From: Bacteroidales bacterium
Lineage (GTDB): Bacteria > Bacteroidota > Bacteroidia > Bacteroidales > UBA932
Direction of reading: 5' to 3'
Assembly: GCA_017618115.1 (NCBI GenBank)
Contig: JAFZUX010000024.1
Location: 31,924 to 95,923, forward strand
DNA: 64,000 bases
Shown: piece by piece, positions 1 to 64,000 of the stretch
Numbering within the stretch: the stretch's first letter is position 1
Layout of the letters: the number at the start of each line of letters is the position of its first letter
Notes under the pieces: model-generated
The model's database searches: none
What the model saw: the letters and a program-made list of their open reading frames with translations, nothing else
Told to the model about the DNA's origin: nothing
Program-made: the position numbers and the translations under genes

Positions 1-1047
1 GCTCATTGCTCTTATCTGAGGAACGGTTACGTGGCTCTCATCTATGAAGGTGATGTAATCCTTTGGAAAATAGTCCAATAGACAGAACGGTCTTGTGCCG
101 GCAGCCCTTCCGTCAAAGTAGCGGGAGTAGTTCTCAATTCCGGGGCACCATCCCAGTTCCTTAATCATCTCAAGGTCATACTCCACTCTCTGCTTCAGAC
201 GGTTGGCCTCATGGTTCTTGCCTATCTCCATAAAGTAGTCATACTGCTTTACAAGGTCATCCTGTATCTGCTTTACAGCCAGAACGGTACGCTCCTTGGT
301 GGTGGAGAAGATGTTTGCAGGGTAGATGGAGAGAGAGTCTCTGGTTTCAATTGAGGTTCCCGTTGTAGGGTCAAAAATCTCTATCTCATCTATCTGATTT
401 CCAAAGAATACTATGCGTGCAGCCTCCTCTCCGTAAGCCAGGTAGATATCTACGCTCTCTCCGCTTACACGGAAAGTTCCTCTCTTGAACTCAATGTCAT
501 TACGGGAGTACATGCTGTCTACCAGACGGTAGAGCAGTGAGTTACGGCTTATGTTATCTCCCTGGTGTATCTCTATAGTGTTGGCGTGGAAATCTGCAGG
601 GTTGCCAATACCGTAAAGGCAGGAGACGGAGGAGATTACAATAATGTCTCTTCGGCCGGAGAGCAGAGCGGCACTGGCTGCAATCCTCAAACGGTCTATC
701 TCATCGTTGATGGAGAGGTCTTTCTCAATATAGGTATCCGTTGTAGGTATGTATGCCTCAGGCTGATAGTAGTCATAGTATGAGACAAAGTATTCTACGG
801 CATTATCCGGAAAGAAAGATTTGAACTCCCCGTAAAGCTGTGCGGCAAGAGTCTTGTTGTGGCTCAGAATAAGAGCGGGGCGGCCCAGTCTTTCAATGAC
901 GTTGGCCATAGTGAAGGTCTTTCCGCTGCCGGTTACTCCCAGCAGAGTGACGGCTTTATCTCCCTCACTGATAGACCTTACCAGTTGTTCTATGGCTTCC
1001 GGTTGGTCTCCCGTTGGTTTATATCTTGAGTCTATTCTGAACTCCAT
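1..1047 (-). CDS. uvrB: Excinuclease ABC subunit B, N-terminal part (gene runs off the window start)
   Basis: Reverse translation from the ATG at 1045-1047 reads MEFRIDSRYKPTGDQPEAIEQL...GVTGSGKTFTMANVIE...FVSYYDYYQPEAYIPTTDTYIEKD. This is the canonical UvrB N-terminus with a Walker A motif. The + strand ORFs listed here are antisense artefacts. Confidence 0.95.
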   Translation of the reverse strand, partial: MEFRIDSRYKPTGDQPEAIEQLVRSISEGDKAVTLLGVTGSGKTFTMANVIERLGRPALILSHNKTLAAQLYGEFKSFFPDNAVEYFVSYYDYYQPEAYIPTTDTYIEKDLSINDEIDRLRIAASAALLSGRRDIIVISSVSCLYGIGNPADFHANTIEIHQGDNISRNSLLYRLVDSMYSRNDIEFKRGTFRVSGESVDIYLAYGEEAARIVFFGNQIDEIEIFDPTTGTSIETRDSLSIYPANIFSTTKERTVLAVKQIQDDLVKQYDYFMEIGKNHEANRLKQRVEYDLEMIKELGWCPGIENYSRYFDGRAAGTRPFCLLDYFPKDYITFIDESHVTVPQIRAMS

Positions 1048-2052
1048 TTACTCTTTGTTGGCAAAACTCCAGACGGCTTTAAAAAGAAGACGGCAACGCT
1101 CTGTCATAGCGTTGAAGTTTATGATCTTAAAATCATCTGAAGGGTTATTGGTGTATTTATGTATTCCGCTGGTAATTAGTACGCTTGGTATGTTCTCGCT
1201 CTTAAATATAATCTGGTCACACATTGGGTAGAAGAGGCCGTAAAATAGGGGCGAGGATTCAAAGGTATTATCTATTACCAGAGGGTTTTCACTCCGGTTG
1301 TTGCACTCTTTAAGCAGGCTGTAAAACTCTCTCTCTCTGCTGTTCTCCCCCATAAAGGAGAGGTAGTTCTTAGGTATAAGTCTCTCTGTCTTAGCCTCTT
1401 TGGGCGGTGAGAGGGTGGTGCCTATCTGGCTGAGGTTTATCATAAGAGAGATATCCTCCGCTTTCAACCCGTTGTTATTTAAGAAGTAGCGGGCTCCCTC
1501 CATAGAGGAGTGGTGGGCGTCAAAGGCTACAAACCAGATGTTGCTCCTGAGGCTCTCTCCCTTCTGCTTAATCTGAGAGATGGCTTTGCATATTGAGAGC
1601 ATGGCCGCTACACCGGAGGCGTTGTTGTCCGCTCCCGGGTAAATTTGATTGTTAATCTCTCCGCGGCTGTCATAGTTTGCTCCAATTATGATGTTTTTGG
1701 GAGAGGTAACGGTGCTGTCCGCTCTGATTATTCCAATGAGGTTCACTCCCAGAAGCATCTTTTCCTCCCTCTCAGAGTAGAAGTAAAAGCCTGAAGCATA
1801 GCTGCTTCCAAAGGTCTCCGCATTGCTTTGATACAATCGGGATATAACAGTGCTTCTTGCCTGAGCCATCTCCGGCGAGCCTGTAGCCCTTCCTTTTAAA
1901 GAGGGGGTGGTAAGTTCCTTAACAACTTCTTTCAGATACTCCTTGGTTATAGAAAGGGCTGCCGAGTCTGCATAATCCTGCCCGAATGCTCTCTTAATAG
2001 GGGAGGCAATCATAATTAGCACGAATATTGCAACCTTTATCTTTGTCAGCAT
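1048..2052 (-). CDS. M28 family zinc peptidase (aminopeptidase-like), secreted
   Basis: 334 aa ORF with an N-terminal signal-like segment. It has the ADNNASGVAAMLSI and FVAFDAHHSSMEGARYF metal-ligand-type motifs typical of M28 peptidases. Its stop abuts the uvrB ATG. Confidence 0.75.
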   Translation of the reverse strand: MLTKIKVAIFVLIMIASPIKRAFGQDYADSAALSITKEYLKEVVKELTTPSLKGRATGSPEMAQARSTVISRLYQSNAETFGSSYASGFYFYSEREEKMLLGVNLIGIIRADSTVTSPKNIIIGANYDSRGEINNQIYPGADNNASGVAAMLSICKAISQIKQKGESLRSNIWFVAFDAHHSSMEGARYFLNNNGLKAEDISLMINLSQIGTTLSPPKEAKTERLIPKNYLSFMGENSREREFYSLLKECNNRSENPLVIDNTFESSPLFYGLFYPMCDQIIFKSENIPSVLITSGIHKYTNNPSDDFKIINFNAMTERCRLLFKAVWSFANKE

Positions 2053-2073
2053 GGCCCGTTTTGGTATCTTTGT

Positions 2074-4134
2074 ATGGAATTTTCAAATTTAACCAATTTG
2101 GCCCATTTAAGAGAGTATATGAGGAAAAATAGTTTGACCTTAACATTATTGTGTTTTCTCTTCCTCTCCCTTTTTCCAACAAAGGGGGTGGCTCAGTACG
2201 ATTTGGGTCAGTTCTTTTTAAAGGGTCGCCAGTTACTTATAGACGGCCGCTATTCATCGGCAATAGAGAACTTCAACACTCTTGTGAGGTTGGACACCAC
2301 CCTGTATGATGCTTACTTTTTCAGAGGTATTGCAAAATATAATCTCGGCGATTTTCTGGGTGCGGAGAGAGACTTTGACAAAGCACTGGAACTCAACCCT
2401 ATATACACACCTGCATACCATTACCGCGCCATCACTTTGAGCCGTACCGGAAAGTACGAGGCGGCTCTGAAAGATCTGGCGGAGGCGGTGGATCTGCGCC
2501 CGAGTTATACCGGTCTCTACTTCAGCCGCGGCGTTACCTACTTCCTCTCTCAGCAGTTTGACAAGGCGGTAAGTGACTTTAACAAATTTATCCGTCAGGA
2601 GTCCAACGAGCCGGATGCCTATTTGAACCGCGGTGCCTGCTATCTCTTTTTGGGAGACACCTTAAAGGCTCTGGATGACTACAATAAAGCTATCTCCATA
2701 AATGTCTTTGATCCAGAAGGTTATATACGCCGCTCCAGAATCTGGGCATTGCAGGAGAAAGATTCTCTGGCCCTTACAGACTTAAACAAAGCCATCTCTC
2801 TGGATTCCGTAAACACATTCGCATACTTTAACCGCGCCTTTGTACGTTACAACCTTAAGGATATAAACGGTGCGCTGGAAGATCTCAACAAAGTTTTGGA
2901 GGAGGAGCCTGGGAACGCCCTCACTCTCTATAACCGTGCCCTAATTCGCTCTCAGATAGGGGATTTCAACAACGCGCTGGATGATTATGACCGTGTCATC
3001 AGGGTTAATCCGCAGAACGTTCTGGCCTACTTTAACCGTGCCGGCGTCTACCTGCAAATGCGCCGCTATAAGGATGCAATGGATGACTACTCTCAGGCAA
3101 TCAATCTTTATCCCGATTTTGCCAAGGCATATATGAACCGTGCATACGCAAAGAGCCAGATGGGGCAGTACAACTCCGCCCGCAGAGATGAGGAGATTGC
3201 CCGTGAGAAGGTGAAGGAGTACCGTACCAAGACCGCCGATTCCCTTTCCGCTCAGATGTTTGCAGATACGGCTAAGAGGTTTGACCAGATGATTGCTCTG
3301 GATTCTGACTTTGCAAAGAGAGACTTCTCCAACAACGAACTTCTGCAGTACAGAGATGTGGACATACGTCTTAAACCTCTTTTCAAGTTCAACCTTGCAG
3401 AGGAGAAACAGCGTAAGGTGGCACTGGATAACCGCTTTGAATCCAAGACTTTGGAATCCTTCCTGGATAAGCTTCCGCTCTATGCCAGCCTGAGTTCCAT
3501 AAAGCATAATGATGCGGATATTTCCTCATTTACGGCAGACTCTCTTCTGAATCTTATTCCTTTGTCCTCAAAAGATGCGGAAATTCAGGCACTTATACAC
3601 TTCTCCAGAGCTCTTGTAGAGGATTCTCAAAACCGTTACAATGAGGCGTTGGAAGATTATGACAAGGCTCTGAGTCTGGATAAGGATAACGCATTTCTTT
3701 ACATAAACCGCGGAGTTTTGCAGGCGGAGATGATAGACTTTATCTCCTCCATGGAGCGTAACGTTCAGACACTTACGCTGGACAACTCCCGTACGGCAAG
3801 GGCGCGCGTGAATGACAGTTACGCTCACTATGACTACACCGCCGCCATTCACGATATGAAACGCTCTCTGGAACTTATGCCTAAGTTCCCGTTCACATAC
3901 TATAACCTGGGAAATCTCTACTGTCTCTCTTCAGACCTTCCGGAGGCCATACTTCAGTATACTAAGGCTATACAGCTCTATCCAAACCTAAAGGAGGCTT
4001 ACTACAACCGCGGCCTTGTGCTTATCTACCTCAAAGACAGTGAGAAGGGGTGCCTGGATATGAGTAAGGCGGGAGAGTTGGGAGTTCCCGAGGCCTACAG
4101 CGTAATAAGCAAATACTGCCTAAAGAAAAACTAA
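2074..4134 (+). CDS. Tetratricopeptide-repeat protein with signal peptide (alternative start at 2119, MRKNSLTL...)
   Basis: 686 aa with many tandem 34-aa TPR units (AYFxRGxxxxxLGDxxxAxxDxxKAIxLxP pattern repeated more than 12 times). Confidence 0.85.
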   Translation: MEFSNLTNLAHLREYMRKNSLTLTLLCFLFLSLFPTKGVAQYDLGQFFLKGRQLLIDGRYSSAIENFNTLVRLDTTLYDAYFFRGIAKYNLGDFLGAERDFDKALELNPIYTPAYHYRAITLSRTGKYEAALKDLAEAVDLRPSYTGLYFSRGVTYFLSQQFDKAVSDFNKFIRQESNEPDAYLNRGACYLFLGDTLKALDDYNKAISINVFDPEGYIRRSRIWALQEKDSLALTDLNKAISLDSVNTFAYFNRAFVRYNLKDINGALEDLNKVLEEEPGNALTLYNRALIRSQIGDFNNALDDYDRVIRVNPQNVLAYFNRAGVYLQMRRYKDAMDDYSQAINLYPDFAKAYMNRAYAKSQMGQYNSARRDEEIAREKVKEYRTKTADSLSAQMFADTAKRFDQMIALDSDFAKRDFSNNELLQYRDVDIRLKPLFKFNLAEEKQRKVALDNRFESKTLESFLDKLPLYASLSSIKHNDADISSFTADSLLNLIPLSSKDAEIQALIHFSRALVEDSQNRYNEALEDYDKALSLDKDNAFLYINRGVLQAEMIDFISSMERNVQTLTLDNSRTARARVNDSYAHYDYTAAIHDMKRSLELMPKFPFTYYNLGNLYCLSSDLPEAILQYTKAIQLYPNLKEAYYNRGLVLIYLKDSEKGCLDMSKAGELGVPEAYSVISKYCLKKN

Positions 4135-4135
4135 T

Positions 4136-5464
4136 CTACTTGGTGATTGTTACCCTATCTTCTCTCTCTCCTTTGCGGTTCAACAGAGTGAGAGTGAGGG
4201 AATTAGAAGTTACCTCCATAAGAAGTGCCCCAACCGTTTTAGGCCCCTCGTTCCATCTTTTTGCAATGAGATCCTTGTTATAACTAAGTTCTCCAAAGAG
4301 TTTTTCTCCTCTTTCATTATCTGAAGAGGGTGTCTGAATATATACCGTTCCCTTTTCATTATCGGATACCACATTGTCTGCAAAGAGTTTACGGCTTCTC
4401 ACATATATATGGTTGTTGGCAGCCAATGCTAAATCAACTCCGCACTCATCAAAGAGTTTTTTCCAGCGGGCATACTGAACCGTTTTGCCGTTTTCACCGT
4501 TGAACCATTCGTAATGCTCACATACCACTTTAAACTTTGCACGGCTCTTTTTCAGTACCTTACGAGTCCAATTATAAGCCCTTTCAAAATCTTCACTCTT
4601 TCTCATGTTGTCACTGTTGAGCATTACAAAGAGAACATCACCGTATGTAAACCAGTAGCATACACCCTCTTCTCCTCCATAACCATTTCTGGGATTGGCG
4701 GTTGCGTTACGGAAAAACTCATTTGTCAGTATGTACTGACGAGTCATATTATCATGGTTCCCGTTGAGTCCGGCCCACATAGTTGAGCTAAAATTCTTCT
4801 CCTCATACATCCTCTTCCAGAATGAGTAACTGCCTCCCCATGCGCATACGTCTCCAAGGTGCAGTACCCATTCAAACTCTCTTCCCTCTCTTACGCTCAC
4901 GCTCCTTACTGTATCTACCATTGCCATAGCAGAGGTAAGACGCTTTGGCAGAGGAGGATAACTGTGAAAATCTGATATTATACAGCAACTCCACTCTTTA
5001 CTCCCCGCCGTTTTAAAAGAGAGTACTTTAAGAGGAGATGTAAGGCTCACTCCGTTTCCGTCTTTATATCTTGTGCTTATAAGACAGTAATATTCCGTTG
5101 CCGGTTTAAGATGATTAAATGTATATCCGAACTTTAAGAAACGGGCGTTTTCATAAAAATTCTTTCCTCCCGCCATTTTTGACCAGACGCTGTTAAATAC
5201 GGTGCAAATCTCTCCCTCTGAACCTTTTAGGGTAATATTTCTTACAATTTTATTACTTTCTTTTTCTCTCAGGCTTAAATAACACTCCTGAGTATTTTCA
5301 ATTGCACCCCAGCTGATATTCATAGAGCGGCTGCAGTTTTCTCCCGGGCATACAACGGCTGAGAAGATGGCTGAATCTTTCCCCAATCCTTCCTGAGCCA
5401 GTGCTGCAGAGGTGTAAAGAAGAGAAAAGATGATAATTATAGAGAGTCTGAAAATCTTATTCAT
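4136..5464 (-). CDS. Calcineurin-like metallophosphoesterase (purple-acid-phosphatase-like) with signal peptide
   Basis: 442 aa with a signal peptide (LLYTSAALAQ) and the LHLGDVCAWGGSY, NGNHDN and ANNHIY metallophosphoesterase motifs. Confidence 0.75.
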   Translation of the reverse strand: MNKIFRLSIIIIFSLLYTSAALAQEGLGKDSAIFSAVVCPGENCSRSMNISWGAIENTQECYLSLREKESNKIVRNITLKGSEGEICTVFNSVWSKMAGGKNFYENARFLKFGYTFNHLKPATEYYCLISTRYKDGNGVSLTSPLKVLSFKTAGSKEWSCCIISDFHSYPPLPKRLTSAMAMVDTVRSVSVREGREFEWVLHLGDVCAWGGSYSFWKRMYEEKNFSSTMWAGLNGNHDNMTRQYILTNEFFRNATANPRNGYGGEEGVCYWFTYGDVLFVMLNSDNMRKSEDFERAYNWTRKVLKKSRAKFKVVCEHYEWFNGENGKTVQYARWKKLFDECGVDLALAANNHIYVRSRKLFADNVVSDNEKGTVYIQTPSSDNERGEKLFGELSYNKDLIAKRWNEGPKTVGALLMEVTSNSLTLTLLNRKGEREDRVTITK

Positions 5465-5518
5465 ACCTTAAAAACTATTTGTTCAAAAATAGTTAAATTG
5501 CACAAAATAACAGTCAAA

Positions 5519-7957
5519 ATGAAAAGAGTTTTTGTATTGCTGGCGGCTCTGCTTATCTATGCCGCATCTTTTGCACAGGTAACAACCAAAGTTGAGAGTT
5601 TTAACCACATTGGTCCGTACTTAGTAAACGCTCCTTTGTTTGCAGATTCTTTGAATCTTAAGGGCAAAGCCTTTGAAGATAAGAGTCTTATGGATGCAGT
5701 AAACTTTGTTTATGAGCGCTCTAAGGAGTATTCCGGCCCTATGATTCCATCCTCTTCCGAGGGTAATTCCGTAAATCTCTTTTCATTCTATATCAATAAC
5801 CTAAACTTCCAAAAGGTTAAGATTAAGGTTACTACGCGTGCCGAGCATAAACTCTTTTTAGACGGCAAACCTCTTACGGGGGAGATGAAACTGGAGCCAA
5901 AACAGCATCGTATAGATATAAAGACTCTCTCCAAGAAGGATGCAACAGACTCTATTTCAGTTACTCTGACAAGTAATTCAGAGGTTGCAACAACCCTCTC
6001 TCCAAAGCACTGTTTCTCTATGGACGAGGTGCTCTACGGAAAGAATGTGAATTCATTCCGCGTCTCTCCGGACGGCAATTACGTGATTGTCAGTTACTCA
6101 GAAACAGATAAGACCGGACGCGCTCTGGTTTCCACTCAGCTGAGAGAGGTAAAGAGCGGAAAGGTGATAATGGAAAAGAACGGAATCCGCTGGCTCTCAA
6201 AGGGCAATGAGTTCTGTTACGAGAGCAATCGCGGAGGAAACCGCAAATTATACAAGGCCACTGCAGAGGATATCACTCCTCATCTTATTTGTGACAACAT
6301 TCCTCAGGGCAACATAACTCTTAGCCCGGATGAGAGTTACCTTATTCTGACAAATTCGGATGAGGGGGTAAAGGAGGATCCTAACGTATATCAGATTGTA
6401 GATCCGGATGACCGCCAGCCGGGCTGGAGAAACCGTTCATACGTCTCAAAGTTTGATATTAAAACAGGTGTTAACCAGAGACTTACATTCGGTAATCACA
6501 GTTTCAACGTTATAGATATCTCTAACGATTCTCAAAAACTCCTCATCAGGGTTACCAACCGTCAGGTGGAAAAACGTCCCTCCAGTTCCGTAAACATCTA
6601 TCTGTTAGACTTAAGCAGCAATAAGATAGATACGCTTATTACCAATGAGGGGTTCATTAACAGAGCCTCCTTCTCTCCGGATGACAAACAGCTTCTTATA
6701 ACCGGCTCTCCTGAGGCCTTTGACAAGATAGGGCAGGACATCAATCCCGGACAGGTTGCCAATATCTATGATAAACAGCTCTTTATCTTTGATATAGCAA
6801 CCCAAAAGGTGAAGTGTATAACCAAAGATTTTAACCCTTCGATAGATGACGCAGTATGGTCTTCAAGAGACGGATTCATCTATGCTGCGGTTACCGAGAG
6901 TGAGTATACCAACCTCTACCGCTTCTCTCCAAACGGAAAGAAGGTAGAAAAACTGCCTACTACAGTAGATGTAGTAAGCAACTGGTACCTTCCTAAAGAG
7001 GGTCAGTATCTGAGTTTTACAGGTCTGGGGAGTATGTCTCCTAAGAAGAGTTACATAATGGATCTCAAGAGCCGCAAAACTACAATGTGGGAAGACTGTA
7101 CTAAGGAGCGTTACAAAGATGTGGTAATGAACGAGTGCATTCCTTACTCCTTTACCAACCGCCTTGGAGATAAGATTGAGGGTAGGTTCTATCTTCCTGC
7201 AGGCTTTGATCCTAACAAACAGTATCCTCTGATAGTCAACTACTATGGAGGCTGCAGCCCTACAACCATTTCTTTGGAGTCCAGATATCCTCAACAGTAT
7301 TACGCCTCTCTGGGCTACGTGGTTTACGTAGTTCAGCCGAGCGGTGCGGTAGGGTTCGGACAGAAGTTCTCCGCCCGTCACGTGGAGACCTGGGGTGATT
7401 ATGTTGCAGATGATATCATTGAGGGAGTTAAGAATTTCTGCAAAGACCATCCATACATAAACACCAAGAAAATTGGCTGTATAGGAGCAAGTTACGGCGG
7501 CTTTATGACAATGTACCTGCAGACTGTTACGGATATCTTTGCCTGCGCCGTCAGCCACGCCGGAATAAGCAACATTACAAGTTACTGGGGTGAAGGTTAC
7601 TGGGGCTACTCATACGGCCACGTTGCAAGCGGTGAGAGTTATCCTTGGAACAATCCGGAACTCTACACCAAGCACTCTCCTCTGTTCAATGCGGATAAGA
7701 TTCATACTCCGCTGCTGCTTTTGCACGGTTCAGCAGATACCAATGTGCCTCATATAGAGAGCATTCAGATGTTCACCGCCCTTAAGATTCTGGGACGTGA
7801 GGTTGCCTTTGTGGAGGTGAAAGGGGAGAACCACTGGATTCTGGAGTACAGCAAGAGAATCAAATGGAGCAACACAATTATGGCCTGGTTCCAAAAGTAT
7901 CTGAAAGATGACCCGTCCTGGTGGGATGAACTCTACCCAGACAAACATTTAGACTAA
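5519..7957 (+). CDS. S9 family serine peptidase (prolyl oligopeptidase / dipeptidyl-peptidase-like) with N-terminal beta-propeller
   Basis: ATG at 5519 (MKRVFVLLAALL signal). The track start at 5498 is TTG. The nucleophile elbow is GASYGGFMT and the C-terminal HGSADTNVP ... NHW motifs fit the catalytic Asp/His region. Confidence 0.9.
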   Translation: MKRVFVLLAALLIYAASFAQVTTKVESFNHIGPYLVNAPLFADSLNLKGKAFEDKSLMDAVNFVYERSKEYSGPMIPSSSEGNSVNLFSFYINNLNFQKVKIKVTTRAEHKLFLDGKPLTGEMKLEPKQHRIDIKTLSKKDATDSISVTLTSNSEVATTLSPKHCFSMDEVLYGKNVNSFRVSPDGNYVIVSYSETDKTGRALVSTQLREVKSGKVIMEKNGIRWLSKGNEFCYESNRGGNRKLYKATAEDITPHLICDNIPQGNITLSPDESYLILTNSDEGVKEDPNVYQIVDPDDRQPGWRNRSYVSKFDIKTGVNQRLTFGNHSFNVIDISNDSQKLLIRVTNRQVEKRPSSSVNIYLLDLSSNKIDTLITNEGFINRASFSPDDKQLLITGSPEAFDKIGQDINPGQVANIYDKQLFIFDIATQKVKCITKDFNPSIDDAVWSSRDGFIYAAVTESEYTNLYRFSPNGKKVEKLPTTVDVVSNWYLPKEGQYLSFTGLGSMSPKKSYIMDLKSRKTTMWEDCTKERYKDVVMNECIPYSFTNRLGDKIEGRFYLPAGFDPNKQYPLIVNYYGGCSPTTISLESRYPQQYYASLGYVVYVVQPSGAVGFGQKFSARHVETWGDYVADDIIEGVKNFCKDHPYINTKKIGCIGASYGGFMTMYLQTVTDIFACAVSHAGISNITSYWGEGYWGYSYGHVASGESYPWNNPELYTKHSPLFNADKIHTPLLLLHGSADTNVPHIESIQMFTALKILGREVAFVEVKGENHWILEYSKRIKWSNTIMAWFQKYLKDDPSWWDELYPDKHLD

Positions 7958-8325
7958 TGACTTTTGCACTGAAAAAGATAGATAAATATGCCACAGCCCT
8001 GGTGATTCTCATATTATTAGGGCTGGTGGGGCTTAATACCTACGTTCACTTAAAGAAGTCATATCATGAGGATAACATTGTCCTGCAGGATATAGACCGC
8101 ATTCTCAATAACGAGTATTTTGGCCTTCCTCAAAACTACAGCAGTGATGCAACTCAGAGAGTGGACAAGGTAAAAATAAAGAGCCGCGTTCAAAACGCGG
8201 ACTCTTCAATAACCTATAACTTCAAATACCGCATTTGGCATAAGAAGGGAAAGAATCTTCACGGTACCGGCACAATCACCTTCAAGGGGCTCAGCCCCAG
8301 CGGTTTGTCATATGATTGTCGTTAA
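7957..8325 (+). CDS. Hypothetical membrane-anchored small protein
   Basis: 122 aa ORF with one N-terminal TM helix (ALVILILLGLVGL). Its start overlaps the peptidase stop (TAATG coupling). I recognise no family. Confidence 0.5.
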   Translation: MTFALKKIDKYATALVILILLGLVGLNTYVHLKKSYHEDNIVLQDIDRILNNEYFGLPQNYSSDATQRVDKVKIKSRVQNADSSITYNFKYRIWHKKGKNLHGTGTITFKGLSPSGLSYDCR

Positions 8326-8341
8326 TTGTTAGTGTATAACT

Positions 8342-8554
8342 CTACCTACGCCTAATTCCAAAACGTTTCTTCTCCTTTGTGGAGAGAGTATCTGTGGTTT
8401 CCAGTATTTCAAAGATATTGGCAAGATCATCCTCTGTCAGCTCTCCAAAATAAGTCCCTTTGAGAAGTTTATCCAGTGGGAAAGAAAACAACATTCCACA
8501 GTCAACATAACTGTCATACTTTAAGAAAGAGGGATAATCTTCTTGTTTTATCAA
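8342..8554 (-). CDS. Small hypothetical ORF downstream of the Panacea-domain gene (possible toxin partner or remnant)
   Basis: 70 codons from a TTG, with no ATG or GTG available. It lies in the same frame as the upstream gene, separated only by TAG-TTG-TAA. The segment DSYVDCGMLFSFPLDKLLKGTYFGELTEDDLANIFE loosely resembles the C-terminal part of MazF/PemK-type toxins. Confidence 0.3.
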   Translation of the reverse strand: MIKQEDYPSFLKYDSYVDCGMLFSFPLDKLLKGTYFGELTEDDLANIFEILETTDTLSTKEKKRFGIRRR

Positions 8555-8599
8555 ATACTGAGAGCTAAGATACTCTGCTGAGAACTTGGCTTTTTACAA

Positions 8600-9178
8600 C
8601 TAAGATAACTGATGTTCTATCCACTGACGTTCTTTAATAACCTTAAGCATGGCGGGACTTGCTCCGCCGGCCTCTGCAATATCATAGAGAGGTATGGTTG
8701 TATTCTCTCCCGTTCTTTCAGAGTTCTTGTTTGCTTTTTTCCATGCCTTATCTCCATGAGATAAACTTGACAAATCAAAAGCCTTAATATCACGGAACTT
8801 AGAGATACAAGCATCCAAAACCTTAATGTCTGATGCAGACAATTCTTCAGGATCGTATGACTCTAAGGCTGTTACAACTTGATGCCCCTCTTTTGAACCA
8901 ACTTTCAATGCATTCTTAAAAGACAGCATCTCTTCCTGCTCCAAAGATTCTCCCTTCTCTGCGGCACGTAAAATCTTGTAAGTAAGTTCAGGAACCGGTC
9001 CGTGCTTACGTGCTTTAAAAGTGTCTTCCATCAAAGGAATGCCGTAAGTCACAAGATGGTTCTGTTGTGCAAAATACATCATCTTGAAAAGATGGATATA
9101 GTCTACCCCCTCCGGCATCTGTCCCAAAATATATAGAACAGTTGCCTTAATCTTTAATATTTGATCCAATGTTTTCAT
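8600..9178 (-). CDS. Panacea / SocA-like (DUF4065) antitoxin-domain protein
   Basis: Starts MKTLDQILKIKATVLYILG at 9178. The HLFKMMYFAQQNHLVTYGIPLMEDTFKARKHGPVPELTYKIL segment matches the hallmark KLLYF...A...GPV...Y core of DUF4065. The longer track ORF (to 9385) overlaps the upstream gene and is rejected. Confidence 0.75.
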   Translation of the reverse strand: MKTLDQILKIKATVLYILGQMPEGVDYIHLFKMMYFAQQNHLVTYGIPLMEDTFKARKHGPVPELTYKILRAAEKGESLEQEEMLSFKNALKVGSKEGHQVVTALESYDPEELSASDIKVLDACISKFRDIKAFDLSSLSHGDKAWKKANKNSERTGENTTIPLYDIAEAGGASPAMLKVIKERQWIEHQLS

Positions 9179-9204
9179 CGCACACAAAGATAATGTATTT
9201 ATCA

Positions 9205-9600
9205 TTAAATTTTTCTGTTCTTCTTGTTCTTTTTGAGGACTTTCATAAGCCCCTCTGCGGCAATGTTTCTTCTTAATAGACCTATTGCAATTATTGTAAG
9301 TATTGCGGCAATGATTGGGAAAATCATTGATACGGGGAACTTTACAAGAGAGACTTTCAGCTGGTAAAATACAATGATTATCCATGCCTGAAAGGCTATC
9401 AGTACTATAGTGTTGTAAATACAGAGTCTGAGTTGGATATTCTTATGGTTTATTAGGAAGAGGTTTATGAGGTTTATTCCAAATGTTATAACCAATAGAA
9501 CCAGGAAAGGAGTATACGAGGTATAAATCTTTCCAAAGAACATTATAAACAGCAGTACCGCTGAAATGAGCAAAAGTGTAAGGTAATTGATATTTTTCAT
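9205..9600 (-). CDS. Small four-TM integral membrane protein (DUF4293-like by recollection) with a Lys-rich C-terminus
   Basis: 131 aa with four hydrophobic helices and a KKNKKNRKI tail. It ends 26 nt upstream of the Panacea gene. Confidence 0.6.
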   Translation of the reverse strand: MKNINYLTLLLISAVLLFIMFFGKIYTSYTPFLVLLVITFGINLINLFLINHKNIQLRLCIYNTIVLIAFQAWIIIVFYQLKVSLVKFPVSMIFPIIAAILTIIAIGLLRRNIAAEGLMKVLKKNKKNRKI

Positions 9601-9661
9601 AGCGCTAATTTAACATTTCTTGGACATTTTTTATTAAATTTGAACAAAATCAAAACATTGA

Positions 9662-10726
9662 ATGAGTATGAAAAGTAAAAAGATTGCTGCATCTGAACTG
9701 TTGCTGAACGCAGACGGTTCCATATATCATCTTAATTTGCGTCCGGAAGAACTTGCTGATACTGTGATTCTTGTGGGAGATCCTGGCAGAGTTTCCCTGG
9801 TTGCAAAACACATGACCGCTATTGAGTTTACAAAGCAGTCACGTGAGTTCGTATCCACTACAGGTATGTATAACGGCAAGAGAATCACCGTTTTGTCTAC
9901 CGGTATAGGTACAGACAACATTGATATTGTAATGAACGAGTTGGATGCAATTGCCAACATTGATTTCAATACCAGAGAGATTAAGAAGGAGAAGAGAAGT
10001 CTTACTCTGGTACGTATTGGAACCAGCGGTGCACTGCAGCCTGAGATTCCTCTGGGATCATACGTACTCAGCCACGTATCAATTGGTTGTGACGGTTTGG
10101 TTAACTGGTATGCTAACAGAGATTCCGTTACTGACAAGGAGATGGAGAACGCTCTGGTTAAACACATGAACTGGAATAAAAACCTTCCTCGTCCATATCT
10201 TATTAAGAACTCAGAGAAACTTATCAAACTCTTTGAAAAGAAGACAATAAAGGGTATGACAATCTCCGCTCCGGGTTTCTTTGGTCCTCAGGGAAGAGTG
10301 CTCCGTCTGCAGCTGGCTATGCCTGATATGAATGCAAAATTTGAGAGTTTCCGTTCAAAGGATTACAAGATTACAAACTATGAGATGGAGGGCAGTGCAA
10401 TTGCAGGTCTGGCAAAGGAGATGGGACATGAGGCTATTACCGTATGTTGCATCATAGCAAACCGTTACAGAAAAGAGGCCATTACAGACTACCATCCTTA
10501 CATAGAGAAACTCATACTCCTTGTACTGGATACTCTCACCGGTAAGAAGACTAGAAAGAAAGCAGAACAGAAGGCAGAACGCAGGGCTGCAAAGAAAGCG
10601 GAGAAAAAGGCTGCAAAGAAGGGAGTTAACAAGAAGGTTGGCGGAAAGAAGCCGGTAATAAAGAAGGTGGTTTCCAAAATGGCGGCAAAGAAGGTTGCCG
10701 TTAAGAAGGCTCTGAGACAGAAATAG
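9662..10726 (+). CDS. PNP_UDP-type nucleoside phosphorylase (uridine-phosphorylase-like) fused to a Lys/Ala-rich histone-H1-like tail
   Basis: The N-terminal roughly 290 aa carry LVGDPGRV, RIGTSGAL and NYEMEGSAIAG motifs of the phosphorylase superfamily. The last roughly 60 aa are KKTRKKAEQKAERRAAKKAEKKAAKKGVNKKVGGKKPVIKKVVSKMAAKKVAVKKALRQK. Confidence 0.85.
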   Translation: MSMKSKKIAASELLLNADGSIYHLNLRPEELADTVILVGDPGRVSLVAKHMTAIEFTKQSREFVSTTGMYNGKRITVLSTGIGTDNIDIVMNELDAIANIDFNTREIKKEKRSLTLVRIGTSGALQPEIPLGSYVLSHVSIGCDGLVNWYANRDSVTDKEMENALVKHMNWNKNLPRPYLIKNSEKLIKLFEKKTIKGMTISAPGFFGPQGRVLRLQLAMPDMNAKFESFRSKDYKITNYEMEGSAIAGLAKEMGHEAITVCCIIANRYRKEAITDYHPYIEKLILLVLDTLTGKKTRKKAEQKAERRAAKKAEKKAAKKGVNKKVGGKKPVIKKVVSKMAAKKVAVKKALRQK

Positions 10727-10747
10727 TTAGGATAAAACATCATAATT

Positions 10748-11920
10748 ATGTTAGACTTTAACAATCTGGAAGTTGCATTCTCATCCAAGAGCAAAGCGGA
10801 ACTGAAGAATGCATATCTGCTTTTCAATACCATAAAGAGACCCGGAATGGTCAAGTTCCTCAAAGGTGCCTCAAACCTTGCGCTGAAGATAAAGTTTCCT
10901 ATTGGGTGGGCTGTAAAACCTACTCTCTACAAGCAGTTTGTGGGAGGTGAAACCCTTCAGGACTGTGAGAAAACAATCTCTCATCTTAAACAGTTTAACG
11001 TTAAATCTACTTTGGATTTCTCCGCAGAGGGAGAGCAGACTCCTGAGGGCATTCAGTACACCTTTGAGGAGACTATGCGCTCCATAGATTTTGCAAAGGA
11101 CAATCCAAATCTTGCATACGCCGTTTTCAAACCTTCCACCATCACAACGGATGCACTGCTGAGCAAGGCCTCCGAGAGAAGAGCTGAACTCACTGAAGAT
11201 GAGAAGAAAGAGTTTGAAGCCTATCGTGAGAGATTTGCTGCTTTTTGTAAAAGGGCATACGATAATGACGTTCGTCTGATTATTGATGCAGAGGATTACT
11301 GCTTCCAGGATGCAATAGATGAGCAGACAGATGAAATGATGCGCCTTTATAACAAGAAGAGGGCTATCATTTTTGCAACTCTGCAGATGTACCGTCATGA
11401 CAGAATGCCTTATCTGGAAAGGATTTACAAGGATGCTTGCGAGAAGAATTACATTGCGGGAATCAAGTTTGTACGCGGTGCCTATATGGAGGAGGAAAGA
11501 GCCCGTGCCGCTGCTATGGGTTACCCGGATCCTATCTGCAAGGACAAGGCTGCCACGGATGCAAACTACAATACCGGAGTTAAGTTTGTAATGGATCATT
11601 TGGACCATTTTGAACTCTTTATGGGAACTCACAATGAGGAAAGTAACCACCTGCTGGCCAAGCTGATAGATGAGAAGGGCCTGGCTCACAACGATCCTCG
11701 TATCCACTTTGCCCAGTTGCTTGGAATGAGTGACAACATCTCCTTCAATCTGGCTCACGAGGGTTACAACGTTACCAAGTATGTGCCTTATGCAAAGGTT
11801 AAAGATGTAGTTCCTTACCTTGTAAGAAGGGCTGAGGAGAACACCTCTGTTGCAGGGCAGACGGGACGTGAACTCTCACTTCTGCAAAAGGAGATGAAGA
11901 GGCGCAAAGCTAATAAGTAA
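10748..11920 (+). CDS. Proline dehydrogenase (monofunctional PRODH family)
   Basis: 390 aa. The IDAEDYCFQDAID, LQMYRHD, KFVRGAYMEEE and YVPYAKVKDVVPYLVRRAEENTS motifs are typical of the PutA PRODH barrel. Confidence 0.85.
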   Translation: MLDFNNLEVAFSSKSKAELKNAYLLFNTIKRPGMVKFLKGASNLALKIKFPIGWAVKPTLYKQFVGGETLQDCEKTISHLKQFNVKSTLDFSAEGEQTPEGIQYTFEETMRSIDFAKDNPNLAYAVFKPSTITTDALLSKASERRAELTEDEKKEFEAYRERFAAFCKRAYDNDVRLIIDAEDYCFQDAIDEQTDEMMRLYNKKRAIIFATLQMYRHDRMPYLERIYKDACEKNYIAGIKFVRGAYMEEERARAAAMGYPDPICKDKAATDANYNTGVKFVMDHLDHFELFMGTHNEESNHLLAKLIDEKGLAHNDPRIHFAQLLGMSDNISFNLAHEGYNVTKYVPYAKVKDVVPYLVRRAEENTSVAGQTGRELSLLQKEMKRRKANK

Positions 11921-11952
11921 CTCAAAAATAAATAGTCTGCCTGGGGGATTTG

Positions 11953-12025
11953 AGCGGAAAACGGGACTCGAACCCGCGGCCCTCAGCTTGGGAAGCTGAT
12001 GCTCTACCAACTGAGCTATTTCCGC
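11953..12025 (-). tRNA. tRNA-Gly (anticodon CCC)
   Basis: The reverse strand reads GCGGAAA-TA-GCTC-AGTTGGTA-GAGC-A-TCAGC-TTCCCAA-GCTGA-GGGCC-GCGGG-TTCGAGT-CCCGT-TTTCCGC-T and folds as a cloverleaf. CCA is not encoded. A TAAATTTG -7 box lies at 12043-12050 (minus). Confidence 0.9.
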
Positions 12026-12066
12026 AGTTTGGTTTGGGAAGACAAATTTAGTAAATTTTCTCATAG

Positions 12067-13308
12067 ATGAGACTTAGTTGGTTTATTGCAAAGAGGTTGG
12101 GTAACGGAGAGGGCAAAGGGCTCGGTTCCGTGGGCAATATCATTGCAATAATCTCAGTTGCAATAAGTATCCTTATAATAATCATTGCGCTTGCCGTCTC
12201 CAAAGGATTCCGTTATGAACTAAAGGAGAAGATGACCGGCTTTATGGGAGATGTAACGGTTTCTCCTGCCGGAAGTTACGGCTATTCAGACTTGAGCGTT
12301 ATGAAGATGGGAGCTCTTCCAAACAGAGAGGAGATTCTCAATCTTCCATACGTTAAAAGCATTCAGGGAGTATCTCTCCGGCCCGCTATGATTAAGACCT
12401 CTGATCAGATTCAGGGAGTGGTGCTCAAGGGAGTGGATTCTTCCTTTGACTGGAACTTCCTTCAAAACAGTATGTTAGATGGAACGGTTCCATCCGTTGC
12501 AGAGGAGGATGCTCAGGTACTTATCTCCAAGAGAGTTGCAGATATGCTCTCCCTCTCTTTGAATGATAAGATAACCGTCTACTTTGTCTCATCTGAAGTA
12601 AGAGTAAGACGTCTTACAATATCCGGTATCTACTCCGCACAGTTGGAAAACTATGACAAACTCTATCTTATCTGCTCCAAGGCCTTGATTAACAAGATTA
12701 ACGGCTGGGAGGAGGAAGAGTGCAGCAACTATCAGATTCTCTTCAATGACCACTCTGAAAAACTCTTCAGAGAGAGACGTAATCAGATATCTCAACTGGT
12801 TTATGAAGGTATTCCGGATGATGGATATGCGGTAAGAGTAAGCGGAGTTTATGAAGATTTAGGACATCTTATAGATTGGCTTAAACTGCTGGATATGAAT
12901 GTTCTCATCATATTGATACTGATGATTGCGGTGGCAGGGTTCAATATGGTCTCCTGCGTTTTGATTATCCTCTTTGAGAACATCTCCTCAATTGGCGTTC
13001 TCAAATCACTAGGAATGAAGGATTCCGGAATAAAGAGAGTCTTTCTTGCAAAATGTTCTAAGACAGTGCTTTACGGACTTGTTTTAGGCAACGTTATTGG
13101 AATAGCATTCTGTCTTTTGCAGTCTCACTTTAAGTTCCTGCATCTTAATCCGGACAACTACTTCATCAGTTATGTTCCTATAGATATCTCCTGGTGGACG
13201 GTTGTTCTGGCAAACGTAATCTGCTTTGCGGCGCTTATGATTATACTGCTGATTCCGGCTCACTACATAAGCCGCATTCAGCCGTCAAAGACACTGAATA
13301 TTAAGTAA
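12067..13308 (+). CDS. FtsX-like ABC transporter permease (LolC/LolE family)
   Basis: 413 aa. The layout is one N-terminal TM helix, a large periplasmic domain and a C-terminal 3-TM FtsX domain (GVLKSLGMKDSGIKRVF). Confidence 0.85.
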   Translation: MRLSWFIAKRLGNGEGKGLGSVGNIIAIISVAISILIIIIALAVSKGFRYELKEKMTGFMGDVTVSPAGSYGYSDLSVMKMGALPNREEILNLPYVKSIQGVSLRPAMIKTSDQIQGVVLKGVDSSFDWNFLQNSMLDGTVPSVAEEDAQVLISKRVADMLSLSLNDKITVYFVSSEVRVRRLTISGIYSAQLENYDKLYLICSKALINKINGWEEEECSNYQILFNDHSEKLFRERRNQISQLVYEGIPDDGYAVRVSGVYEDLGHLIDWLKLLDMNVLIILILMIAVAGFNMVSCVLIILFENISSIGVLKSLGMKDSGIKRVFLAKCSKTVLYGLVLGNVIGIAFCLLQSHFKFLHLNPDNYFISYVPIDISWWTVVLANVICFAALMIILLIPAHYISRIQPSKTLNIK

Positions 13309-13327
13309 GTTACCTGTTGATGCGGGC

Positions 13328-14407
13328 TTATTCCGCTACGGTCTTCTTGTAGATTTCATACTGTGACATAACCTTTTTAGGGTAGTCAAGTACCTGCTGT
13401 GCTCCTTTGAAGGAGGAGACGTTTACTCCGTCTTTGGAGTAGCCGTCTATCATAAGAGGAATAACGGATGCTACCTCTTCCCAGATTAGAGGGTTCTTAC
13501 CCTCTGCCCTTGCAACCTTCTGGCACTGAAGGATTCTGCCCTCTCCGGCATTGTATGAGGCAAGGGTAAAGAGCAGGGCGTTATCCTCATCCATTCCCTG
13601 AGATCTGAAGGTCTTCTGAGTCTTAGCAAGGATGGAGCAGCCAGCCTTTATGTTCTGCTCCGGGTCATAGATATCCTCAACTCCCATAGAGTTGGCAATG
13701 GACTGCAGCACCTGCATAAGACCTACGGCTCCCATTCTGGAGACCACTCCGGTGTTCCAGCCGGACTCCTTGAAGATGAGAGCGCTAAGCAGTTTCCAAT
13801 CCCATCCTATCTGAGCGGCGTACTTTTTCACAAGGTTGTCGTAAGGAGAGATGGAGTATCTTGTCATAGGGAGAGAGAAGGTGTGGGTTGTCTCCAAACG
13901 GTGCAGTTTTGCATATAGCCTCTTGTAGTCCGGGGTTGGTTTAACGTGTGCTATCCAGAAGTTTACGTTGTCTATGACGGAGTCGTCATCATATCTCATC
14001 ACGCAGTGATAATCCTTCTCAATAGGTATACTCACCGTGAGATAATCTCTGAAAGGCTCCGGTATTGAGTCTGTTTTGGCGTTGAAGATAATGACGTCCA
14101 CCTGTCCGTTGGTAAGATCTTCCCAAACTTCAAGAGAAGATTTTTCCACACCAACTTCAACCTTGCAGTGGTTGTTCTCTGAGAATTGGCGGATAAGATC
14201 CGTGGTGAATTTAAGGGCGGGGTTACCCGGGTTCAACTTGTTGTCTATAAGGATGGTACAGTTGAGGGTATCTCCCGTAAGAGGTCTTATTACGTTGCTC
14301 TTGGAGTACTTTGGATGGAGCCCTGTAAAGGTGAAAAACAAAACCAGCAGAAGTGCCACCGCTGCAATGACACCTACACGCACTATTTTTGTCTTCCAAA
14401 ACTTCAC
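13328..14407 (-). CDS. Membrane-bound lytic murein transglycosylase (MltF-like: substrate-binding-like domain plus SLT domain)
   Basis: 359 aa with the SLT catalytic region LLSALIFKESGWNTGVVSRMGAVGLMQV...YNAGEGR. Confidence 0.85.
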   Translation of the reverse strand: MKFWKTKIVRVGVIAAVALLLVLFFTFTGLHPKYSKSNVIRPLTGDTLNCTILIDNKLNPGNPALKFTTDLIRQFSENNHCKVEVGVEKSSLEVWEDLTNGQVDVIIFNAKTDSIPEPFRDYLTVSIPIEKDYHCVMRYDDDSVIDNVNFWIAHVKPTPDYKRLYAKLHRLETTHTFSLPMTRYSISPYDNLVKKYAAQIGWDWKLLSALIFKESGWNTGVVSRMGAVGLMQVLQSIANSMGVEDIYDPEQNIKAGCSILAKTQKTFRSQGMDEDNALLFTLASYNAGEGRILQCQKVARAEGKNPLIWEEVASVIPLMIDGYSKDGVNVSSFKGAQQVLDYPKKVMSQYEIYKKTVAE

Positions 14408-14426
14408 GACAGTTTCTTGTTAGTCT

Positions 14427-16685
14427 CTATTTCAAATAGAATGGCCACCAAATGCCAATCTTAAGAGCTCTTTGAGGTCTGATATATCTGTAAGTGGAGT
14501 AGTACTCTCTGTTTGGCCAGCCCATCAGTATGTTCTCACCCTTTATAAATATGCAGGCTCTCTTCCACTGAAGGTTTACAAACACATCTACGTAAGGGTT
14601 GTTCCCCACCTTGTAACTCTCCTGGTTATAGAACATTCCCAATGCAGGGTCAAATGCCTGAGCGTAATACTTTGTGTTGTAGGTCATATCCGCTCCAATC
14701 TGCACGTTCAATATATCTTTCACCGCATAGAACTGCAGGTAGTACCTCAAGTTCAGTGCCAGTTTAGGCAGAGGTATAATCTCCTGCTTTGAGGAGAGTT
14801 GGAAGAGGACTCTGTTATCTAAGTGTAACGGTCCTATTGTCAGGTTCTTGGAGATATATCCGGTAAGGACGCTCATTGCAGTTCCGTTCTGGATAGGGGT
14901 GCAGAGAGAGTCCAGATAGATGTTCTTGTTCAAAAGGGAGTAACCAACTGAGGCCTCTAATCCCCAGTGAGGAATCTGAAGTAATCCCTCTATCTTGGTT
15001 GTCTGGGTGTTGGCAAAGTCATATTCCCAGATGTGGTGGTTGCTGTAGAGGTTGTTATAGAAGTAGTTAGGCCTGCGTGAAGAGGCGTGGAATTTTGCAG
15101 TGAGATGAACTCCCTCTTTAACTACCCAGGAGGAGAATCTCATTGAAGCATCCAAAGACCAGTTTCCCTTGTAGTAGCCAACCATATCTATCTTTCCTAA
15201 AGCATTCCAGGCAAAGTACTTACGGAATTTGCCTCCCGCTCCGAAGTATGCGTAAACGTTGTTGTACTTCTTGTTCTGATTTCCGGAGATAAAGTAATCC
15301 GGCTTAAAGCCGTAGATATTAACCAGTTGGTGGCCCACTCCTCCGCTGAGGTTGGAGACAACCGCATCTGCATTCCACGGTTGAACCTTTATGAAGAAGC
15401 GGTTTTCCAGGTTCATAACCCTTGTGGAATCGTATGTGCTTGTAGGGTTTATAAAGAACTGATTATGGTAGAGAGAACGTCCTACGGAGTCTGAAATGTT
15501 ATCAGTATATCCTCTGGAGAATACGGTGTACTCTCCGTGGTGACCAAAGTAGGTTACTGTTCCCTGGCTGGTCTTCAGTGAATCATGAATAACGTTTCCA
15601 AGGGAGTCTCTCTGCTTTGTCCATCTGATTGGAATACCGTATGAGTGGGTGATAAAGAAGGTGTTACGTCTTATGACGGAGTTGGCGTCATTAAGGTAAA
15701 CAGGTACAGTTCTGACGTCAATGGTGGTATCACTTATCATCTTCAGATCCGTAACTCCGCCGTTCTCCTCTCTCTTGAGTCTGGAGTAGAGATAACCTCC
15801 GTGAGCCACATAGTTTTTACCCAGGTAGTTACCGGTAAAGGCAAGAGTTCTGAAGTCTGTCTTCTCGTTCTGAAGCAATCCTCCGCCTCCGTTTCTCTGG
15901 TATAGGAATGAAAAGTTGAAGGCAGGTGTAAAGTTCTGAGTGTGAAGGAACTTTATGTTGTCCTCAGATTTCTGACGGTTAGCCAGAAGAGTTCCCGTAT
16001 AGGCCAACTCCGTGTAAGGAGTCTTGGTGTTGTAGAACGGAAGATTATCCTGAGAGTAAGAGTAGGTCTTGTAAGGGTTAAAGAAGGGGAATAGATCCTC
16101 GCTCTCTCTTTTAAAGTAGTTGAAAGGAAGAGCGGCACTTCCGCTTACTCCAAGATACTGTCCGTTGATATCTTCACGCTGGAAAGGAAGATCGTGGAAG
16201 CGGTAGTTGAATGTGGTATCTATCTTTGTAAGTGTCTGATTATTAAGGTATGTGTCATGCTCCCAGGAGAAGATTCTTGTAAAGACCACGCTGTCCGGGA
16301 AGACGTATGTATCCAAAACTCTTGGAGTGTGAGCTATTATGCTGTCTTGTCTCTTGCGGATGCTGTCTCTTCTCATACGTCTGAGTTCCTTAGGAGTATA
16401 GACCTTTATGTTGGCAATGGAATCCGCCTTGTAAAGGGAGTCTATAGCTGCAAGAACTCTCGGGTCCAATCCCATTTTTCTCAGGGAGTCCGGGCTTATG
16501 TTCAGAGCGGCAAGCGAATCAACCAATCTTTGGAAGGCGCTGTCCGTCACCACGGTATCTCTAATTGAGAGAGTGGTGCCGAGAACGCCCTTAGGTCTGC
16601 TCCAACTCTCCAAAAGAACTATAGAAGAGAGGGCAAACAGTAGCAGTGCCGTCTTTTTTAATCTGTATTTGAAGTTATGTGGCAT
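14427..16685 (-). CDS. Large outer-membrane beta-barrel protein (Bacteroidota putative-porin family)
   Basis: 752 aa with a signal peptide and aromatic-rich alternating beta-strand composition. The C-terminus is ...IGIWWPFYLK. Confidence 0.6.
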   Translation of the reverse strand: MPHNFKYRLKKTALLLFALSSIVLLESWSRPKGVLGTTLSIRDTVVTDSAFQRLVDSLAALNISPDSLRKMGLDPRVLAAIDSLYKADSIANIKVYTPKELRRMRRDSIRKRQDSIIAHTPRVLDTYVFPDSVVFTRIFSWEHDTYLNNQTLTKIDTTFNYRFHDLPFQREDINGQYLGVSGSAALPFNYFKRESEDLFPFFNPYKTYSYSQDNLPFYNTKTPYTELAYTGTLLANRQKSEDNIKFLHTQNFTPAFNFSFLYQRNGGGGLLQNEKTDFRTLAFTGNYLGKNYVAHGGYLYSRLKREENGGVTDLKMISDTTIDVRTVPVYLNDANSVIRRNTFFITHSYGIPIRWTKQRDSLGNVIHDSLKTSQGTVTYFGHHGEYTVFSRGYTDNISDSVGRSLYHNQFFINPTSTYDSTRVMNLENRFFIKVQPWNADAVVSNLSGGVGHQLVNIYGFKPDYFISGNQNKKYNNVYAYFGAGGKFRKYFAWNALGKIDMVGYYKGNWSLDASMRFSSWVVKEGVHLTAKFHASSRRPNYFYNNLYSNHHIWEYDFANTQTTKIEGLLQIPHWGLEASVGYSLLNKNIYLDSLCTPIQNGTAMSVLTGYISKNLTIGPLHLDNRVLFQLSSKQEIIPLPKLALNLRYYLQFYAVKDILNVQIGADMTYNTKYYAQAFDPALGMFYNQESYKVGNNPYVDVFVNLQWKRACIFIKGENILMGWPNREYYSTYRYIRPQRALKIGIWWPFYLK

Positions 16686-16687
16686 AA

Positions 16688-18202
16688 TTACTCTTGTCTG
16701 AATGATTCCTTTAGTTCCTCTATCTCTCGTATCAGATTGTTAATCAGCTTCATCTTAAGGTCATAGAGTTCGTCCGAGATATCCACCTTGTAAATGTGAG
16801 GGTTAATCAGACGTCTCTCCGTCTCGTTAAAGCAACTCAGATTCTTTAAGAAACGCTCTCTCTTCTTCTGAACCGGCTCATCTTCATAGCAGATTTTGCC
16901 ATCCTTCATTGTCTGAATCTGAAGCGGTTGGAAGGTGTAACTACCCTTGGCAAACTTCTTACGCTGAGTCTCGTCAAACTCGTTCTGGATGTGAAGTTCC
17001 TCCCCATTCTCAATCTTCTTGCTTGTGGCGTCTCCTCTGAGGCAGGTAACGTCAGCCTTGTATACGCCGTTCTGAATGATTCTGTAAGTGATTTGGAATC
17101 CGGGATTTATAAGCTTTACCTTATCCTCGGATCTCTTGAGGACAGGCTCGTTGTCTACCTGAACCAACTTGTAGACGTTGCCAAAGCAAGGGTTGTGTTT
17201 GCTGGTTGCAATAGCATCTCCCACTCCGTAGGAATCTATCATTGCACCCTGCTTTTCCAACTCTGCAATCAGATACTCGTCCAGTGAGTTGGTAGCAAAT
17301 ATCTTACACTTCTTAAAGCCAGCCTCGTCCAAAATCATGCGGCACTTGCGGGAGAGGTAGGCGAGGTCTCCGCTGTCCAGCCTTATACCGTAACCCTGTG
17401 GGTATGAATCATCTATACCGCACTCGCGATATGCTTTGATTGCATTTCTCAAGCCGCAGTTTATGGTATCGTATGTATCTATGAGGAGAATAAGAGGTTC
17501 TCCCATGTGTGTCTTGATGTAGTTTTTGAAGGCTGTAAACTCACCCTTTATGGAGCAGCCGAATGAGGTGACGTAACTGTGAGCCATGGTTCCGGAGGCC
17601 GGTGTGCCGAATATCTCCGTAGTAAGGACGTTGGAGGAGTTGGCGCAACCTGCTATGTATGCGGCCTTTGCGCCGTAGGTGGCTGCCCATGGACCGTGGG
17701 CGCGGCGGCTGCCGAACTCACTTACAGGCTTTTGCGTGCTTCTGCAGACTCTGCTGGCCTTGGTGGCAATAGCCATCTGATGGTTCATTATGCAGAGCAG
17801 CGGCGTCTCAAGTACCTGAGCCTCAATTATTGGGGCCTCAATTGTAATGACCGGTTCCCTTGGAAAAGCAATCTCTCCCTCTCTCATAGCGTAGACGTTA
17901 CCGGTAAATTTCATCTGTGATGCATACTCGCGGAAAGCCTTGTACTCCTCACCCGGAAGGAACTTCTCAAAGAACTCCGGAGATTTACCTCCCAGGTTGG
18001 CAATCATCTCCATTGCCTCTCTCACGCCGCTTACCACGGCCCAGTTGTTATTGTCCGGTGCCTTACGGTAGAAGAGGTTGAAATAGGCGGTTTTATCCTT
18101 CATTCCGCACTCCAAAAATGACTTTCCCATAGTGTATTGGTACTTGTCGGAGCAGTAGGAAACATCGCTCATTACCTTGCAGAGGTTATCGTTATTCTCC
18201 AT
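16688..18202 (-). CDS. pncB: Nicotinate phosphoribosyltransferase
   Basis: SDKYQYTMGKSF at the N-terminus, then FGSRRAHG and GTMAHSYV motifs. The track start at 18226 is TTG, so I prefer the ATG at 18202. Confidence 0.9.
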   Translation of the reverse strand: MENNDNLCKVMSDVSYCSDKYQYTMGKSFLECGMKDKTAYFNLFYRKAPDNNNWAVVSGVREAMEMIANLGGKSPEFFEKFLPGEEYKAFREYASQMKFTGNVYAMREGEIAFPREPVITIEAPIIEAQVLETPLLCIMNHQMAIATKASRVCRSTQKPVSEFGSRRAHGPWAATYGAKAAYIAGCANSSNVLTTEIFGTPASGTMAHSYVTSFGCSIKGEFTAFKNYIKTHMGEPLILLIDTYDTINCGLRNAIKAYRECGIDDSYPQGYGIRLDSGDLAYLSRKCRMILDEAGFKKCKIFATNSLDEYLIAELEKQGAMIDSYGVGDAIATSKHNPCFGNVYKLVQVDNEPVLKRSEDKVKLINPGFQITYRIIQNGVYKADVTCLRGDATSKKIENGEELHIQNEFDETQRKKFAKGSYTFQPLQIQTMKDGKICYEDEPVQKKRERFLKNLSCFNETERRLINPHIYKVDISDELYDLKMKLINNLIREIEELKESFRQE

Positions 18203-18279
18203 ATCAGAATAGTTATAAACATCCAAAGATACGTTTTTTTGGATATTATTTCCTAAATTTGTTAGACAGTTATACTCTT

Positions 18280-19698
18280 ATGAAACAACTTAAGGATCTA
18301 TTTGAACAATATACCGGTCAGAAGTGCGTCTCCTGCGAGGAGTTGCCTCAGTCCGGCAGCAATCGCAGATACTTCAGGCTCAAGTCTGAGAAAGTCTCCC
18401 TTATAGGAGCAATGGGAACGAGCGTAGAGGAGAACCACGCATTCATCTCTCTTGCAAGACATTTCAAGGAGGTGGGGCTCAACGTTCCGGAGGTTTACAT
18501 CTCCAGCAAGGACGGCATATACTACCTGCAGGAGGATTTGGGAACCGTATCCCTGTTTGATGCAATCAAAAGCGGAAGAGAGAAGGGAAGTTACTCCCAG
18601 AAGGAGGTTACCCTCTTAAAGCGTACAATGGCGTTGCTTCCTAAGTTCCAGTTCATTGGAGGAAGAGATTTGGACTACTCAAATTGCTATCCGCAGCCTG
18701 AGTTTGATGAGAAGAATATCTGGTTTGACTTCAACTACTTCAAATATTGCTTCCTTAAGACCAGCGGCGTGGAGTTCAGTGAGATCCGTCTGCACGAGGA
18801 TATGGAGAAGATGGCAAAGGATCTGCTCTCAGTTATGAAGGGCAACACCTTTATGTACAGAGACTTCCAGGCCAGGAACGTGATGCTGGTAAACGGTATT
18901 CCGTATTTTATTGACTTCCAGGGCGGAAGACGCGGCCCGTTCTACTATGACATTGCCTCATTCGTTTGGCAGGCCAGAGCCAACTATTCAGACGAACTCA
19001 AAGACACCCTCATAGCCACTTACCGTAAGGAACTTAAGAAATACCTGATGGTATCCGAGAAGGAGTTCACTCACAACCTCCGTCTCTTTGTTCTCTTCCG
19101 CACCCTTCAGGTTTTGGGAGCCTACGGTTTCCGCGGATACTTTGAAAAGAAGCCTCACTTCCTTCAGAGCATACCGTTTGCAATTGAGAATTTGAGAAAA
19201 CTCATAAAGAAACCTTTCAACGAGTATCCTTACCTTCAGCAGGTTTTGACCGCCCTCACTAAGATGCGCCAGCTCAAGGACTTAAGAAGGGAGGTAACAC
19301 TGGAGGTGCATGTATTCTCCTTTGCCTATAAGAAGGGTATCCCGATGGATGACAGCGGCAACGGCGGCGGGTATGTATTCGACTGCCGTGCCCTTGAAAA
19401 CCCAGGCAAGTATGAGCGCTTCCGCCTCTTTACCGGATTGGACGAGCCTGTAATCAAATACTTGGAAGACGAGGGCGGAATTAAGAAGTTCCTCTCCAAC
19501 GTTTACGATATGGTGGACGCTCACGTTAAGAGGTTTGTAGAGAGGAAGTTCACTCACCTGCAGGTTTCCTTTGGCTGTACCGGCGGACAGCACCGCTCCG
19601 TCTATTGTGCAAAGCATCTTGCAGACCACATTGCAAAGAAATTCAACGTTAGGGTTAAACTTACCCATAGAGAACTTGGTATAGAGGAGGAGGTATAA
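18280..19698 (+). CDS. Aminoglycoside-phosphotransferase-fold sugar kinase (AmgK-like) fused to a RapZ C-terminal domain
   Basis: The N-terminal roughly 330 aa carry MYRDFQARNVML and YFIDFQGG kinase motifs. The C-terminal roughly 130 aa (YVFDCRALENPGKY...TGLDEPVIKYL...VSFGCTGGQHRSVYCAKHLADHI) align by eye with the RapZ C-terminal region (FLPNP...GCTGGxHRSV). The track start at 18259 is TTG and the ATG is at 18280. Confidence 0.8.
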   Translation: MKQLKDLFEQYTGQKCVSCEELPQSGSNRRYFRLKSEKVSLIGAMGTSVEENHAFISLARHFKEVGLNVPEVYISSKDGIYYLQEDLGTVSLFDAIKSGREKGSYSQKEVTLLKRTMALLPKFQFIGGRDLDYSNCYPQPEFDEKNIWFDFNYFKYCFLKTSGVEFSEIRLHEDMEKMAKDLLSVMKGNTFMYRDFQARNVMLVNGIPYFIDFQGGRRGPFYYDIASFVWQARANYSDELKDTLIATYRKELKKYLMVSEKEFTHNLRLFVLFRTLQVLGAYGFRGYFEKKPHFLQSIPFAIENLRKLIKKPFNEYPYLQQVLTALTKMRQLKDLRREVTLEVHVFSFAYKKGIPMDDSGNGGGYVFDCRALENPGKYERFRLFTGLDEPVIKYLEDEGGIKKFLSNVYDMVDAHVKRFVERKFTHLQVSFGCTGGQHRSVYCAKHLADHIAKKFNVRVKLTHRELGIEEEV

Positions 19699-20502
19699 TT
19701 GAAAGCTCTCATTTTTGCCGCAGGATTGGGTACCAGACTCAAACCTCTGACAGACAACAAGCCCAAGGCGCTGGTTGAGGTTGGAGGGGTTACCTTTTTG
19801 GAGTGGCAGATAAGGCGTCTTGCCTCATTCGGCTTTAAGGATATCGTGATAAACGTCCACCACTTTGGAGAGAAGGTGGAGGAGTTCGTTAGGGAGTTCT
19901 TTAGAAAAAATCCTCATTGCGGCCTTAAGATTCAGTTCTCAGAAGAATTTGATTTACTGAGAGATACCGGAGGAGGGGTGCGTCACGCTGCAAAACTTTT
20001 GGATGACGGAGAACCTTTCCTTATTCACAACGTAGACATTCTCTCAGATTTAGATCTGAAATCTTTTTACAAATCCTCCGTTAAGAGAATTGAAGAGGGT
20101 GTCCTTGCATCTGTCGTAGTGAGCGGGCGTTACAGTGACCGCCGCCTTCTGTTTGACTCCAACAATCTTTTGGCAGGCTGGGAGAATCTGAAGACGTTTG
20201 AGGTTAAGTCTCCCTATAAAAAATATGCATCTCTAAGTGGGAAGGAAGATGCCCATAAAATACTGGAAGAGAAGGGGCTGAAGCCGTTTGCATTCGGGGG
20301 AATCCACGTGCTCTCTCCAAAAGTTTTTGCCCTTATGGAGAGTTGGGAGGAGAAGTTCTCAATTGTAGATTTCTACCTTAATAATGCAGCAAAGTATAAA
20401 ATTGAGGGGCGCTACTTTGAAAATCTCCGCCTTCTGGATGTGGGCCGCTTGGAGCATCTTCCTAAGGCTGAGGAGTTTATGAAAGAATTATCAAATAAGT
20501 AA
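19699..20502 (+). CDS. Sugar-1-phosphate nucleotidyltransferase (MurU-like)
   Basis: A TTG start follows the upstream TAA directly. (M)KALIFAAGLGTRLKPLTDNKPKALV is the classic GxGTRxxPxT nucleotidyltransferase signature. Confidence 0.8.
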   Translation: MKALIFAAGLGTRLKPLTDNKPKALVEVGGVTFLEWQIRRLASFGFKDIVINVHHFGEKVEEFVREFFRKNPHCGLKIQFSEEFDLLRDTGGGVRHAAKLLDDGEPFLIHNVDILSDLDLKSFYKSSVKRIEEGVLASVVVSGRYSDRRLLFDSNNLLAGWENLKTFEVKSPYKKYASLSGKEDAHKILEEKGLKPFAFGGIHVLSPKVFALMESWEEKFSIVDFYLNNAAKYKIEGRYFENLRLLDVGRLEHLPKAEEFMKELSNK

Positions 20503-20506
20503 AGAT

Positions 20507-21235
20507 ATGAAATACGCACTTGTAACAGGAGGTTCAAGAGGTATAGGAGCCGCAATCTGCAAGGCTCTTGCAAAGGAGGGTTATCCTATACTAATAAATT
20601 ATGTAAGCAGAGAGGATGCAGCGCTGAATGTGAAGAGAGAGATTGAGGAGGCGGGCGGTGTTGCAGAGCTTCTAAAGTTCAACGTATCAGAGCCTAAGGA
20701 GGCGGAGGAAGCGTTGGACGCTTGGATGGCCGCTCATCCGGATGATTACATTGCAGTGCTGGTTAACAACGCCGGAATAAGAAGAGATACCCTTTTGATG
20801 TGGATGGAGGATAAGGATTGGTATGACGTAATCAACACCCATCTCAACGGTTTCTTCCACGTTACCCGCAAAGCCATTACTCCTATGGCTAAGAAGAAGT
20901 GGGGCAGGGTGATAAGCGTTGCTTCACTATCGGGAATTAAAGGAATGCCGGGCCAGACAAACTACTCCGCTGCCAAGGGAGGAGTGATTGCAGCAACAAA
21001 GGCGCTCGCTCTGGAGGTGGCAAAGAGAAGGGTTACCGTTAATGCGGTGGCTCCGGGTTTTGTGGAGACGGATATGACTAAAGAGTTGGATCAGAACAGT
21101 TTGAAAGATACCATTCCTGCAGGAAGGTTCGGCACGGCAGAGGAGGTAGCAGATTTGGTTGCCTTTCTGGCCTCAGAGAAAGCGGGTTACATCACCGGTC
21201 AGGTTATTGAGATTAACGGCGGACTTAACACCTAA
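20507..21235 (+). CDS. fabG: 3-oxoacyl-ACP reductase (FabG-type SDR)
   Basis: VTGGSRGIGAAI, NNAG and the NYSAAKGG (YxxxK) motifs in 242 aa. Confidence 0.9.
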   Translation: MKYALVTGGSRGIGAAICKALAKEGYPILINYVSREDAALNVKREIEEAGGVAELLKFNVSEPKEAEEALDAWMAAHPDDYIAVLVNNAGIRRDTLLMWMEDKDWYDVINTHLNGFFHVTRKAITPMAKKKWGRVISVASLSGIKGMPGQTNYSAAKGGVIAATKALALEVAKRRVTVNAVAPGFVETDMTKELDQNSLKDTIPAGRFGTAEEVADLVAFLASEKAGYITGQVIEINGGLNT

Positions 21236-21238
21236 AAG

Positions 21239-22141
21239 ATGGACTGGGAAGGTAAAACCGGAGGCGGCGAGGCCAAGCAGGGGCTTCTGATGCGCATACT
21301 TAAGTATGTGGACATCAGGGTTATATACTGCTTTCTCCCATTTATTGTGATAGGTTACATTATCTTTGCTCCGCGCAGAGCCTACTCCATTTACGCATAC
21401 CTGAGAAGAAGGCAGAAATTCTCATTTGTAAAATCTCTTTGGGGTACCTTCAAAAACCATCTGCTCTTTGGAAAGTTTCTGTTGGACCGCTTCTACATTT
21501 ATGCCGGACACGTTAACAAATATGCAGTTGCAAGGATAGAGAAGGATTTGGTTTTCAAGTATTTCACCACGGAGAAGCCGCTGGTTATGGTGAGCGCCCA
21601 CGTGGGAAATTTTGAAATCTCTTCATACCTCTGCGGCCATCTGCCTAAGAAACTGAACGTTCTGGCCTTTGCGGGAGAGACGGCTCAGATGCAGAAGTTC
21701 CGCAAGGGGGCTATGGAGCAGAACAACATTGAGATGGTGGAGGTGAGTGACAGCATGGAGCACATCTTCAAAATCAACGATGTGATAAGAGACTGTGAAG
21801 CAATCACTTTGGCGGGAGACAGAACTTTCACCGGCCGCCGCAACCATAAGTATAATTTCCTTGGGGCGGAGGCGGAATTTCCAATCGGGATATACAATAT
21901 AGCAGACCGCTTCCAGGCGGATTTCATTGCAATGTTTGTTCTGGGTACCAAAAAGTGGTTCCGTTACAGGGTTCATGTTGAGCAGATTAAGATAGATCCC
22001 CAGATTAAGGGACGTGAGGCCCGCGCCGTTGCATACGGGCAGAAGTATGTGGAGATTCTGGAGCGTGTGATAAGGGAAAACCCTTACCAGTGGTTCAATT
22101 TCTACGATTTCTGGGCCCAGAAGTCTTCAGATGAAAAGTAG
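21239..22141 (+). CDS. LpxL/HtrB-family (lysophospholipid/lipid A-type) acyltransferase
   Basis: 300 aa with an N-terminal TM helix, an SAHVGNFE (Hx4E) motif and the C-terminal PYQWFNFYDFW typical of this family. Confidence 0.8.
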   Translation: MDWEGKTGGGEAKQGLLMRILKYVDIRVIYCFLPFIVIGYIIFAPRRAYSIYAYLRRRQKFSFVKSLWGTFKNHLLFGKFLLDRFYIYAGHVNKYAVARIEKDLVFKYFTTEKPLVMVSAHVGNFEISSYLCGHLPKKLNVLAFAGETAQMQKFRKGAMEQNNIEMVEVSDSMEHIFKINDVIRDCEAITLAGDRTFTGRRNHKYNFLGAEAEFPIGIYNIADRFQADFIAMFVLGTKKWFRYRVHVEQIKIDPQIKGREARAVAYGQKYVEILERVIRENPYQWFNFYDFWAQKSSDEK

Positions 22142-22198
22142 GCTAATTTGATGTTTTAGGCGTTTTTTTGTAAATTGCGCCTTCAAATCTAAAATGAT

Positions 22199-22447
22199 AT
22201 GGATGTACAAAAATTAAAGGCCCAGATTATAGAAGCCCTCAACTTGGAGGAGCTTACTCCGGAGGATATTAAGGATGACGCACCTCTTTTTGGTAAGGAG
22301 GGACTTGGGCTTGACTCAATAGATGCACTGGAACTTATTGTGATGCTTGAGAAGAACTACGGTATCAAACTTGCAGATCCTGCTCAGGCTAAGGGTATTA
22401 TGACCAGTGTAAATTCAATTGCCGAATTCATAGAGAGCAAAAAATAA
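22199..22447 (+). CDS. Acyl carrier protein
   Basis: 82 aa with the GLDSIDALELIVMLE phosphopantetheine-attachment (DSx) motif. Confidence 0.9.
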   Translation: MDVQKLKAQIIEALNLEELTPEDIKDDAPLFGKEGLGLDSIDALELIVMLEKNYGIKLADPAQAKGIMTSVNSIAEFIESKK

Positions 22448-22453
22448 CCCCCT

Positions 22454-23653
22454 ATGTCCTCTGGGATTGCAATAACAGGCATGGGGATAATCTCTGCGTT
22501 GGGTATAGGTTTGGATAAGACCTATACTTCTCTTTTAGAGGGACATTGCCCCATTGCATCTCCCAAATATATCAATACGGTCCATACAAACCTTCCTTGT
22601 GGGGAGGTGGAATTCTCTAATTCTCAACTTGTTGATCTTATAGGAGAGGATAAGCGGAAGCTCTTTCCGCGCTCCGCTCTGTTGGGCATAGTTGCCGCCC
22701 GTGCGGCTGAGCAGGATGCCCGCCTTGAGGAGGGGACAAAGGTTGCTCTTATAAGCGGCACCACCGTTGGAGGTATGGATATCACTGAGAGTTACCTCAA
22801 GAGCTTTTTGGAGGGGCCGGAAGAGTCTGATAAGATTTTTCTTCATCTCGATGGTGTTTGCAATGACTTGATTGCAGACTCTTTAAAGAGCCGTGTGGTA
22901 TATACGGATGTAATATCCACCGCCTGCAGCGCCGCCGCCAACGCCATTGCCTTTGGCGCGGAACTCATTGAGAGCGGACGCTATGACATTATCATAGCGG
23001 GTGGAACAGAGTCACTTACAAAGTATCATTTTAACGGATTCAACTCCCTTATGATTCTGGACGACTCTCCTTGCCGTCCGTTTGACGCCTCCAGAAAGGG
23101 ACTCAACCTTGGAGAGGGAGCGGGATTCATAGTTCTGGAGAGCGTAGAGCACGCTCAAAAGAGGGGAGCAAAGATAAGAGCGCTTCTTTCCGGCTGGGGA
23201 AACGCCTGTGACGCATTCCACCAGACCGCATCATCTCCGGATGGTAAAGGCGCCTATCTGGCTATGACCAAGGCTCTTAAGAAGGCCCATCTGGCTCCTG
23301 AAGATATAGATTACGTTAACGCTCACGGAACCGGAACACAGAACAATGACCTCTCGGAGGGCAAGGCGCTTATGACTCTCTTTGGAGAGAAGATGCCCTA
23401 TGTTGGTTCTACCAAGTGCTTTACGGGACACGCCACCAGTGCGGCAGCCGCTTTGGAGGCAATAATCTCTCTGCTGGTTATTGAAAAGAGATTCATTCCT
23501 GCCAACCTGCGTTTTGAAACAAATGATCCGGGACTTAGTTTCTCTCCTGTTACAGAGACCGTTACGGATATAGAGGTTAAACACGTAATCTCCAACTCCT
23601 TTGGATTCGGAGGAAACGATACGTCACTTATTTTCTCAAAATACGAGCAATGA
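22454..23653 (+). CDS. Beta-ketoacyl-ACP synthase (FabF/KAS II-like)
   Basis: 399 aa with the active-site ISTACSAAANAI (Cys), NAHGTGT (His) and CFTGHATSAAA (His) motifs. Confidence 0.9.
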   Translation: MSSGIAITGMGIISALGIGLDKTYTSLLEGHCPIASPKYINTVHTNLPCGEVEFSNSQLVDLIGEDKRKLFPRSALLGIVAARAAEQDARLEEGTKVALISGTTVGGMDITESYLKSFLEGPEESDKIFLHLDGVCNDLIADSLKSRVVYTDVISTACSAAANAIAFGAELIESGRYDIIIAGGTESLTKYHFNGFNSLMILDDSPCRPFDASRKGLNLGEGAGFIVLESVEHAQKRGAKIRALLSGWGNACDAFHQTASSPDGKGAYLAMTKALKKAHLAPEDIDYVNAHGTGTQNNDLSEGKALMTLFGEKMPYVGSTKCFTGHATSAAAALEAIISLLVIEKRFIPANLRFETNDPGLSFSPVTETVTDIEVKHVISNSFGFGGNDTSLIFSKYEQ

Positions 23654-24612
23654 AGAGGGGGAAAGCATACATAATCTCTGCAGCTGCAATCTCCGCACAG
23701 GAGCCGTTCAAAGGGGTGAACTCCTTTGAGGCGCTGCCTGTGGAGGGCGGTAGGGTGCTTTGCAAAGACCCTGACTTCAAGCAGTTTATACCTCCGATGG
23801 AGGCCCGCAGAATGAGTTCCATTTTAAAGAGAACTCTTTCCGTTTCAAAATATGTGATGGAGAATTCTCCAATAAAGTGTCCGGATGCAATAATCTCCGG
23901 AACCGGTAACGGCTGCGTCGGAGACACCGAGGTATTTTTAATGAAGATGATAGATGACGGAGAGAGTATGCTCAACCCTTCAAAGTTCATCTGTTCTACA
24001 CCTAACACCTGTGCTTCACAGATTGCTATTGCTCTGGGTTGCAACGGTTTCAACTCCACACACGTAAACGATGCCTTCTCAATGGAGGGGGCGCTGCTGG
24101 ATTCAATGATGCAGTTTGAAAAGGGAGAGGCTTCATCCATTATGATGGTTGTTGCAGACCAGATGACGGATAATCTTTACAAGATGCTGAGCTTCCTTCC
24201 AAAACTCTCATCAATTCCTCTCTCTGAGGGGGCAACCGCCTTCCTATTGGAGAACAAGCCGTCTGAAAGGGCTTACGCCGTGATTGAGGATATGATTCAG
24301 ATTCGCGGAGGCGTTTCTGACAATCTGGATAAATTCTTGTCAACCAATGGTCTAACCTGGGATGATATAGACCTTGTAATGACTTCGGATTTTCCTAATC
24401 CAAAGAGGGAGAACTTTGCGTTCATTCCTAAGGAGAAGGAGCGTCTTACATACAAGCAGTGGTGCGGAGAGTATCTTTCCGCTTCAGCATTCGGACTGTT
24501 CTGCTGCTCGGATATTTTGAAAAACTCCGCCTCAAAGAAGAGAATTCTTCTTGCAGTCCGCAGCGGAGCCAACTATTCATTCACCTTAATAAGTAACTTA
24601 TGTACAAACTGA
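23650..24612 (+). CDS. Ketosynthase-like partner (chain-length-factor-type beta-ketoacyl synthase N-terminal-domain protein)
   Basis: 320 aa with an ATGA overlap with the KS gene. It has a KS N-terminal-like fold signature (STPNTCASQIAIALG) but no recognisable HGTGT or GH catalytic His motifs. Confidence 0.7.
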   Translation: MKRGKAYIISAAAISAQEPFKGVNSFEALPVEGGRVLCKDPDFKQFIPPMEARRMSSILKRTLSVSKYVMENSPIKCPDAIISGTGNGCVGDTEVFLMKMIDDGESMLNPSKFICSTPNTCASQIAIALGCNGFNSTHVNDAFSMEGALLDSMMQFEKGEASSIMMVVADQMTDNLYKMLSFLPKLSSIPLSEGATAFLLENKPSERAYAVIEDMIQIRGGVSDNLDKFLSTNGLTWDDIDLVMTSDFPNPKRENFAFIPKEKERLTYKQWCGEYLSASAFGLFCCSDILKNSASKKRILLAVRSGANYSFTLISNLCTN

Positions 24613-24956
24613 TACTGCTCTCTATAGTTCAAAGTACTCTGCTGGTATTAGGTCAGATGTTTCTAAAGTTTACAATGCAGAAAGTAGACAAACTGGCTTT
24701 TACCTGGAGTTGTATCAAACAGTTGTTTACAGATATAAACTTTTTGCTCTGCGGTCTTTGCATGGGCGGAGGCTCCGTTCTATGGTTCTATATCTTAAGG
24801 AATTATCCGTTCAGCGCCGCATATCCTATGATCAGTTTCAGTTATGTTCTGGGACTTGTGGTTGCAGCGGTTGTCTTCCACGAGCACATTCCGTTTGTAA
24901 GGTATGTGGGTGTTGCTCTGATAATTATAGGTGCAATTCTAATTGTACAGAAATAG
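24600..24956 (+). CDS. Small 4-TM EamA/SMR-like membrane protein (ArnE/ArnF-like flippase subunit candidate)
   Basis: 118 aa with four hydrophobic helices. It overlaps the upstream gene by 13 nt. Confidence 0.6.
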   Translation: MYKLILLSIVQSTLLVLGQMFLKFTMQKVDKLAFTWSCIKQLFTDINFLLCGLCMGGGSVLWFYILRNYPFSAAYPMISFSYVLGLVVAAVVFHEHIPFVRYVGVALIIIGAILIVQK

Positions 24957-24960
24957 AGTG

Positions 24961-25692
24961 ATGGAGGGAGTTTGTTTTATAGTGCCGTTTTACAACAATA
25001 CAAACTCCGTAGGCGGAGTGGTACGCTCTATAAATGAAATCGGCTATAAGGTAATTGCGGTAAATGACGGTTCTACGGATGACAGCCTTGCAAAGGCGGA
25101 GGCTGCAAATCCTTATGCCATAGTCTCTTACCCAAAGAATAAAGGAAAGGGTTATGCTATCCGCGCCGGTTTTAAGAAGGCGCTGGAGTTGGGATTTGAG
25201 TACGCCCTGGTCTTTGATGCAGACGGGCAGCACACAATATCCGGAGCGGAGAAGATGATGACTATGGCGGAGAGTCTGCCGGAGAAGGAGCGCCAAAGAA
25301 GCATAATAATAGGAAGCCGTTCTCAAAGGGGAATAGACTCCGGCGGAAAGTTTGCCAACAACTTTTCAAACTTCTGGCTTACAGTTCAGACGGGATATAA
25401 ACTGCCGGATACTCAGAGCGGCTGCCGCCTCTATCCGTTAAAGAAAATTGCAAAGATTCATTTCTTCGGAAACAGATACGAGTTTGAAACAGAGGTGCTT
25501 GTACGCTCCGCCTGGCGCCGTGTAAAACTTCTGGTGGTTCCGGTAGATGTAATCTACCCAACTGACAGAGTGACCCATTTCCGTAAGGGAGCGGACTTTA
25601 CACGCATCAGCGTAATGAATACCTTCCTCACTTTGGGTGCTCTCTTTTACGGCTATCCAAGAATGGCCCTTCAAAAGTTATTTGTAAAATAA
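24961..25692 (+). CDS. GT2 family glycosyltransferase (polyprenyl-phosphate sugar transferase type, ArnC/DPM1-like)
   Basis: FIVPFYNN...NDGSTDDS...DADGQH motifs with a C-terminal hydrophobic segment. The ATG at 24961 is preferred over the TTG at 24943. Confidence 0.85.
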   Translation: MEGVCFIVPFYNNTNSVGGVVRSINEIGYKVIAVNDGSTDDSLAKAEAANPYAIVSYPKNKGKGYAIRAGFKKALELGFEYALVFDADGQHTISGAEKMMTMAESLPEKERQRSIIIGSRSQRGIDSGGKFANNFSNFWLTVQTGYKLPDTQSGCRLYPLKKIAKIHFFGNRYEFETEVLVRSAWRRVKLLVVPVDVIYPTDRVTHFRKGADFTRISVMNTFLTLGALFYGYPRMALQKLFVK

Positions 25693-28600
25693 TGGAGAGA
25701 TTCTTTTTAAAGATATATGATTTCTTTGCAAACGGAAGGCGTTATCTTGCTCTCCTTCTCCCCATTCTTTTGGCGGGGTGCTTCTATCTCTGTATGCGTC
25801 ATATCACTCTGAACGAGGATATTGCAGCCTTTTTGCCTTACGGTTCCGGAGAGAACAGCCGTCAAAGCCAGTTCGTATACAAGAATCTCAGAATGCAGGA
25901 TAAGGTTGTCTCCTTAATGTCTCTTAAGGAGAAACCTAAAGATACTCAGGAGGGTATAGAGCGTCTGACTCAGGCGGCGGACGAATACTCAGACCGCTTC
26001 CTCTCTATGGATTCAGAGGGAATCAAAGAGCCTACGGTAAGAATTGATCCAACCTCATTTCTCGCAACCGCTTCATTTGTAGCGGAGAACATGCCTTACT
26101 TCCTGGAGGATGAGGATTACGCCCGTATGGATTCCATACTCTTAAACGGCAACTTTGCTCAGATGCTGGAGCAGGACAAGGAATCTATGATTACCTCCAA
26201 CGGCCTCACTCAAAGCATAGTGGCGGCAGATCCGCTTCAGTTCTCCTCCAAACTGCTCAAAAAACTTACCGCACTCGGAACGGAGAGCGGCTTTAAAGTA
26301 ATTGGGGAGTATCTCTTCACGCCTGACTCAACGGCAATTATGATGAACTTCTCATCTGAGTTTGGCGGAAGCGAGACCGGCAACAACTCTGAACTATTAA
26401 GACGAGTATATGAGATAAGAGACTCCGTAACAGCCCTTTATCCGGATGTGCAGATGGAGTTCACCGGCTCTCCGGTAATAGCCGTAATGAATGCGGAGCG
26501 TATGAAAAAGGATGCGGTACGCTGCGCCGTTCTTGCCATTGTTCTGATTGTAGGACTTTTAGCCTGGTACTTCAGAAGGGTAAGACCTATACTTTTAATC
26601 TGCGTTCCGGTAATATTCGGAATAATGGCGGGGCTTGCCTTTATGGGACTTGTGAAGGAGAGCGTAAGCAGCGTGGCCCTTGCCGCCTGCTGCGTAATAT
26701 TCGGTATAGCAGTAGATTATTCACTTTTGTACTCCACCCGTTTGGGCTTCACCTCTAACGCTCGCCAGACACTTTCAGACATAGTCTCCCCGATGGTTAT
26801 AGGTAACATAACCACTGTGGGAGCCTTCCTCTCTCTGCTGGTTATGAGCGCTTCCGGAATGAGAGACTTCGGCCTCTTTGCCGCCGTCTCTTTGGTGGGA
26901 GCCATCTTCTTTGTAATCATCTTCTTACCGCATTGGGTAGGAGAAAAACACTATAAACCTAAGAGCAACGGCTGGCTTGGCCGCTGGGCCGGTTTCCGCC
27001 CGGAGGAGAACCGCTATCTCTTCTGGCTTCTGGTGGTTGCAACCGTGGTATTCTATCTCTTCAGCCGCAAGGTTACATTCAGCGGAGATTTTACCAAGAT
27101 AAACTATATGGCACCCGCTCAATCTCAGTTACTTGACAAGCTCTCATCCTACTCCGGAAGAGAGGGGAGCGTGGCGGTTTATGCGGTTACGGAAGGGGCC
27201 ACTTTAAGTGACGCTCTTTATGCAGCGGAGAAAAACAGAGTCTTTACAGAGTCAAGTGTCAAGAGCGGTAACGTTCTATCGTCAAGAGGAATAGGGCCGT
27301 TCCTTCCGTCAGAGAAGGAGCAGCAGAGGAGGCTCTCTCTCTGGAAATCATTTGTGGAGAAAAACGGTGAGACCCTGCTTAAATCATTAGATAAGGCGGG
27401 TGAGGCGGCCGGTTTTACAAGTGACGCTTTTGATCCTTTCAAAGCGCTCTTTACAAGTGAGTTAAGCGTGCAGAAGGAGGAGTTCTTCTCCCCAATCGGG
27501 ACCCTTATGGCTCCTTTCATTTTGAGAGATTCCTCCACATCCATCGTGATGGAGATTCTCTACACTCCTAAGGAGAATCTAAATTCACTATACGCTTCAT
27601 ACAAAGATTACAACAACAAGGCGGAGGGCTCCTTCCTATTTGATTCTTACTCAATGACGGACGGGATGATAGATATTCTGCAGAAAGATTTTGACAAGGT
27701 GCTGGCTATCTGTTCCGTCCTGGTTTTCATATTTTTATGGATTGCCTTCCGCCGTCTGGAACTTGCTTTTTGCGCCTTTCTTCCAATGGTTGTCTCCTGG
27801 ATTTGGATAACCGGAATTATGGGAATATTCGGGGTAAGTTTCAACATTGTAAATATCATTCTTGCAACCTTCATCTTCGGATTGGGAGATGATTATACCA
27901 TCTTTATGGTGGAGGGTTTGCAGTACGAATACACCAATAAAAAGCCGTTGCTGCAATCCTACAAGACCGGTGTAACTCTCTCAGCCATAACTATGTTCGT
28001 GGGAGTGGGCTCTCTTATCTTTGCTCTCCATCCGGCTCTTCACTCTCTGGGTGCGGTTGCGGTTATAGGTCTTATCTGCGTGGTTCTTCTGGCATTTATG
28101 CTCCCTCCGGTAATCTTCCGCTTTTTGGTTTGCAAGTCATTCAGAAAGGAGAAAAAAGAGAGGGTGCTTCCAATAAGGCTATCGGATATCTTTATAACTC
28201 TCTACTGCGTAGCGGTATTTGTGGCTGTATGCCTCTGGCTGAAGCTTAAAACGCTCTTTAATCCAAAGTTAAAGGGAGAGAGACTCCGCAGAGTTATTAC
28301 CCGTTATATGAGGTTTTTCTCCTCAAAGATGCCAAGGGTAAAGTTCTTTGTAAAGGGTGAAGAAAACTTCTCATCCTCAGAGCCTTGCATAATTATTTCA
28401 AACCACCAGTCTCACCTGGATCTGCTCTATTTCCTATCGCTGAGTGAAAAGATAGTGGTTGTTACCAACAAATGGGTTTATAAATCCCCGGTTTATGGTA
28501 ACTTTGTGCGCAAAGCGGGAAACGTTTGCATTGAGGAGGGGATGGAGATAAACAGAGAGAAACTTCTCTCCCTCAAGAAAGAGGGGTGCTCAATATTGAT

Positions 28601-28964
28601 ATTCCCGGAGGGGACAAGAAGCGAGGATTGTGATATCCTTAAGTTCCACAGCGGTGCTTTTTCACTGGCGGAGGAACTTCAAATGGATATTCTCCCCGTT
28701 ATACTGTTCGGGCCGGGTGAGGTTTTCCCTAAGGGGGAGCACCTTTTAAGAAGGGGAAGAGTGGTTTGGGAGTTTAAGGAGAGAATCCCTTACCAGGAGT
28801 TGAGCAGGTTTGGAGCGAGAGCGTTGAAACAGTCTCAGGCAATGAGAAGATACTATCGCGATGAATATGCCGCTCTATGCGCAACTGTTTATGGTGAAGA
28901 GGATTATGGCAGGATGAGAGAGAAGGATAAAAACTTGTACAAGTCAGATGAAGAGATTGTTTAA
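25692..28964 (+). CDS. MMPL/RND-type exporter fused to a C-terminal PlsC-type acyltransferase domain
   Basis: 1090 aa. Two 5-6 TM bundles flank large loops over roughly 800 aa. The C-terminal domain has NHQSHLDLLY (Hx4D) and FPEGTRS acyltransferase motifs. The start shares one base (25692) with the GT2 stop codon in a TAATG junction. Confidence 0.8.
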   Translation: MERFFLKIYDFFANGRRYLALLLPILLAGCFYLCMRHITLNEDIAAFLPYGSGENSRQSQFVYKNLRMQDKVVSLMSLKEKPKDTQEGIERLTQAADEYSDRFLSMDSEGIKEPTVRIDPTSFLATASFVAENMPYFLEDEDYARMDSILLNGNFAQMLEQDKESMITSNGLTQSIVAADPLQFSSKLLKKLTALGTESGFKVIGEYLFTPDSTAIMMNFSSEFGGSETGNNSELLRRVYEIRDSVTALYPDVQMEFTGSPVIAVMNAERMKKDAVRCAVLAIVLIVGLLAWYFRRVRPILLICVPVIFGIMAGLAFMGLVKESVSSVALAACCVIFGIAVDYSLLYSTRLGFTSNARQTLSDIVSPMVIGNITTVGAFLSLLVMSASGMRDFGLFAAVSLVGAIFFVIIFLPHWVGEKHYKPKSNGWLGRWAGFRPEENRYLFWLLVVATVVFYLFSRKVTFSGDFTKINYMAPAQSQLLDKLSSYSGREGSVAVYAVTEGATLSDALYAAEKNRVFTESSVKSGNVLSSRGIGPFLPSEKEQQRRLSLWKSFVEKNGETLLKSLDKAGEAAGFTSDAFDPFKALFTSELSVQKEEFFSPIGTLMAPFILRDSSTSIVMEILYTPKENLNSLYASYKDYNNKAEGSFLFDSYSMTDGMIDILQKDFDKVLAICSVLVFIFLWIAFRRLELAFCAFLPMVVSWIWITGIMGIFGVSFNIVNIILATFIFGLGDDYTIFMVEGLQYEYTNKKPLLQSYKTGVTLSAITMFVGVGSLIFALHPALHSLGAVAVIGLICVVLLAFMLPPVIFRFLVCKSFRKEKKERVLPIRLSDIFITLYCVAVFVAVCLWLKLKTLFNPKLKGERLRRVITRYMRFFSSKMPRVKFFVKGEENFSSSEPCIIISNHQSHLDLLYFLSLSEKIVVVTNKWVYKSPVYGNFVRKAGNVCIEEGMEINREKLLSLKKEGCSILIFPEGTRSEDCDILKFHSGAFSLAEELQMDILPVILFGPGEVFPKGEHLLRRGRVVWEFKERIPYQELSRFGARALKQSQAMRRYYRDEYAALCATVYGEEDYGRMREKDKNLYKSDEEIV

Positions 28965-29784
28965 GATATTGTTTTGCTCTGCGGCTCTGCTTATGGCGGG
29001 CTCCGCTCTGCTTGCTCAGCACAGGGTGGATAAGAAGAGGCTATGGGAAGGCGAGAAGACAGAGAGAAGTTATAAGAGAGTTAAGATATTCACATACGCT
29101 CCGGATGCGGGGACCAACGGCAGCAATCCCGCTGTAATTATCCTTCCCGGAGGAAGTTACAGATACCTGGCTATAAACCAGGAGGGGTTTGACGTTGCAA
29201 AGAATTTTGCCAAGAGGGGCTATCTGGCAATTGTGCTGCGTTACAGAATGGGCTGGTTTGGAGCGCATTATCCGGATCAGTTGGAGGATTACAGGCGCGC
29301 AATTACCTATCTTAAAGCAAATTCCACCGCTTTGGGAATAGATACCACAAAGATTGCGGTAGTTGGTTTTTCTGCCGGAGGACATCTTGCCGGATGTGCC
29401 GCTCTGGAGGAGAATCCAAAGTACCGTCCTGCATACGTTGCTATGCTTTACCCGGTTGTCACTTTGCGTGAACCTTACTGCCACAGACTTTCCAAGAAGA
29501 ATCTTCTCCGCGGAGATACAACTCTTATTGCAAAACTCTCTCTGGAAGAGAACGTTAGAGAGGATATGGCTCCCGTTTTCCTGCTTCACTGTGAGGATGA
29601 TCCTATTGTGAAATCACACGGTTCTCACTCTATGGCTTCCGAATTAGAAAGAAAAGGAGTACCTTGCATGGTGGAATTCCATCCAAAGGGCGGCCACGGC
29701 TTTGGCGTGAGGGCTGCAAAGAACTCCGGAGCAAGGGGTTGGCAGGATAGATTCCTAAAATGGATTGGTACACTCCAAAACTAA
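28948..29784 (+). CDS. Secreted alpha/beta hydrolase (esterase/lipase)
   Basis: 278 aa with a signal peptide (LLMAGSALLAQ), a GFSAGGHLAG nucleophile elbow and C-terminal HCEDDPIV / GGHGF motifs. It overlaps the exporter gene by 17 nt. Confidence 0.8.
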   Translation: MKRLFKILFCSAALLMAGSALLAQHRVDKKRLWEGEKTERSYKRVKIFTYAPDAGTNGSNPAVIILPGGSYRYLAINQEGFDVAKNFAKRGYLAIVLRYRMGWFGAHYPDQLEDYRRAITYLKANSTALGIDTTKIAVVGFSAGGHLAGCAALEENPKYRPAYVAMLYPVVTLREPYCHRLSKKNLLRGDTTLIAKLSLEENVREDMAPVFLLHCEDDPIVKSHGSHSMASELERKGVPCMVEFHPKGGHGFGVRAAKNSGARGWQDRFLKWIGTLQN

Positions 29785-30950
29785 AGATTATGGACATCAA
29801 CAGAAAGACACCTAAGGATATTTCCAACGAGTGGGACGATATTCGCCCTTACAGAGATGATGAAATTTCCGACGCCATGCAGAGAATTGCATCTGACGAG
29901 AACTTTCCTGCTGTTATGAACTTTATCTATGAGGGGAAGGATATTGAGAAGAGAATCAACGAGTTCCGCTCATTCAAAACGGTGAGTCAGTTCCAGGTGG
30001 GCTTTATGTTTGATGCCATTAACGCCATTGTCAGAAAGACTACGGACGGTTTCACGTATGACGGTTTTGAGAACCTGGAACCGGGCAAGGGTTACCTCTT
30101 TGTCTCCAACCACAGAGATATTCTTCTGGATGCCGCACTGCTTCAGATTGCGCTGCATAACAACGGTTTGGACTGCTCAGAGATTACCTTTGGAGACAAC
30201 CTTATGCAACCGGGAATGGTCTCAGACGTAGGCAAATCCAACCGTATGTTCAAGGTTGTAAGAGGCGGAACCACAAAGGATTTCTACAAGACCAGCCACC
30301 ATCTCTCCAGTTATATCCGTTACGTGATTAACGAGAGAAAGACCTCCGTTTGGATTGCTCAGCGCAACGGAAGAACCAAGGACGGAGATGACAAGACCAG
30401 CCAGACCGTTTTGAAGATGTTCTCTTTATCCGGAGATAAAAACATTGGCACCAACTTCTCCTCACTCAACATTGTCCCGATGGCTGTATCATACGAGTGG
30501 GAGACCTGTATAACACAGAAGGTGAGGGAACTCTATCTCTCTCAGGATCACCCGTATATAAAGGAGAAAGGGGAGGACTTCAGAAGCATTATGGAGGGCA
30601 TTCTCTCTCCTAAGGGCAAGGTTCATATTCAGATATGCCAGCCTATAACGGCGGAGGAACTTCTTACCGCCGGCTCACTGGATCGCAACGAGGCCCTGGC
30701 ATATATGGCATCCGTTATAGACACCAGAATTTACAACGGCTATAAACTCTTTAAGAACAACTATATAGCATACGATATGCTGTACAACACCTTTAAGTTT
30801 ACAGACAAGTATACCAAAGAGGAGTACAAGCAGTTTGCAGATAATATGCATCTTACCCTCTCCCGTTGGAAGGACATTCTTCTTCCTCTGATGGATATCT
30901 ATCTGAAGGTTTACAGCAATCCGGTAAAGAACAAGCTCTCTGTTGAATAA
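29760..30950 (+). CDS. PlsC-family glycerolipid acyltransferase (long form)
   Basis: 396 aa with VSNHRDILLDAAL (Hx4D) and AQRNGRTKDG motifs. An alternative ATG lies at 29790. Confidence 0.8.
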   Translation: MDWYTPKLKIMDINRKTPKDISNEWDDIRPYRDDEISDAMQRIASDENFPAVMNFIYEGKDIEKRINEFRSFKTVSQFQVGFMFDAINAIVRKTTDGFTYDGFENLEPGKGYLFVSNHRDILLDAALLQIALHNNGLDCSEITFGDNLMQPGMVSDVGKSNRMFKVVRGGTTKDFYKTSHHLSSYIRYVINERKTSVWIAQRNGRTKDGDDKTSQTVLKMFSLSGDKNIGTNFSSLNIVPMAVSYEWETCITQKVRELYLSQDHPYIKEKGEDFRSIMEGILSPKGKVHIQICQPITAEELLTAGSLDRNEALAYMASVIDTRIYNGYKLFKNNYIAYDMLYNTFKFTDKYTKEEYKQFADNMHLTLSRWKDILLPLMDIYLKVYSNPVKNKLSVE

Positions 30951-31511
30951 CTAGAGTTCCATCTTCTTTTTTACCTCTGCAACTCTCTCTGCATCCGTCA
31001 ATGCCAGAGCGCATTCCAGTGCAAACTCCAGTGAGAGACCGGCTCCTTTTCCGGTAATGAGATTGCCGCATCTCTCTACGTTGTTTCCGGTGTAAACATA
31101 TCCTCCGCTAATCATCTCATCCTTTACCGAGGTGTGGCAGGTGATTTTGCTACCTGTAAATAATTTATTGGTTAGCAGGGCGGTAGGGGCTCCGCAGATG
31201 GCTGCTATAAGTTTTCCCTCTCTTTCAAACTTTTTAAGAATCTCTCCAACCTCCTTATTTTTAGCAAGATTTACGTAACCCGGGAAGCCGCCTGGAAGAA
31301 TTACCATCTCCGCCTCTGAGACAACAGCCCTTCCCTCCGGGGAGGAGAGAGTATAGTCTGCCTTAACGCTTACTGAGTGTGAGGAGGTAACCATAAGTTC
31401 ATCCGTGGATAATACAACAACGGGTATCTGGCATCTTCTGAGAACGTCCATAGGAGTTGTTGCCTCTATGGTTTCAAAACCGGGTGCAAGGAGAATGAGG
31501 GCCTTTTTCAT
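30951..31511 (-). CDS. DJ-1/PfpI family protein
   Basis: MKKALILLAPGFETIE..., AAICGAP (nucleophile Cys elbow) and GKGAG motifs. The ATG at 31511 is preferred over the track start. Confidence 0.9.
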   Translation of the reverse strand: MKKALILLAPGFETIEATTPMDVLRRCQIPVVVLSTDELMVTSSHSVSVKADYTLSSPEGRAVVSEAEMVILPGGFPGYVNLAKNKEVGEILKKFEREGKLIAAICGAPTALLTNKLFTGSKITCHTSVKDEMISGGYVYTGNNVERCGNLITGKGAGLSLEFALECALALTDAERVAEVKKKMEL

Positions 31512-31614
31512 AATTGAAGAATTTTGCAACAAAGATAACTTTTGCACGTCATATTATTGACATAACTTTTGTACCTTTAAACCCACGGAAAAGAAATTAT
31601 TCAACTATACAACT

Positions 31615-34600
31615 ATGTTCAAATTTAAATCCAGATTTTTTGCCTCTGTTGCACTTATTCTATTTTTCTGTGCAGCAGGTTATTCTCAGCAGCAAGTTAG
31701 GTGGCTGAGGACTCCGGCCATTTCACCGGACGGCTCTCAGATTGTTTTCGGTTACATGGGTAACCTCTACAAGGTTAGTTCTGAGGGCGGTCTTGCAATG
31801 CCTATCACATCCGGAGATAACTACAACGGTTATCCGGTATGGAGCAGAGACGGTAAGAAAATTGCCTATGCCAGTGACATCTACGGCAACTTTGACGTAT
31901 TCGTAATGGATGCAAACGGCGGTATTCCGGTTCGTCTGACCTACAATTCCGCAGCAGATTATCCGTTTGACTTTACTCCGGACGGAAAGTATGTGCTCTT
32001 TGGAAGCGGAAGATTTGCTCCATACGAGAGCGTACGTTTCCCATCCACAATGTTCAAGAACCTCTACAAGATTCCTGTAACGGGCGGCAGACCAATTCTG
32101 GTAACTGCAGCCGGTGCAGACGAGGCCAACTTCTCAAAGGACGGAAACAGAATCGTTTTCCAGGATAAGAAGGGTTATGAGGATCCGTGGAGAAAGCACC
32201 ACACCTCATCCGTAACCAGAGATATCTGGATATATGACCTCAAATCAGATAGTTATACAAAAGTTTCAGATTATGAGGGTGAGAACTTAAAACCAGTCTT
32301 CTCTCCGGACGGCAATGCCGTTTACTACATCTCAGAGATGAAACTTAACAAGGCCAACAACGCTCTTAACCTCTTTAAGCAGGATCTTGCATCAGGCAAA
32401 AAGAGCCAGCTTACTGACTTTAAGGACTTTCCTGTAAGAGAGGTGACCATTGCAAACAACGGTACTCTCTCATTTGTTTGGAAGGGAGATATTTACACCG
32501 TTAAAGAGGGTCAGAAGCCAAAGAAACTCAACATCTCAATAGCATCCAACGCAGGCTATCAGAAGATTAAGAGCCTCAACATAAACAATGCTACAGAGAT
32601 GGCTGTAAGCCCTAACGGTAAGGAGATTGCGCTGGTTAACCGCGGAGAAATCTTTGTGGTTGGCGTAAACGATGCCCGCACCAAGAGAATCACCAACACT
32701 CCATACCAGGAGAGAATGATTACCTGGGCTCCGGACGGCAAGGCTCTCTACTATGCTGCCGAGGTTGACGGTAACTGGAACATTCTTAAGGCTACTCTGA
32801 AAGATACTACGGAGAAGTACTTCTATGCCTCCACACTCCTTAATTATGAGAAGGTTGTAGCAGACGGCAAAGACAACTACCAGCCTGATGTATCTCCAGA
32901 CGGCAAAAAACTCGCTTATGTATGCGAGCGTAACACCCTCAAAGTGATGGATCTTAAGACAAAGAAGACCGTTACAGTTCTGCCTAAGGGCCACAACCAT
33001 TCCTATCGCGATGGCGATTGGGGATTTGAGTGGAGCCCGGACAGCAAGTGGCTTCTTGTAGATGATGAGAAGAACCAGATGAGAGGCGGTGCTACCGCTC
33101 TTATCTCTGCGGAGGGCGGAGAGATTCGCTACCCTGTAAACAGTGCTTACGGTGAGAGAAATGCACGTTTTGGCTTTGGCGGTCAGGCAATGACTTACAT
33201 TGGTTCCGGTGCAAACAGCAACGGTCTTAAGGCTGCCTTCTTTGACAAGGAGTCATACGATAAGTTCCTCCTCTCAAAGGGTGATTTTGAACTCCTGGAG
33301 GAGAAAGAGAAGGGTGACAAACCTAAACCGGGTCCGGGCGTTAAACCTGAGGGAAAGCCTGAGGGTAAACCTGATGGCAAACCTGGAGATAAGAAAGATC
33401 TTAAGAAGCCTGAGCCTAAGAAAGAGGTTAAGCCTATCTTTTTTGATGACTTCGATATGATTGAGACCCGCATTGCGGATGTCAGAACAGACGGTCAGCC
33501 AATGGATTACGCCTTCACAAAAGACGGTAAGAAAGTTTACTATCTGCGCAGCGGTGAGAAGGGAATGGAGCTTTGGGTTGCAGATACCCGTAGCCGTGAG
33601 AGCAAGCGTGTAGGACAGGGCAACGTTGGTATGATGAGAAGCATTGAACTCAGCAAGGATGAGAAGAGCATCTTTGGATTGCGCAACGGCGCTCCTGTTA
33701 AGATAGATGTAATGAGCGGTATGCCAAAGCCTGTTGCCATTGCCGGCAAGATGGAGTTGGACGCTGCAGGCGAGCGCGCCTATATGTTTGACCACATGTG
33801 GCTGCAGGTTACCAAAAAGTTCTATGATCCTAAGATTCACGGTATTAACTGGAAGATGTATCACGATGAATATGCAAAGTTCCTCCCTTACATCAACAAC
33901 AACTATGATTTCCAGGTACTTCTGAGTGAGCTTCTGGGAGAGCTTAACGCTTCTCACACAGGCGGCCGCTACTATGCAGCAAGAGCTATGACCGGAGGTG
34001 ATGCAACAGCCAACTTTGGAATGCTTTATGACGAGACCTATACCGGTGACGGTATTAAGGTTACAGCCATCATTCCTAACGGCCCTGCAGACAAACTCTC
34101 CAACAAGATTAAACCGGGAGACGTCATTACTGCCATTAATGGTGAGAGCATTCCTGCAACTGAGAACTATTACAAGTACCTCAACAACCTTGCAGGTGTA
34201 AACACCATTGTATCAGTTAAATCTGCAGACGGCAAGACCTTCACTCAAACCCTCCGTCCTGTTGCCGAGTCTTCACTTGGAAATCTTATGTACCAGTGGT
34301 GGGTTAGAAGAATGGAGAAGATGGTTGAGGAGATGTCCGGCGGAAAACTTGGTTACGTTCACGTTGAAGGAATGAACCAGCAGAGTTACCGCACTATCTA
34401 TAACCGCCTGGGTGGCAGACACGTAAAGAAAGAGGCAGTTATTGTAGATACCCGTTTCAACGGCGGCGGCTGGCTTCATGATGAACTTGTAACTCTCCTG
34501 GGTGCAAAGACCTATATGCGCTATGCTCCTCAGGGTGAGCTGCTTGATGACGGCGAGCCTCTGGGACGCTGGCAGAAGCCAAGTGCTGTTCTTACCTGCG

Positions 34601-34899
34601 AGGGCAACTACTCAGACGCCTTTATGTTCCCGTTCGTTTACCAGCAGAACAAGATTGGTAAGGTTTACGGAATGCCTGTTCCGGGCACCGGTACAGCAGT
34701 ATGGTGGGAGACTCAGATAGACCCTACAATTGTATTCGGTATCCCTATGATTGCCTCAATGGGCACAGACGGTGTAGTTACTGAAAACAAGCAGTTTGAA
34801 CCGGACGTAAAGGTAGAACTCCCTTACAAAGACTTCCTCAACGGCAAAGACCCACAGCTTGAAGCAGCAATCAAAGGCCTGCTGAAAGAGGTGAAGTAA
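31615..34899 (+). CDS. Tricorn-protease-like S41 peptidase (TolB-type propellers, PDZ and S41 domains)
   Basis: 1094 aa with repeated PDG(S/K)xIxF propeller blades, a PDZ-like segment (GDVITAINGE) and a C-terminal DTRFNGGGW... S41 core. A Lys/Pro/Glu low-complexity insert is encoded at about 33290-33440. Confidence 0.9.
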   Translation: MFKFKSRFFASVALILFFCAAGYSQQQVRWLRTPAISPDGSQIVFGYMGNLYKVSSEGGLAMPITSGDNYNGYPVWSRDGKKIAYASDIYGNFDVFVMDANGGIPVRLTYNSAADYPFDFTPDGKYVLFGSGRFAPYESVRFPSTMFKNLYKIPVTGGRPILVTAAGADEANFSKDGNRIVFQDKKGYEDPWRKHHTSSVTRDIWIYDLKSDSYTKVSDYEGENLKPVFSPDGNAVYYISEMKLNKANNALNLFKQDLASGKKSQLTDFKDFPVREVTIANNGTLSFVWKGDIYTVKEGQKPKKLNISIASNAGYQKIKSLNINNATEMAVSPNGKEIALVNRGEIFVVGVNDARTKRITNTPYQERMITWAPDGKALYYAAEVDGNWNILKATLKDTTEKYFYASTLLNYEKVVADGKDNYQPDVSPDGKKLAYVCERNTLKVMDLKTKKTVTVLPKGHNHSYRDGDWGFEWSPDSKWLLVDDEKNQMRGGATALISAEGGEIRYPVNSAYGERNARFGFGGQAMTYIGSGANSNGLKAAFFDKESYDKFLLSKGDFELLEEKEKGDKPKPGPGVKPEGKPEGKPDGKPGDKKDLKKPEPKKEVKPIFFDDFDMIETRIADVRTDGQPMDYAFTKDGKKVYYLRSGEKGMELWVADTRSRESKRVGQGNVGMMRSIELSKDEKSIFGLRNGAPVKIDVMSGMPKPVAIAGKMELDAAGERAYMFDHMWLQVTKKFYDPKIHGINWKMYHDEYAKFLPYINNNYDFQVLLSELLGELNASHTGGRYYAARAMTGGDATANFGMLYDETYTGDGIKVTAIIPNGPADKLSNKIKPGDVITAINGESIPATENYYKYLNNLAGVNTIVSVKSADGKTFTQTLRPVAESSLGNLMYQWWVRRMEKMVEEMSGGKLGYVHVEGMNQQSYRTIYNRLGGRHVKKEAVIVDTRFNGGGWLHDELVTLLGAKTYMRYAPQGELLDDGEPLGRWQKPSAVLTCEGNYSDAFMFPFVYQQNKIGKVYGMPVPGTGTAVWWETQIDPTIVFGIPMIASMGTDGVVTENKQFEPDVKVELPYKDFLNGKDPQLEAAIKGLLKEVK

Positions 34900-34925
34900 C
34901 CGGTTGACAAAACATTATATTAATC

Positions 34926-34960
34926 AAAATGGGATAGCCAATTAAAAGCTATCCCATTTT
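34926..34960 (+). terminator. Intrinsic terminator after the tricorn-like gene
   Basis: AAAATGGGATAGC-(9 nt)-GCTATCCCATTTT forms a 13-bp perfect stem ending in a T run. Confidence 0.7.
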
Positions 34961-34987
34961 AATTTACATACAAACTGTACAAAAAAC

Positions 34988-35017
34988 GGGGGAGGGCACA
35001 GAATGGGGGAGGGCACA
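34988..35017 (+). repeat. Tandem direct repeat of the G-rich 13-mer GGGGGAGGGCACA (2 copies, 4-nt spacer)
   Basis: Copies at 34988-35000 and 35005-35017 are identical. Together they give four G-tracts (G5, G3, G5, G3). Confidence 0.8.
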
Positions 35018-35038
35018 AATTTCGGGAGTATGATACTA

Positions 35039-35401
35039 CTAACAGACTAGTAAAGACAAGACAAATAGACCTAAATTCACTAGGATGTACATTATAACAA
35101 GATATCCATGAAATGTTTTATGTTTCTCGTTTATAAATAGTTGTTCGTACTTTTGGGCAGTATCCTCTTTTATAATAATTCTGGTAATAATTAGGGATAA
35201 TAATAGAGTAGATATAATAATAGAATTGTTAGTTTTTAAGTCAAATAAGCATTTCAGTATAAGATTGGTTAACGCCAGTAAACCATATCCCCAAAATGCA
35301 GTAATCACAATACCAGAACCAAAACTTCTGCTTCTTGATTCAAACCAATTATGATAGAATTTTGATGAACGATAAAAAATATAGTATAGAATGTGTTTCA
35401 T
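35039..35401 (-). CDS. Hypothetical small membrane protein in an AT-rich islet
   Basis: 120 aa ORF with three predicted TM helices. I recognise no family. Local G+C is about 30%. Confidence 0.5.
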   Translation of the reverse strand: MKHILYYIFYRSSKFYHNWFESRSRSFGSGIVITAFWGYGLLALTNLILKCLFDLKTNNSIIISTLLLSLIITRIIIKEDTAQKYEQLFINEKHKTFHGYLVIMYILVNLGLFVLSLLVC

Positions 35402-35406
35402 AGGAG

Positions 35407-35601
35407 CTATTTAAATGGCTGATTTTCAGGAAGCCAATAGGTATTGTTTTCTATTTGAGGCATTAATGTATTTTCTTTCCAGTAATAAAAGAGCCCTTTA
35501 CCCCCTAGAGGGAGATAACATAGTATCATACTTATTTTTTCACAAGATAATGAATTCCTAATTAAGATTAATAAGAATTTGTAAAAAAGAACAGGTAACA
35601 T
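35407..35601 (-). CDS. Hypothetical small protein in an AT-rich islet
   Basis: 64 aa ORF with an ATG start and a hydrophobic N-terminus (LPVLFYKFLLILI). It stops 5 nt before the next ORF. I recognise no family. Confidence 0.35.
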   Translation of the reverse strand: MLPVLFYKFLLILIRNSLSCEKISMILCYLPLGGKGLFYYWKENTLMPQIENNTYWLPENQPFK

Positions 35602-35904
35602 CTCATTTAGACATTACCTGTCCCCTTTGTAAAGCGGTTTGCACTAACTTATGGAAACAAGGGAAATGTTAATCTCTTTGGAATCTGCTATAGTTTCCTC
35701 AATAAAGGCCTCTATCTCGCTGTTGAATAAGTAATTGTAATTGTTCATGGTTTTATATTTTTTATTGTTAATATCTCTGTTGTTTTAATTTCACGGTGCA
35801 AAGATAGAGTGGCGTTTTGACAGGCTGTGTCAAATGGCGAATTTAGAGTTAAAATTTTTTTGGAGGAAGATTTTTCTTAATTTTGAGAGAAATAGTTAGT
35901 GGAT

Positions 35905-37212
35905 ATGACAGATATTTTGATAATTATTCTTTTCTGTGTACTGGTGGTTTCACTGGTGATTATGTTTCTCTTAACTTCAAAACAACAGAGAGTTATAAAG
36001 GGGCTAAAGGAGAGTAATGATACTTTCTTTAAGGATCTTGCGTCTCAGATGAAAGAGTATCACAAAGAGAATAAGGATGATTATGAAAGGGCGCAAACAT
36101 CTCAGCGTGAGGAACTTTCTGAGAGGATAAAGGACTTTAACAACTCATTCAGCGAGACTCAGAAACTGCAGTTGGACAAGATGCAGATTTTGCAGACAGA
36201 GCGTCTGAAGGCAATGGAGAGCAAACAGGATGAGAGGCTTAAGTCTCTGGAGGAGAGCCAGAAAGAGAGGCTGCTCTCTATTGAGAAGACACAGGCGGGA
36301 ATGGTGCAGAGTACTGAAAAGAGTCTGGAGAAGATGAGGGCCACTGTTGAGGAGAAGCTGGATAAGACTCTGAATGAGAGAATTAGCAAAAGCTTTGAAA
36401 CCGTGGGGAATCAACTGGACAGTGTGAAGACAGGCCTTACACAGATGAGAGAGCTTGCAAAAGATGTGGGAGGATTGAAGAAAGTGCTGAGCAATGTTAA
36501 GATGAGAGGAGGCTTGGGAGAGGTGCAACTGCAGATGCTGCTGGAGCAGTATCTTGCTCCGGGTCAGTTTGTTGCAAATGCCCATACCGGAGCGGACAAA
36601 AGTGCGGTTGTGGAGTTTGCGGTACGTTTTCCGGGGCAGGACGGGAATCCGGTTCTGCTTCCTATAGACTCCAAGTTCCCTAAGGATAAATATGATGCTC
36701 TGTTGGAGGCTTACGACAGCGGAGATAAGGAGAGGATAGATGCTGTGCGTAAGGAGTTTACAGCGGCCGTAAAACAGGAGGGAAAGAACATAAGCAAGTA
36801 TATCAACGTTCCGGAGACTACCCGCTTTGCAATTATGTTCCTTCCGTTTGAGGGGTTGTATGCAGAGATAGCAAGAGATGCTTCACTTCTGGAAACCCTT
36901 CAGCGTGAGTTTAATGTGACGGTTGCAGGACCAACCAACCTGGCCGCTATGCTCAACAGTTTTCAGATGGGATTTAAGACTCTGGCAATTCAGAAGAAGG
37001 GGAATGACGTGTGGAAGGTGCTTGGTGAGGTGAAGACGGAGTTTGGTAAGTTTGGAGATATGCTCCAGAAGGCAAAGGGAAAGATTGAGGGAGGATTGAA
37101 GGATATGGATACTCTGATTTCCACCAGAACAAATCAGATTAACCGTAAACTTAAGGACGTGGAGGCGCTTCCTACCGCAGAAGAGGCTCCGCGTTATATT
37201 GAAGAAGAATAG
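35905..37212 (+). CDS. rmuC: DNA recombination protein RmuC
   Basis: An N-terminal TM helix, a long coiled-coil (repeated E/K/Q/L heptads) and a C-terminal FAIMFLPFEGLYAEI...TVAGPTNLAAML RmuC nuclease-like core. ATG at 35905, or GTG at 35899. Confidence 0.9.
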   Translation: MTDILIIILFCVLVVSLVIMFLLTSKQQRVIKGLKESNDTFFKDLASQMKEYHKENKDDYERAQTSQREELSERIKDFNNSFSETQKLQLDKMQILQTERLKAMESKQDERLKSLEESQKERLLSIEKTQAGMVQSTEKSLEKMRATVEEKLDKTLNERISKSFETVGNQLDSVKTGLTQMRELAKDVGGLKKVLSNVKMRGGLGEVQLQMLLEQYLAPGQFVANAHTGADKSAVVEFAVRFPGQDGNPVLLPIDSKFPKDKYDALLEAYDSGDKERIDAVRKEFTAAVKQEGKNISKYINVPETTRFAIMFLPFEGLYAEIARDASLLETLQREFNVTVAGPTNLAAMLNSFQMGFKTLAIQKKGNDVWKVLGEVKTEFGKFGDMLQKAKGKIEGGLKDMDTLISTRTNQINRKLKDVEALPTAEEAPRYIEEE

Positions 37213-37253
37213 GAAAGTTGTTGTAACTTTGCCGCAAATAAAAGTTTTTGACT

Positions 37254-38066
37254 ATGGATATTTCAAACGAATTGGCAATACTCCAGGGTGAGCAAAAGAG
37301 AGCTAAAATTGCAAGCAACTGGCTGCCAAGATATACTAAGAGACCGTTGGATAGTTTTGATGATTGTATTCTGCTGACAAACTTTGGCAAATATGTAGAT
37401 CTGTTTGCGGAAAAGTTTGGTGTTGAGGTCTTAGGAAAAGATTCCAATATGCCTAGTGCAAGTGCGGAGGGAATCACAATCATTAACTTTGGAATGGGAA
37501 GCCCTAATGCAGCAACCATTATGGATCTTCTAAGTTCCGTTCATCCAAGGGCTTGCCTCTTCCTAGGTAAATGCGGAGGAATAGACAGACATACAAAGAT
37601 AGGTGACCTGGTTCTTCCTATTGCAGCCATCAGAGGAGAGGGAACCTCCAATGACTACTATCCGCTGGTTGTTCCTGCTCTTCCGGCCTTCATGCTCCAG
37701 CGTGCCGTTTCATCTGCCATAAGAGACCACGGAAAGGATTACTGGACAGGAACAGTATTTACCACAAACAGAAGACTTTGGGAGCACGATGAGAACTTTA
37801 AGCAATATCTTGCTTCTACCCGTGCAATGGCGGTAGATATGGAGACTGCAACTCTCTTCATCTGCGGTTTTGCAAACCATATTCCGACGGGTGCCCTTCT
37901 TCTGGTATCTGATCAGCCAATGATTCCGGAAGGCATTAAGACGGATGCCAATGATAAGGTTGTAACTCAGAAGTTTGTAGACGATCATCTTCAGATGGGT
38001 ATAGATTCCCTTAAGATGATTATTGATGAGAAGAAGACCGTTAAACACTTGAAATACGACTGGTAA
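37254..38066 (+). CDS. AMP-nucleosidase-like PNP_UDP family protein (short form, catalytic domain only)
   Basis: INFGMGSPNAATIMDLL...LFLGKCGGI...AVDMETATL resembles the Amn catalytic domain. The ATG at 37254 is preferred because the track start is TTG. Confidence 0.8.
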   Translation: MDISNELAILQGEQKRAKIASNWLPRYTKRPLDSFDDCILLTNFGKYVDLFAEKFGVEVLGKDSNMPSASAEGITIINFGMGSPNAATIMDLLSSVHPRACLFLGKCGGIDRHTKIGDLVLPIAAIRGEGTSNDYYPLVVPALPAFMLQRAVSSAIRDHGKDYWTGTVFTTNRRLWEHDENFKQYLASTRAMAVDMETATLFICGFANHIPTGALLLVSDQPMIPEGIKTDANDKVVTQKFVDDHLQMGIDSLKMIIDEKKTVKHLKYDW

Positions 38067-38455
38067 TGCTTAAGAGCATAGAGGTTGTTGCTGCCGTAAT
38101 TGTACGTGACGGTTGCATCTTTGCAACTCAGAGAGGTTACGGGGATTTTAAAGATATGTGGGAATTCCCGGGCGGCAAAATGGAGAGTGGTGAGACGCCT
38201 CAAGATGCTCTGGTTAGGGAGATTAGAGAGGAATTGGATGCAGAAATTGCAGTAGGGGATTTGATTAGTGTTGTGGAGTATGATTATCCCGCTTTTCATC
38301 TTAAGATGCACTGCTTTCTCTGCTCTTTGAAATCTGATTTTATTCTAAAAGAACACGAATCTGCCAGATGGCTTACAAAAAAAGATCTGCGGAGCGTCAA
38401 CTGGCTCCCCGCAGATCTATCTGTAATTGAGACTCTTGAGCAGAGTCTTATTTAA
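38066..38455 (+). CDS. NUDIX hydrolase (MutT/NudG-like nucleoside triphosphate pyrophosphohydrolase)
   Basis: The Nudix box GGKMESGETPQDALVREIREELD is present. The start overlaps the upstream stop (TAATG). Confidence 0.85.
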   Translation: MLKSIEVVAAVIVRDGCIFATQRGYGDFKDMWEFPGGKMESGETPQDALVREIREELDAEIAVGDLISVVEYDYPAFHLKMHCFLCSLKSDFILKEHESARWLTKKDLRSVNWLPADLSVIETLEQSLI

Positions 38456-40016
38456 TAATACTTCCCAGAATATCTCTTGTAATGGTACGGGTTGCAGCAG
38501 AGGTTGCATTCTTTACAATTCTCTTGCCTGTGCCCTTGCTCTTTCTCCCGGTTAATGCGTTGCCCGCCATAGTGGCAATGGCTGCGGTAACTGCGGTGAT
38601 GACAGCCTTAAATACCTTACTTATAGTGGATTTACCCTTCTTCTTTGCTTTCTCCTTCTCCTCCAGTTCCTGCTGTTTCTGAATTGCAAGAGCCTCTTCC
38701 GCCTTTTTGCGTTCCTCCTCTTCTCTCTTTGCATTCTCCAGAAGAACCTCAAATGCAGACTCTCTGTCATGCACCTTATCATATTTTCCAAGTATGCGTG
38801 AAGAGTTGATAATCTGTCTTCTCTGGCTTTCATCTATTGCTCCAATCTGGCTCATTGGGAAGAGAATCTTTGCCTTCTCAACAATGGAAGGAGCACCCTT
38901 TTCATCCAGGAATGAGACCAGTGCCTCTCCCGTTCCGAGGTTCATAATTGCATCTTCAGTCTTGAATGCAGGATTTGCTCTGAAGGTCTCTGCTGCAACC
39001 TTTACAGCTCTCTGATCCTTAGGAGTATATGCTCTTAAGGCGTGCTGTACTCGGTTACCCAGCTGACCAAGAATTACTTCCGGAATATCTGTAGGAAGCT
39101 GAGAGATAAAGTATACTCCAACGCCCTTGCTGCGGATGAGTCTGATTACCTGCTCAATCTTGTCTGTCAATGACTTGGAAGTACCCTCAAAGAGCATGTG
39201 AGCCTCGTCAAAGAAGAATACCAGACGAGGAAAATCCATATCTCCAACCTCAGGCAGGTTGGTGTAAAGCTCTGAGAGCAACCAGAGTAGGAAGGTAGAA
39301 TAGAGTTTAGGACGGTGCATCAGTTTATCCGCTGCAAGCACGTTCATTATTCCCTTTCCGGTTGCGGCATCTGTCTGCAGAAGATCCATAATGTCAAATG
39401 AAGGCTCTGCAAAGAAGTTGTCACCACCCTGGTTCTCAAGAGTTAACAGAGATCTCTGAATTGCACCTATACTTTGAGGAGCAATGTTTCCGTATGTGGT
39501 AGTATACTCTGCGGAATGCTGAGAAAGGTAGTTGAGCATTGAACGCAAATCTTTAATGTCATCCAAAAGGAGTCCCTTCTGGTCTGCAACCTTAAAGAGC
39601 ACGTTCAGTACACCCTCCTGAGTATCATTAAGTTCCAAAATTCTGGAGAGCAGTTGAGGACCCATCTTAGAGATGGTGGATCTCATAGGATGGCCCTCTT
39701 CTCCAAAGACGTCAAAGAAGCGAACGGGGCAAGGTTGGAAATTTGGTTCAGGAATGCCGAACTCATCTTTTCTCTTCTCAATAAAGCCGCTCATCTTACC
39801 GCTTTGGCTTATACCTGAGAGGTCTCCCTTCATATCCGCCATAAAGCAAGGAACACCTGCCTGGCAGAAACTCTCCGCTATAACTTGCAGAGTGACAGTC
39901 TTTCCGGTACCCGTGGCTCCGGAGATGAGGCCGTGGCGGTTAGCCATCTTTCCAATCATGGAGATTGGACCGTTGTCTGAATGAGCTATATAAAGCCCGC
40001 GTTCTTTGTCGTACAT
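38448..40016 (-). CDS. HerA-like P-loop ATPase (DUF853 / YjgR family) with a basic C-terminal tail
   Basis: MYDKERGLYIAH... with Walker A (GATGTGKT) and Walker B (LVFFFDEAH). The ATG at 40016 is preferred over the track start at 40097. Confidence 0.85.
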   Translation of the reverse strand: MYDKERGLYIAHSDNGPISMIGKMANRHGLISGATGTGKTVTLQVIAESFCQAGVPCFMADMKGDLSGISQSGKMSGFIEKRKDEFGIPEPNFQPCPVRFFDVFGEEGHPMRSTISKMGPQLLSRILELNDTQEGVLNVLFKVADQKGLLLDDIKDLRSMLNYLSQHSAEYTTTYGNIAPQSIGAIQRSLLTLENQGGDNFFAEPSFDIMDLLQTDAATGKGIMNVLAADKLMHRPKLYSTFLLWLLSELYTNLPEVGDMDFPRLVFFFDEAHMLFEGTSKSLTDKIEQVIRLIRSKGVGVYFISQLPTDIPEVILGQLGNRVQHALRAYTPKDQRAVKVAAETFRANPAFKTEDAIMNLGTGEALVSFLDEKGAPSIVEKAKILFPMSQIGAIDESQRRQIINSSRILGKYDKVHDRESAFEVLLENAKREEEERKKAEEALAIQKQQELEEKEKAKKKGKSTISKVFKAVITAVTAAIATMAGNALTGRKSKGTGKRIVKNATSAATRTITRDILGSIIK

Positions 40017-40029
40017 ATTTGAATTGAAA

Positions 40030-41370
40030 CTAGTAAATAAACTCTTTTGCAGAGAAATCCCAAGGCTTGTATGGCGTGCGTGGGAATCTTCTCTCAAACT
40101 CTTTTATGAGTTCATCTCTGAACTTAGGATGTGACAGACCAATAAGCATTCTTGCTCTGTCTCTGAGACTTGCACCCTTAAGGTGAGCAATACCATACTC
40201 AGTGATAACATAATCAATGTCATCTCTTGGAGTTGTAATTCCTGCACCCTCTGTAAGGAACGGCTTAATACGAGACATCTCTCCGTGTTTTGCAGTAGAA
40301 GGGAATGCAAGAATTGCCTTGCTGGTCTTGTTCCATGAAGCGCCTCTTATGAAGTCTACCTGTCCGCCTGTTCCGCTATATATCTTAAGACCAATGGTTT
40401 CTGCGGTGCTCTGGCCCTGGAGGTCCATCTCAAGAGCGGAGTTGATAGATACAAAGTGATCCATCTGGCAGATAGTTCTTGGGTCATTGCAATAACTAAC
40501 AGGGTACATCAAAACATCCGGGTTATGGTCTACAAAGTCATACAACATCTGTGATCCCATAAGGAAGCCGGTAACCAGTTTACCGGGATGTAATTTCTTC
40601 TTAGCATTGGTAATGACACCCTTCTTAACCAGCTCAACCACACCGTCTGAGAACATCTCGGTATGAATACCAAGATCCTTCTTGTTGGTCATAAAATGGA
40701 GTGCTGCATCCGGTATGGCACCAATACCCAACTGAAGTGTTGCACCGTCTTCAACCAATGAAGCACAGTACTCTCCAATCTTCTCCTCAACAGGTCCTAT
40801 GTTTGGCTTAGGAAGCTGGAACATAGGCTTTGAGGTAGGTACAATGTAATCTATCTTTGAGATGTGAACAAGGCAGTCTCCGTATCCGAGGAACGGCATC
40901 TGATCATTCATCTCTGCCATAATAATCTTTGCACGGTCTACAGCCAACTTGGTGTAATCTACAGAGATACCGAGGGAGCAATAACCGTCCTCATTAGGAG
41001 GGGTTACTGTAACCATTGCTACATCAATAGGATATTTTGTATCAAACCAGTCACCAATCTGATGGTAATAGTAAGGAACAAAATCTCCGCGGTCATCATT
41101 AAGACCCTCTCTGGTATTACCGTGAGCAAAGTTTGTGATGTGACGGAAGTGTCCGTAACCCTCAGGCTGCATGTAAGTTGCAGGGTGAAGCGTTACCATG
41201 TGATAGATGTCAACATCTGTAAGCCTGTCTCTCTGATCCATCATTGCAAGAGGAATCTCCTGAGGCGCTGCTGCAGAGTGACCCAATACTATATTCATTC
41301 CACTCTGAATAGCACTCGCTGCTACGTCAGGCGTAACGATACGGTCTTTGTATTTTTCTAACCAATCCAT
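40030..41370 (-). CDS. Acetyl-CoA hydrolase/transferase family protein (4-hydroxybutyrate / butyryl-CoA:acetate CoA-transferase-like)
   Basis: 446 aa with LQLGIGAIPDA, GIHTEMFSDG and SGTGGQVDFIRGA family motifs. Confidence 0.85.
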   Translation of the reverse strand: MDWLEKYKDRIVTPDVAASAIQSGMNIVLGHSAAAPQEIPLAMMDQRDRLTDVDIYHMVTLHPATYMQPEGYGHFRHITNFAHGNTREGLNDDRGDFVPYYYHQIGDWFDTKYPIDVAMVTVTPPNEDGYCSLGISVDYTKLAVDRAKIIMAEMNDQMPFLGYGDCLVHISKIDYIVPTSKPMFQLPKPNIGPVEEKIGEYCASLVEDGATLQLGIGAIPDAALHFMTNKKDLGIHTEMFSDGVVELVKKGVITNAKKKLHPGKLVTGFLMGSQMLYDFVDHNPDVLMYPVSYCNDPRTICQMDHFVSINSALEMDLQGQSTAETIGLKIYSGTGGQVDFIRGASWNKTSKAILAFPSTAKHGEMSRIKPFLTEGAGITTPRDDIDYVITEYGIAHLKGASLRDRARMLIGLSHPKFRDELIKEFERRFPRTPYKPWDFSAKEFIY

Positions 41371-41466
41371 ATTGTTTGTCTTTTAATTTAATCGTAAAAC
41401 TTTGAGTTCAATTCCCAAATATAAGAAATTTTCTCCTTTTCCCATAATAATTTTAATAAGAAAGCA

Positions 41467-41499
41467 GAAAAAAGGGAGGCAACCTTTCGGTTACCTCCC
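41467..41499 (-). terminator. Intrinsic terminator downstream of dnaK
   Basis: The minus strand reads GGGAGGTAACC-GAAA-GGTTGCCTCCC (one mismatch) followed by a T run. Confidence 0.65.
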
Positions 41500-41521
41500 T
41501 TCTCTTGCTTTAGGGTTGGGC

Positions 41522-43453
41522 TTATTTGACCTCCTCAAAGTCTACATCTGTTACCTCACCGTCTTTGCTTCCACCCTGATTGGATGAACCGGCATTGGCG
41601 TTAGGGTCATAACCACCCTGAGTTCCCGGGTTAGGGCCCTGCTGAGCACCGGCAGCCTTAGCCATATCCTCGCTTGCAGCGTGCCATGCCTCATTAAGCT
41701 GATTCATAAGGTTATCCAGTTCTGCAAAGTTCTTAGCCTGGTGAGCCTCCTTCAGTTTCTTGGTAGCCTCCTCAATCTTAGCCTTCTTGTCTGCAGGAAT
41801 CTTGTCTCCGTAATCCTTGAGGTTCTTCTCACTTGCAAATACCTGAGCATCTGCATTGTTGAGTTTGTCTGCCTTCTCTCTCTCAGCCTTATCTGCCTGC
41901 TCGTTGGCCTTTGCCTCGTCTCTCATTCTCTTAATCTCAGCCTCGCTAAGTCCGCTGGAAGCCTCAATTCTGATCTGCTGCTCCTTACCGGTTCCCTTAT
42001 CCTTTGCAGATACGTTAAGAATACCGTTGGCATCAATATCAAAGGTAACTTCAATCTGAGGGACACCTCTTGGTGCAGGCATAATGCCGTCCAGGTGGAA
42101 TCTTCCGATAGACTTGTTACCTGAAGCCATAGGACGCTCGCCCTGGAGTACGTGAACCTCTACAGATGGCTGATTATCAGATGCAGTAGAGAAGATCTGA
42201 CTCTTGCGGGTAGGGATGGTGGTGTTGGCCTCAATCAGTTTTGTAAATACGCCGCCAAAGGTCTCAATACCCAATGACAGAGGAGTTACATCCAACAGAA
42301 GGACATCCTTAACGTCACCTGCCAAAACTCCGCCCTGGATAGATGCGCCAATTGCAACAACCTCATCCGGGTTAACGCTCTTATTAGGCTCTTTTCCAAA
42401 GAAATCCTTAACCATCTGCTGTACTTTTGGAATACGGCTTGAACCGCCAACCAAAAGAACCTCGTTAATGTCGGATGCGCTGAGGTGAGCGTCTGCCAAA
42501 GCTTTGCGGCAAGGCTCAATGCACTTCTGGAAGTAAGGGTCTGCAAGTGCCTCAAACTTAGCTCTTGTGAGAGTCTTTACAAGGTGCTGAGGAACGCCGT
42601 CAATTGGCATGATGTAAGGAAGGTTGATCTCTGTAGTAGTCTGGCTAGAGAGCTCAATCTTAGCCTTTTCTGCAGCCTCTTTAAGTCTCTGAAGAGCCAT
42701 AGGATCTTTGCTGAGATCTGCGCCGGAGTGGTCATTCTTAAACTCCTCAACCAACCAGTCAATGATAACGTGGTCAAAGTCATCACCTCCCAGGTGGGTA
42801 TCACCGTTGGTAGATTTAACCTCAAACACGCCGTCACCGAGTTCAAGGATAGAGATATCAAATGTACCTCCACCAAGGTCAAACACAGCCACTTTAGCAT
42901 CCTTCTCCTTCTTGTCCAGACCGTATGCAAGTGCCGCTGCGGTAGGCTCGTTGATGATTCTCTTTACGTTAAGACCTGCAATCTCTCCGGCCTCTTTGGT
43001 TGCCTGACGCTGAGAGTCTGTAAAGTAAGCAGGAACTGTAATGACAGCCTCTGTAACTGTCTGTCCCAGATAGTCTTCTGCGGTCTTCTTCATCTTCTGA
43101 AGAATCATTGCAGAAATCTCCTGCGGTGAGTAGAGTCTTCCGTCAATATCAATTCTAGGAGTGTTGTTATCACCCTTTGCAACCTTATACGGTACTCTTG
43201 CTATCTCTGTCTGAACCCTGTCATAAGTCTCACCCATAAATCTCTTTATGGAGTAGATGGTCTTGGTAGGGTTAGTAATTGCCTGACGTTTAGCAGGATC
43301 TCCAATCTTTCTCTCGCCGCCCTGTGTAAATGCCACAACAGATGGGGTAGTTCTTTTACCCTCGCTGTTGATGATAACGGTAGGCTCGCTGCCTTCCATT
43401 ACTGAGACACAACTGTTAGTTGTTCCCAAGTCGATTCCGATAATTTTTCCCAT
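41522..43453 (-). CDS. dnaK: Molecular chaperone DnaK (Hsp70)
   Basis: [21 protein letters not shown]... from the ATG at 43453, with Hsp70 signatures throughout. The upstream part of the track ORF is a spurious extension. Confidence 0.97.
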
Positions 43454-43557
43454 AATTATATCTCCTTTTTTTGTTTTTTCTTTTTTTTGCTCCGCGATGG
43501 ATATACTCCATTTCTGTGCCACTCCAAATAACCGACAATTTTCTGCCATTTTGACAA

Positions 43558-43590
43558 AAATAAAAAAGGGTGGCCGCCAGGCCACCCTTT
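43558..43590 (-). terminator. Intrinsic terminator downstream of the 317-aa lipoprotein-like gene
   Basis: The minus strand reads AAAGGGTGGCC-TGGC-GGCCACCCTTT followed by TTTTTAT. Confidence 0.65.
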
Positions 43591-43610
43591 AAGCATTCGG
43601 AACAATATGC

Positions 43611-44564
43611 TTAGTGTCTTGAAACTATTGTCAGCTCATCTCCAATATCCAGGCAGTTTTTGATATCCTTGCCTCCGCTTACAACCTTACAGAATGTAAC
43701 GTCCGCTCCCTCAATCTTCTTCACTTTGATTCTGCCAAGATAGGTGTGGGCCTCTCTGCCGGCTACAATCTTTCTCTTGTAGACGCCAAAGGTAAGACCT
43801 TCATAGAGTCTGTGAGCCGAGCCGAGGTCAATGTAAACCTCTTTCTGACGGTTGTTTCTCTCTCCGGCTCTCTCAATGATAGTTGCATAGAGAGGGTAGC
43901 AGGAGTCAAAATATCTTCTTACCTGACCAGGTAATCTTTCAATGGCCTTATTCAGAGACTCGTCTCTTGTGTTGTACCAGTAAGAGTTCTGAGAGTCTGT
44001 GCTTCTGAAAGTTACGGTATTTATAATGTGTCCGTCAGTTATAGATTTGATATTTACCAAAACGGTAACGTCTGCACGGTAGAGCTCTCTTGTCTTCTTA
44101 ATCTTCTTTTTCTTGTCTTTAGGATCCTGAACCTCGTAAGTCTCAACCTTTGAGGTAGTTGATATGGTTCCTATTGTGCCGTCTACAAGAATGGCGTATT
44201 TAGGATTATCCACATCAGGCTCAAACGGACGGTCCATAACTCTCAGTCTGAAAGACCAGCTCATTCCCCTTACCAGGTTGGATCTTACAGATTCTGCTCT
44301 ACCATCGTGATACTGAGTTACTTCTCCGGTAGCAACAGCGGCAATAACATCCAAAACCTTTGAACCTGCAGAGGTGTTGTGTGACTGAGGAGTGTATGTA
44401 AAGTCACCAATGAATACATTGATCATGTGATTTCTATCCGGATTGACATTGGATTTTACCTCCATTTGTGCCAAATCTGCATCATCATCCTGAGCAAAAA
44501 GAGCCGATGGAAGTGCGCAAAGCAGCAAGAGTGCAATTGCTGAGAGTTTGATAATACCTTTCAT
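43611..44564 (-). CDS. Hypothetical secreted protein
   Basis: 317 aa with a signal peptide (LLLLCALPSALFAQ). I recognise no family. There is an internal KDKKKKIKK patch. Confidence 0.55.
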   Translation of the reverse strand: MKGIIKLSAIALLLLCALPSALFAQDDDADLAQMEVKSNVNPDRNHMINVFIGDFTYTPQSHNTSAGSKVLDVIAAVATGEVTQYHDGRAESVRSNLVRGMSWSFRLRVMDRPFEPDVDNPKYAILVDGTIGTISTTSKVETYEVQDPKDKKKKIKKTRELYRADVTVLVNIKSITDGHIINTVTFRSTDSQNSYWYNTRDESLNKAIERLPGQVRRYFDSCYPLYATIIERAGERNNRQKEVYIDLGSAHRLYEGLTFGVYKRKIVAGREAHTYLGRIKVKKIEGADVTFCKVVSGGKDIKNCLDIGDELTIVSRH

Positions 44565-44654
44565 AGTTTTACTGTTTGTACCTTACAAAGATAAGATTAT
44601 TGGTTGCATATCCATAATAATAGTGGTAAAAAGTATAAATTTGTGGAGCGAACA

Positions 44655-45446
44655 ATGGAGGGAATTCAGAGTAAATACAGAGTTTTAGAGGTTGAGGAGT
44701 TTAATGACATCTCCTCCAGAATCCTCTATGAAGACAATCACTATCTTATTGTAAATAAGAGGAGTGGGGAGATTGTGCAGGGAGACAAAACCAATGACGA
44801 ACCTCTGAGCGAGACTCTCAAATGCTTTATTGCTCAAAGAGATAAAAAAGCGGGGAATGTCTTTATGGGAGTTGCCCACCGCCTGGACCGTCCTGTGAGC
44901 GGAGCGGTTCTCTTTGCAAAAACCTCCAAAGGATTGGAGAGAATTAACGCTCTGATAAGAGAGGGCAGACTCCATAAGACCTACTGGGCACTCACTCAAA
45001 AGCCGGATTATCAGGTATCTATCGGGGAGAAAAAAGAACTCAGAGATTTTATGAGCAGAGATGAGAAGGCAAATAAGTCCTTCATATTCAAAGGTAAGGG
45101 AGTTCCTCCAAAAGATTATAAAGAGGCGGTTTTAAGGTACAGGGTTTTAAAAGAGACAGATAATTACCTGCTTACGGAGGTGGAACTGCTTACCGGCCGT
45201 CATCATCAGATACGCTGCCAACTCTCAAACGTTGGTATGCCAATTAAGGGAGATCTTAAATACGGTGCCAGGCGTTCCAATAGAGACGGCTCTATCTCAT
45301 TGCACGCCAGAAAGATAGAGTTTGTACATCCTATAGGGGTTAAGGATGCTAAGGGTAACAGTACGGGTAATGAGAAAGTGATATCTGTTGAGGCTCCTCT
45401 TATGGGGGAGATGCAACATATTGTAAATGATTCAATAGAAGTATGA
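44655..45446 (+). CDS. RluA-family pseudouridine synthase
   Basis: The HRLDRPVSG catalytic motif and the TGRHHQIRCQL motif are present. The ATG at 44655 is preferred because the track start is TTG. Confidence 0.85.
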   Translation: MEGIQSKYRVLEVEEFNDISSRILYEDNHYLIVNKRSGEIVQGDKTNDEPLSETLKCFIAQRDKKAGNVFMGVAHRLDRPVSGAVLFAKTSKGLERINALIREGRLHKTYWALTQKPDYQVSIGEKKELRDFMSRDEKANKSFIFKGKGVPPKDYKEAVLRYRVLKETDNYLLTEVELLTGRHHQIRCQLSNVGMPIKGDLKYGARRSNRDGSISLHARKIEFVHPIGVKDAKGNSTGNEKVISVEAPLMGEMQHIVNDSIEV

Positions 45447-46174
45447 AAAGAGCGGTTATAATGGGAGCTACTTCCGGAATGGGAAGCAAAGTTGCTTGCC
45501 TTTTGGCAGAGAAGGGATGGAGATTGGGCATTGCCGGAAGAAGAGAAGAAAACTTAAAAGAGCTGCAGGAAAAGTTTCCGCAAAACGTTGTCTATGAGGT
45601 TGTAGACATAAATGAAGAGGAGGCTCCGAGCCGCCTTCTTTCTCTCATAGATAAGTTGGGAGGTATGGATCTTTACTTCCACGTAAGCGGAGTAGGAAGG
45701 CAGAACAGAGAGCTTGAGCCTCAGATAGAGATTATGACTACCCAGACCAACGTTGTGGGTTTTACCAGAATGGTTACCGCTGCCTTCAACTACTTTAAAG
45801 AGAAGAACAACGGCTACGGCCATCTTGCCGTAATCAGTTCAATTGCAGGTATTAAGGGACTCAGCCACGCTCCTTCATACTCCGCCACCAAGAGCTTTGA
45901 CAACACATACATTCAGGCTCTTGCACAACTTGCCCACTCACAGAAACTCCATATCAAGTTTACAGATATACGCCCCGGCTTTGTAGATACTCCGCTTCTG
46001 GACACCGTAAAGCACCACTACCCAATGCTTATGGATGTAGATTATGTTGCCGGAAAAATTGTAAGAGCAATTGAAAAACAGAAGAGGGTAAAGGTCATTG
46101 ACTGGCGTTACAGAATCCTTGTATTCTTCTGGAAACTAATCCCTAACTGTATCTGGGAAAGAATGAAGATTTAA
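45443..46174 (+). CDS. SDR family oxidoreductase
   Basis: IMGATSGMG (TGxxxGxG-like) and YSATK (YxxxK) motifs. ATGA overlap with the upstream gene. Confidence 0.85.
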   Translation: MKRAVIMGATSGMGSKVACLLAEKGWRLGIAGRREENLKELQEKFPQNVVYEVVDINEEEAPSRLLSLIDKLGGMDLYFHVSGVGRQNRELEPQIEIMTTQTNVVGFTRMVTAAFNYFKEKNNGYGHLAVISSIAGIKGLSHAPSYSATKSFDNTYIQALAQLAHSQKLHIKFTDIRPGFVDTPLLDTVKHHYPMLMDVDYVAGKIVRAIEKQKRVKVIDWRYRILVFFWKLIPNCIWERMKI

Positions 46175-46719
46175 CGCCGGCTTCGAATCTCTGTAGAAGA
46201 TATGTTGTTCAGAGGGGCGTTCTCCAGGTAGGTGGCCTTATATTTTCTGCAGAGCGTCTTAACTCTGTAACCTTTTCTTGGATAGACTATTACGTGGTAG
46301 TTCTTTAAGATTTCCTCACCCAGATACCAGCGTGGCATTGCTGCAAAACTGTCTGCTCCCACAACAATTGTGTACTCGTTGTTAGGGTGGAGCTTTTTAA
46401 GCTCGTTCATTGTGTTGTAGGTGTAGAGCGGTTCCTTAAGGTGGAACTCTATATCATTGATATATACCTTTTTGAACTTGGTGTTTGATGCCTCGGCTTT
46501 GGCTTTCAGGGTGCGGTTGAACTCTCTGATTTCTTTCTTCAGCCTTTTGAGTCTTTGATAGGGGTCTTCCAGTATTCCCTTCTCTTTAAAGGGGTTGTGA
46601 GGACTGAGCACCATTTCAAAGCGGTCTGTATTGCAGTTTGTTATCACATATTCCGCAACCGCAAGATGCCCGTAGTGCAGGGGATTGAATGAGCCAAAAT
46701 ATAGAGCTACCCGTTTCAC
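46171..46719 (-). CDS. nadD: Nicotinate-nucleotide adenylyltransferase
   Basis: A GTG at 46717-46719 gives (M)KRVALYFGSFNPLHYGHL, the canonical NadD N-terminus. It forms a GTGA overlap with the gmk stop. Confidence 0.85.
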   Translation of the reverse strand: MKRVALYFGSFNPLHYGHLAVAEYVITNCNTDRFEMVLSPHNPFKEKGILEDPYQRLKRLKKEIREFNRTLKAKAEASNTKFKKVYINDIEFHLKEPLYTYNTMNELKKLHPNNEYTIVVGADSFAAMPRWYLGEEILKNYHVIVYPRKGYRVKTLCRKYKATYLENAPLNNISSTEIRSRR

Positions 46720-47375
46720 TTCTTGCCTGTGATTTTTGCAATAAACTTGCAGAAGAGGCACTCTTTTTCCGCTCCGCAGATACGGCAGCGGCGCTTAGAG
46801 TTTTTAGGTCTGAATCCGGTGAACTCCTCCACAATCTTATCTGCCTTGGCAAATGAGTCTTCCAGTTTGTCATTTACCAGAATGGTGTCAAACTGAGGAG
46901 CGTAGGTCATCTCCTGAGCGGCCTTGGCAACTCTTGTCTGGATGGCCTGGTCCGTATCCGTTCCTCTGGCTCTCAGTCTCTGCTCCATAACCTCCAGTGA
47001 CGGCGGCTGGATAAAGACGGTGTATGATTTTTCTCCGAATATCTTTTTAATGTTAACTCCTCCCTTAACGTCTACGTCAAAGAGAATTACGTTGCCCTTG
47101 GCCCAGATTCTCTCAACCTCGCTCTTAAGCGTTCCGTAGAATGAACCGGGGTAAACCTCCTCATATTCAACAAATTCCTTGTTGGCTATTCTCTGTTTGA
47201 ACTCCTCAACGGAGAGGAAGTAGTAATCCTTGCCGTTCTCCTCCTTGCCTCTTGGTGCTCTGGATGTTGCAGAGACGGAAAACTCCAGGTTGTCAAAGTT
47301 CTCCAAAAGATGTCTTACTATTGTAGTTTTGCCGGCCCCGCTCGGAGCAGAGAATACCATTACCTTGTTCTTCAT
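46716..47375 (-). CDS. gmk: Guanylate kinase with a roughly 30-aa Cys-rich C-terminal extension
   Basis: MVFSAPSGAGKTT P-loop, ATSRAPRGKEENGKDYYF and typical Gmk core. The tail is ...RRCRICGAEKECLFCKF.... Confidence 0.9.
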   Translation of the reverse strand: MKNKVMVFSAPSGAGKTTIVRHLLENFDNLEFSVSATSRAPRGKEENGKDYYFLSVEEFKQRIANKEFVEYEEVYPGSFYGTLKSEVERIWAKGNVILFDVDVKGGVNIKKIFGEKSYTVFIQPPSLEVMEQRLRARGTDTDQAIQTRVAKAAQEMTYAPQFDTILVNDKLEDSFAKADKIVEEFTGFRPKNSKRRCRICGAEKECLFCKFIAKITGKK

Positions 47376-47507
47376 AATTACAATTTATAACTATGTGCAA
47401 AGTTAATAATAATTACTACTTTTGCGGCGGTTTTAAGGAGGGAGGGGTGTGGTTTTTTATTGAGAGTACGAAATTTTGATTATTAAAAATATATAAAAGC
47501 AATTATT

Positions 47508-48506
47508 ATGGTATCTTACAAAGAGTTAGGTCTTGTTAACACCAGAGAGATGTTTGCAAAGGCAGTAAAGGGCGGATATGCCATTCCGGCCTTCAATTTC
47601 AACAATATGGAGCAGTTGCAGGCCATTATTAAGGCTGCTGCAGAGAAGAGATCTCCTGTTATTCTTCAGGTTAGTAAGGGAGCCAGAAACTATGCAAACC
47701 AGACACTTCTGAGATATATGGCTCAGGGTGCAGTTGAGTATGCAAAGGAACTGGGTTGGGAGAATCCTCAGATTGTTCTCCATCTGGACCACGGTGATTC
47801 ATTTGAGCTTTGCAAGAGCTGCGTAGATATGGGCTTCTCATCCGTTATGATTGACGGTTCCGCTCTTCCTTATGATGAGAACGTTGCACTTACAAAGAAG
47901 GTTGTAGATTACGCTCATCAGTATGACGTAACCGTTGAGGCTGAGTTGGGAGTGCTTGCAGGCGTTGAGGATGAGGTTGCTGCAGAGGAGTCTCATTACA
48001 CTCGTCCTGAGGAGGTTATAGACTTCACAAGCAAGACCGGATGTGACTCTTTGGCTATCTCAATTGGTACTTCTCACGGTGCTTACAAATTTAAACCTGA
48101 GCAGTGCACAAGAGACCCTAAGACAGGTCTTTTGGTTCCACCTCCATTGGCATTTGACGTACTTGAGGAGATTGAGAAGAAACTCCCTGGATTCCCAATC
48201 GTACTCCACGGATCTTCTTCAGTACCACAGGAGTATGTTAAGATTATTGACGAGAACGGCGGTAAACTTCCGGATGCGGTAGGTATTCCTGAGGAGCAGC
48301 TGAGAAAGGCGGCAAAGAGTGCAGTTTGCAAGATTAACATTGACTCAGACTCACGTCTTGCTATGACCGCTATGATCCGCAAGGTATTCAATGAGAAACC
48401 TGGCGAGTTTGACCCTCGTAAATATCTGGGCCCTGCAAGAGACGAGATGCAGAAGCTTTATGAGCACAAGATTGTAAACGTACTTGGTTCAGACGGTAAG
48501 GCTTAG
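47508..48506 (+). CDS. fba: Class II fructose-1,6-bisphosphate aldolase
   Basis: AIPAFNFNNMEQ, LHLDHG and SIGTSHGAYKF motifs in 332 aa. Confidence 0.93.
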   Translation: MVSYKELGLVNTREMFAKAVKGGYAIPAFNFNNMEQLQAIIKAAAEKRSPVILQVSKGARNYANQTLLRYMAQGAVEYAKELGWENPQIVLHLDHGDSFELCKSCVDMGFSSVMIDGSALPYDENVALTKKVVDYAHQYDVTVEAELGVLAGVEDEVAAEESHYTRPEEVIDFTSKTGCDSLAISIGTSHGAYKFKPEQCTRDPKTGLLVPPPLAFDVLEEIEKKLPGFPIVLHGSSSVPQEYVKIIDENGGKLPDAVGIPEEQLRKAAKSAVCKINIDSDSRLAMTAMIRKVFNEKPGEFDPRKYLGPARDEMQKLYEHKIVNVLGSDGKA

Positions 48507-49294
48507 TGGCTGTAAAAGCAATATTTTTTGATATAGACGGAACCTTGGTTTCCTTTAAGACTCACAGAGTTACAGAGAGCAATGTGCGCGTTCTGAAGGC
48601 TCTGAGAGAAAAGGGAATCAAGGTTTTCATTTCTACCGGCCGAATGGTTAAGATGACCGGTGTTCTGGATGGGTTGCAGTTTGACGGCTACGTAGCAAAT
48701 AACGGAGCAACCTGTTATGACAAGGATAAAAAGATGCTCTTTGGAAGGAGGCTGCCTGAGAGCCAACTTGAGGCTATCTATAAACGCCTGAAAGATACTA
48801 GTTTGCCTCAATTCCCTCTCTCCTTTATGTGTTCGGATGACTACTATCTTAACCGCCAGTCTGATGTGGCTGAGGAGATTGCAAGAGTGGTAGGGGTTGC
48901 TCCTCCGGTGGTTCTGCCTTTGGAGGAGATAATTGAGAAGGATGTGTACCAGATGTGTATCTATCTGAGGGGAAGAGAATTGGATGAACTAATGAGAGAC
49001 TGGCTTACGGGCTGCACCGCCAGCGTCTGGAATCCGCTCTTTGCAGATGTGAACGAGACGGGAGTAACAAAGGCCTACGGCATAGACAAGATGCTGGAAC
49101 TCTTTAAGATAGACCTTGAAGATACGCTCTCCTTCGGAGACGGCGGGAATGACGTCCCAATGCTTGAGCATACCGGAATAAGCGTCTGCATGGGCAATGC
49201 CACAGACGATGTACGCGCCGCCTCAGACTATGTTACGGAAGATGTTGATTCTGACGGAGTTGAAAAGGCCCTGCTACGCCTCGGAATTCTGTAG
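48506..49294 (+). CDS. Cof-type HAD-IIB family hydrolase
   Basis: (M)AVKAIFFDIDGTL at the N-terminus and FGDGGNDVPM at the C-terminus. The GTG start overlaps the fba stop. Confidence 0.85.
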   Translation: MAVKAIFFDIDGTLVSFKTHRVTESNVRVLKALREKGIKVFISTGRMVKMTGVLDGLQFDGYVANNGATCYDKDKKMLFGRRLPESQLEAIYKRLKDTSLPQFPLSFMCSDDYYLNRQSDVAEEIARVVGVAPPVVLPLEEIIEKDVYQMCIYLRGRELDELMRDWLTGCTASVWNPLFADVNETGVTKAYGIDKMLELFKIDLEDTLSFGDGGNDVPMLEHTGISVCMGNATDDVRAASDYVTEDVDSDGVEKALLRLGIL

Positions 49295-49296
49295 TT

Positions 49297-50127
49297 CTAT
49301 CTGAACTGTTTGAGTATTAAGAAGGTACTCATTATCACGATTACTATTGTCACAAAGACCTTTATGAACTTCTCTCCGCCCTTTATGGAGGCGTAAGAGC
49401 CTGCCACGCCGCCGATTATGTTGCCTATGGCATAGATCAGTGCAATGGTCCAGTTAACCTGTCCGTAAATGATGAAGACCGCCAAAGCCAGTGGGGTATA
49501 GATGGTTACGGCAAACTGCTTTATGGCGTTTGAGCGAATCATATCCAGCCCCAGGAAGAAGAAACTACCGAACATAATTAGCAGTCCCACTCCGGAGTGA
49601 GTAAAGCCGCCGTAAACTCCTATGACGGTAAATATCAGGAAGATGAGAAGGTTTGAATTCTTTGATTCCGTGTTGATTCTGGCAAAACGGCTCTTGTCTA
49701 TGAAAAGGAGCAGGCAAATTATCGGGAGGAGGATAGCCATAACTATCTCAATCACTTTTACTTTCAGCACGGCGGCCAAAAGTGCTCCAAAGATGGCACC
49801 CAGCCCTACGGGTATGCCCACCTTCCAGCCGGTCTTGACATTGAGGTAGCCCTTTTTCTTAAAGATGGCGCTTGTTGTAATGAACTGAAGCAGAACGCCT
49901 ACGCGGGTTGTACCGTTGGCTACGTTAATAGGCAGACCCATCATCATAAAGAGGCCGTAGGAGAGGGCGGTTGCCATTCCAGCAATGGTGTTTATGAAGC
50001 CCACAAAAATGCCCACGGAGATGAGCAGGATTATCATCCTGTAGTCCGTTACGGGAGTGGTGGCAAGAAATGTCTGAATCTGCTCAATCATTGTTGTGGG
50101 TGTCAAATCGTCAACAAATGTAGCCAT
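49297..50127 (-). CDS. TauE/SafE family sulfite/anion exporter
   Basis: 276 aa polytopic membrane protein with the two-repeat TauE-like architecture. Confidence 0.8.
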   Translation of the reverse strand: MATFVDDLTPTTMIEQIQTFLATTPVTDYRMIILLISVGIFVGFINTIAGMATALSYGLFMMMGLPINVANGTTRVGVLLQFITTSAIFKKKGYLNVKTGWKVGIPVGLGAIFGALLAAVLKVKVIEIVMAILLPIICLLLFIDKSRFARINTESKNSNLLIFLIFTVIGVYGGFTHSGVGLLIMFGSFFFLGLDMIRSNAIKQFAVTIYTPLALAVFIIYGQVNWTIALIYAIGNIIGGVAGSYASIKGGEKFIKVFVTIVIVIMSTFLILKQFR

Positions 50128-50222
50128 TATTGTTAATCTATGACAAATTGTCCTCTCCCAATATATAAGTGTGGGAGTGGCAAAAGATTTGTCCTATCTT
50201 TGGGCGTTCAAAAATTAGGATT

Positions 50223-50825
50223 ATGTCACATAAAAATAAGAAGAAAATGACCTCCGAGGAGGTTGTAGAAGAAAACAAGACTGTTGCAGAGCAGGAAGAG
50301 TCTGCTGCAAAGGAGGCCGAAAGCGCAGAAGAGAGTGCAGAGAATACCCTTCAAAAGGCTGTAGATGAGCTTAAAGCTGCCTTGGATACTCAGAAGGAGG
50401 CGGTAGAGGCTCAGAAGAAGGAGTATCATTATCTGATGGCAGAGTTTGACAATTTCCGCCGCCGTTCCGCACAGGAGAAGTTGGAACTGGTAGATACTGC
50501 CGCCAAGGGGGTTATCAAGGATCTGCTTCCGGTTGTGGATGACTTTGAGAGAGCTTTGGAGGCTCTTTCCAAGGCTGAGGGAAGCGAGGCTGCAAAAGAG
50601 GGTACGGAACTCATTTACAAGAAGTTGGTGGGCACTCTCAAGTCTAAGGGACTGGAGGAGATAGAGGCTGTAGGTAAGGAGTTTGATACGGACGAACACG
50701 AGGCGGTTGCACAGATTCCGGCTCCTGAGGAGAAGCTCAAAGGCAAGGTAGTTGAGGTTGTGCAGAAGGGTTACAAGCTGGGCGGCAAGGTTATCCGTTT
50801 TGCAAAAGTTGTTATTGGAATTTAA
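50223..50825 (+). CDS. grpE: Nucleotide exchange factor GrpE
   Basis: An acidic coiled N-terminus, then EFDNFRRR, LLPVVDDFERAL and the C-terminal beta domain. ATG at 50223. Confidence 0.9.
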   Translation: MSHKNKKKMTSEEVVEENKTVAEQEESAAKEAESAEESAENTLQKAVDELKAALDTQKEAVEAQKKEYHYLMAEFDNFRRRSAQEKLELVDTAAKGVIKDLLPVVDDFERALEALSKAEGSEAAKEGTELIYKKLVGTLKSKGLEEIEAVGKEFDTDEHEAVAQIPAPEEKLKGKVVEVVQKGYKLGGKVIRFAKVVIGI

Positions 50826-50837
50826 TCGGGGATAAAG

Positions 50838-52016
50838 ATGGCAGAAAAAAGAGATTATTACGAGGTGTTGGGCGTCTCCAAAGACGCTTCTGCTGAGGAT
50901 ATTAAGAAGGCGTACCGTAAACTTGCGCTTCAGTATCATCCGGACCGTAATCCGGGAAACAAAGAGGCTGAGGAGAAGTTTAAGGAGGCGGCGGAGGCAT
51001 ACGACGTGCTCTCAGATGATGCAAAGAGAAAGCGTTATGACCAGTTTGGCTTTGCAGCTGAAGGTGCAGGCGGATTCGGCGGAGGACAGGGCTTCTCTGT
51101 AGAGGATATCTTCCGCAACTTTGGAGATATATTCGGAGGCAGATTCGGCGGCGGTGGCGGATTCGGAGATATATTCGGAGATATGTTCGGCGGAGGCGGC
51201 TCCGGCGGTGGAAGACGTGTGGAGCGTGGCAGCGATATCCGTATCCGTATGAAGCTGACACTGGAGGAGATAATGACCGGTGTGGAGAAGAGAGTTAAGG
51301 TGACAAAACTGGTTGCCTGCCCGGATTGCGGCGGTAAAGGTGCTGCCAGTGAGGCGGATATAAAGACCTGCCCGGATTGTAAGGGAACAGGATATGTTGT
51401 CCGTACTGCCCGTTCAATCTTTGGAATTACCCAGACACAGTCTCCTTGTCCTCGCTGTAACGGAACCGGTAAGGTGATTGAAAAACCTTGCCGTAAATGC
51501 GGCGGAAGCGGACTTGTTAAAGCGCCGGAAGAGATTGTATTTAAGGTTCCTGCAGGCGTTGCTCAGGGTATGACTCTTACCGTTCAGGGCAAGGGAAATG
51601 CAGCCCGCAACGGAGGCATAAACGGAGACCTCTTTGTTGCCATTGAGGAGGAACCTCACAAAGATTTTGAGAGAGACGGTAATGACTTGATATATCCGCT
51701 CTTTATAAGTATTCCGGATGCAATTAACGGCTGCGAGGCGGAGATTCCGGCAGTAACCGGCAAACTCAAGATAAAGATTCCGGCCGGAACTCAGAGCGGT
51801 ACAGACCTAAGAATCAGAGGAAAAGGAGTGCCTGACGTTAACGGTTACGGAAAGGGAGACCTCCACGTCTATGTTCAGGTGTGGATTCCAACCAAACTCA
51901 CTGCTGAGGAGAAGGCGCTGGTGGAGAAACTCAAAGGGTATCCGTCCTTTACTCCAATCCCGTCAAAGTCTGACCGTCAGAGTTTTATAGATAAGATAAA
52001 GAGGTTCTTCAGGTAA
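50838..52016 (+). CDS. dnaJ: Molecular chaperone DnaJ
   Basis: A J domain (DYYEVLGV...HPDRNPG), a Gly/Phe-rich linker and four CxxCxGxG zinc-finger repeats. Confidence 0.95.
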
Positions 52017-52020
52017 TTGT

Positions 52021-53730
52021 ATGAGAGTCGCTCTTTTTGCTTTTTGTACACTCTTTTCATCTTTACTCTATTCCCAAAACCTCTCCCGGCAGAGGGAGGC
52101 CGTTTCCTCTTTTGTTCTCCCGATAGAATCTTACAACGGCTTTGCCGGGACCTACGGGGAACTGAGAGGCAACCACTTCCACTGCGGTCTGGATATGAGA
52201 ACCGCAGGTGTAACCGGTAAGAAAATCTTTGCTGCAGATGACGGATATGTCTCACGCATAACGGTTTCCGCCTGGGGATTCGGCAATATGATTGAAGTTA
52301 CGCACCCCTCCGGCTACAGAACAATTTACGGCCACCTTCTGCGTTTTGCCCCTAAGTATCAGAAACTTGTAAGAGATAAACAATATAAGGAGAAGAGCTG
52401 GAACCAGGCCATTGATTTTCCTAAAGATTCACTTTTGGTAAAGCGCGGAGAACTGATTGCTTACTCCGGAAACAGCGGCTCCTCCGGCGGTCCGCATCTT
52501 CACTTTGAAGTCCTGGATGAGGAGGGAACTCCGGTAAACCTGCAACTTACAGATATTTACAACCTCTCGGATAAAACCTCTCCGCTAATAAGAGATGTCC
52601 GTTTTGTGGGGTGCGCCACTCTTTACGGAGCGCTCTACACATACCCGGTTCCTACGGCCAAAGATAGCGTCACTGCGGTTCCTCGTTCATTCTATGTTGC
52701 AGTGGATGCATACGATCTTATGGAGGGAACCAACGGAAAACTAGCGGTTTACAAATATGAGGTTCTGTTGGACAGCACTTTGGTTTTCTCATTTACGGAG
52801 GGCAATATTCCATATTCAACGGGCCGTTACATTGCTTCACTTTTGGATACTCCTCTCAGAAGAAGCACCTCCCGTTACTACGTTAAGACTCAGGTAGATC
52901 CAGCCAATAAGCTTTCAGATAGGATAACCGCTGAGAATGACGGAGTTATTACGCTGCAAGATACCTTAGCACATACTGTTACCGTTAAGGTTTCTGATGT
53001 TTACGGGAATCTTACCTCTGCGGATTATACCGTAAAAAGAGTTGACTCGCTCTTTACATCCGCCGTTCCTTTTGCCCCTAAGGGTGAGTTTATGAGATGG
53101 AATACGGAGAATGTATATTCATTTGAAGATCTGAAGGTTAAGATACCTGAAGGGGCACTCTACAGAGACGGTTACATAGAGATTGTTAAGGAGAAAGAGC
53201 TCTACAAAAGTTCTGCAGATATTCCTGCAATGAGCGCTCTTTGGAAGATTGGAGATGAGAACGTTCCGCTCCATAAATCTATGGAGATAGAGATGAAAGC
53301 CTCTGTGCCTGTGGGTATTAAGGACAAGGTGCTTCTGGCAAGAGTTGGAAGAAACGGCTCTCTTTCTGGCGTGGGCGGCAGTTACAATGCCCTTACCGGA
53401 ATTCTGACCGCAAAGGTGGGCGGCTTTGGAAAGTACTGTGTTACAGCAGATATCATCCCTCCGGAGGTAACGGTAAGAGTGAAAGAGGGGGCCCTGGTTA
53501 AGGGTTCTTCCATAAAGATTACAATCAAGGATAAACTGTCCGGTATAGATAGTTTCAGTTGTGAGATAGACGGCCATTGGGTTGTGGCTGAGCATGATGG
53601 AAAGACAATCACACTGGAGATTCCTCTCTATGACGCCCATCTTTCCAAGGGAAGAATGCATCATCTGACGGTAACCGTTAAGGATAACGTTGGAAACAAG
53701 CAGGTTGTAAAGCGCAGTTTTAAGTGGTAA
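52021..53730 (+). CDS. M23 family metallopeptidase with a long C-terminal extension
   Basis: The HFHCGLDM and GGPHLHFEV motifs of LytM/M23 peptidases in 569 aa. Confidence 0.8.
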   Translation: MRVALFAFCTLFSSLLYSQNLSRQREAVSSFVLPIESYNGFAGTYGELRGNHFHCGLDMRTAGVTGKKIFAADDGYVSRITVSAWGFGNMIEVTHPSGYRTIYGHLLRFAPKYQKLVRDKQYKEKSWNQAIDFPKDSLLVKRGELIAYSGNSGSSGGPHLHFEVLDEEGTPVNLQLTDIYNLSDKTSPLIRDVRFVGCATLYGALYTYPVPTAKDSVTAVPRSFYVAVDAYDLMEGTNGKLAVYKYEVLLDSTLVFSFTEGNIPYSTGRYIASLLDTPLRRSTSRYYVKTQVDPANKLSDRITAENDGVITLQDTLAHTVTVKVSDVYGNLTSADYTVKRVDSLFTSAVPFAPKGEFMRWNTENVYSFEDLKVKIPEGALYRDGYIEIVKEKELYKSSADIPAMSALWKIGDENVPLHKSMEIEMKASVPVGIKDKVLLARVGRNGSLSGVGGSYNALTGILTAKVGGFGKYCVTADIIPPEVTVRVKEGALVKGSSIKITIKDKLSGIDSFSCEIDGHWVVAEHDGKTITLEIPLYDAHLSKGRMHHLTVTVKDNVGNKQVVKRSFKW

Positions 53731-53742
53731 AAGTATCTGATT

Positions 53743-54903
53743 ATGAAAAGGATATACGATTTTGAAAACGGAGTGGGCATCATTGGCCTTATGAGCGGAA
53801 CCTCTCTGGACGGACTTGATATCTGTCACGCTCGTTTTTTCTTCAAAGAGGGGAAGTGGAGTTATGAGACCTTAAACGCTGAAGATGAGCCGTTTCCCGC
53901 AGAACTCAAAGAGCGCCTTGCCAGGGCTCAGAAGATGACGGCTGAGGAGTATGCGCTGCTCCATTCAGACTACGGCAGATTCCTGGGAGAGAGGGTTAAG
54001 GCCTTTATGGAGCGCCACTCGCTGATTCCCGTAACAGGCATCTGCTCAGACAGTAAGAGAGAGGTCTCCATCATAGCCTCTCACGGTCAGACCGTCTTCC
54101 ACCAGCCTAACCTCTTCTTTACGGGGCAGATAGGGTGCGGCGCGGCCATTGCAGCCCTTACCGGAGTTGATGCCGTGTGTGACTTCAGAACAACGGATGT
54201 GGCACTCGGAGGACAGGGGGCTCCTCTTGTCCCGATAGGTGACCGTCACCTCTTTGGCTCGTATGACTACTGCCTAAACATCGGCGGCTTTTCCAACATC
54301 TCCTGCGAGGGACTCCTCAACGGAAAGAGCGCCCGTCTGGCTCACGATATTTCCCCTGTAAACTACGTTTTAAACCACTATACCAGGCAGATAGGGCTGG
54401 ATTATGATAAGGACGGAGAGATGGCAAAAAGCGGCACTATCCATCGCGATTTGCTATCTAAACTCAACGCTCTTCCTTTCTATTCCCAGGACGGCCCTAA
54501 ATCTCTTGGCAGAGAGTGGGTGGAGAAGGAGGTTATTCCGCTTATAGACAGCACTTTGAACGAGAAGGGAATGCCGCTCACTATGGCAGACAAACTGGCC
54601 ACCTTTACCGAGCATGCGGCTTATCAGATATCTCTCAACACCAAGCAGATAGGGGCCAACACCCCTAAGGTTCTGGTTACCGGCGGCGGTGCCTTTAACA
54701 AGTACCTGATGGAGAGAATCCGTTTTAACGCACCCGGTTGCACCTTCATTGTGCCGGACTCCCTTACCGTAAAGTTTAAGGAGGCGCTTATATTTGCCTT
54801 CCTTGGAGCACTTTACATAGCAGATCAGCCTAACTGTATGAGTAGCGTTACCGGTGCCGCTTATGATTGTATAGGAGGAGCTATGTACAAGGCAGGAAAA
54901 TAG
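53743..54903 (+). CDS. anmK: Anhydro-N-acetylmuramic acid kinase
   Basis: GLMSGTSLDGLD at the N-terminus, then NIGGFSN and TGGGAFN motifs. Confidence 0.9.
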   Translation: MKRIYDFENGVGIIGLMSGTSLDGLDICHARFFFKEGKWSYETLNAEDEPFPAELKERLARAQKMTAEEYALLHSDYGRFLGERVKAFMERHSLIPVTGICSDSKREVSIIASHGQTVFHQPNLFFTGQIGCGAAIAALTGVDAVCDFRTTDVALGGQGAPLVPIGDRHLFGSYDYCLNIGGFSNISCEGLLNGKSARLAHDISPVNYVLNHYTRQIGLDYDKDGEMAKSGTIHRDLLSKLNALPFYSQDGPKSLGREWVEKEVIPLIDSTLNEKGMPLTMADKLATFTEHAAYQISLNTKQIGANTPKVLVTGGGAFNKYLMERIRFNAPGCTFIVPDSLTVKFKEALIFAFLGALYIADQPNCMSSVTGAAYDCIGGAMYKAGK

Positions 54904-54915
54904 TTGGGCGCTAAT

Positions 54916-54946
54916 TTTGGAAGTTTGGAAATAATTTCTATTTTTG
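54916..54946 (+). promoter_or_regulatory. Putative Bacteroidota sigma-A promoter for rplS (TTTG -33, 19-nt spacer, TATTTTTG -7)
   Basis: TTTG at 54916-54919 and TATTTTTG at 54939-54946. This leaves a leader of roughly 105 nt before the rplS ATG. Confidence 0.4.
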
Positions 54947-55058
54947 CAGTCCCAAAACCGAAGGCAACCTCTTGTATAGGCCAAGGCGGCCGTAAGACAC
55001 TGAGAAATTGATTGGTAGTGCTTTTGGTACAATGTTGCTGAATTAAAATTAGAGAGAA

Positions 55059-55442
55059 ATGGATTTAATTAAAGTAGCTCAGCAGGCTTTTGCCGGAGAG
55101 CAGAAAGAATTTCCTGCATTTAAGGCAGGTGACACAATTACAGTCACTTACAAGATTAAAGAGGGTGACAAGGAGAGACTCCAGAACTTTAAAGGCGTTT
55201 GCATTCAAAGACGTGGAGAGGGTGCTACTCAGACATTCACCGTAAGAAAGATTTCCAACGGTGTAGGCGTTGAGAGAATTTTCCCTTTGTTCTCACCTTT
55301 CATAGATAAGATCTCTGTAGATAAGGTTGGTAAGGTAAGAAGAGCTAGAATCTTCTATCTGCGTGACCTCACCGGTAAGAAAGCCCGCATTAGAGAGAAG
55401 AGTTTCGCTCGCGGAGCTGAGGCTAAAACTGAGGCTGAGTAA
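55059..55442 (+). CDS. rplS: 50S ribosomal protein L19
   Basis: [33 protein letters not shown]...[19 protein letters not shown] is the canonical bL19 sequence. Confidence 0.95.
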
Positions 55443-55460
55443 TCAGTTCCCTCTATATCT

Positions 55461-55534
55461 GGCTCCGTAGCTCAATTGAATAGAGCATCTGACTACGGAT
55501 CAGAAGGTTGCAGGTTTGAGCCCTGCCGGAGTCA
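55461..55534 (+). tRNA. tRNA-Arg (anticodon ACG)
   Basis: GGCTCCG-TA-GCTC...GAGC-A-TCTGA-CTACGGA-TCAGA-AGGTT-GCAGG-TTTGAGC-CCTGC-CGGAGTC-A folds as a cloverleaf. Confidence 0.9.
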
Positions 55535-55576
55535 CAAAAAAAGAGAAGACCATTTGGTCTTCTCTTTTTTTGTGAC
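55531..55576. terminator. Long perfect palindrome / bidirectional terminator after tRNA-Arg
   Basis: GTCACAAAAAAAGAGAAGACC-ATTT-GGTCTTCTCTTTTTTTGTGAC forms a 21-bp perfect stem. Its first 4 nt are the tRNA 3' end. Confidence 0.7.
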
Positions 55577-55623
55577 TTGTTACAATTTAAATTACCTTTA
55601 ATCTCTAAAATAAAAATAGGGGT

Positions 55624-56799
55624 ATGAAAAAGGTTCTTTTTATTGTGCTGATGGTTGTGTCCTGTATGCAGTTGGGTGCGCAGACTCATCGGGATTCCGT
55701 TATTAATCAGGCACGTTATCTTAAAAGTATTTTCCGCACGGATGATGCAATTGAGTTGCTCTCAACTTTGGTGCAGCCTGAGGCTATGGATGAGGGGGTG
55801 CTGGCGGAGTTGGCAGACTGCCATTTCCAAAGTGGTGCCTATGACAATGCCGTAGGAAACTATTTCATACTCTCTTCACTTGCACCAAATAACCTCCTTT
55901 ACAAGATAAGACTGATGCAGGTTTATTACAGGCTTCAGGCTTATCCTCAGAGCATTAAGGCCGCTCAGGATGCTCTGCAACTGGATTCCATTCCGGCAGT
56001 TTTCAGTTATATAGGAGACAGTTTCAAGCAGATGAAGCAGGCGGATTCCGCTCTTTGCTATTACCGTAAGGCTCTGGAACTTAAGCCTATGAATGAGGCG
56101 GTTCTATCCAAGGCCATGGGTATTCTTATAGACAAAAAAGAGTATGACGGCGCTATAGCAATCAGTGAGCCTTTCCTTGAGGAAGATCCTGACAACAGTA
56201 CCATTGCAACTCTAAAAGGGATAGCTCTCTATAGAAACAGTGAATATGAACCTGCTATTAAAGTATTTCAGCATCAGGAAGATATAGGGAATGACTCCTA
56301 CGCTACGCACTTTTTCCTGGGGCAATGCTACTGGCATACACAAACGCTGTATAGGGCTGAGCAGGAGCTTCTTGCCGCCTGGGAAATTGATTCTTCAGAT
56401 GTGAATCTGGCATACTCCATTGCTGCGCTTAAAGCAGATTTTACATATCCGTTTGGAGAAGATGTAAAACCGTGGCTTGACAAAGCTTGGGATATGATTC
56501 AACCTGATTCTTCAATGGTTTCACGTATTCACCAGCAATACGGTTTGGGATATTATAAAAGACAGGATTCCTGGGACAAAGCCATTGAGCATTACAAAGA
56601 GGCCTTACGCTATAATCCAAAGCTGATTTCCGCCATTGTTACAATAGCCTATTGCTATCATATTAAGAAAGATTACAAGCAGGCGGTCAAATGGTATGAA
56701 AGATACCTTAAGGTTGCCAGTCCCGGAACAAAGAGTTACAAATTTGCCCAGGAGAACCTGGAATTCCTTAAAGGAGAGCTCTTTATGGAAGAACAGTAG
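55624..56799 (+). CDS. Tetratricopeptide-repeat protein with signal peptide
   Basis: 391 aa with a signal peptide (VSCMQLGAQ) and multiple TPR units. Confidence 0.8.
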   Translation: MKKVLFIVLMVVSCMQLGAQTHRDSVINQARYLKSIFRTDDAIELLSTLVQPEAMDEGVLAELADCHFQSGAYDNAVGNYFILSSLAPNNLLYKIRLMQVYYRLQAYPQSIKAAQDALQLDSIPAVFSYIGDSFKQMKQADSALCYYRKALELKPMNEAVLSKAMGILIDKKEYDGAIAISEPFLEEDPDNSTIATLKGIALYRNSEYEPAIKVFQHQEDIGNDSYATHFFLGQCYWHTQTLYRAEQELLAAWEIDSSDVNLAYSIAALKADFTYPFGEDVKPWLDKAWDMIQPDSSMVSRIHQQYGLGYYKRQDSWDKAIEHYKEALRYNPKLISAIVTIAYCYHIKKDYKQAVKWYERYLKVASPGTKSYKFAQENLEFLKGELFMEEQ

Positions 56800-56925
56800 G
56801 GGTGCAAAAGCGTAAAATTGTTCATTTGCAACAAATTTATTCTTTTGATACTAAGCATTTTGCACGGCAAAAATCCCGCTCATACTTCATTTAAAATCAC
56901 CTTTTGCAAGTTTTTACGGGGATGC

Positions 56926-57015
56926 TTGACAAAAGCATTTTCCAATTATATTTTTGCATTGCAAAGAAAAGGTCACCAAAAAGATTCTTGACATTGGAAA
57001 AAATCTATATCTTTG
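56926..57015 (+). promoter_or_regulatory. Two tandem promoter-like elements (CTTGACA ... TAnnTTTGCAT)
   Basis: P-a has TTG at 56926-56928 and TATTTTTG at 56949-56956 (20-nt spacer). P-b has TTG at 56988-56990 and TATCTTTG at 57008-57015 (17-nt spacer). Both share the CTTGACA and TTTGCAT contexts. Confidence 0.45.
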
Positions 57016-57024
57016 CATCAAATT

Positions 57025-57133
57025 GTCGGTATTATAGTAAAGGGTGGCTATCAAAAATGGCCACCCTTAGTTTTTTAACCGTGGGGAGGTAGCAAAGCCA
57101 AGGAGGGCTTACTCTTCAAACTATAATATCGAC
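57025..57133 (+). ncRNA. Candidate structured 5' leader or small RNA (three-way junction with an embedded terminator-like hairpin)
   Basis: P1 pairs 57025-57038 with 57120-57133 (14 bp, one G-U). H1 pairs 57040-57048 with 57060-57068 (9 bp) and is followed by T6 at 57071-57076. H2 pairs 57095-57099 with 57106-57110 with an AAGGAG loop and is extendable with 57083-57088 / 57112-57117. Confidence 0.4.
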
Positions 57134-57135
57134 AT

Positions 57136-57276
57136 ATGACAAAAAATAGAGTTATGCCTAGCATTGTCTGTGTTACTATCAGAGTTGATAGATACAGACT
57201 CACCAGGGTAAGGGCGCACAAGCGCGTTTACAATGGGAAAGTTGTAAAGGTTAAGACCCACTATCGTAGGTACTAA
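57136..57276 (+). CDS. Candidate 46-codon highly basic small protein
   Basis: It translates as MTKNRVMPSIVCVTIRVDRYRLTRVRAHKRVYNGKVVKVKTHYRRY, with 14 Lys/Arg, 2 His and 1 acidic residue. There is an internal quasi-repeat (RVRAHKRVY / KVKTHYRRY). Promoters lie upstream and a hairpin downstream. It is too short for the ORF track. Confidence 0.35.
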   Translation: MTKNRVMPSIVCVTIRVDRYRLTRVRAHKRVYNGKVVKVKTHYRRY

Positions 57277-57312
57277 CCGAATGTGTTAGTCTTCTCGATC
57301 CCCTCGGTAATG

Positions 57313-57351
57313 GGAGCCGGGTAATTCAATGAGAGTTGATTACTCGGCTCC
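57313..57351. terminator. 13-bp hairpin between the small ORF and the convergent TfoX-like gene
   Basis: GGAGCCGGGTAAT-(13 nt)-ATTACTCGGCTCC (one G-U), followed on the + strand by the T-rich TTCATTATTATTT. Confidence 0.55.
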
Positions 57352-57358
57352 TTCATTA

Positions 57359-57676
57359 TTATTTGAACTTGATCTTGGGCGGAGGCAGGGCAGGAAGTGT
57401 TGCCTTGATTAACTCAACCAGATAGTCACTGTCGTCTACATCACTGATATAGAAGTAGTTTTTGGCACCAGGATATGGCGGGCGGAGGTCTACCTCTTTG
57501 AGAACGGCTCTGCCTGGTTCCGTTACTTTAACGTAGAGGTTGCTGTCACAGATAAGGCCAAAGATGATACTGTCACAGTAAATGCAATAGTCTCCCATCA
57601 TCTTTCTGACTGCAATATCTCCGGCGCGGGAGCACTGATCTACAATGTATTGGACAAAGTCTGCGTTACTGGCCAT
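57359..57676 (-). CDS. TfoX N-terminal-domain protein
   Basis: 105 aa. FVQYIVDQCS...VRKMMGDYCIYCDSIIFGLICDSNLYVK is the typical TfoX_N pattern. Confidence 0.75.
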   Translation of the reverse strand: MASNADFVQYIVDQCSRAGDIAVRKMMGDYCIYCDSIIFGLICDSNLYVKVTEPGRAVLKEVDLRPPYPGAKNYFYISDVDDSDYLVELIKATLPALPPPKIKFK

Positions 57677-57679
57677 TGG

Positions 57680-58066
57680 TTACTGTAAGAATTTCATAAA
57701 GGAGCCGGGGAGGAGAATGTTCTCTACCTCAAGGGCTTTCTTAAAGAGCGGAGCAATCTCCTCATCTGTGAAACCTGCAATTCCGCAGCCTATACGGGTT
57801 ACAAGGAAGGTAAGATCCTTGTGTTGCTTTGCAAACTTAATGAACTCATCTACATAGGGTTTGATGGTCTCCACGCCGCCCTGCATAGTTGGAATGGCGT
57901 AGGTCTGACCGTGGAGTCCTACACCTTCACCCCATACAGCACCAAAGTTCTCGTAGGCGTATCTGGCAGCACCGCCTCCGTGCTTTCCTCCAAGGTTACT
58001 TCCAAACACAAATATCTCATTGGGTTTCAACTCCTTGATGGAGTTGGGTGAGCATTTTTTACTCAT
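57680..58066 (-). CDS. Conserved hypothetical protein. By recollection it resembles the phage-associated A1S_2505-type / SLOG-like family.
   Basis: 128 aa with the IFVFGSNLGGKHGGGAA...GQTYAIPT...LVTRIGCGIAGF motif pattern. The family assignment is from memory only. Confidence 0.6.
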   Translation of the reverse strand: MSKKCSPNSIKELKPNEIFVFGSNLGGKHGGGAARYAYENFGAVWGEGVGLHGQTYAIPTMQGGVETIKPYVDEFIKFAKQHKDLTFLVTRIGCGIAGFTDEEIAPLFKKALEVENILLPGSFMKFLQ

Positions 58067-59004
58067 AACGTAGTGGTTTTAATGTTATCTGCAATCTTCT
58101 TAACCAGCAGAATGCGAGCCTCTTTGCTTGTCCAACCTATATGAGGCAAAAGCACCGCCTTAGTCTTATCTTTTATCTTCAGATAAGGAGATGATTCAGG
58201 TATTGGTTCCTTAGAAAATACATCAATGCCTATGCCCTCTATAATGTTCTCATTCAACGCCTTTACAAGGTCCTCTTCATTGATGATTCCGCCTCTTCCA
58301 ATGTTTATAACCTTTGCAGTCTTTTTGCAAAGAGCCAGTTTATCAAAAGTTATAAGGTTCTTTGTATTCTCGTTTAAAGGAGCGTGAATTGAGATGAAAT
58401 CTGATGTAGAAAGTAACTCGTTTAACGGCAGATGTTTATACTTGTCTGAATGAGGCTTTCCGGAGGTGGAATAGTAACATACTTCCATTCCAAAGCACTC
58501 TGCAAGCTGAGCAACTCTGCTTCCTATGGTTCCAAGTCCCACAATTCCAAGGCGTTGTCCTTTGAGTTCTCCCCAATAACGGGAAACGTCTGAGACAACG
58601 TTTCCACGGCTGTACTCTCCGCTCTTTACCATATTGTCATAATATCCTATATGACAGGCAAGTGAGAGAATCATAGCCATAGTTACCTGTGATACGCTCT
58701 CCGTTGAGTAACCAGCAACGTTCTTTACCGGAATGCCTTTGCCGGCGGCATAAACCAGATCCACGTTGTTGGTACCGGTTGCCGCAATACAGATAAGTTT
58801 AAGATTCTTTGCGGCATCTATCTGCTCCTTACCTATCTGTACTTTATTGATAATAAGTACGTCACAATCCGTTACTCTTTCAAAGACCTCTTCCGGTTTG
58901 GTAAACGGATAGGTAATCAGCTCACCCAGGGTGGCAATTGAGTCCAAAGAAACATCGTCACCTATTGAGGCGGCATCCAAAAAGACAATTTTAATTTTTC
59001 CCAT
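58063..59004 (-). CDS. D-2-hydroxyacid dehydrogenase (glycerate dehydrogenase / hydroxypyruvate reductase-like)
   Basis: GIVGLGTIGSRVA (NAD-binding motif), NIGRGGII and PHIGWTS motifs in 313 aa. Confidence 0.88.
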   Translation of the reverse strand: MGKIKIVFLDAASIGDDVSLDSIATLGELITYPFTKPEEVFERVTDCDVLIINKVQIGKEQIDAAKNLKLICIAATGTNNVDLVYAAGKGIPVKNVAGYSTESVSQVTMAMILSLACHIGYYDNMVKSGEYSRGNVVSDVSRYWGELKGQRLGIVGLGTIGSRVAQLAECFGMEVCYYSTSGKPHSDKYKHLPLNELLSTSDFISIHAPLNENTKNLITFDKLALCKKTAKVINIGRGGIINEEDLVKALNENIIEGIGIDVFSKEPIPESSPYLKIKDKTKAVLLPHIGWTSKEARILLVKKIADNIKTTTL

Positions 59005-59015
59005 TGTTTAAAGAT

Positions 59016-59966
59016 TTACCAAGCAAGAGCGCTGGCTCCCAAAATGGCAGCATCAGACTCGTTGAGCGCACTTACAAGCACCTTTACCTTGCCCTTCCAG
59101 AGGAATACAACGTTCTCATTCATAGCGTCTACCAGGTACTCCATAAAGTAATCCTTTGCGTGAGTCAGACCGCCGAAGAGTATGATTGCCTCAGGAGCGG
59201 AGAACGGGATAAAGTCTGCAAACTTCTCACCCATAACCTTACCGGTATACTCAAAAATCTCCTTTGCCATCTCATCTCCCTTCTCTGCTGCATCAAATAC
59301 ATCCTTTGATGTAATATCCTTGTACTCACGGAGTAAGCTAGGTCTGTCACTCTTCTCCAACAGCTCTTTTGCAGTGCGTGCAACTCCGGTAGCGGAGCAG
59401 TAAGCCTCAAGACATCCCTTCTGTCCGCAACCGCAGGCTCTTCCGTTCTTGATTGCACAGGTGTGTCCCAACTCTCCCGCAAAACCATCGTGACCGTAAA
59501 CAAGTTTTCCGTCTACTACAATACCGCTGCCCACTCCGGTTCCGAGTGTTATCTCAATGAAGTTCTTCATCTTTTTTGCGGCACCGTATTTCATCTCACC
59601 AATGGCTGCGGCATTGGCATCGTTGGTTATTGTAACAGGCTGGCCTCCAAGCATCTTTGAAAGTTCGTTTGCAAAGTGAACGGTTTTTCCCTTTGCCCAC
59701 ATAAGGTTGGTTGCCTCAACAATATCTCCGGTGTAATAGTTTCCGTCCGGAGCTCCAACTCCCACACCGTTAATGTCATCCATTGCAATTCCTGCATCCT
59801 GAGCCATCTCTCTTATGGTCTTACCCAAAAGAGTAATAAACTCGTTAGCATCTTCAAACTTGGTGGAAATCACCTTTCTGGCAAGGATGTCACCCTTTCT
59901 GTTTACGATACCTATCTTGGCTGTCTGGCCTCCGATATCTACACCTACTACATATTCTTTACTCAT
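59016..59966 (-). CDS. ROK family sugar kinase (glucokinase-like)
   Basis: GVDIGGQT, NDANAAAIGE and GHDGFAGELGH...CGCGQKGCLE (ROK Zn motif) in 316 aa. Confidence 0.88.
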   Translation of the reverse strand: MSKEYVVGVDIGGQTAKIGIVNRKGDILARKVISTKFEDANEFITLLGKTIREMAQDAGIAMDDINGVGVGAPDGNYYTGDIVEATNLMWAKGKTVHFANELSKMLGGQPVTITNDANAAAIGEMKYGAAKKMKNFIEITLGTGVGSGIVVDGKLVYGHDGFAGELGHTCAIKNGRACGCGQKGCLEAYCSATGVARTAKELLEKSDRPSLLREYKDITSKDVFDAAEKGDEMAKEIFEYTGKVMGEKFADFIPFSAPEAIILFGGLTHAKDYFMEYLVDAMNENVVFLWKGKVKVLVSALNESDAAILGASALAW

Positions 59967-59996
59967 AGTTCTTATATTTAATTAATTTACAATTCA

Positions 59997-61490
59997 TTAC
60001 AATAAAGGAGAGATGAGGCGGAAGAGGCTCTCCTTAATCTTCTGTCCCATACTTCTCTTCTTCCAGCTCTCCAGTTCAACCCTCTTGCAGAGTTCTATAT
60101 CCTTTTTAAATCTCTTCTCAAAGGTAACGGCACACTCTCTGTCATATAAAACGCTCAGTATCTCAAAGTTATGCTCAAAGCTTCTGGCATCCATATTTGC
60201 GGAACCAATAATGCACATCCTGCCGTCTACGCTGATTGCTTTAGAGTGGTTGAACCCTTCTGTGAAGAAATAAATCTTTACTCCCGCCTCAAGCAGCTCA
60301 GTTACAAAGGAATGGGTGCTGTATCTTGCCATAAGGGAATCTCCCTGCTCGGGCAGCATCAGACGTACGTCTATGTTTCCAAGTGCCGCAGTCTTTATGG
60401 CATTCAGAATAGTCTCGTTAGGAGTGAAGTAAGGGGTCTCTATGTAAATATGTGACTGCGCGGAAGTTATGGCGGTAAAGTAGCACTGCATAATACCGGC
60501 CCAGTCGCTGTCCGGACCGGAGGAGATTATCTGAGCGTACACATCCTGCATCTTTCCGGTAAGAGACATCTTACCCATCTCAATGTGAGGATAGTACTTG
60601 CGGCTTATGTGAAGTTTGTGATTCTGAACAAAATAGCGGTCCAGAAGGAAACTTGCCTGGAATGAAAATACGCTCTCTCCCGTCACCTTAATCTGAGTAT
60701 CACGCCACTCTCCGCCGTAGATTCCGTAATAGTATCTGTCTGCAATATTTACTCCTCCTATGAATCCCACCGCCCCGTCAACTACCAATATTTTACGGTG
60801 GTTACGGTAGTTGATCTTAGACATAGGCATAAAGATTTTAACCGGTGAGAAGACCAGAACCTCAATGCCGTCCTCCTGCATCTGCTTGACCAACTTCTTC
60901 TTAATGTGATGACTGCCAACATCGTCATACATCAATCTTACCTCCACACCCTCCTTTGCCTTTTTCCTCAACAGATCTATAAACTTACTCCCGATTCGGT
61001 CATTCTCCAGAATGTAGGTCTGCAGGTGAATGTGGCTCTTTGCCTCTGCAATCTGCTGGTACATAGCATCCAGCGCATCCTTGCCGTTGAAGTAGAACTC
61101 TATGTCGTTGTTGTAGTCCAACAGCGAGTAACTGTTGCGCATATTCTGGCAAATCAGTTTCTTATAGGCTTCCAAATCCCCGGTAAGAATCTCCGGGGTG
61201 GTCTCCAACGCCTTACTCTCCTCTGCGGAGAGTTCCTGCTTGATTCTGTAATCTGCCAAACCCTTGCGGGAGAACATTTTCTTCTTTCTATAGTTCTGAC
61301 CGAACGTAAGATAGAGTATGATTCCCAGATAAGGGAGCAGAATCATTACAGCAGTCCAGGAGAGTGTCTTAATAGGATCCTGACGGCGGAGAATCATTGT
61401 AACAGAGGCATATATAGCAATGCACATATTCATTGCATATAGGATTGCCGATAGAATCGGCCAGAAGCTATGCCAAGAAAAAAGAATCAT
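59997..61490 (-). CDS. cls: Cardiolipin synthase
   Basis: Two N-terminal TM helices and two HKD motifs (NHRKILVVDG and NHSKAISVDG). The ATG at 61490 forms an ATGA overlap with the upstream stop. Confidence 0.9.
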   Translation of the reverse strand: MILFSWHSFWPILSAILYAMNMCIAIYASVTMILRRQDPIKTLSWTAVMILLPYLGIILYLTFGQNYRKKKMFSRKGLADYRIKQELSAEESKALETTPEILTGDLEAYKKLICQNMRNSYSLLDYNNDIEFYFNGKDALDAMYQQIAEAKSHIHLQTYILENDRIGSKFIDLLRKKAKEGVEVRLMYDDVGSHHIKKKLVKQMQEDGIEVLVFSPVKIFMPMSKINYRNHRKILVVDGAVGFIGGVNIADRYYYGIYGGEWRDTQIKVTGESVFSFQASFLLDRYFVQNHKLHISRKYYPHIEMGKMSLTGKMQDVYAQIISSGPDSDWAGIMQCYFTAITSAQSHIYIETPYFTPNETILNAIKTAALGNIDVRLMLPEQGDSLMARYSTHSFVTELLEAGVKIYFFTEGFNHSKAISVDGRMCIIGSANMDARSFEHNFEILSVLYDRECAVTFEKRFKKDIELCKRVELESWKKRSMGQKIKESLFRLISPLL

Positions 61491-62248
61491 ATCCTCTCTT
61501 TGAAGGCCGTGTACAAGACAGAAATACCACCGCTTTGGCTTCTGTAACTTGCCTGCTTGAAACCCGCATTTGTGAGTTCCTCGCAAAACCTCTCAAATTT
61601 AGGAAATTTTTCTACTGATTTGATGAAGTATCTGTATGCGGAGCCCTCTTTTCCTAAAGTTAGAGCGGAGGCCATACCTGGAATCACATATTTAAAGTAT
61701 GGTTTGTAGAACCATCTAATGAGAGCGTTACGAGGTTCTCCAAACTCCAGAATCAAAAGAATACCAGATGGTTTGAGCACTCGCTTAATCTCTGAAAGAG
61801 ATGTAGGCCTATCGTCAAAATTGCGGATTCCGTAACCAATGGTAACCAAATCAAAAGTTTCATCCTCAAAGTTCAAATGAGCCCCGTCTCCCTTCAGAAG
61901 AACCGGTTTGATATATCCGGCCATCTCTTTCTTCCACTTATGCTCCATCCTCTGACGTCCAACCTCCAACATTCCCTCAGAGAGGTCTACGCCAATCACC
62001 TCCATTCCTCTTTTAGCCAACGGGAAAGAGAGGTCCCCCGTACCGCACGCCAAATCAAGAACTTTGGGAGGTTGAGGTGCGTTGTTGCTCTTAAGAAGAC
62101 GGACAGCGGTACGAGCCGCCATTCTCCTCCATCTCTTGTCTATATTCATAGAGAAAAGGTGGTTGAACTGCCCGTAGTTGCCTGATATTTTATTGAATAT
62201 TCCGGATGTATCCATAAAATTGTCAGCAAATTTACTAAATGAAAACAA
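61487..62248 (-). CDS. ubiE: Demethylmenaquinone / ubiquinone-type methyltransferase (UbiE/MenG)
   Basis: VLDLACGTGDL SAM motif and the ITIGYGIRNF, PSGILLILEF and SQSGGISVLYTA family motifs. An alternative ATG lies at 62215. Confidence 0.88.
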   Translation of the reverse strand: MFSFSKFADNFMDTSGIFNKISGNYGQFNHLFSMNIDKRWRRMAARTAVRLLKSNNAPQPPKVLDLACGTGDLSFPLAKRGMEVIGVDLSEGMLEVGRQRMEHKWKKEMAGYIKPVLLKGDGAHLNFEDETFDLVTIGYGIRNFDDRPTSLSEIKRVLKPSGILLILEFGEPRNALIRWFYKPYFKYVIPGMASALTLGKEGSAYRYFIKSVEKFPKFERFCEELTNAGFKQASYRSQSGGISVLYTAFKERI

Positions 62249-62272
62249 AAATTGTATATTTGCACTCCCTTT

Positions 62273-62355
62273 GCCCAGGTGGTGGAATGGTAGACACGCT
62301 AGTTTCAGGGACTAGTGCCAGCAATGGTGTGCAAGTTCGACTCTTGTCCTGGGCA
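62273..62355 (+). tRNA. tRNA-Leu (anticodon CAG), long variable arm
   Basis: GCCCAGG...CTAGT-TTCAGGG-ACTAG..., a variable arm, GCAAG-TTCGACT-CTTGT and CCTGGGC-A. A TATATTTG -7 box lies at 62255-62262. Confidence 0.9.
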
Positions 62356-62356
62356 C

Positions 62357-62388
62357 AAAAAACGGAGACCAAACGGTCTCCATTTTTT
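62357..62388. terminator. Bidirectional intrinsic terminator (tRNA-Leu / SDR gene)
   Basis: AAAAAAC-GGAGACC-AAAC-GGTCTCC-ATTTTTT forms a 7-bp stem flanked by A and T runs. Confidence 0.7.
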
Positions 62389-62398
62389 ATGCCTTTCC

Positions 62399-63223
62399 TT
62401 ATTTCAAAGGGGAGTCCGGTTCCTTTTTCATGTAGTTGTATTCCAGGCGGTCTACAAGACGTGGGAAGAACTTGTTGAGGTAAACGGTGAGTTTCCCGAT
62501 AGGGGTGAGGATCACCTGGGACTTTCTCTTGTGAACTGCATTGGTGAGTTTCTTGGCGCAGGTCTCTGCACTCATCATCTTGCCCTCCTCTCTAGGAGTC
62601 TGACCCTGAGGCGTTCCGTCTGCCGTAAGAGCGGCAAACCTGACGTTGGAGGCGGTGAATCCCGGAGCAAATACAAGGACGTTGAGACCGTCTTTAAGGT
62701 GCTCAACTCTAAGGGTATCCAGGAATCCGTAGATAGCAAACTTGGATGAGGAGTAACCGGTTCTTGCAGGGAGTCCCTTAAAGCCGGCAATGGAGATTAC
62801 TCCTACAACGGTTCCCTTAGTTTCCAGTAGGTGAGGCAGTGCGTACTTAGTGCAGTAAACTGTACCCCAGAAGTTTACATCCATCAGAGATTTGATGACG
62901 GAGAGATCCAAATCCTTGAACATGGCCCTCATTGAGATGCCGGCGTTGTTTACAAGAACATCTATCTTTCCAAACTTCTGTACTGTGGCCTCTATCAGCC
63001 TCTTGCAATCTTCCTCCTTGGTAACGTCCGTTGGAACTGCAAGGAAACGATTGGCCTCCTGGCCCTTATGTGAGAGTTCACAGAAAGTCTGCTTGAGTTT
63101 GTCTGCACTTCTGGCTGCAAGAACAACGCTTGCACCTTCACTTGCAAACTGACGTGCAGCGGCCAGTCCGATTCCCGAACTGGCCCCTGTAACTATAACT
63201 ACTTTATTGTCAAACCGTCCCAT
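62399..63223 (-). CDS. SDR family oxidoreductase coupled to the alpha-oxoamine synthase gene
   Basis: VTGASSGIG, NNAG and YSSSKFA (YxxxK) motifs in 274 aa. The start overlaps the upstream stop (TAATG). Confidence 0.85.
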   Translation of the reverse strand: MGRFDNKVVIVTGASSGIGLAAARQFASEGASVVLAARSADKLKQTFCELSHKGQEANRFLAVPTDVTKEEDCKRLIEATVQKFGKIDVLVNNAGISMRAMFKDLDLSVIKSLMDVNFWGTVYCTKYALPHLLETKGTVVGVISIAGFKGLPARTGYSSSKFAIYGFLDTLRVEHLKDGLNVLVFAPGFTASNVRFAALTADGTPQGQTPREEGKMMSAETCAKKLTNAVHKRKSQVILTPIGKLTVYLNKFFPRLVDRLEYNYMKKEPDSPLK

Positions 63224-64000
63224 TAGTCAATGGCTCTGTCCTGAATATCTGTGCTTCCGCTGTAGAGTCCCTTGGCGTGCTTCTCTTTAATCTCTGAAAA
63301 TGCCTTGAGAGTATACTCCACGTGCTCCATCTGGTGCATTTGGGTGCAGATGAGACGGAACATAATAACGCCCTGAGGAACAACAGGATATACAACTACA
63401 GAACAGAATATGTTGTAGTTCTCTCTGAGATCTACCAATATGTTGGTTGCCTCAGGAACCGTACCGTGGATGAAGACAGGAGTGATGCAAGCCTCTGCAG
63501 GACCAATGTCATATCCCATTTTTCTCAAACCGTTCTGCAGTGCGCGTGCTACGTCAAACAGATGCTTTCTTCTGTCGTCACCCTTACGGATAAGATCAAG
63601 TCTCTTGAGGTTGCCCTCTACGAAAGGCATAGGGAGACTCTTTGCATAGATCTGACTTCTAAGGTTATATCTTAAGTAGTTGATGATATCTTTAGGACCT
63701 GCAACAAAACCTCCGATGGAAGCCATTGCCTTTGCAAATGCGCCAAAGTAGAGGTCAATGCCATCCATGCAGTGGAGTTCCTCAGATGTTCCTCTTCCGT
63801 GAGCACCCATAACTCCGAATCCGTGAGCATCGTCAATAAGGATTCTGAACTTGAATTTCTTCTTCAGTTCTACAATCTTATCCAGAATTCCCAGAGCACC
63901 GGTCATTCCGTAAACTCCCTCAGTTACAAGGAGTACGCCGCCTCCCTGCTCCTCTGCACGCTTGGTTGCGCGGTTGAGAACCTTCTCGCAGTCTGCAATA
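63223..64000 (-). CDS. PLP-dependent alpha-oxoamine synthase (serine palmitoyltransferase / 8-amino-7-oxononanoate synthase / cysteate acyltransferase family), C-terminal part
   Basis: The reading frame stays open to the window end. ...GALGILDKIVELKKKFKFRILIDDAHGFGVMGAHGRGT...FAKAMASIGGF is typical of the AONS/SPT family. The N-terminus lies beyond 64000. Confidence 0.85.
   Translation of the reverse strand, partial: IADCEKVLNRATKRAEEQGGGVLLVTEGVYGMTGALGILDKIVELKKKFKFRILIDDAHGFGVMGAHGRGTSEELHCMDGIDLYFGAFAKAMASIGGFVAGPKDIINYLRYNLRSQIYAKSLPMPFVEGNLKRLDLIRKGDDRRKHLFDVARALQNGLRKMGYDIGPAEACITPVFIHGTVPEATNILVDLRENYNIFCSVVVYPVVPQGVIMFRLICTQMHQMEHVEYTLKAFSEIKEKHAKGLYSGSTDIQDRAID

Follow-up and report, generated by a model that had tools for sequence, protein, structure and literature searches.

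The locus at 18280-30950 raises the question of whether its twelve genes form one pathway and what a set of aryl-polyene (APE)-like genes would make when no dehydratase or starter enzyme accompanies it. A preliminary description of the window (the whole 64-kb stretch of DNA analysed here) had proposed a single coupled system, in which a kinase and a nucleotidyltransferase could supply sugar to a lipid-building and exporting gene set. Its twelve co-directional open reading frames were all recovered on the plus strand of the ORF list, the junctions it quoted were each correct when read off the sequence, and its domain labels agree with the Pfam and NCBIfam results for all twelve genes (Table 1, which adds the EamA/GT2 junction missing from that account). 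Tight gene spacing is usual for Bacteroidales operons and is unremarkable by itself. The reading of the twelve genes as one system was not borne out, and a division into two plus ten genes describes them best. We place at roughly 0.6 the probability that genes 1-2 and genes 3-12 are two things brought together by deletion, with genes 3-12 constituting a naturally minimised, non-pigment cluster.

Table 1. Genes and candidate regulatory elements of the locus, in window coordinates
Feature	Position	Strand	Basis	Junction with preceding gene; alternative start
Bacteroidetes -7 promoter motif TAAATTTG	18254..18261	+	matches consensus TAnnTTTG	
Gene 1, APH-family kinase with RapZ C-terminal domain, 472 aa	18280..19698	+	Pfam APH, PapZ_C	ORF opens at 18259
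Gene 2, MurU-like sugar-1-phosphate nucleotidyltransferase, 267 aa	19699..20502	+	Pfam NTP_transferase	19698/19699, TAA with TTG start immediately after
Gene 3, ketoreductase (FabG), FlxB/ApeQ orthologue	20507..21235	+	NCBIfam FlxB equivalog	20502/20507, +4 nt
Gene 4, LpxL-type acyltransferase, similar to C-terminal acyltransferase domain of ApeJ	21239..22141	+	Pfam Lip_A_acyltrans	21235/21239, +3 nt
Conserved 12-mer GTAAATTGCGCC	22169..22180	+	within gap upstream of ACP gene	
Gene 5, ApeE-type acyl carrier protein (ACP)	22199..22447	+	Pfam PP-binding	57-nt gap
Gene 6, ApeO-type elongating ketosynthase (KS)	22454..23653	+	Pfam ketoacyl-synt N and C domains	22447/22454, +6 nt
Gene 7, chain-length-factor (CLF)-like KS partner, ApeC type	23650..24612	+	Pfam Ketoacyl-synt_2	ATGA overlap at 23650
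Gene 8, four-helix EamA/ArnE-ArnF-like membrane protein, 118 aa	24600..24956	+	Pfam EamA	13-nt overlap at 24600
Gene 9, GT2 of the DPM1/ArnC/PpgS kind, similar to ApeJ N-terminal domain	24961..25692	+	Pfam Glycos_transf_2	+4 nt, or 14-nt overlap with TTG start at 24943
Gene 10, MMPL/RND transporter (ApeM-like) with C-terminal PlsC-type acyltransferase (ApeD-like)	25692..28964	+	Pfam MMPL, Acyltransferase	TAATG at 25690
Gene 11, secreted BD-FAE/alpha-beta-hydrolase esterase	28948..29784	+	Pfam BD-FAE	17-nt overlap at 28948
Gene 12, GPAT/PlsC-fold acyltransferase, 386 aa	29790..30950	+	weak Pfam PF01553; AlphaFold/Foldseek	+5 nt, or 25-nt overlap with start at 29760

The suggestion that the core is APE/flexirubin-like held up, through both a passed FlxB equivalog model and homology to E. 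coli Ape proteins. Gene 3 scored 387.8 bits against the NCBIfam FlxB cut-off of 340, shares 44% identity with E. coli ApeQ from end to end and carries the GxxxGxG, NNAG and YxxxK motifs. Two genes correspond to separate parts of ApeJ: gene 4, with the motif H121-x4-E, matches residues 274-549 (22% identity, E 9e-15), and gene 9 matches residues 8-235 (32% identity). The NCBIfam AglJ and PpgS models gave gene 9 scores of 64-68 bits, below their cut-offs, and its best PDB match was Dol-P-Man synthase 5mlz (E 6e-4). The carrier protein shares 48% identity with ApeE and 42% with ApeF and has the DSI serine. Gene 6 aligns with ApeO along its whole length at 33% identity, its Cys-His-His matches that of ApeO and, as judged by these residues, it is catalytically intact; in gene 7, as in ApeC, the catalytic Cys and the two His are missing. 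The N-terminal part of gene 10 shares 21% identity with ApeM over 800 aa and its C-terminal part 25% with ApeD (E 4e-10), including the motifs NHQSHLD and FPEGTRS; such MMPL-PlsC fusions are widespread among Bacteroidales.

Three further genes, those for the EamA-like protein, the esterase and the gene 12 product, differ from the rest in lacking an E. coli counterpart. Gene 8 scored below the NCBIfam cut-offs for both ArnF (55 bits, cut-off 99) and ArnE (51 bits, cut-off 92) and encodes a putative lipid-linked-sugar flippase. The esterase has an N-terminal signal peptide, MKRLFKILFCSAALLMAGSALLA, and a GFSAG nucleophile motif. For gene 12, an AlphaFold model (pLDDT 88) returned GPAT1 8e4y (E 2e-9), PlsC 5kym and the plastid GPATs 8ia1, 1k30 and 1iuq as top Foldseek PDB matches; the protein has HRDILLD rather than the canonical HX4D motif and is 54% identical to the acyltransferase of the Odoribacter cluster.

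Dehydratase, thioesterase, lyase, ligase, LolA and methyltransferase genes had been reported as absent, and in the 64-kb window this is the case by tblastn, profile HMMs and Pfam alike. Used as tblastn queries, accessory proteins from three complete clusters (Odoribacter L086, L091 and E. coli CFT073 ape) had no match in the window, and accessory-gene profile HMMs, each built from 16-54 homologues, gave none among its six-frame ORFs of at least 40 aa. By Pfam, the remaining window genes have housekeeping functions only.

A complete cluster occupies the same chromosomal site in the sister genome GCA_965298315.1, between identical flanks (NAPRTase, kinase and NTP-transferase upstream; DJ-1 and tricorn protease downstream), and Odoribacter also has a full cluster. 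The ancestral order, preserved in that sister genome, runs tyrosine-ammonia-lyase-like, KR, LpxL-like acyltransferase, ApeP dehydratase, 4HBT thioesterase, initiating KS, ACP, KS/CLF, EamA-like, LolA, ApeI dehydratase, GT2, MMPL-PlsC, esterase and GPAT-like acyltransferase, and the window is collinear in gene order with the 80 genome loci compared. The three acyltransferase domains and the esterase, previously seen as present instead of the missing enzymes, are ordinary members of complete clusters and do not replace those enzymes; the same holds for the GT2, the flippase-like (EamA-like) protein and the MMPL fusion. The esterase occurs at many loci, the complete clusters L091 and L092 among them. 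Among the relatives, accessory genes are lacking from the window and from its sister species L006, LolA alone is kept in L007, ApeP, LolA and ApeI in L009, and the initiating KS, LolA and ApeI in L012. Set against the tree ((window, L006), (L012, (L009, L007))), in which the complete clusters L091 and L092 branch off outside, this pattern implies parallel losses. Read from gene order, genes 3-12 derive from a flexirubin/APE-type cluster by deletions that left the remaining genes collinear.

It is conceivable that an aryl-polyene or flexirubin-type pigment is still made, with the missing enzymes encoded at a second locus or replaced by housekeeping FabZ, acting in trans; the absences above cover just 64 kb of the genome, and split layouts exist, with about ten loci of full upstream coverage having an MMPL fusion without KS, ACP or GT2 upstream. 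Cluster L044 is also relevant here. This cluster, from another lineage, lacks both dehydratases, ApeI and ApeP, yet keeps its aryl-starter and carrier genes (thioesterase, initiating KS, LolA and ligase), so that enzymes encoded elsewhere might carry out dehydration in trans, and the absence of dehydratases alone is no proof against a polyene. We nevertheless consider a divided pigment pathway unlikely, as neither tblastn nor profile HMMs detected anything related in the window, the missing genes are gone from several separate positions of an otherwise collinear cluster, and close relatives display graded loss in situ, from L009 through L007 to the window. Loss that is graded and spread over multiple positions is more readily explained by deletion than by a series of coordinated relocations. 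By this comparison, the window lineage has had all genes for aryl-polyene chromophore synthesis and carriage deleted, at no fewer than three positions inside the cluster, and the rest is collinear and intact.

The progressive and parallel gene loss in this clade might also mean that the cluster is disappearing altogether, its remaining genes being functionless and bound to erode. Selection was assessed as dN/dS against L006, which is equally reduced (dS 0.2-0.58). Values lay between 0.013 and 0.126 across all ten cluster genes (gene 3, 0.039; gene 4, 0.050; gene 5, 0.026; gene 6, 0.126; gene 7, 0.102; gene 8, 0.013; gene 10, 0.099; gene 11, 0.099; gene 12, 0.016), with gene 12 among the most strongly constrained. 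The highest values, 0.10-0.13, fall in KS and CLF, a point in favour of a relic; the range as a whole is indistinguishable from that of the flanking housekeeping genes (0.03-0.09 against L006), and by this measure the reduced cluster is under strong purifying selection and not decaying. None of the ten ORFs is disrupted in either of two species separated by dS of about 0.2-0.6, catalytic residues are kept, and the junctions have shrunk to 3-6 nt without leaving pseudogene remnants. A decaying relic is therefore highly improbable.

The kinase and nucleotidyltransferase have a different history. Gene 1 scored 70 bits with the NCBIfam AmgK model (cut-off 550), with PDB matches to the RapZ structures 5o5s/5o5o and aminoglycoside phosphotransferase 3csv, and gene 2 scored 123 bits with MurU (cut-off 250), with the MurU structures 4y7t and 8hhd as top PDB matches; the two are AmgK/MurU-like and probably cell-wall related. 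Gene 1 has thousands of Bacteroidales homologues at 65-87% identity, and gene 2 was always beside the kinase in the other genomes examined. The preliminary description had staked its single-system reading on co-conservation, and for genes 1-2 none was found: in the four independent Bacteroidales neighbourhoods examined outside the clade the pair adjoins Porin_10 and SLT transglycosylase genes without APE genes, and, closest relatives excepted, it was not seen at the 80 related cluster loci, for which 10-kb flanks were fetched and beyond which full clusters often reach.

Were the pair to make an NDP-(hexosamine) sugar for the GT2, all twelve genes would belong to a single pathway. UDP-HexNAc supply is chemically sensible, given that the known APE lipid has a GalNAc-phosphate head group, and the abutting TAA/TTG of genes 1 and 2 and the short step from the NTP-transferase stop to the FabG start invite such a view. 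In L012, likewise, a single inverted segment carries all four genes from the kinase through the NTP-transferase and FabG to the LpxL-like acyltransferase. The sole recognisable intergenic promoter motif of Bacteroidetes type in the locus, TAAATTTG, lies 26 nt before the kinase ATG with a TTTG 16 nt upstream of it; six further TAnnTTTG motifs all fall within coding sequence, at a density matching chance expectation (~0.58 per kb). We regard this linkage as unlikely, and slightly more so than a split pigment pathway, because the pair is far more conserved than the cluster genes, occurs Bacteroidales-wide in the APE-free setting described above, and would supply a UDP-HexNAc that central metabolism already provides. 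In the sister genome, moreover, the lyase gene lies between the pair and FabG, flanked by gaps of 87 and 94 nt, so that deletion produced the tight junction of the window as a by-product. On these neighbourhood comparisons, genes 1-2 are a housekeeping pair and not members of the lipid cluster, their adjacency being positional.

A non-pigment envelope lipid, as originally suggested, remains the most reasonable product, and the dehydratases and starter enzymes are truly missing from the window of this uncultured rumen bacterium, which is known from metagenomes only. The Xenorhabdus aryl-polyene lipid, whose structure is solved, is a glycerol-phosphate-GalNAc with two acyl chains on the glycerol and a third on the sugar; this structure and the roles of ApeD, ApeJ and ApeM come from two sources (bioRxiv 10.1101/2020.12.19.423268; PMC8253772), the roles of the flexirubin genes from PMC3992019. 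By analogy with this lipid, we infer the product and order of steps, the former most likely being a non-pigment, APE-lipid-like acylated glycophospholipid; the sugar, acyl acceptor and step order are borrowed from a proteobacterial system with just 21-48% identity. Glycerol-3-phosphate would be acylated by gene 12, through its GPAT fold, and by the ApeD-like PlsC domain of gene 10, after which the GT2, which resembles the ApeJ N-domain and is of the lipid-phosphate glycosyltransferase kind, would place a hexosamine on the phosphate. The LpxL-like enzyme, resembling the ApeJ C-domain, would then transfer a chain carried on the cluster ACP. This chain, built by KS/CLF and KR, would not be an aryl polyene; with no dedicated dehydratase it would most simply be 3-hydroxyacyl, or saturated should housekeeping FabZ and FabI take part. 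Outward movement of the lipid could fall to the EamA-like protein together with the MMPL domain, and the secreted esterase could trim it.

The gap before the ACP gene contains a 12-mer, GTAAATTGCGCC, that is identical in L006, L007, L091 and L092 and has one or two bases changed in L009 and L012. Synonymous sites are saturated among the genomes that share it, and a role as internal promoter or regulatory site is probable. The inversion in L012 has its breakpoint between the LpxL-like and ACP genes, immediately before the initiating KS which that genome retains. Taken together, the conserved element 5' of the ACP gene and a breakpoint in the same interval suggest that the locus possibly comprises two transcription units.

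The twelve ORFs of the locus, all on the + strand, were borne out by the ORF listing, and each junction that the preliminary description reported agrees with the sequence as read. Pfam and NCBIfam matched its domain labels and added one that it had not reported, the RapZ C-terminal domain of the gene 1 kinase. While the observation stood, its interpretation was only partly supported. The DNA comes from an uncultured rumen Bacteroidales: contigs identical to the window were found in metagenomes, and the nearest genome is the yak rumen MAG RGIG10318, with a transporter fusion 92% identical.

Features of the locus, its flanks and related loci. Genes were assigned with Pfam/NCBIfam and flanks with Pfam; the last column gives the E. 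coli CFT073 ape counterpart and percentage identity.
Feature	Position	Strand	Assignment	E. coli counterpart
Upstream flank		minus	NAPRTase, Porin_10, SLT	
Gene 1	window 18280-19698	+	APH kinase with RapZ C-terminal domain, PF22740	
Gene 2		+	MurU-like NTP-transferase	
Genes 3-12	window 20507-30950	+	lipid block	
Gene 3		+	FabG	ApeQ, 44%
Gene 4		+	Lip_A_acyltrans (LpxL-like acyltransferase)	ApeJ C-terminal acyltransferase domain, 22%, E 9e-15
Gene 5		+	ACP	ApeE, 48%
Gene 6		+	KS	ApeO, 33%, full length
Gene 7		+	Ketoacyl-synt_2 (CLF-like)	
Gene 8		+	EamA / ArnE-F-like protein, 118 aa	
Gene 9		+	GT2	ApeJ N-terminal domain, 32%
Gene 10		+	MMPL + PlsC fusion, 1090 aa	MMPL domain: ApeM, 21%; PlsC domain: ApeD, 25%, E 4e-10
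Gene 11		+	BD-FAE esterase with signal peptide	
Gene 12		+	PlsC-type acyltransferase, weak match	
Downstream flank		minus (DJ-1)	DJ-1, then tricorn-type protease	
12-mer GTAAATTGCGCC	window 22169-22180; L006 6478-6489; L007 5874-5885; L091 5199-5210; L092 4665-4676		exact copies	
SocA/Panacea-domain gene	window 8600-9385	minus	antitoxin-like	
Low-GC patch	window 8001-10000		GC 0.385	
M23 peptidase, then AnmK	window 52021-54903			
Initiating KS fusion	L091 3451-5202		KS with conserved ~190-aa protein	
KS-CLF fusion	L091 5495-7693		732 aa	
AbiEii/DUF6088 pair	L091 16110-17734		toxin-antitoxin-like	
ApeI-GT2 fusions	L009 8892-9998; L012 8848-9993		FabA-like dehydratase with GT2	
Cluster without dehydratases	L044 1-23159			

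The decisive comparison for the identity of the lipid block (genes 3-12) is with a sister genome, GCA_965298315.1, whose MMPL-PlsC fusion protein is 53% identical to that of the window. Its flanks are like those of the window, with FtsX, SLT, Porin_10, NAPRTase, kinase and NTP-transferase genes upstream and DJ-1 and tricorn protease genes downstream. The cluster between them runs aromatic ammonia-lyase, FabG, LpxL-like acyltransferase, ApeP, 4HBT, KS (583 aa), ACP, KS-CLF fusion, EamA, LolA, ApeI, GT2, MMPL-acyltransferase, esterase and acyltransferase. The window holds this gene set in this order, minus the lyase, ApeP, 4HBT, initiating KS, LolA and ApeI. In the sister cluster (L091) the initiating KS is itself fused to a conserved protein.

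The MMPL-PlsC fusion is widespread across Bacteroidales, and in Odoribacter it sits inside a complete cluster of the aryl polyene (APE)/flexirubin type. The order there is KS, ACP, LpxL-like acyltransferase, methyltransferase, ApeP-like dehydratase, 4HBT thioesterase, KS, hypothetical protein, ACP, KS, CLF, EamA, LolA, ApeI-like dehydratase, GT2, MMPL-acyltransferase, two FAD oxidases, AMP-ligase and acyltransferase. The window is collinear with this cluster (L086) and with the full clusters L091 and L092, shares its flanks with L091/L093, and nests by tree in a clade containing fuller clusters, showing common descent and synteny with complete clusters. The esterase and extra acyltransferases, which the preliminary description listed as carried instead of the missing genes, are ordinary in full clusters; we therefore rejected them as lineage-specific additions. 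Related uncharacterised Bacteroidales clusters carry the 'arylpolyene' label in antiSMASH.

Like the flexirubin cluster of Chitinophaga pinensis and Flavobacterium johnsoniae (flxA-flxY), the full Bacteroidales clusters place lyase and KR genes first, a pair that recalls flxA and flxB (PMC3992019). They are collinear with the window and contain KS, CLF, ACP, LolA, glycosyltransferase, exporter and acyltransferase genes. The KR of the window passes the NCBI FlxB equivalog cut-off (388 vs 340 bits). Compared with flexirubin clusters, however, the window is without the tyrosine ammonia-lyase type TAL (FlxA), the ligase (FlxY), a dehydratase pair of the FlxF/FlxS or ApeP/ApeI kind, thioesterase, methyltransferase, extra KSs, second ACP and LolA, and so the locus genes can form neither an aryl starter nor a dedicated polyene.

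Another close known system is the ape cluster of E. coli CFT073 and Xenorhabdus doucetiae, whose products are the aryl polyene lipids (APELs); the CFT073 cluster was retrieved and compared directly with the window proteins. The window has counterparts for the whole lipid-anchor/export part and for one KS/CLF/KR/ACP set, but none for ApeR, ApeI, ApeP, ApeH, ApeK, ApeB, ApeL, ApeN, ApeG, ApeA or ApeF. Its ACP and KR are dedicated ones by their identity to ApeE and ApeQ and, for the KR, by the FlxB equivalog. The KS keeps Cys-His-His at residues that align with those of ApeO, as in an elongating KS. In the CLF-like protein the catalytic Cys and both His are missing, as in ApeC, which fits a chain-length factor; gene 7 gave no direct BLAST match to ApeC, and the assignment comes from Ketoacyl-synt_2 and the alignment. 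Packaging also differs: the window has its ApeD-like domain joined to the transporter and carries the two domains of ApeJ as separate genes. The EamA-like protein, the secreted esterase and the GPAT-fold acyltransferase have no E. coli counterpart. Gene 4, which found no match in a PDB sequence search, was considered as the ApeD equivalent and rejected, because it matches the C-terminal domain of ApeJ and ApeD matches the transporter-fused PlsC domain.

The absence from the window of dehydratase, thioesterase, lyase, ligase, LolA and methyltransferase genes, as first noted from the sequence, proved real. Searching the 64-kb window by tblastn with accessory proteins from three clusters (Odoribacter, L091 and E. 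coli) gave no match, and neither did profile HMMs run against all of its six-frame ORFs of at least 40 aa. The HMM families were ApeI, ApeP, LolA, 4HBT, AMP-ligase, methyltransferase, FAD oxidase and the protein fused to the initiating KS, seeded with 16-54 homologues each (49 for ApeI, 29 for ApeP). The ApeI and 'hyp197' HMMs were seeded from stand-alone proteins only, as fusion seeds (ApeI-GT2, KS-hyp) falsely match the GT2 and KS of the window. Thus the three tblastn query sets and the HMMs found no dehydratase pair (ApeI plus ApeP, or FlxF/FlxS) within the window, nor any gene for aryl starter supply or loading (TAL FlxA, ligase FlxY/ApeH, initiating KS ApeR, thioesterase); all of these starter and loading genes are present in the sister locus L091/L093. 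For export, the MMPL domain is present, and a LolA-like carrier is absent from both the window and L006, the locus of an equally reduced sister species. The other window genes are housekeeping. Unless the genome encodes the missing genes at some other place, an aryl-polyene pigment is an unlikely product of this locus.

The kinase/NTP-transferase pair (genes 1-2) had been read as one system with the lipid block, but its neighbourhoods outside the clade and the lyase gap in the sister genome identify it as a separate housekeeping pair. The kinase is 65-87% identical among thousands of Bacteroidales proteins and is much more strongly conserved than the cluster genes. Outside the clade, four examined neighbourhoods all have Porin_10 and SLT next to the pair and unrelated genes after it; two of these also have NAPRTase and FtsX alongside, and in one the kinase, NTP-transferase, Porin_10 and SLT genes are co-directional. 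The SLT lytic transglycosylase and Porin_10 adjoin the pair in the window as in all the neighbourhoods examined, an association with peptidoglycan turnover. In the sister genome the pair and FabG stand apart, with a lyase gene and gaps of 87 and 94 nt between them, so that the 4-nt NTP-transferase/FabG junction of the window is the product of lyase deletion. The locus is a reduced variant of a known cluster family, joined by deletion to a housekeeping pair. Tight gene coupling may hence come from deletion, and is no proof of a shared pathway.

As in the AmgK/MurU salvage pair of Pseudomonas putida, an anomeric-sugar-kinase-like APH domain precedes a MurU-like nucleotidyltransferase, and the best PDB matches of gene 2 are MurU structures. 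However, the NCBIfam scores are far below the equivalog cut-offs (69.7 vs 550 bits for gene 1 and AmgK; 123.4 vs 250 bits for gene 2 and MurU), and the kinase has the extra RapZ C-terminal domain. In RapZ this domain binds sugar phosphate. The APH kinase-RapZ-domain fusion is near-universal in Bacteroidales, always with the MurU-like gene, Porin_10 and SLT adjacent. An M23 peptidase gene followed by one for AnmK (anhydro-MurNAc kinase) elsewhere in the window shows that the organism possesses functions for recycling peptidoglycan, which would fit a cell-wall role of genes 1-2. Use of AmgK/MurU peptidoglycan-sugar salvage has been reported for Tannerella forsythia (PMC7670621).

Related loci in other genomes show the reduction at different stages. 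No accessory gene is retained in the window or L006; L007 retains LolA only, L009 ApeP, LolA and ApeI fused to GT2, and L012 the initiating KS, LolA and an ApeI-GT2 fusion, with its kinase-NTP-transferase-FabG-LpxL block inverted. A neighbour-joining tree built on KS, GT2, MMPL-acyltransferase and acyltransferase gave ((window, L006), (L012, (L009, L007))); the full clusters L091 and L092 branch outside this group. This topology implies at least two independent losses of the dehydratases, both later than the loss of lyase and thioesterase. In an unrelated lineage (Bacteroidales UBA5326), the L044 cluster also lacks both dehydratases, ApeI and ApeP, and retains thioesterase, initiating KS, LolA, FAD oxidase and AMP-ligase. 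In L044 the usual ApeP/methyltransferase place is taken by a B12-binding radical SAM gene, which L092 has as well.

Between the window and L006, dN/dS for the ten genes is 0.013-0.126 (at dS 0.2-0.58), beside 0.03-0.09 for the flanking NAPRTase, kinase, tricorn protease and porin. Catalytic motifs are intact and the deletion sites hold no pseudogene remnants, and we conclude that selection has kept the reduced cluster in place after the losses. Few bacterial biosynthetic gene clusters are as widespread as those of the aryl-polyene/flexirubin type, yet their lipid-attachment/export half is poorly understood. That all chromophore-specific genes were removed and the rest is under strong selection suggests that the lipid/export half is of value in itself, and the reduced cluster defines a minimal gene set for its study.

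The least annotated gene of the block, gene 12, is among the most strongly constrained. As a PDB sequence search gave no match, a fold search was needed: with its AlphaFold2 model (pLDDT 88), the top Foldseek matches were GPAT1 8e4y (E 2e-9, probability 1.0), PlsC 5kym and plastid GPATs, and the modelled fold is that of a GPAT/PlsC-type acyltransferase (GPAT-LPAAT superfamily). Its motif N107-H108-R-D-I-L-L-D114 reads as HX5D or H-x-D, compared with the canonical HX4D, and H108, D110 and D114 are invariant in 26 homologues.

Judged by sequence, the GT2 of gene 9 is of the lipid-phosphate glycosyltransferase kind. As in the ArnC/ArnE-ArnF and DPM1/PpgS systems, this small polyprenyl-phosphate-type GT2 adjoins a four-helix EamA/SMR-like protein resembling ArnE/ArnF, but the scores of both are all below the cut-offs of the Arn/DPM1/PpgS-type families. 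By analogy with the APE lipids, the GT2 probably uses a glycerophospholipid phosphate as acceptor, and not undecaprenyl phosphate. The APE lipid of Xenorhabdus has a glycerol-phosphate-GalNAc backbone with a saturated acyl chain; ApeD adds a 3-hydroxy polyenoyl chain, ApeJ puts the aryl polyene on the sugar, and ApeM exports the lipid (bioRxiv 10.1101/2020.12.19.423268; PMC8253772). Taking this structure together with the gene 12 fold and the kind of GT2, the retained genes would cover two glycerol acylations, glycosylation of the phosphate, an acylation with the chain carried by the ACP, lipid flipping and export, and a periplasmic esterase step. KS/CLF and KR working without a dehydratase would most simply leave a 3-hydroxyacyl chain on the ACP.

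Our tentative reading, with a probability of about 0.4, is that a pigment cluster, once its aryl-polyene chemistry was lost, has turned into a membrane-lipid pathway, in which the anchor machinery and the dehydratase-less KS/CLF/KR/ACP set produce an acylated glycophospholipid not described before and export it; a hexosamine-phosphate glycerolipid with a 3-hydroxyacyl chain would be one example. If so, the APE-family anchor lipid serves a function that does not depend on the chromophore, and the locus offers a natural minimal system for the roles of ApeD-, ApeJ- and ApeM-type proteins. Genome-mining rules keyed to the APE KS probably call the locus 'arylpolyene', though its genes cannot make an aryl polyene; such mislabelling matters for the many surveys of rumen and gut MAGs in which these clusters are counted.

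Only upstream of the kinase does the locus have an intergenic match to the Bacteroidetes -7 motif. Scans of the locus for sigma-70 promoters and intrinsic terminators gave counts no higher than in shuffled sequence and were uninformative on operon structure. The 57-nt gap before the ACP gene holds the 12-mer GTAAATTGCGCC, which is conserved throughout the clade and has exact copies in four other loci, full clusters included. It lies ~20-45 nt upstream of the cluster ACP start and is conserved though the proteins of these genomes are only ~50-90% identical, and may serve as an internal promoter or regulator site. The inversion breakpoint of L012 falls in the same LpxL-like-to-ACP interval, directly upstream of its retained initiating KS, and together these suggest that the locus may be two transcription units.

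Arrangements vary further in the cluster family. In ~10 genomes in which the whole 10 kb upstream is covered, no KS, ACP or GT2 gene precedes the MMPL-acyltransferase fusion (loci including L014, L021, L026, L028, L040, L042 and L062), and thus split or differing arrangements exist. L091 carries a toxin-antitoxin-like pair between cluster and DJ-1 gene that the window is without. The window has a SocA/Panacea-domain gene in a low-GC patch, which may be a small mobile or toxin-antitoxin insertion.

Follow-up and report, generated by a model that had tools for sequence, protein, structure and literature searches.

Small toxin genes locked by RNA, in the manner of type I systems, are well studied in Proteobacteria and Firmicutes. 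In the hok/Sok system of plasmid R1, and at chromosomal hok loci, the toxin mRNA is structured and closed, and a long-range pairing of its 5' end blocks translation. Type III toxin-antitoxin systems such as ToxIN are organized around one promoter, an RNA segment and a terminator that limits read-through into the protein gene. In ribosomal-protein leaders it is the protein that feeds back on termination or translation. The Bacteroidota start translation without a Shine-Dalgarno sequence and depend on an open start region; to our knowledge, RNA-locked small toxin genes have hardly been described in this phylum.

In the aapA1/IsoA1 system of Helicobacter pylori the full-length message is folded and its translation is impeded until the structure is rearranged; members of the aapA1 family were found through this conserved mRNA structure (PMC5416894). 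For dinQ/agrB of Escherichia coli, an inert +1 primary transcript, mutually exclusive structures that gate the start region, and activation by removal of the 5' end are reported (PMC5066626). Base pairing between leader and 3'UTR controls translation of the Staphylococcus aureus icaR mRNA (PMC3868564). In icaR the 3'UTR covers the Shine-Dalgarno sequence.

The locus described here lies in a gap between genes in a 64,000-nucleotide stretch of DNA from a Bacteroidales bacterium (the window). With a probability that we place at roughly 0.55, comparative analysis suggests that its message, which encodes a small basic protein, is type I toxin-like and locked twice.

A transcription unit with its own promoters and terminator

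Judged from its sequence, the cassette is self-contained: promoter or promoters of the Bacteroidota type, a structured leader, a very basic protein of 46 aa and a terminator, the structured element spanning roughly 340 nt. All features listed by a first-pass annotation are present, some in need of small corrections. The tandem promoters stand as proposed, TTGACA and TAnnTTTG elements occurring twice on the + strand. The upstream promoter (56926-56956) combines TTGACA at 56926-56931 with the -7 box TATTTTTG at 56949-56956; in the proximal promoter (56988-57015) TTGACA at 56988-56993 is followed by the -7 box TATCTTTG at 57008-57015; the distance from one -7 box to the other is 59 nt. The upstream promoter is 93% conserved in locus L029, the closest relative of the window copy, and an additional upstream box is present also in L030, L043, L067, L068 and L069. 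Of 39 family loci, 36 have an exact + strand TAnnTTTG 134-163 nt 5' of the ATG (120 nt in the window copy), and the proposal of an independent, orphan transcription unit is upheld by this conserved promoter. Transcription is expected to start at about 57020-57025. In most loci the leader helix P1 begins 4-7 nt past the G of the box, that is, at the expected transcription start.

At the opposite end, the hairpin proposed to follow the ORF is present on the + strand as a terminator (57313-57364; GGAGCCGGGTAAT...ATTACTCGGCTCC) with its hairpin at 57313-57351 and a T-rich tail. It sits between the ORF and a convergent TfoX_N gene, whose stop codon occupies 57359-57361, shows 96% identity in L029 and is kept in a relic of the cassette in genome G567.

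A search of 39 loci, within the element and next to it, found no conserved minus-strand TAnnTTTG box; a non-canonical promoter would escape this search, and a classical antisense antitoxin gene appears to be absent. The locus differs in this respect from hok/Sok, as it has no Sok-like antisense gene, nor was an overlapping mok-type frame seen, and from aapA1, where 3' processing is the activating step and an RNA from the opposite strand brings about silencing.

The small ORF (57136-57276, + strand; MTKNRVMPSIVCVTIRVDRYRLTRVRAHKRVYNGKVVKVKTHYRRY) encodes exactly the peptide quoted in the first-pass annotation. Its 46 residues include 14 Arg/Lys and a single acidic residue, for a net charge of about +13. 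Codon-position entropies of 0.69, 0.58 and 1.07 mean that third positions vary approximately twice as much as first and second ones, dN/dS is ∼0.31, and the homologues conserve both length and stop position; this pattern indicates that the peptide is under purifying selection and the ORF a real gene. The 46 residues contain no hydrophobic span of transmembrane length, and an AF2 model (pLDDT 71) predicts a three-strand beta-meander. The cationic, predicted-beta product contrasts with the membrane helix of hok, from which the cassette also departs in the terminator-like hairpin inside its leader and in its phylum, Bacteroidota; in dinQ, the peptide is hydrophobic and sits in the inner membrane, and the gene is partnered by a divergent sRNA. 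Pfam, NCBIfam and PADLOC searches with the peptide returned no match, one PHROG family of unknown function matches the peptide family, and Foldseek found nothing below E = 0.6, a result treated as uninformative. The succession of one promoter, RNA segment and terminator ahead of a protein gene recalls ToxIN. However, membership in a ToxIN-like class is not indicated: there is no tandem repeat array, and a 46-aa product without a Pfam or PADLOC match takes the place of the ∼170-aa ToxN endoribonuclease.

Pairings of the leader with the start, stop and 3' end

The first of the leader pairings, P1, joins a 5' arm at the transcript 5' end (57024-57038), complementary to the start region, to a 3' arm (57120-57134) that stops 1 nt short of the ATG at 57136; both are on the + strand. 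The helix had been recognized earlier, with coordinates off by one, 14 rather than 15 pairs and a gap of 2 nt to the ATG. One of the 15 pairs is a G.U wobble (G57029 with T57129), so that P1 is not a perfect inverted repeat in the DNA. The leader has a folding energy of -50.4 kcal/mol, compared with -24.5 +/- 3.4 kcal/mol for shuffled sequences (z = -7.7), and its fold is not due to chance. Each family leader, folded on its own, gives P1 together with the hairpin H1.

Nearly all members have P1 linking the transcript 5' end with the start codon. Across the family it comprises 17-28 pairs (about -20 to -25 kcal/mol), yet its sequence is wholly different between copies, and MAFFT cannot align it. 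The most 3' paired base falls within or just beyond the start codon (median +3). When P1 arms were tested as duplexes, cognate combinations averaged -21.3 kcal/mol and non-cognate ones -10.3 +/- 3.3 kcal/mol, and in 27 of 32 loci no arm paired better than the cognate one. Between copies with just 1-5 third-position differences in their ORF cores, the P1 arms are at random-level identity; arms are replaced in full between copies with near-identical ORFs, and paralogues within one genome are orthogonal. The earlier suggestion that P1 occludes the start codon is thus backed by family-wide covariation of the pairing, and such pairing would be predicted to impede translation.

P1 encloses H1 (57040-57076, + strand), formed by 12 bp (57040-57051 with 57057-57068) around the loop CAAAA and followed by AG and T6 at 57071-57076. 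The hairpin and its T6 had been noted before, with a stem of 9 bp. H1 is terminator-like, is found in nearly all family members and covaries at 9 of 14 pairs; G.U accounts for 15% of its pairs, a sign of selection acting on the + strand RNA. No conserved helix competing for the H1 arms was found in folds or alignments. The second hairpin of the first-pass annotation, H2, exists in the minimum-energy fold of the window copy; it is not conserved in the family, both of its arms have better-supported distant partners, and the three-way junction as originally drawn is abandoned. An upstream ORF that begins in the H1 loop is likewise not conserved.

Just downstream of H1, the strand ACCGTGGGGA (57078-57087) pairs with TCCCCTCGGT in the 3'UTR (57299-57308), both on the + strand, to form the long-range helix LR, with one U.U mismatch in the window copy. 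In the family the helix takes the form ACCGAGGGG/CCCCTCGGT, with 97.5% of cells paired and compensated variants present. The 3' strand of LR runs straight into T4-7 in 29 of 39 loci; the window copy has a separate hairpin instead. Comparison of cognate and non-cognate strand energies did not discriminate for LR, because its core is conserved, and its support consists of the compensated variants and the full-length consensus pairing test.

A third helix, P2, is an alternative pairing between ACTCT (57111-57115) and AGAGT (57148-57152) within codons 5-6, both on the + strand. Its canonical form is TTGTTCT/AGAACAA, in the family it reaches codons 4-6, and compensatory changes are seen in L029 (TTGCTCT/AGAGCAA) and in the window copy itself. 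With P2 formed, the AUG would lie in a loop; P1 and P2 cannot form together. The H1 loop of canonical members also matches the stop codon region perfectly over at least 6 nt at a fixed offset (26 of 38 loci) and follows the TAG, TAA and TGA variants of the stop; this pairing is absent from the window copy.

The full-length consensus comprises H1, LR, P2, H3 and helices inside the ORF. It pairs 94.7% of cells, compared with 45-52% when the alignment is slid. It contains 24 doubly changed pairs, compared with 4-12 when slid, and none of 500 shuffles was as good. P1 and LR cross topologically, and nested folding cannot tell whether they coexist. The full-length minimum-energy fold favours LR and P2 in 26 of 32 loci, a state in which the AUG would be exposed.

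These features invite direct comparison with the described systems. As in hok, a short ORF (<60 aa) resides on a highly structured, closed mRNA that folds back from 5' to 3', engages its 5' end in a long-range pairing of the translation-blocking kind and possesses mutually exclusive alternative helices; the multi-copy distribution linked to mobile elements is a further likeness. The aapA1 message is similarly folded over its full length and must rearrange to become translatable, whereas the lock in the present family runs from the 5' end to the start codon. The structure switching of dinQ matches the logic of P1 versus P2. With icaR, the pairing of a leader with the 3'UTR of the same bacterial mRNA is shared, but here it is the leader's own 5' end that covers the start codon, and LR ties another leader segment to the 3' end.

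A patchy and decaying family

Homology searches place the cassette, as a diverged member, in a family from gut and rumen Bacteroidales that had not been described. The family has no Rfam, Pfam or NCBIfam entry and numbers 53 proteins, 51 genome loci (all in Bacteroidales) and 123 clusters at 50% identity, all of them small; the proteins measure 43-46 aa, and records of one variant come from 144 sample blocks. Occurrence is patchy, at 1-4 copies per genome; of 151 genomes of the family, 18 are carriers, with 1-3 copies each. Copies reside in mobile elements or tRNA-side islands, 17 of the 51 loci having a tRNA no more than 1.5 kb away, and genes for recombinases, an integrase, a transposase, an anti-repressor and rolling-circle Rep-like proteins are found near family loci. 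A tblastn search of INPHARED phages and PLSDB plasmids gave no match, and a search of IMG/VR gave one, at a contig end. Two associations were considered and discarded. A convergent rolling-circle Rep-like gene is not an obligatory partner, as it lies within 1.5 kb in just 3 of 51 genome loci, and the element is not an integration target, as the L122-L126 island sits at the neighbouring tRNA-Leu.

Decay is frequent: relics occur in relatives and also in the genome that carries the window copy. Among the relatives of this copy the closest ones are broken already, and the window copy represents a decaying lineage. The 1.85-Mb source genome contains one full copy and one ORF-less relic; pairing in trans between this ORF-less copy, on contig 21, and the window mRNA is no better than that of shuffled sequences. 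ORF-less copies look like assorted relics rather than a conserved class, and further covariance-model matches without the peptide are relics or plain terminators.

A proposed self-locked message and its alternatives

According to the preferred reading, a type I toxin-like message under a double lock, most transcripts would end at H1 and free a leader RNA of roughly 55 nt. In a read-through mRNA, P1 would lock the start codon from the outset and LR would tie the two ends together; an mRNA made in this state would therefore need refolding or 5' processing before translation, in the manner of the toxin messages of hok, aapA1 and dinQ. The product would be a harmful or dose-sensitive protein, nucleic-acid-binding or membrane-active, that may serve mobile elements in a selfish or defensive role. 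In common with type I toxin genes, the cassette has a small ORF (46 aa, below the approximate limit of 60) on its own transcript with a conserved promoter and terminator, and a fold over the initiation region in which P1, LR and P2 covary and which would block translation initiation. The promoter-box search in 39 loci revealed no separate antisense or divergent sRNA antitoxin gene, and the strongly cationic, predicted-beta peptide is not of the hydrophobic, membrane-inserting kind.

More tentatively, the locus may be a single-transcript toxin-antitoxin-like module of Bacteroidota in which the message's own leader is the antidote. Successive parts of the leader would pair with the start codon through P1, then with the stop codon through the H1 loop and last with the 3' end through LR, LR of canonical members doubling as a split terminator stem beside the U-run. 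Premature termination at H1 would free the same anti-start, anti-stop RNA as a small RNA, and the hypervariable, always complementary P1 would act as an address against cross-talk between paralogous copies.

Somewhat less probable is an autoregulated RNA-binding protein, a benign accessory peptide and no toxin, which would feed back on termination or translation, in the manner of ribosomal-protein leaders, by binding conserved parts of its own leader, either the ACCGAGGGGAGGUAC region or the loop of H1. The net charge of about +13, the conserved sequence blocks of the leader and a weak profile resemblance to the basic C-terminus of uS13 in a PDB profile search (E 0.035) would fit such a role. 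However, RNA-RNA pairing accounts for each conserved leader block, and a patchy, multi-copy, decay-prone distribution linked to mobile elements is unlike that of housekeeping regulators. The uS13 match itself is marginal and treated as uninformative, the predicted fold being beta where the corresponding part of uS13 is helical.

Slightly behind in likelihood comes the proposal that the H1-terminated RNA, consisting of the P1 5' arm and H1, is an antitoxin acting in trans on its own processed or open mRNA, which would make the locus a same-strand toxin-antitoxin pair with a single promoter. The strong terminator-like H1 directly after an anti-start-codon seed and the complementarity of the H1 loop to the stop codon in canonical members agree with it, and divergent P1 arms among near-identical ORFs, together with orthogonal paralogues, are the pattern expected if discrimination in trans matters. 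Against it, the full-length mRNA always carries the cis arm, so that action in trans would require 5' processing, and the ORF-less copy elsewhere in the genome lacks complementarity to the window mRNA. This proposal extends the preferred reading rather than replacing it.

That the locus is primarily a structured non-coding RNA or RNP with an incidental ORF is improbable: covariation extends over the whole of the roughly 340 nt, ORF interior included, the element adjoins tRNAs and ORF-less derivatives exist, but the doubled third-position variability, the dN/dS of ∼0.31, the conserved length and stop, and the assorted nature of the ORF-less relics speak for the protein. A stand-alone sRNA, as the first-pass annotation had also envisaged, is conceivable only as a by-product, the short RNA that H1 termination would release.

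Still more doubtful are the metabolite riboswitch and the RNA thermometer suggested at the outset. A helix closing on the start region and an internal terminator do resemble an expression platform, yet Rfam, run on the window and 12 canonical loci at gathering and relaxed thresholds, returned tRNAs only. The conserved leader bases pair with the 3'UTR, codons 4-6 and the stop codon, which leaves no conserved unpaired core as a ligand pocket, and no antiterminator alternative to H1 was seen. With 15 pairs here and 17-28 in the family (∼-21 kcal/mol), P1 is far too stable for thermal melting.

Largely refuted is a DNA-level element, either an invertible terminator switch of the cwpV kind or the MITE mooted earlier: inverted repeats do flank a terminator and serine recombinases lie within a few kb of some mobile-element copies, but the P1 arms, interrupted by internal loops, containing G.U pairs and different at each locus, offer no common recombinase site, the segment has the same orientation in 38 of 38 loci, the 3' arm always adjoins the start codon, and the window copy is the single full copy in its genome, with no recombinase nearby.

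The family offers a compact and richly covarying natural case of start-codon occlusion in Bacteroidota, in which an unusual leader contacts its own message at three places: start codon, stop codon and 3' end. The fast-changing address helix suggests specificity between copies. The family further brings to notice a 43-46-aa protein, as yet without a name, that is widespread among gut and rumen Bacteroidales and tied to mobile elements.

The transcription unit in the window and its protein product

The 560-nt gap, flanked on the + strand by a TPR gene (55624-56799) and on the - strand by the convergent TfoX_N gene (57359-57676), accommodates two promoter-like sites, as the first-pass annotation had recognized: an upstream one, with TTGACA at 56926-31 and TATTTTTG at 56949-56, and a proximal one, with TTGACA at 56988-93 and TATCTTTG at 57008-15, both on the + strand. 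Downstream, helix P1 joins the 5' end of the transcript to the start-codon region. Originally put at 14 bp, it comprises 15 pairs, including one G.U wobble (57024-38 with 57120-34), and ends 1 nt 5' of the ATG. The leader hairpin H1 (57040-68) is likewise present with its T6 tract and has 12 bp rather than 9. The small ORF of 46 codons (57136-57276) and the hairpin 3' of it (57313-51) are in place as described. The leader folds with -50.4 kcal/mol (z = -7.7 against shuffles), and a search of the element for tandem repeats found none.

Two regulatory readings of this unit are judged wrong: a thermosensor, and a riboswitch, for which Rfam returned zero matches to the window element at gathering or relaxed thresholds. 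The proposal that the P1 arms are the terminal inverted repeats of a MITE falls on copy number, as DNA searches detect the element just once in the 1.85-Mb genome; the same searches found none in 24 congeners. At the protein level the suggested search for peptide homologues was productive. A six-frame search identified a relative in another genus of the family, and a large protein set yielded 53 homologous proteins, most of exactly 45 aa; Bacteroidales genomes from gut and rumen contributed 51 loci, several of these genomes having 2-4 copies. Carriers are recorded as Candidatus Cryptobacteroides, Candidatus Coprenecus, "Bacteroides sp. CAG:545" and "Alistipes sp. CAG:435". The peptide family forms 123 clusters at 50% identity, small proteins throughout, with the consensus MKKRT..VI.SIRVEIVRLVRVKAYKRIRFGKVERVRSHYRRY and the stop immediately after.

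Among 34 distinct ORFs, the entropy of codon positions 1/2/3 is 0.69/0.58/1.07 and the median dN/dS is 0.31: by these statistics the small ORF is coding, and the predicted micro-protein is real. Pfam, NCBIfam and PADLOC contain no family matching the peptide; it does match one PHROG family, whose function is unknown. AlphaFold2 with the family alignment predicts a three-strand beta-meander (pLDDT 71), in which the "duplicated unit" noticed earlier corresponds to strands 2 and 3. Foldseek gave no significant match to the predicted structure, and the sole match in a PDB profile search, the basic C-terminus of uS13, is marginal (E 0.035).

Conserved RNA architecture

In 36 of 39 loci the + strand has an exact TAnnTTTG box 134-163 nt 5' of the ATG (120 nt in the window); the minus strand of the 39 loci has no conserved TAnnTTTG box. 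The orphan transcription unit originally proposed is supported. Six loci, the window among them, have a second upstream box. P1 starts 4-7 nt past the box G, matching the expected transcription start, and in most loci runs on into the start codon (3'-most paired base, median +3). Its sequence varies among loci, yet each leader by itself folds to P1 and H1. In an alignment-free duplex test cognate arms paired with a mean of -21.3 kcal/mol, against -10.3 +/- 3.3 for non-cognate arms, and in 27 loci the cognate arm outranked every other of the 32 partners. The suggested occlusion of the start codon by P1 is probably a family trait. H1, a hairpin of 10-19 bp, is flanked by an A-run 5' and a T-run 3', and 15% of its pairs are G.U, a sign of selection acting on the + strand RNA.

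Beyond the leader, RNAalifold on 17 full-length sequences disclosed LR, a 12-bp helix between leader ACCGAGGGG(AGG) and 3'UTR (CC)CCCCTCGGT, and P2, a short alternative helix of TTGTTCT with AGAACA at codons 4-6 that holds the start codon in its loop, together with H3, a hairpin of the 3'UTR, and helices within the ORF. The consensus structure pairs 94.7% of cells, against 45-52% with slid partners, and contains 24 doubly changed pairs, where sliding leaves 4-12; not one of 500 shuffles was as good. LR shows clean compensated variants (leader with 3'UTR): ACTCGAGGGGA with TCCCCTCGAGT in L047, AAAGAGGGGA with TCCCCTCTTT in L052, AGCCGAGGGGAA with TTCCCCTCGGCT in L048, AGCCGCAGG with CCTGCGGCT in L068/69/77, AGATGGACGG with CCGTCCATCT in L064/75/76, and AGCCGAAGGGG with CCCTTTCGGCT in L135. 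The window copy retains both promoters, P1, H1 and P2, an intact ORF and an LR with one U.U mismatch; its P2, ACTCT/AGAGT, differs from the canonical form by two compensatory changes, and that of its closest relative, L029, is TTGCTCT/AGAGCAA. The arms of the second leader hairpin (H2) of the first-pass annotation are the 5' strands of LR and P2, so that the family does not conserve the three-way junction.

At the 3' end, T4-7 immediately follows the 3' strand of LR in 29 of 39 loci. In 26 of 38 loci a fixed-offset site holding the stop codon is perfectly complementary, over at least 6 nt, to the H1 loop, against 1.9% of shuffled controls for matches of that length, and loop and site co-vary: CCCTAA with TTAGGG (stop TAG), CCTCTAA with TTAGAGG, CCCTTAA with TTAAGGG (stop TAA), CCATCAA with TTGATGG (stop TGA) and CCCTTT with AAAGGG. 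Some sub-families, that of the window among them, lack this pairing, and most of these have a local terminator hairpin of their own 3' of LR.

Distribution, genomic context and decay

Among 151 genomes of the family, the peptide profile matches 18, which belong to 6 of 37 genera and have 1-3 copies apiece; in the window's own genus, 1 of 9 other species is matched. A tRNA lies within 1.5 kb in 17 of 51 loci, and many copies neighbour serine recombinase, integrase, transposase, excisionase-like and anti-repressor genes. One chromosomal variant, recorded in 144 sample blocks, adjoins a tRNA-Leu island hot spot; a 2.8-kb island occupies the 3' end of a minus-strand tRNA-Leu(TAG) situated some 200 nt 3' of the element (L122 vs L123-L126, ~7200-10400), with an att-like repeat (TGTGCGGGT) and an empty site in L122. 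Often convergent with the element is a gene for a ~310-aa protein weakly matching the rolling-circle Rep G2P, exemplified in mobile-element copies at L084:4202-5128, L081:4211-5149 and L086:4202-5164 (minus strands). It shows a weak Phage_CRI/G2P initiator match, an ORF6N domain fusion in one variant and a stop codon falling within the element's terminal T-run; as an obligatory partner it was rejected. One mobile-element copy has a TROVE/Ro60-like gene (L084:6987-8138) about 3 kb away, and the scanned loci gave no hit to a Y-RNA family.

In the window, the genes directly downstream of the element (57359-58066, minus strand) encode a protein of 105 aa with TfoX_N alone and one of 128 aa from the A1S_2505 family of phage non-structural proteins (NCBIfam E 7e-45); these neighbours, with a tRNA-Arg 1.6 kb upstream, suggest an old island. 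The strongest inverted repeat of the window, a perfect palindrome with 23-bp arms and a 2-nt gap (55530-55577), overlaps the 3' end of tRNA-Arg(ACG) (55461-55535).

Decay is also evident. In a sister species (G567; TPR gene 86.5% identical) the same site retains just the counterparts of 57202-48 and 57284-359, and a ~35-40-nt deletion that removes the conserved C-terminus is common to G567, L029, L071 and L072. The window's genome harbours a second, ORF-less derivative outside the window, on the minus strand of contig 21 (~35020-35215; L127:3520-3715), between aroK and a Bro-N/Fic-like protein gene, the latter named by eye from sequence. It keeps the promoter box (TATCTTTG), a ~30-nt 5' tail, a 17-bp H1 with T5 and both LR strands, with AGCCGAGGGGAGGTAG, a GGCCGAAAGGCT hairpin and CTCGATCCCCTCGGT; it lacks the 3' arm of P1 and the ORF (MFE -64.4, z = -4.7). 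A leader covariance model detects further relics elsewhere. At L136 (G548:C10:82950-83720, minus) the leader 5' half (promoter, P1 5' arm, H1, LR 5' strand) is fused directly 5' of an unrelated lipoprotein-like ORF (MKSLRFALGLTLSLIVAACAQ...) and may represent a captured promoter or terminator module. Among the cases seen, a broken ORF with an intact leader is commoner than the reverse (L039), an anecdotal pattern that fits toxin-first loss.

Proposed mechanism and proposed role of P1

The results of comparative sequence analysis are best explained by a small-protein cassette of mobile origin that is type I toxin-like and doubly locked. P1 crosses LR, and P1 and P2 are mutually exclusive. In 26 of 32 loci, the nested minimum-energy fold of the full-length RNA combines LR with an extended P2 hairpin whose large loop contains the AUG; that of the window copy retains P1. 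During transcription P1 would form first and cover the start codon, LR would next join the transcript ends, and translation would then require refolding or removal of the 5' arm. A lock of this kind, relieved by refolding or processing, is also described for the hok mRNA, for aapA1 (PMC5416894) and for dinQ (PMC5066626). Type I systems possess an antisense gene and a hydrophobic peptide, whereas the cassette shows neither, and it is therefore classed as a variant rather than a member.

The window and L029 are 92-96% identical in promoters, codons 11-38, LR and 3'UTR, whereas their P1 arms are just 47% and 56% identical, with pairing preserved in both loci. Over 51 locus pairs with ORF cores 88-98% identical, P1 arm identity averages 62-64%, against a shuffled-sequence baseline of 54 +/- 7%; in the seven of these pairs examined, the ORF cores differ at only 1-5 third positions. 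Paralogues of the same genome are orthogonal (cognate pairing -16 to -25 kcal/mol, cross pairing -6 to -16). On these comparisons P1 turnover is faster than neutral change, which suggests that its identity matters as a specificity address, as one would predict if the short leader terminated at H1 worked in trans as well.
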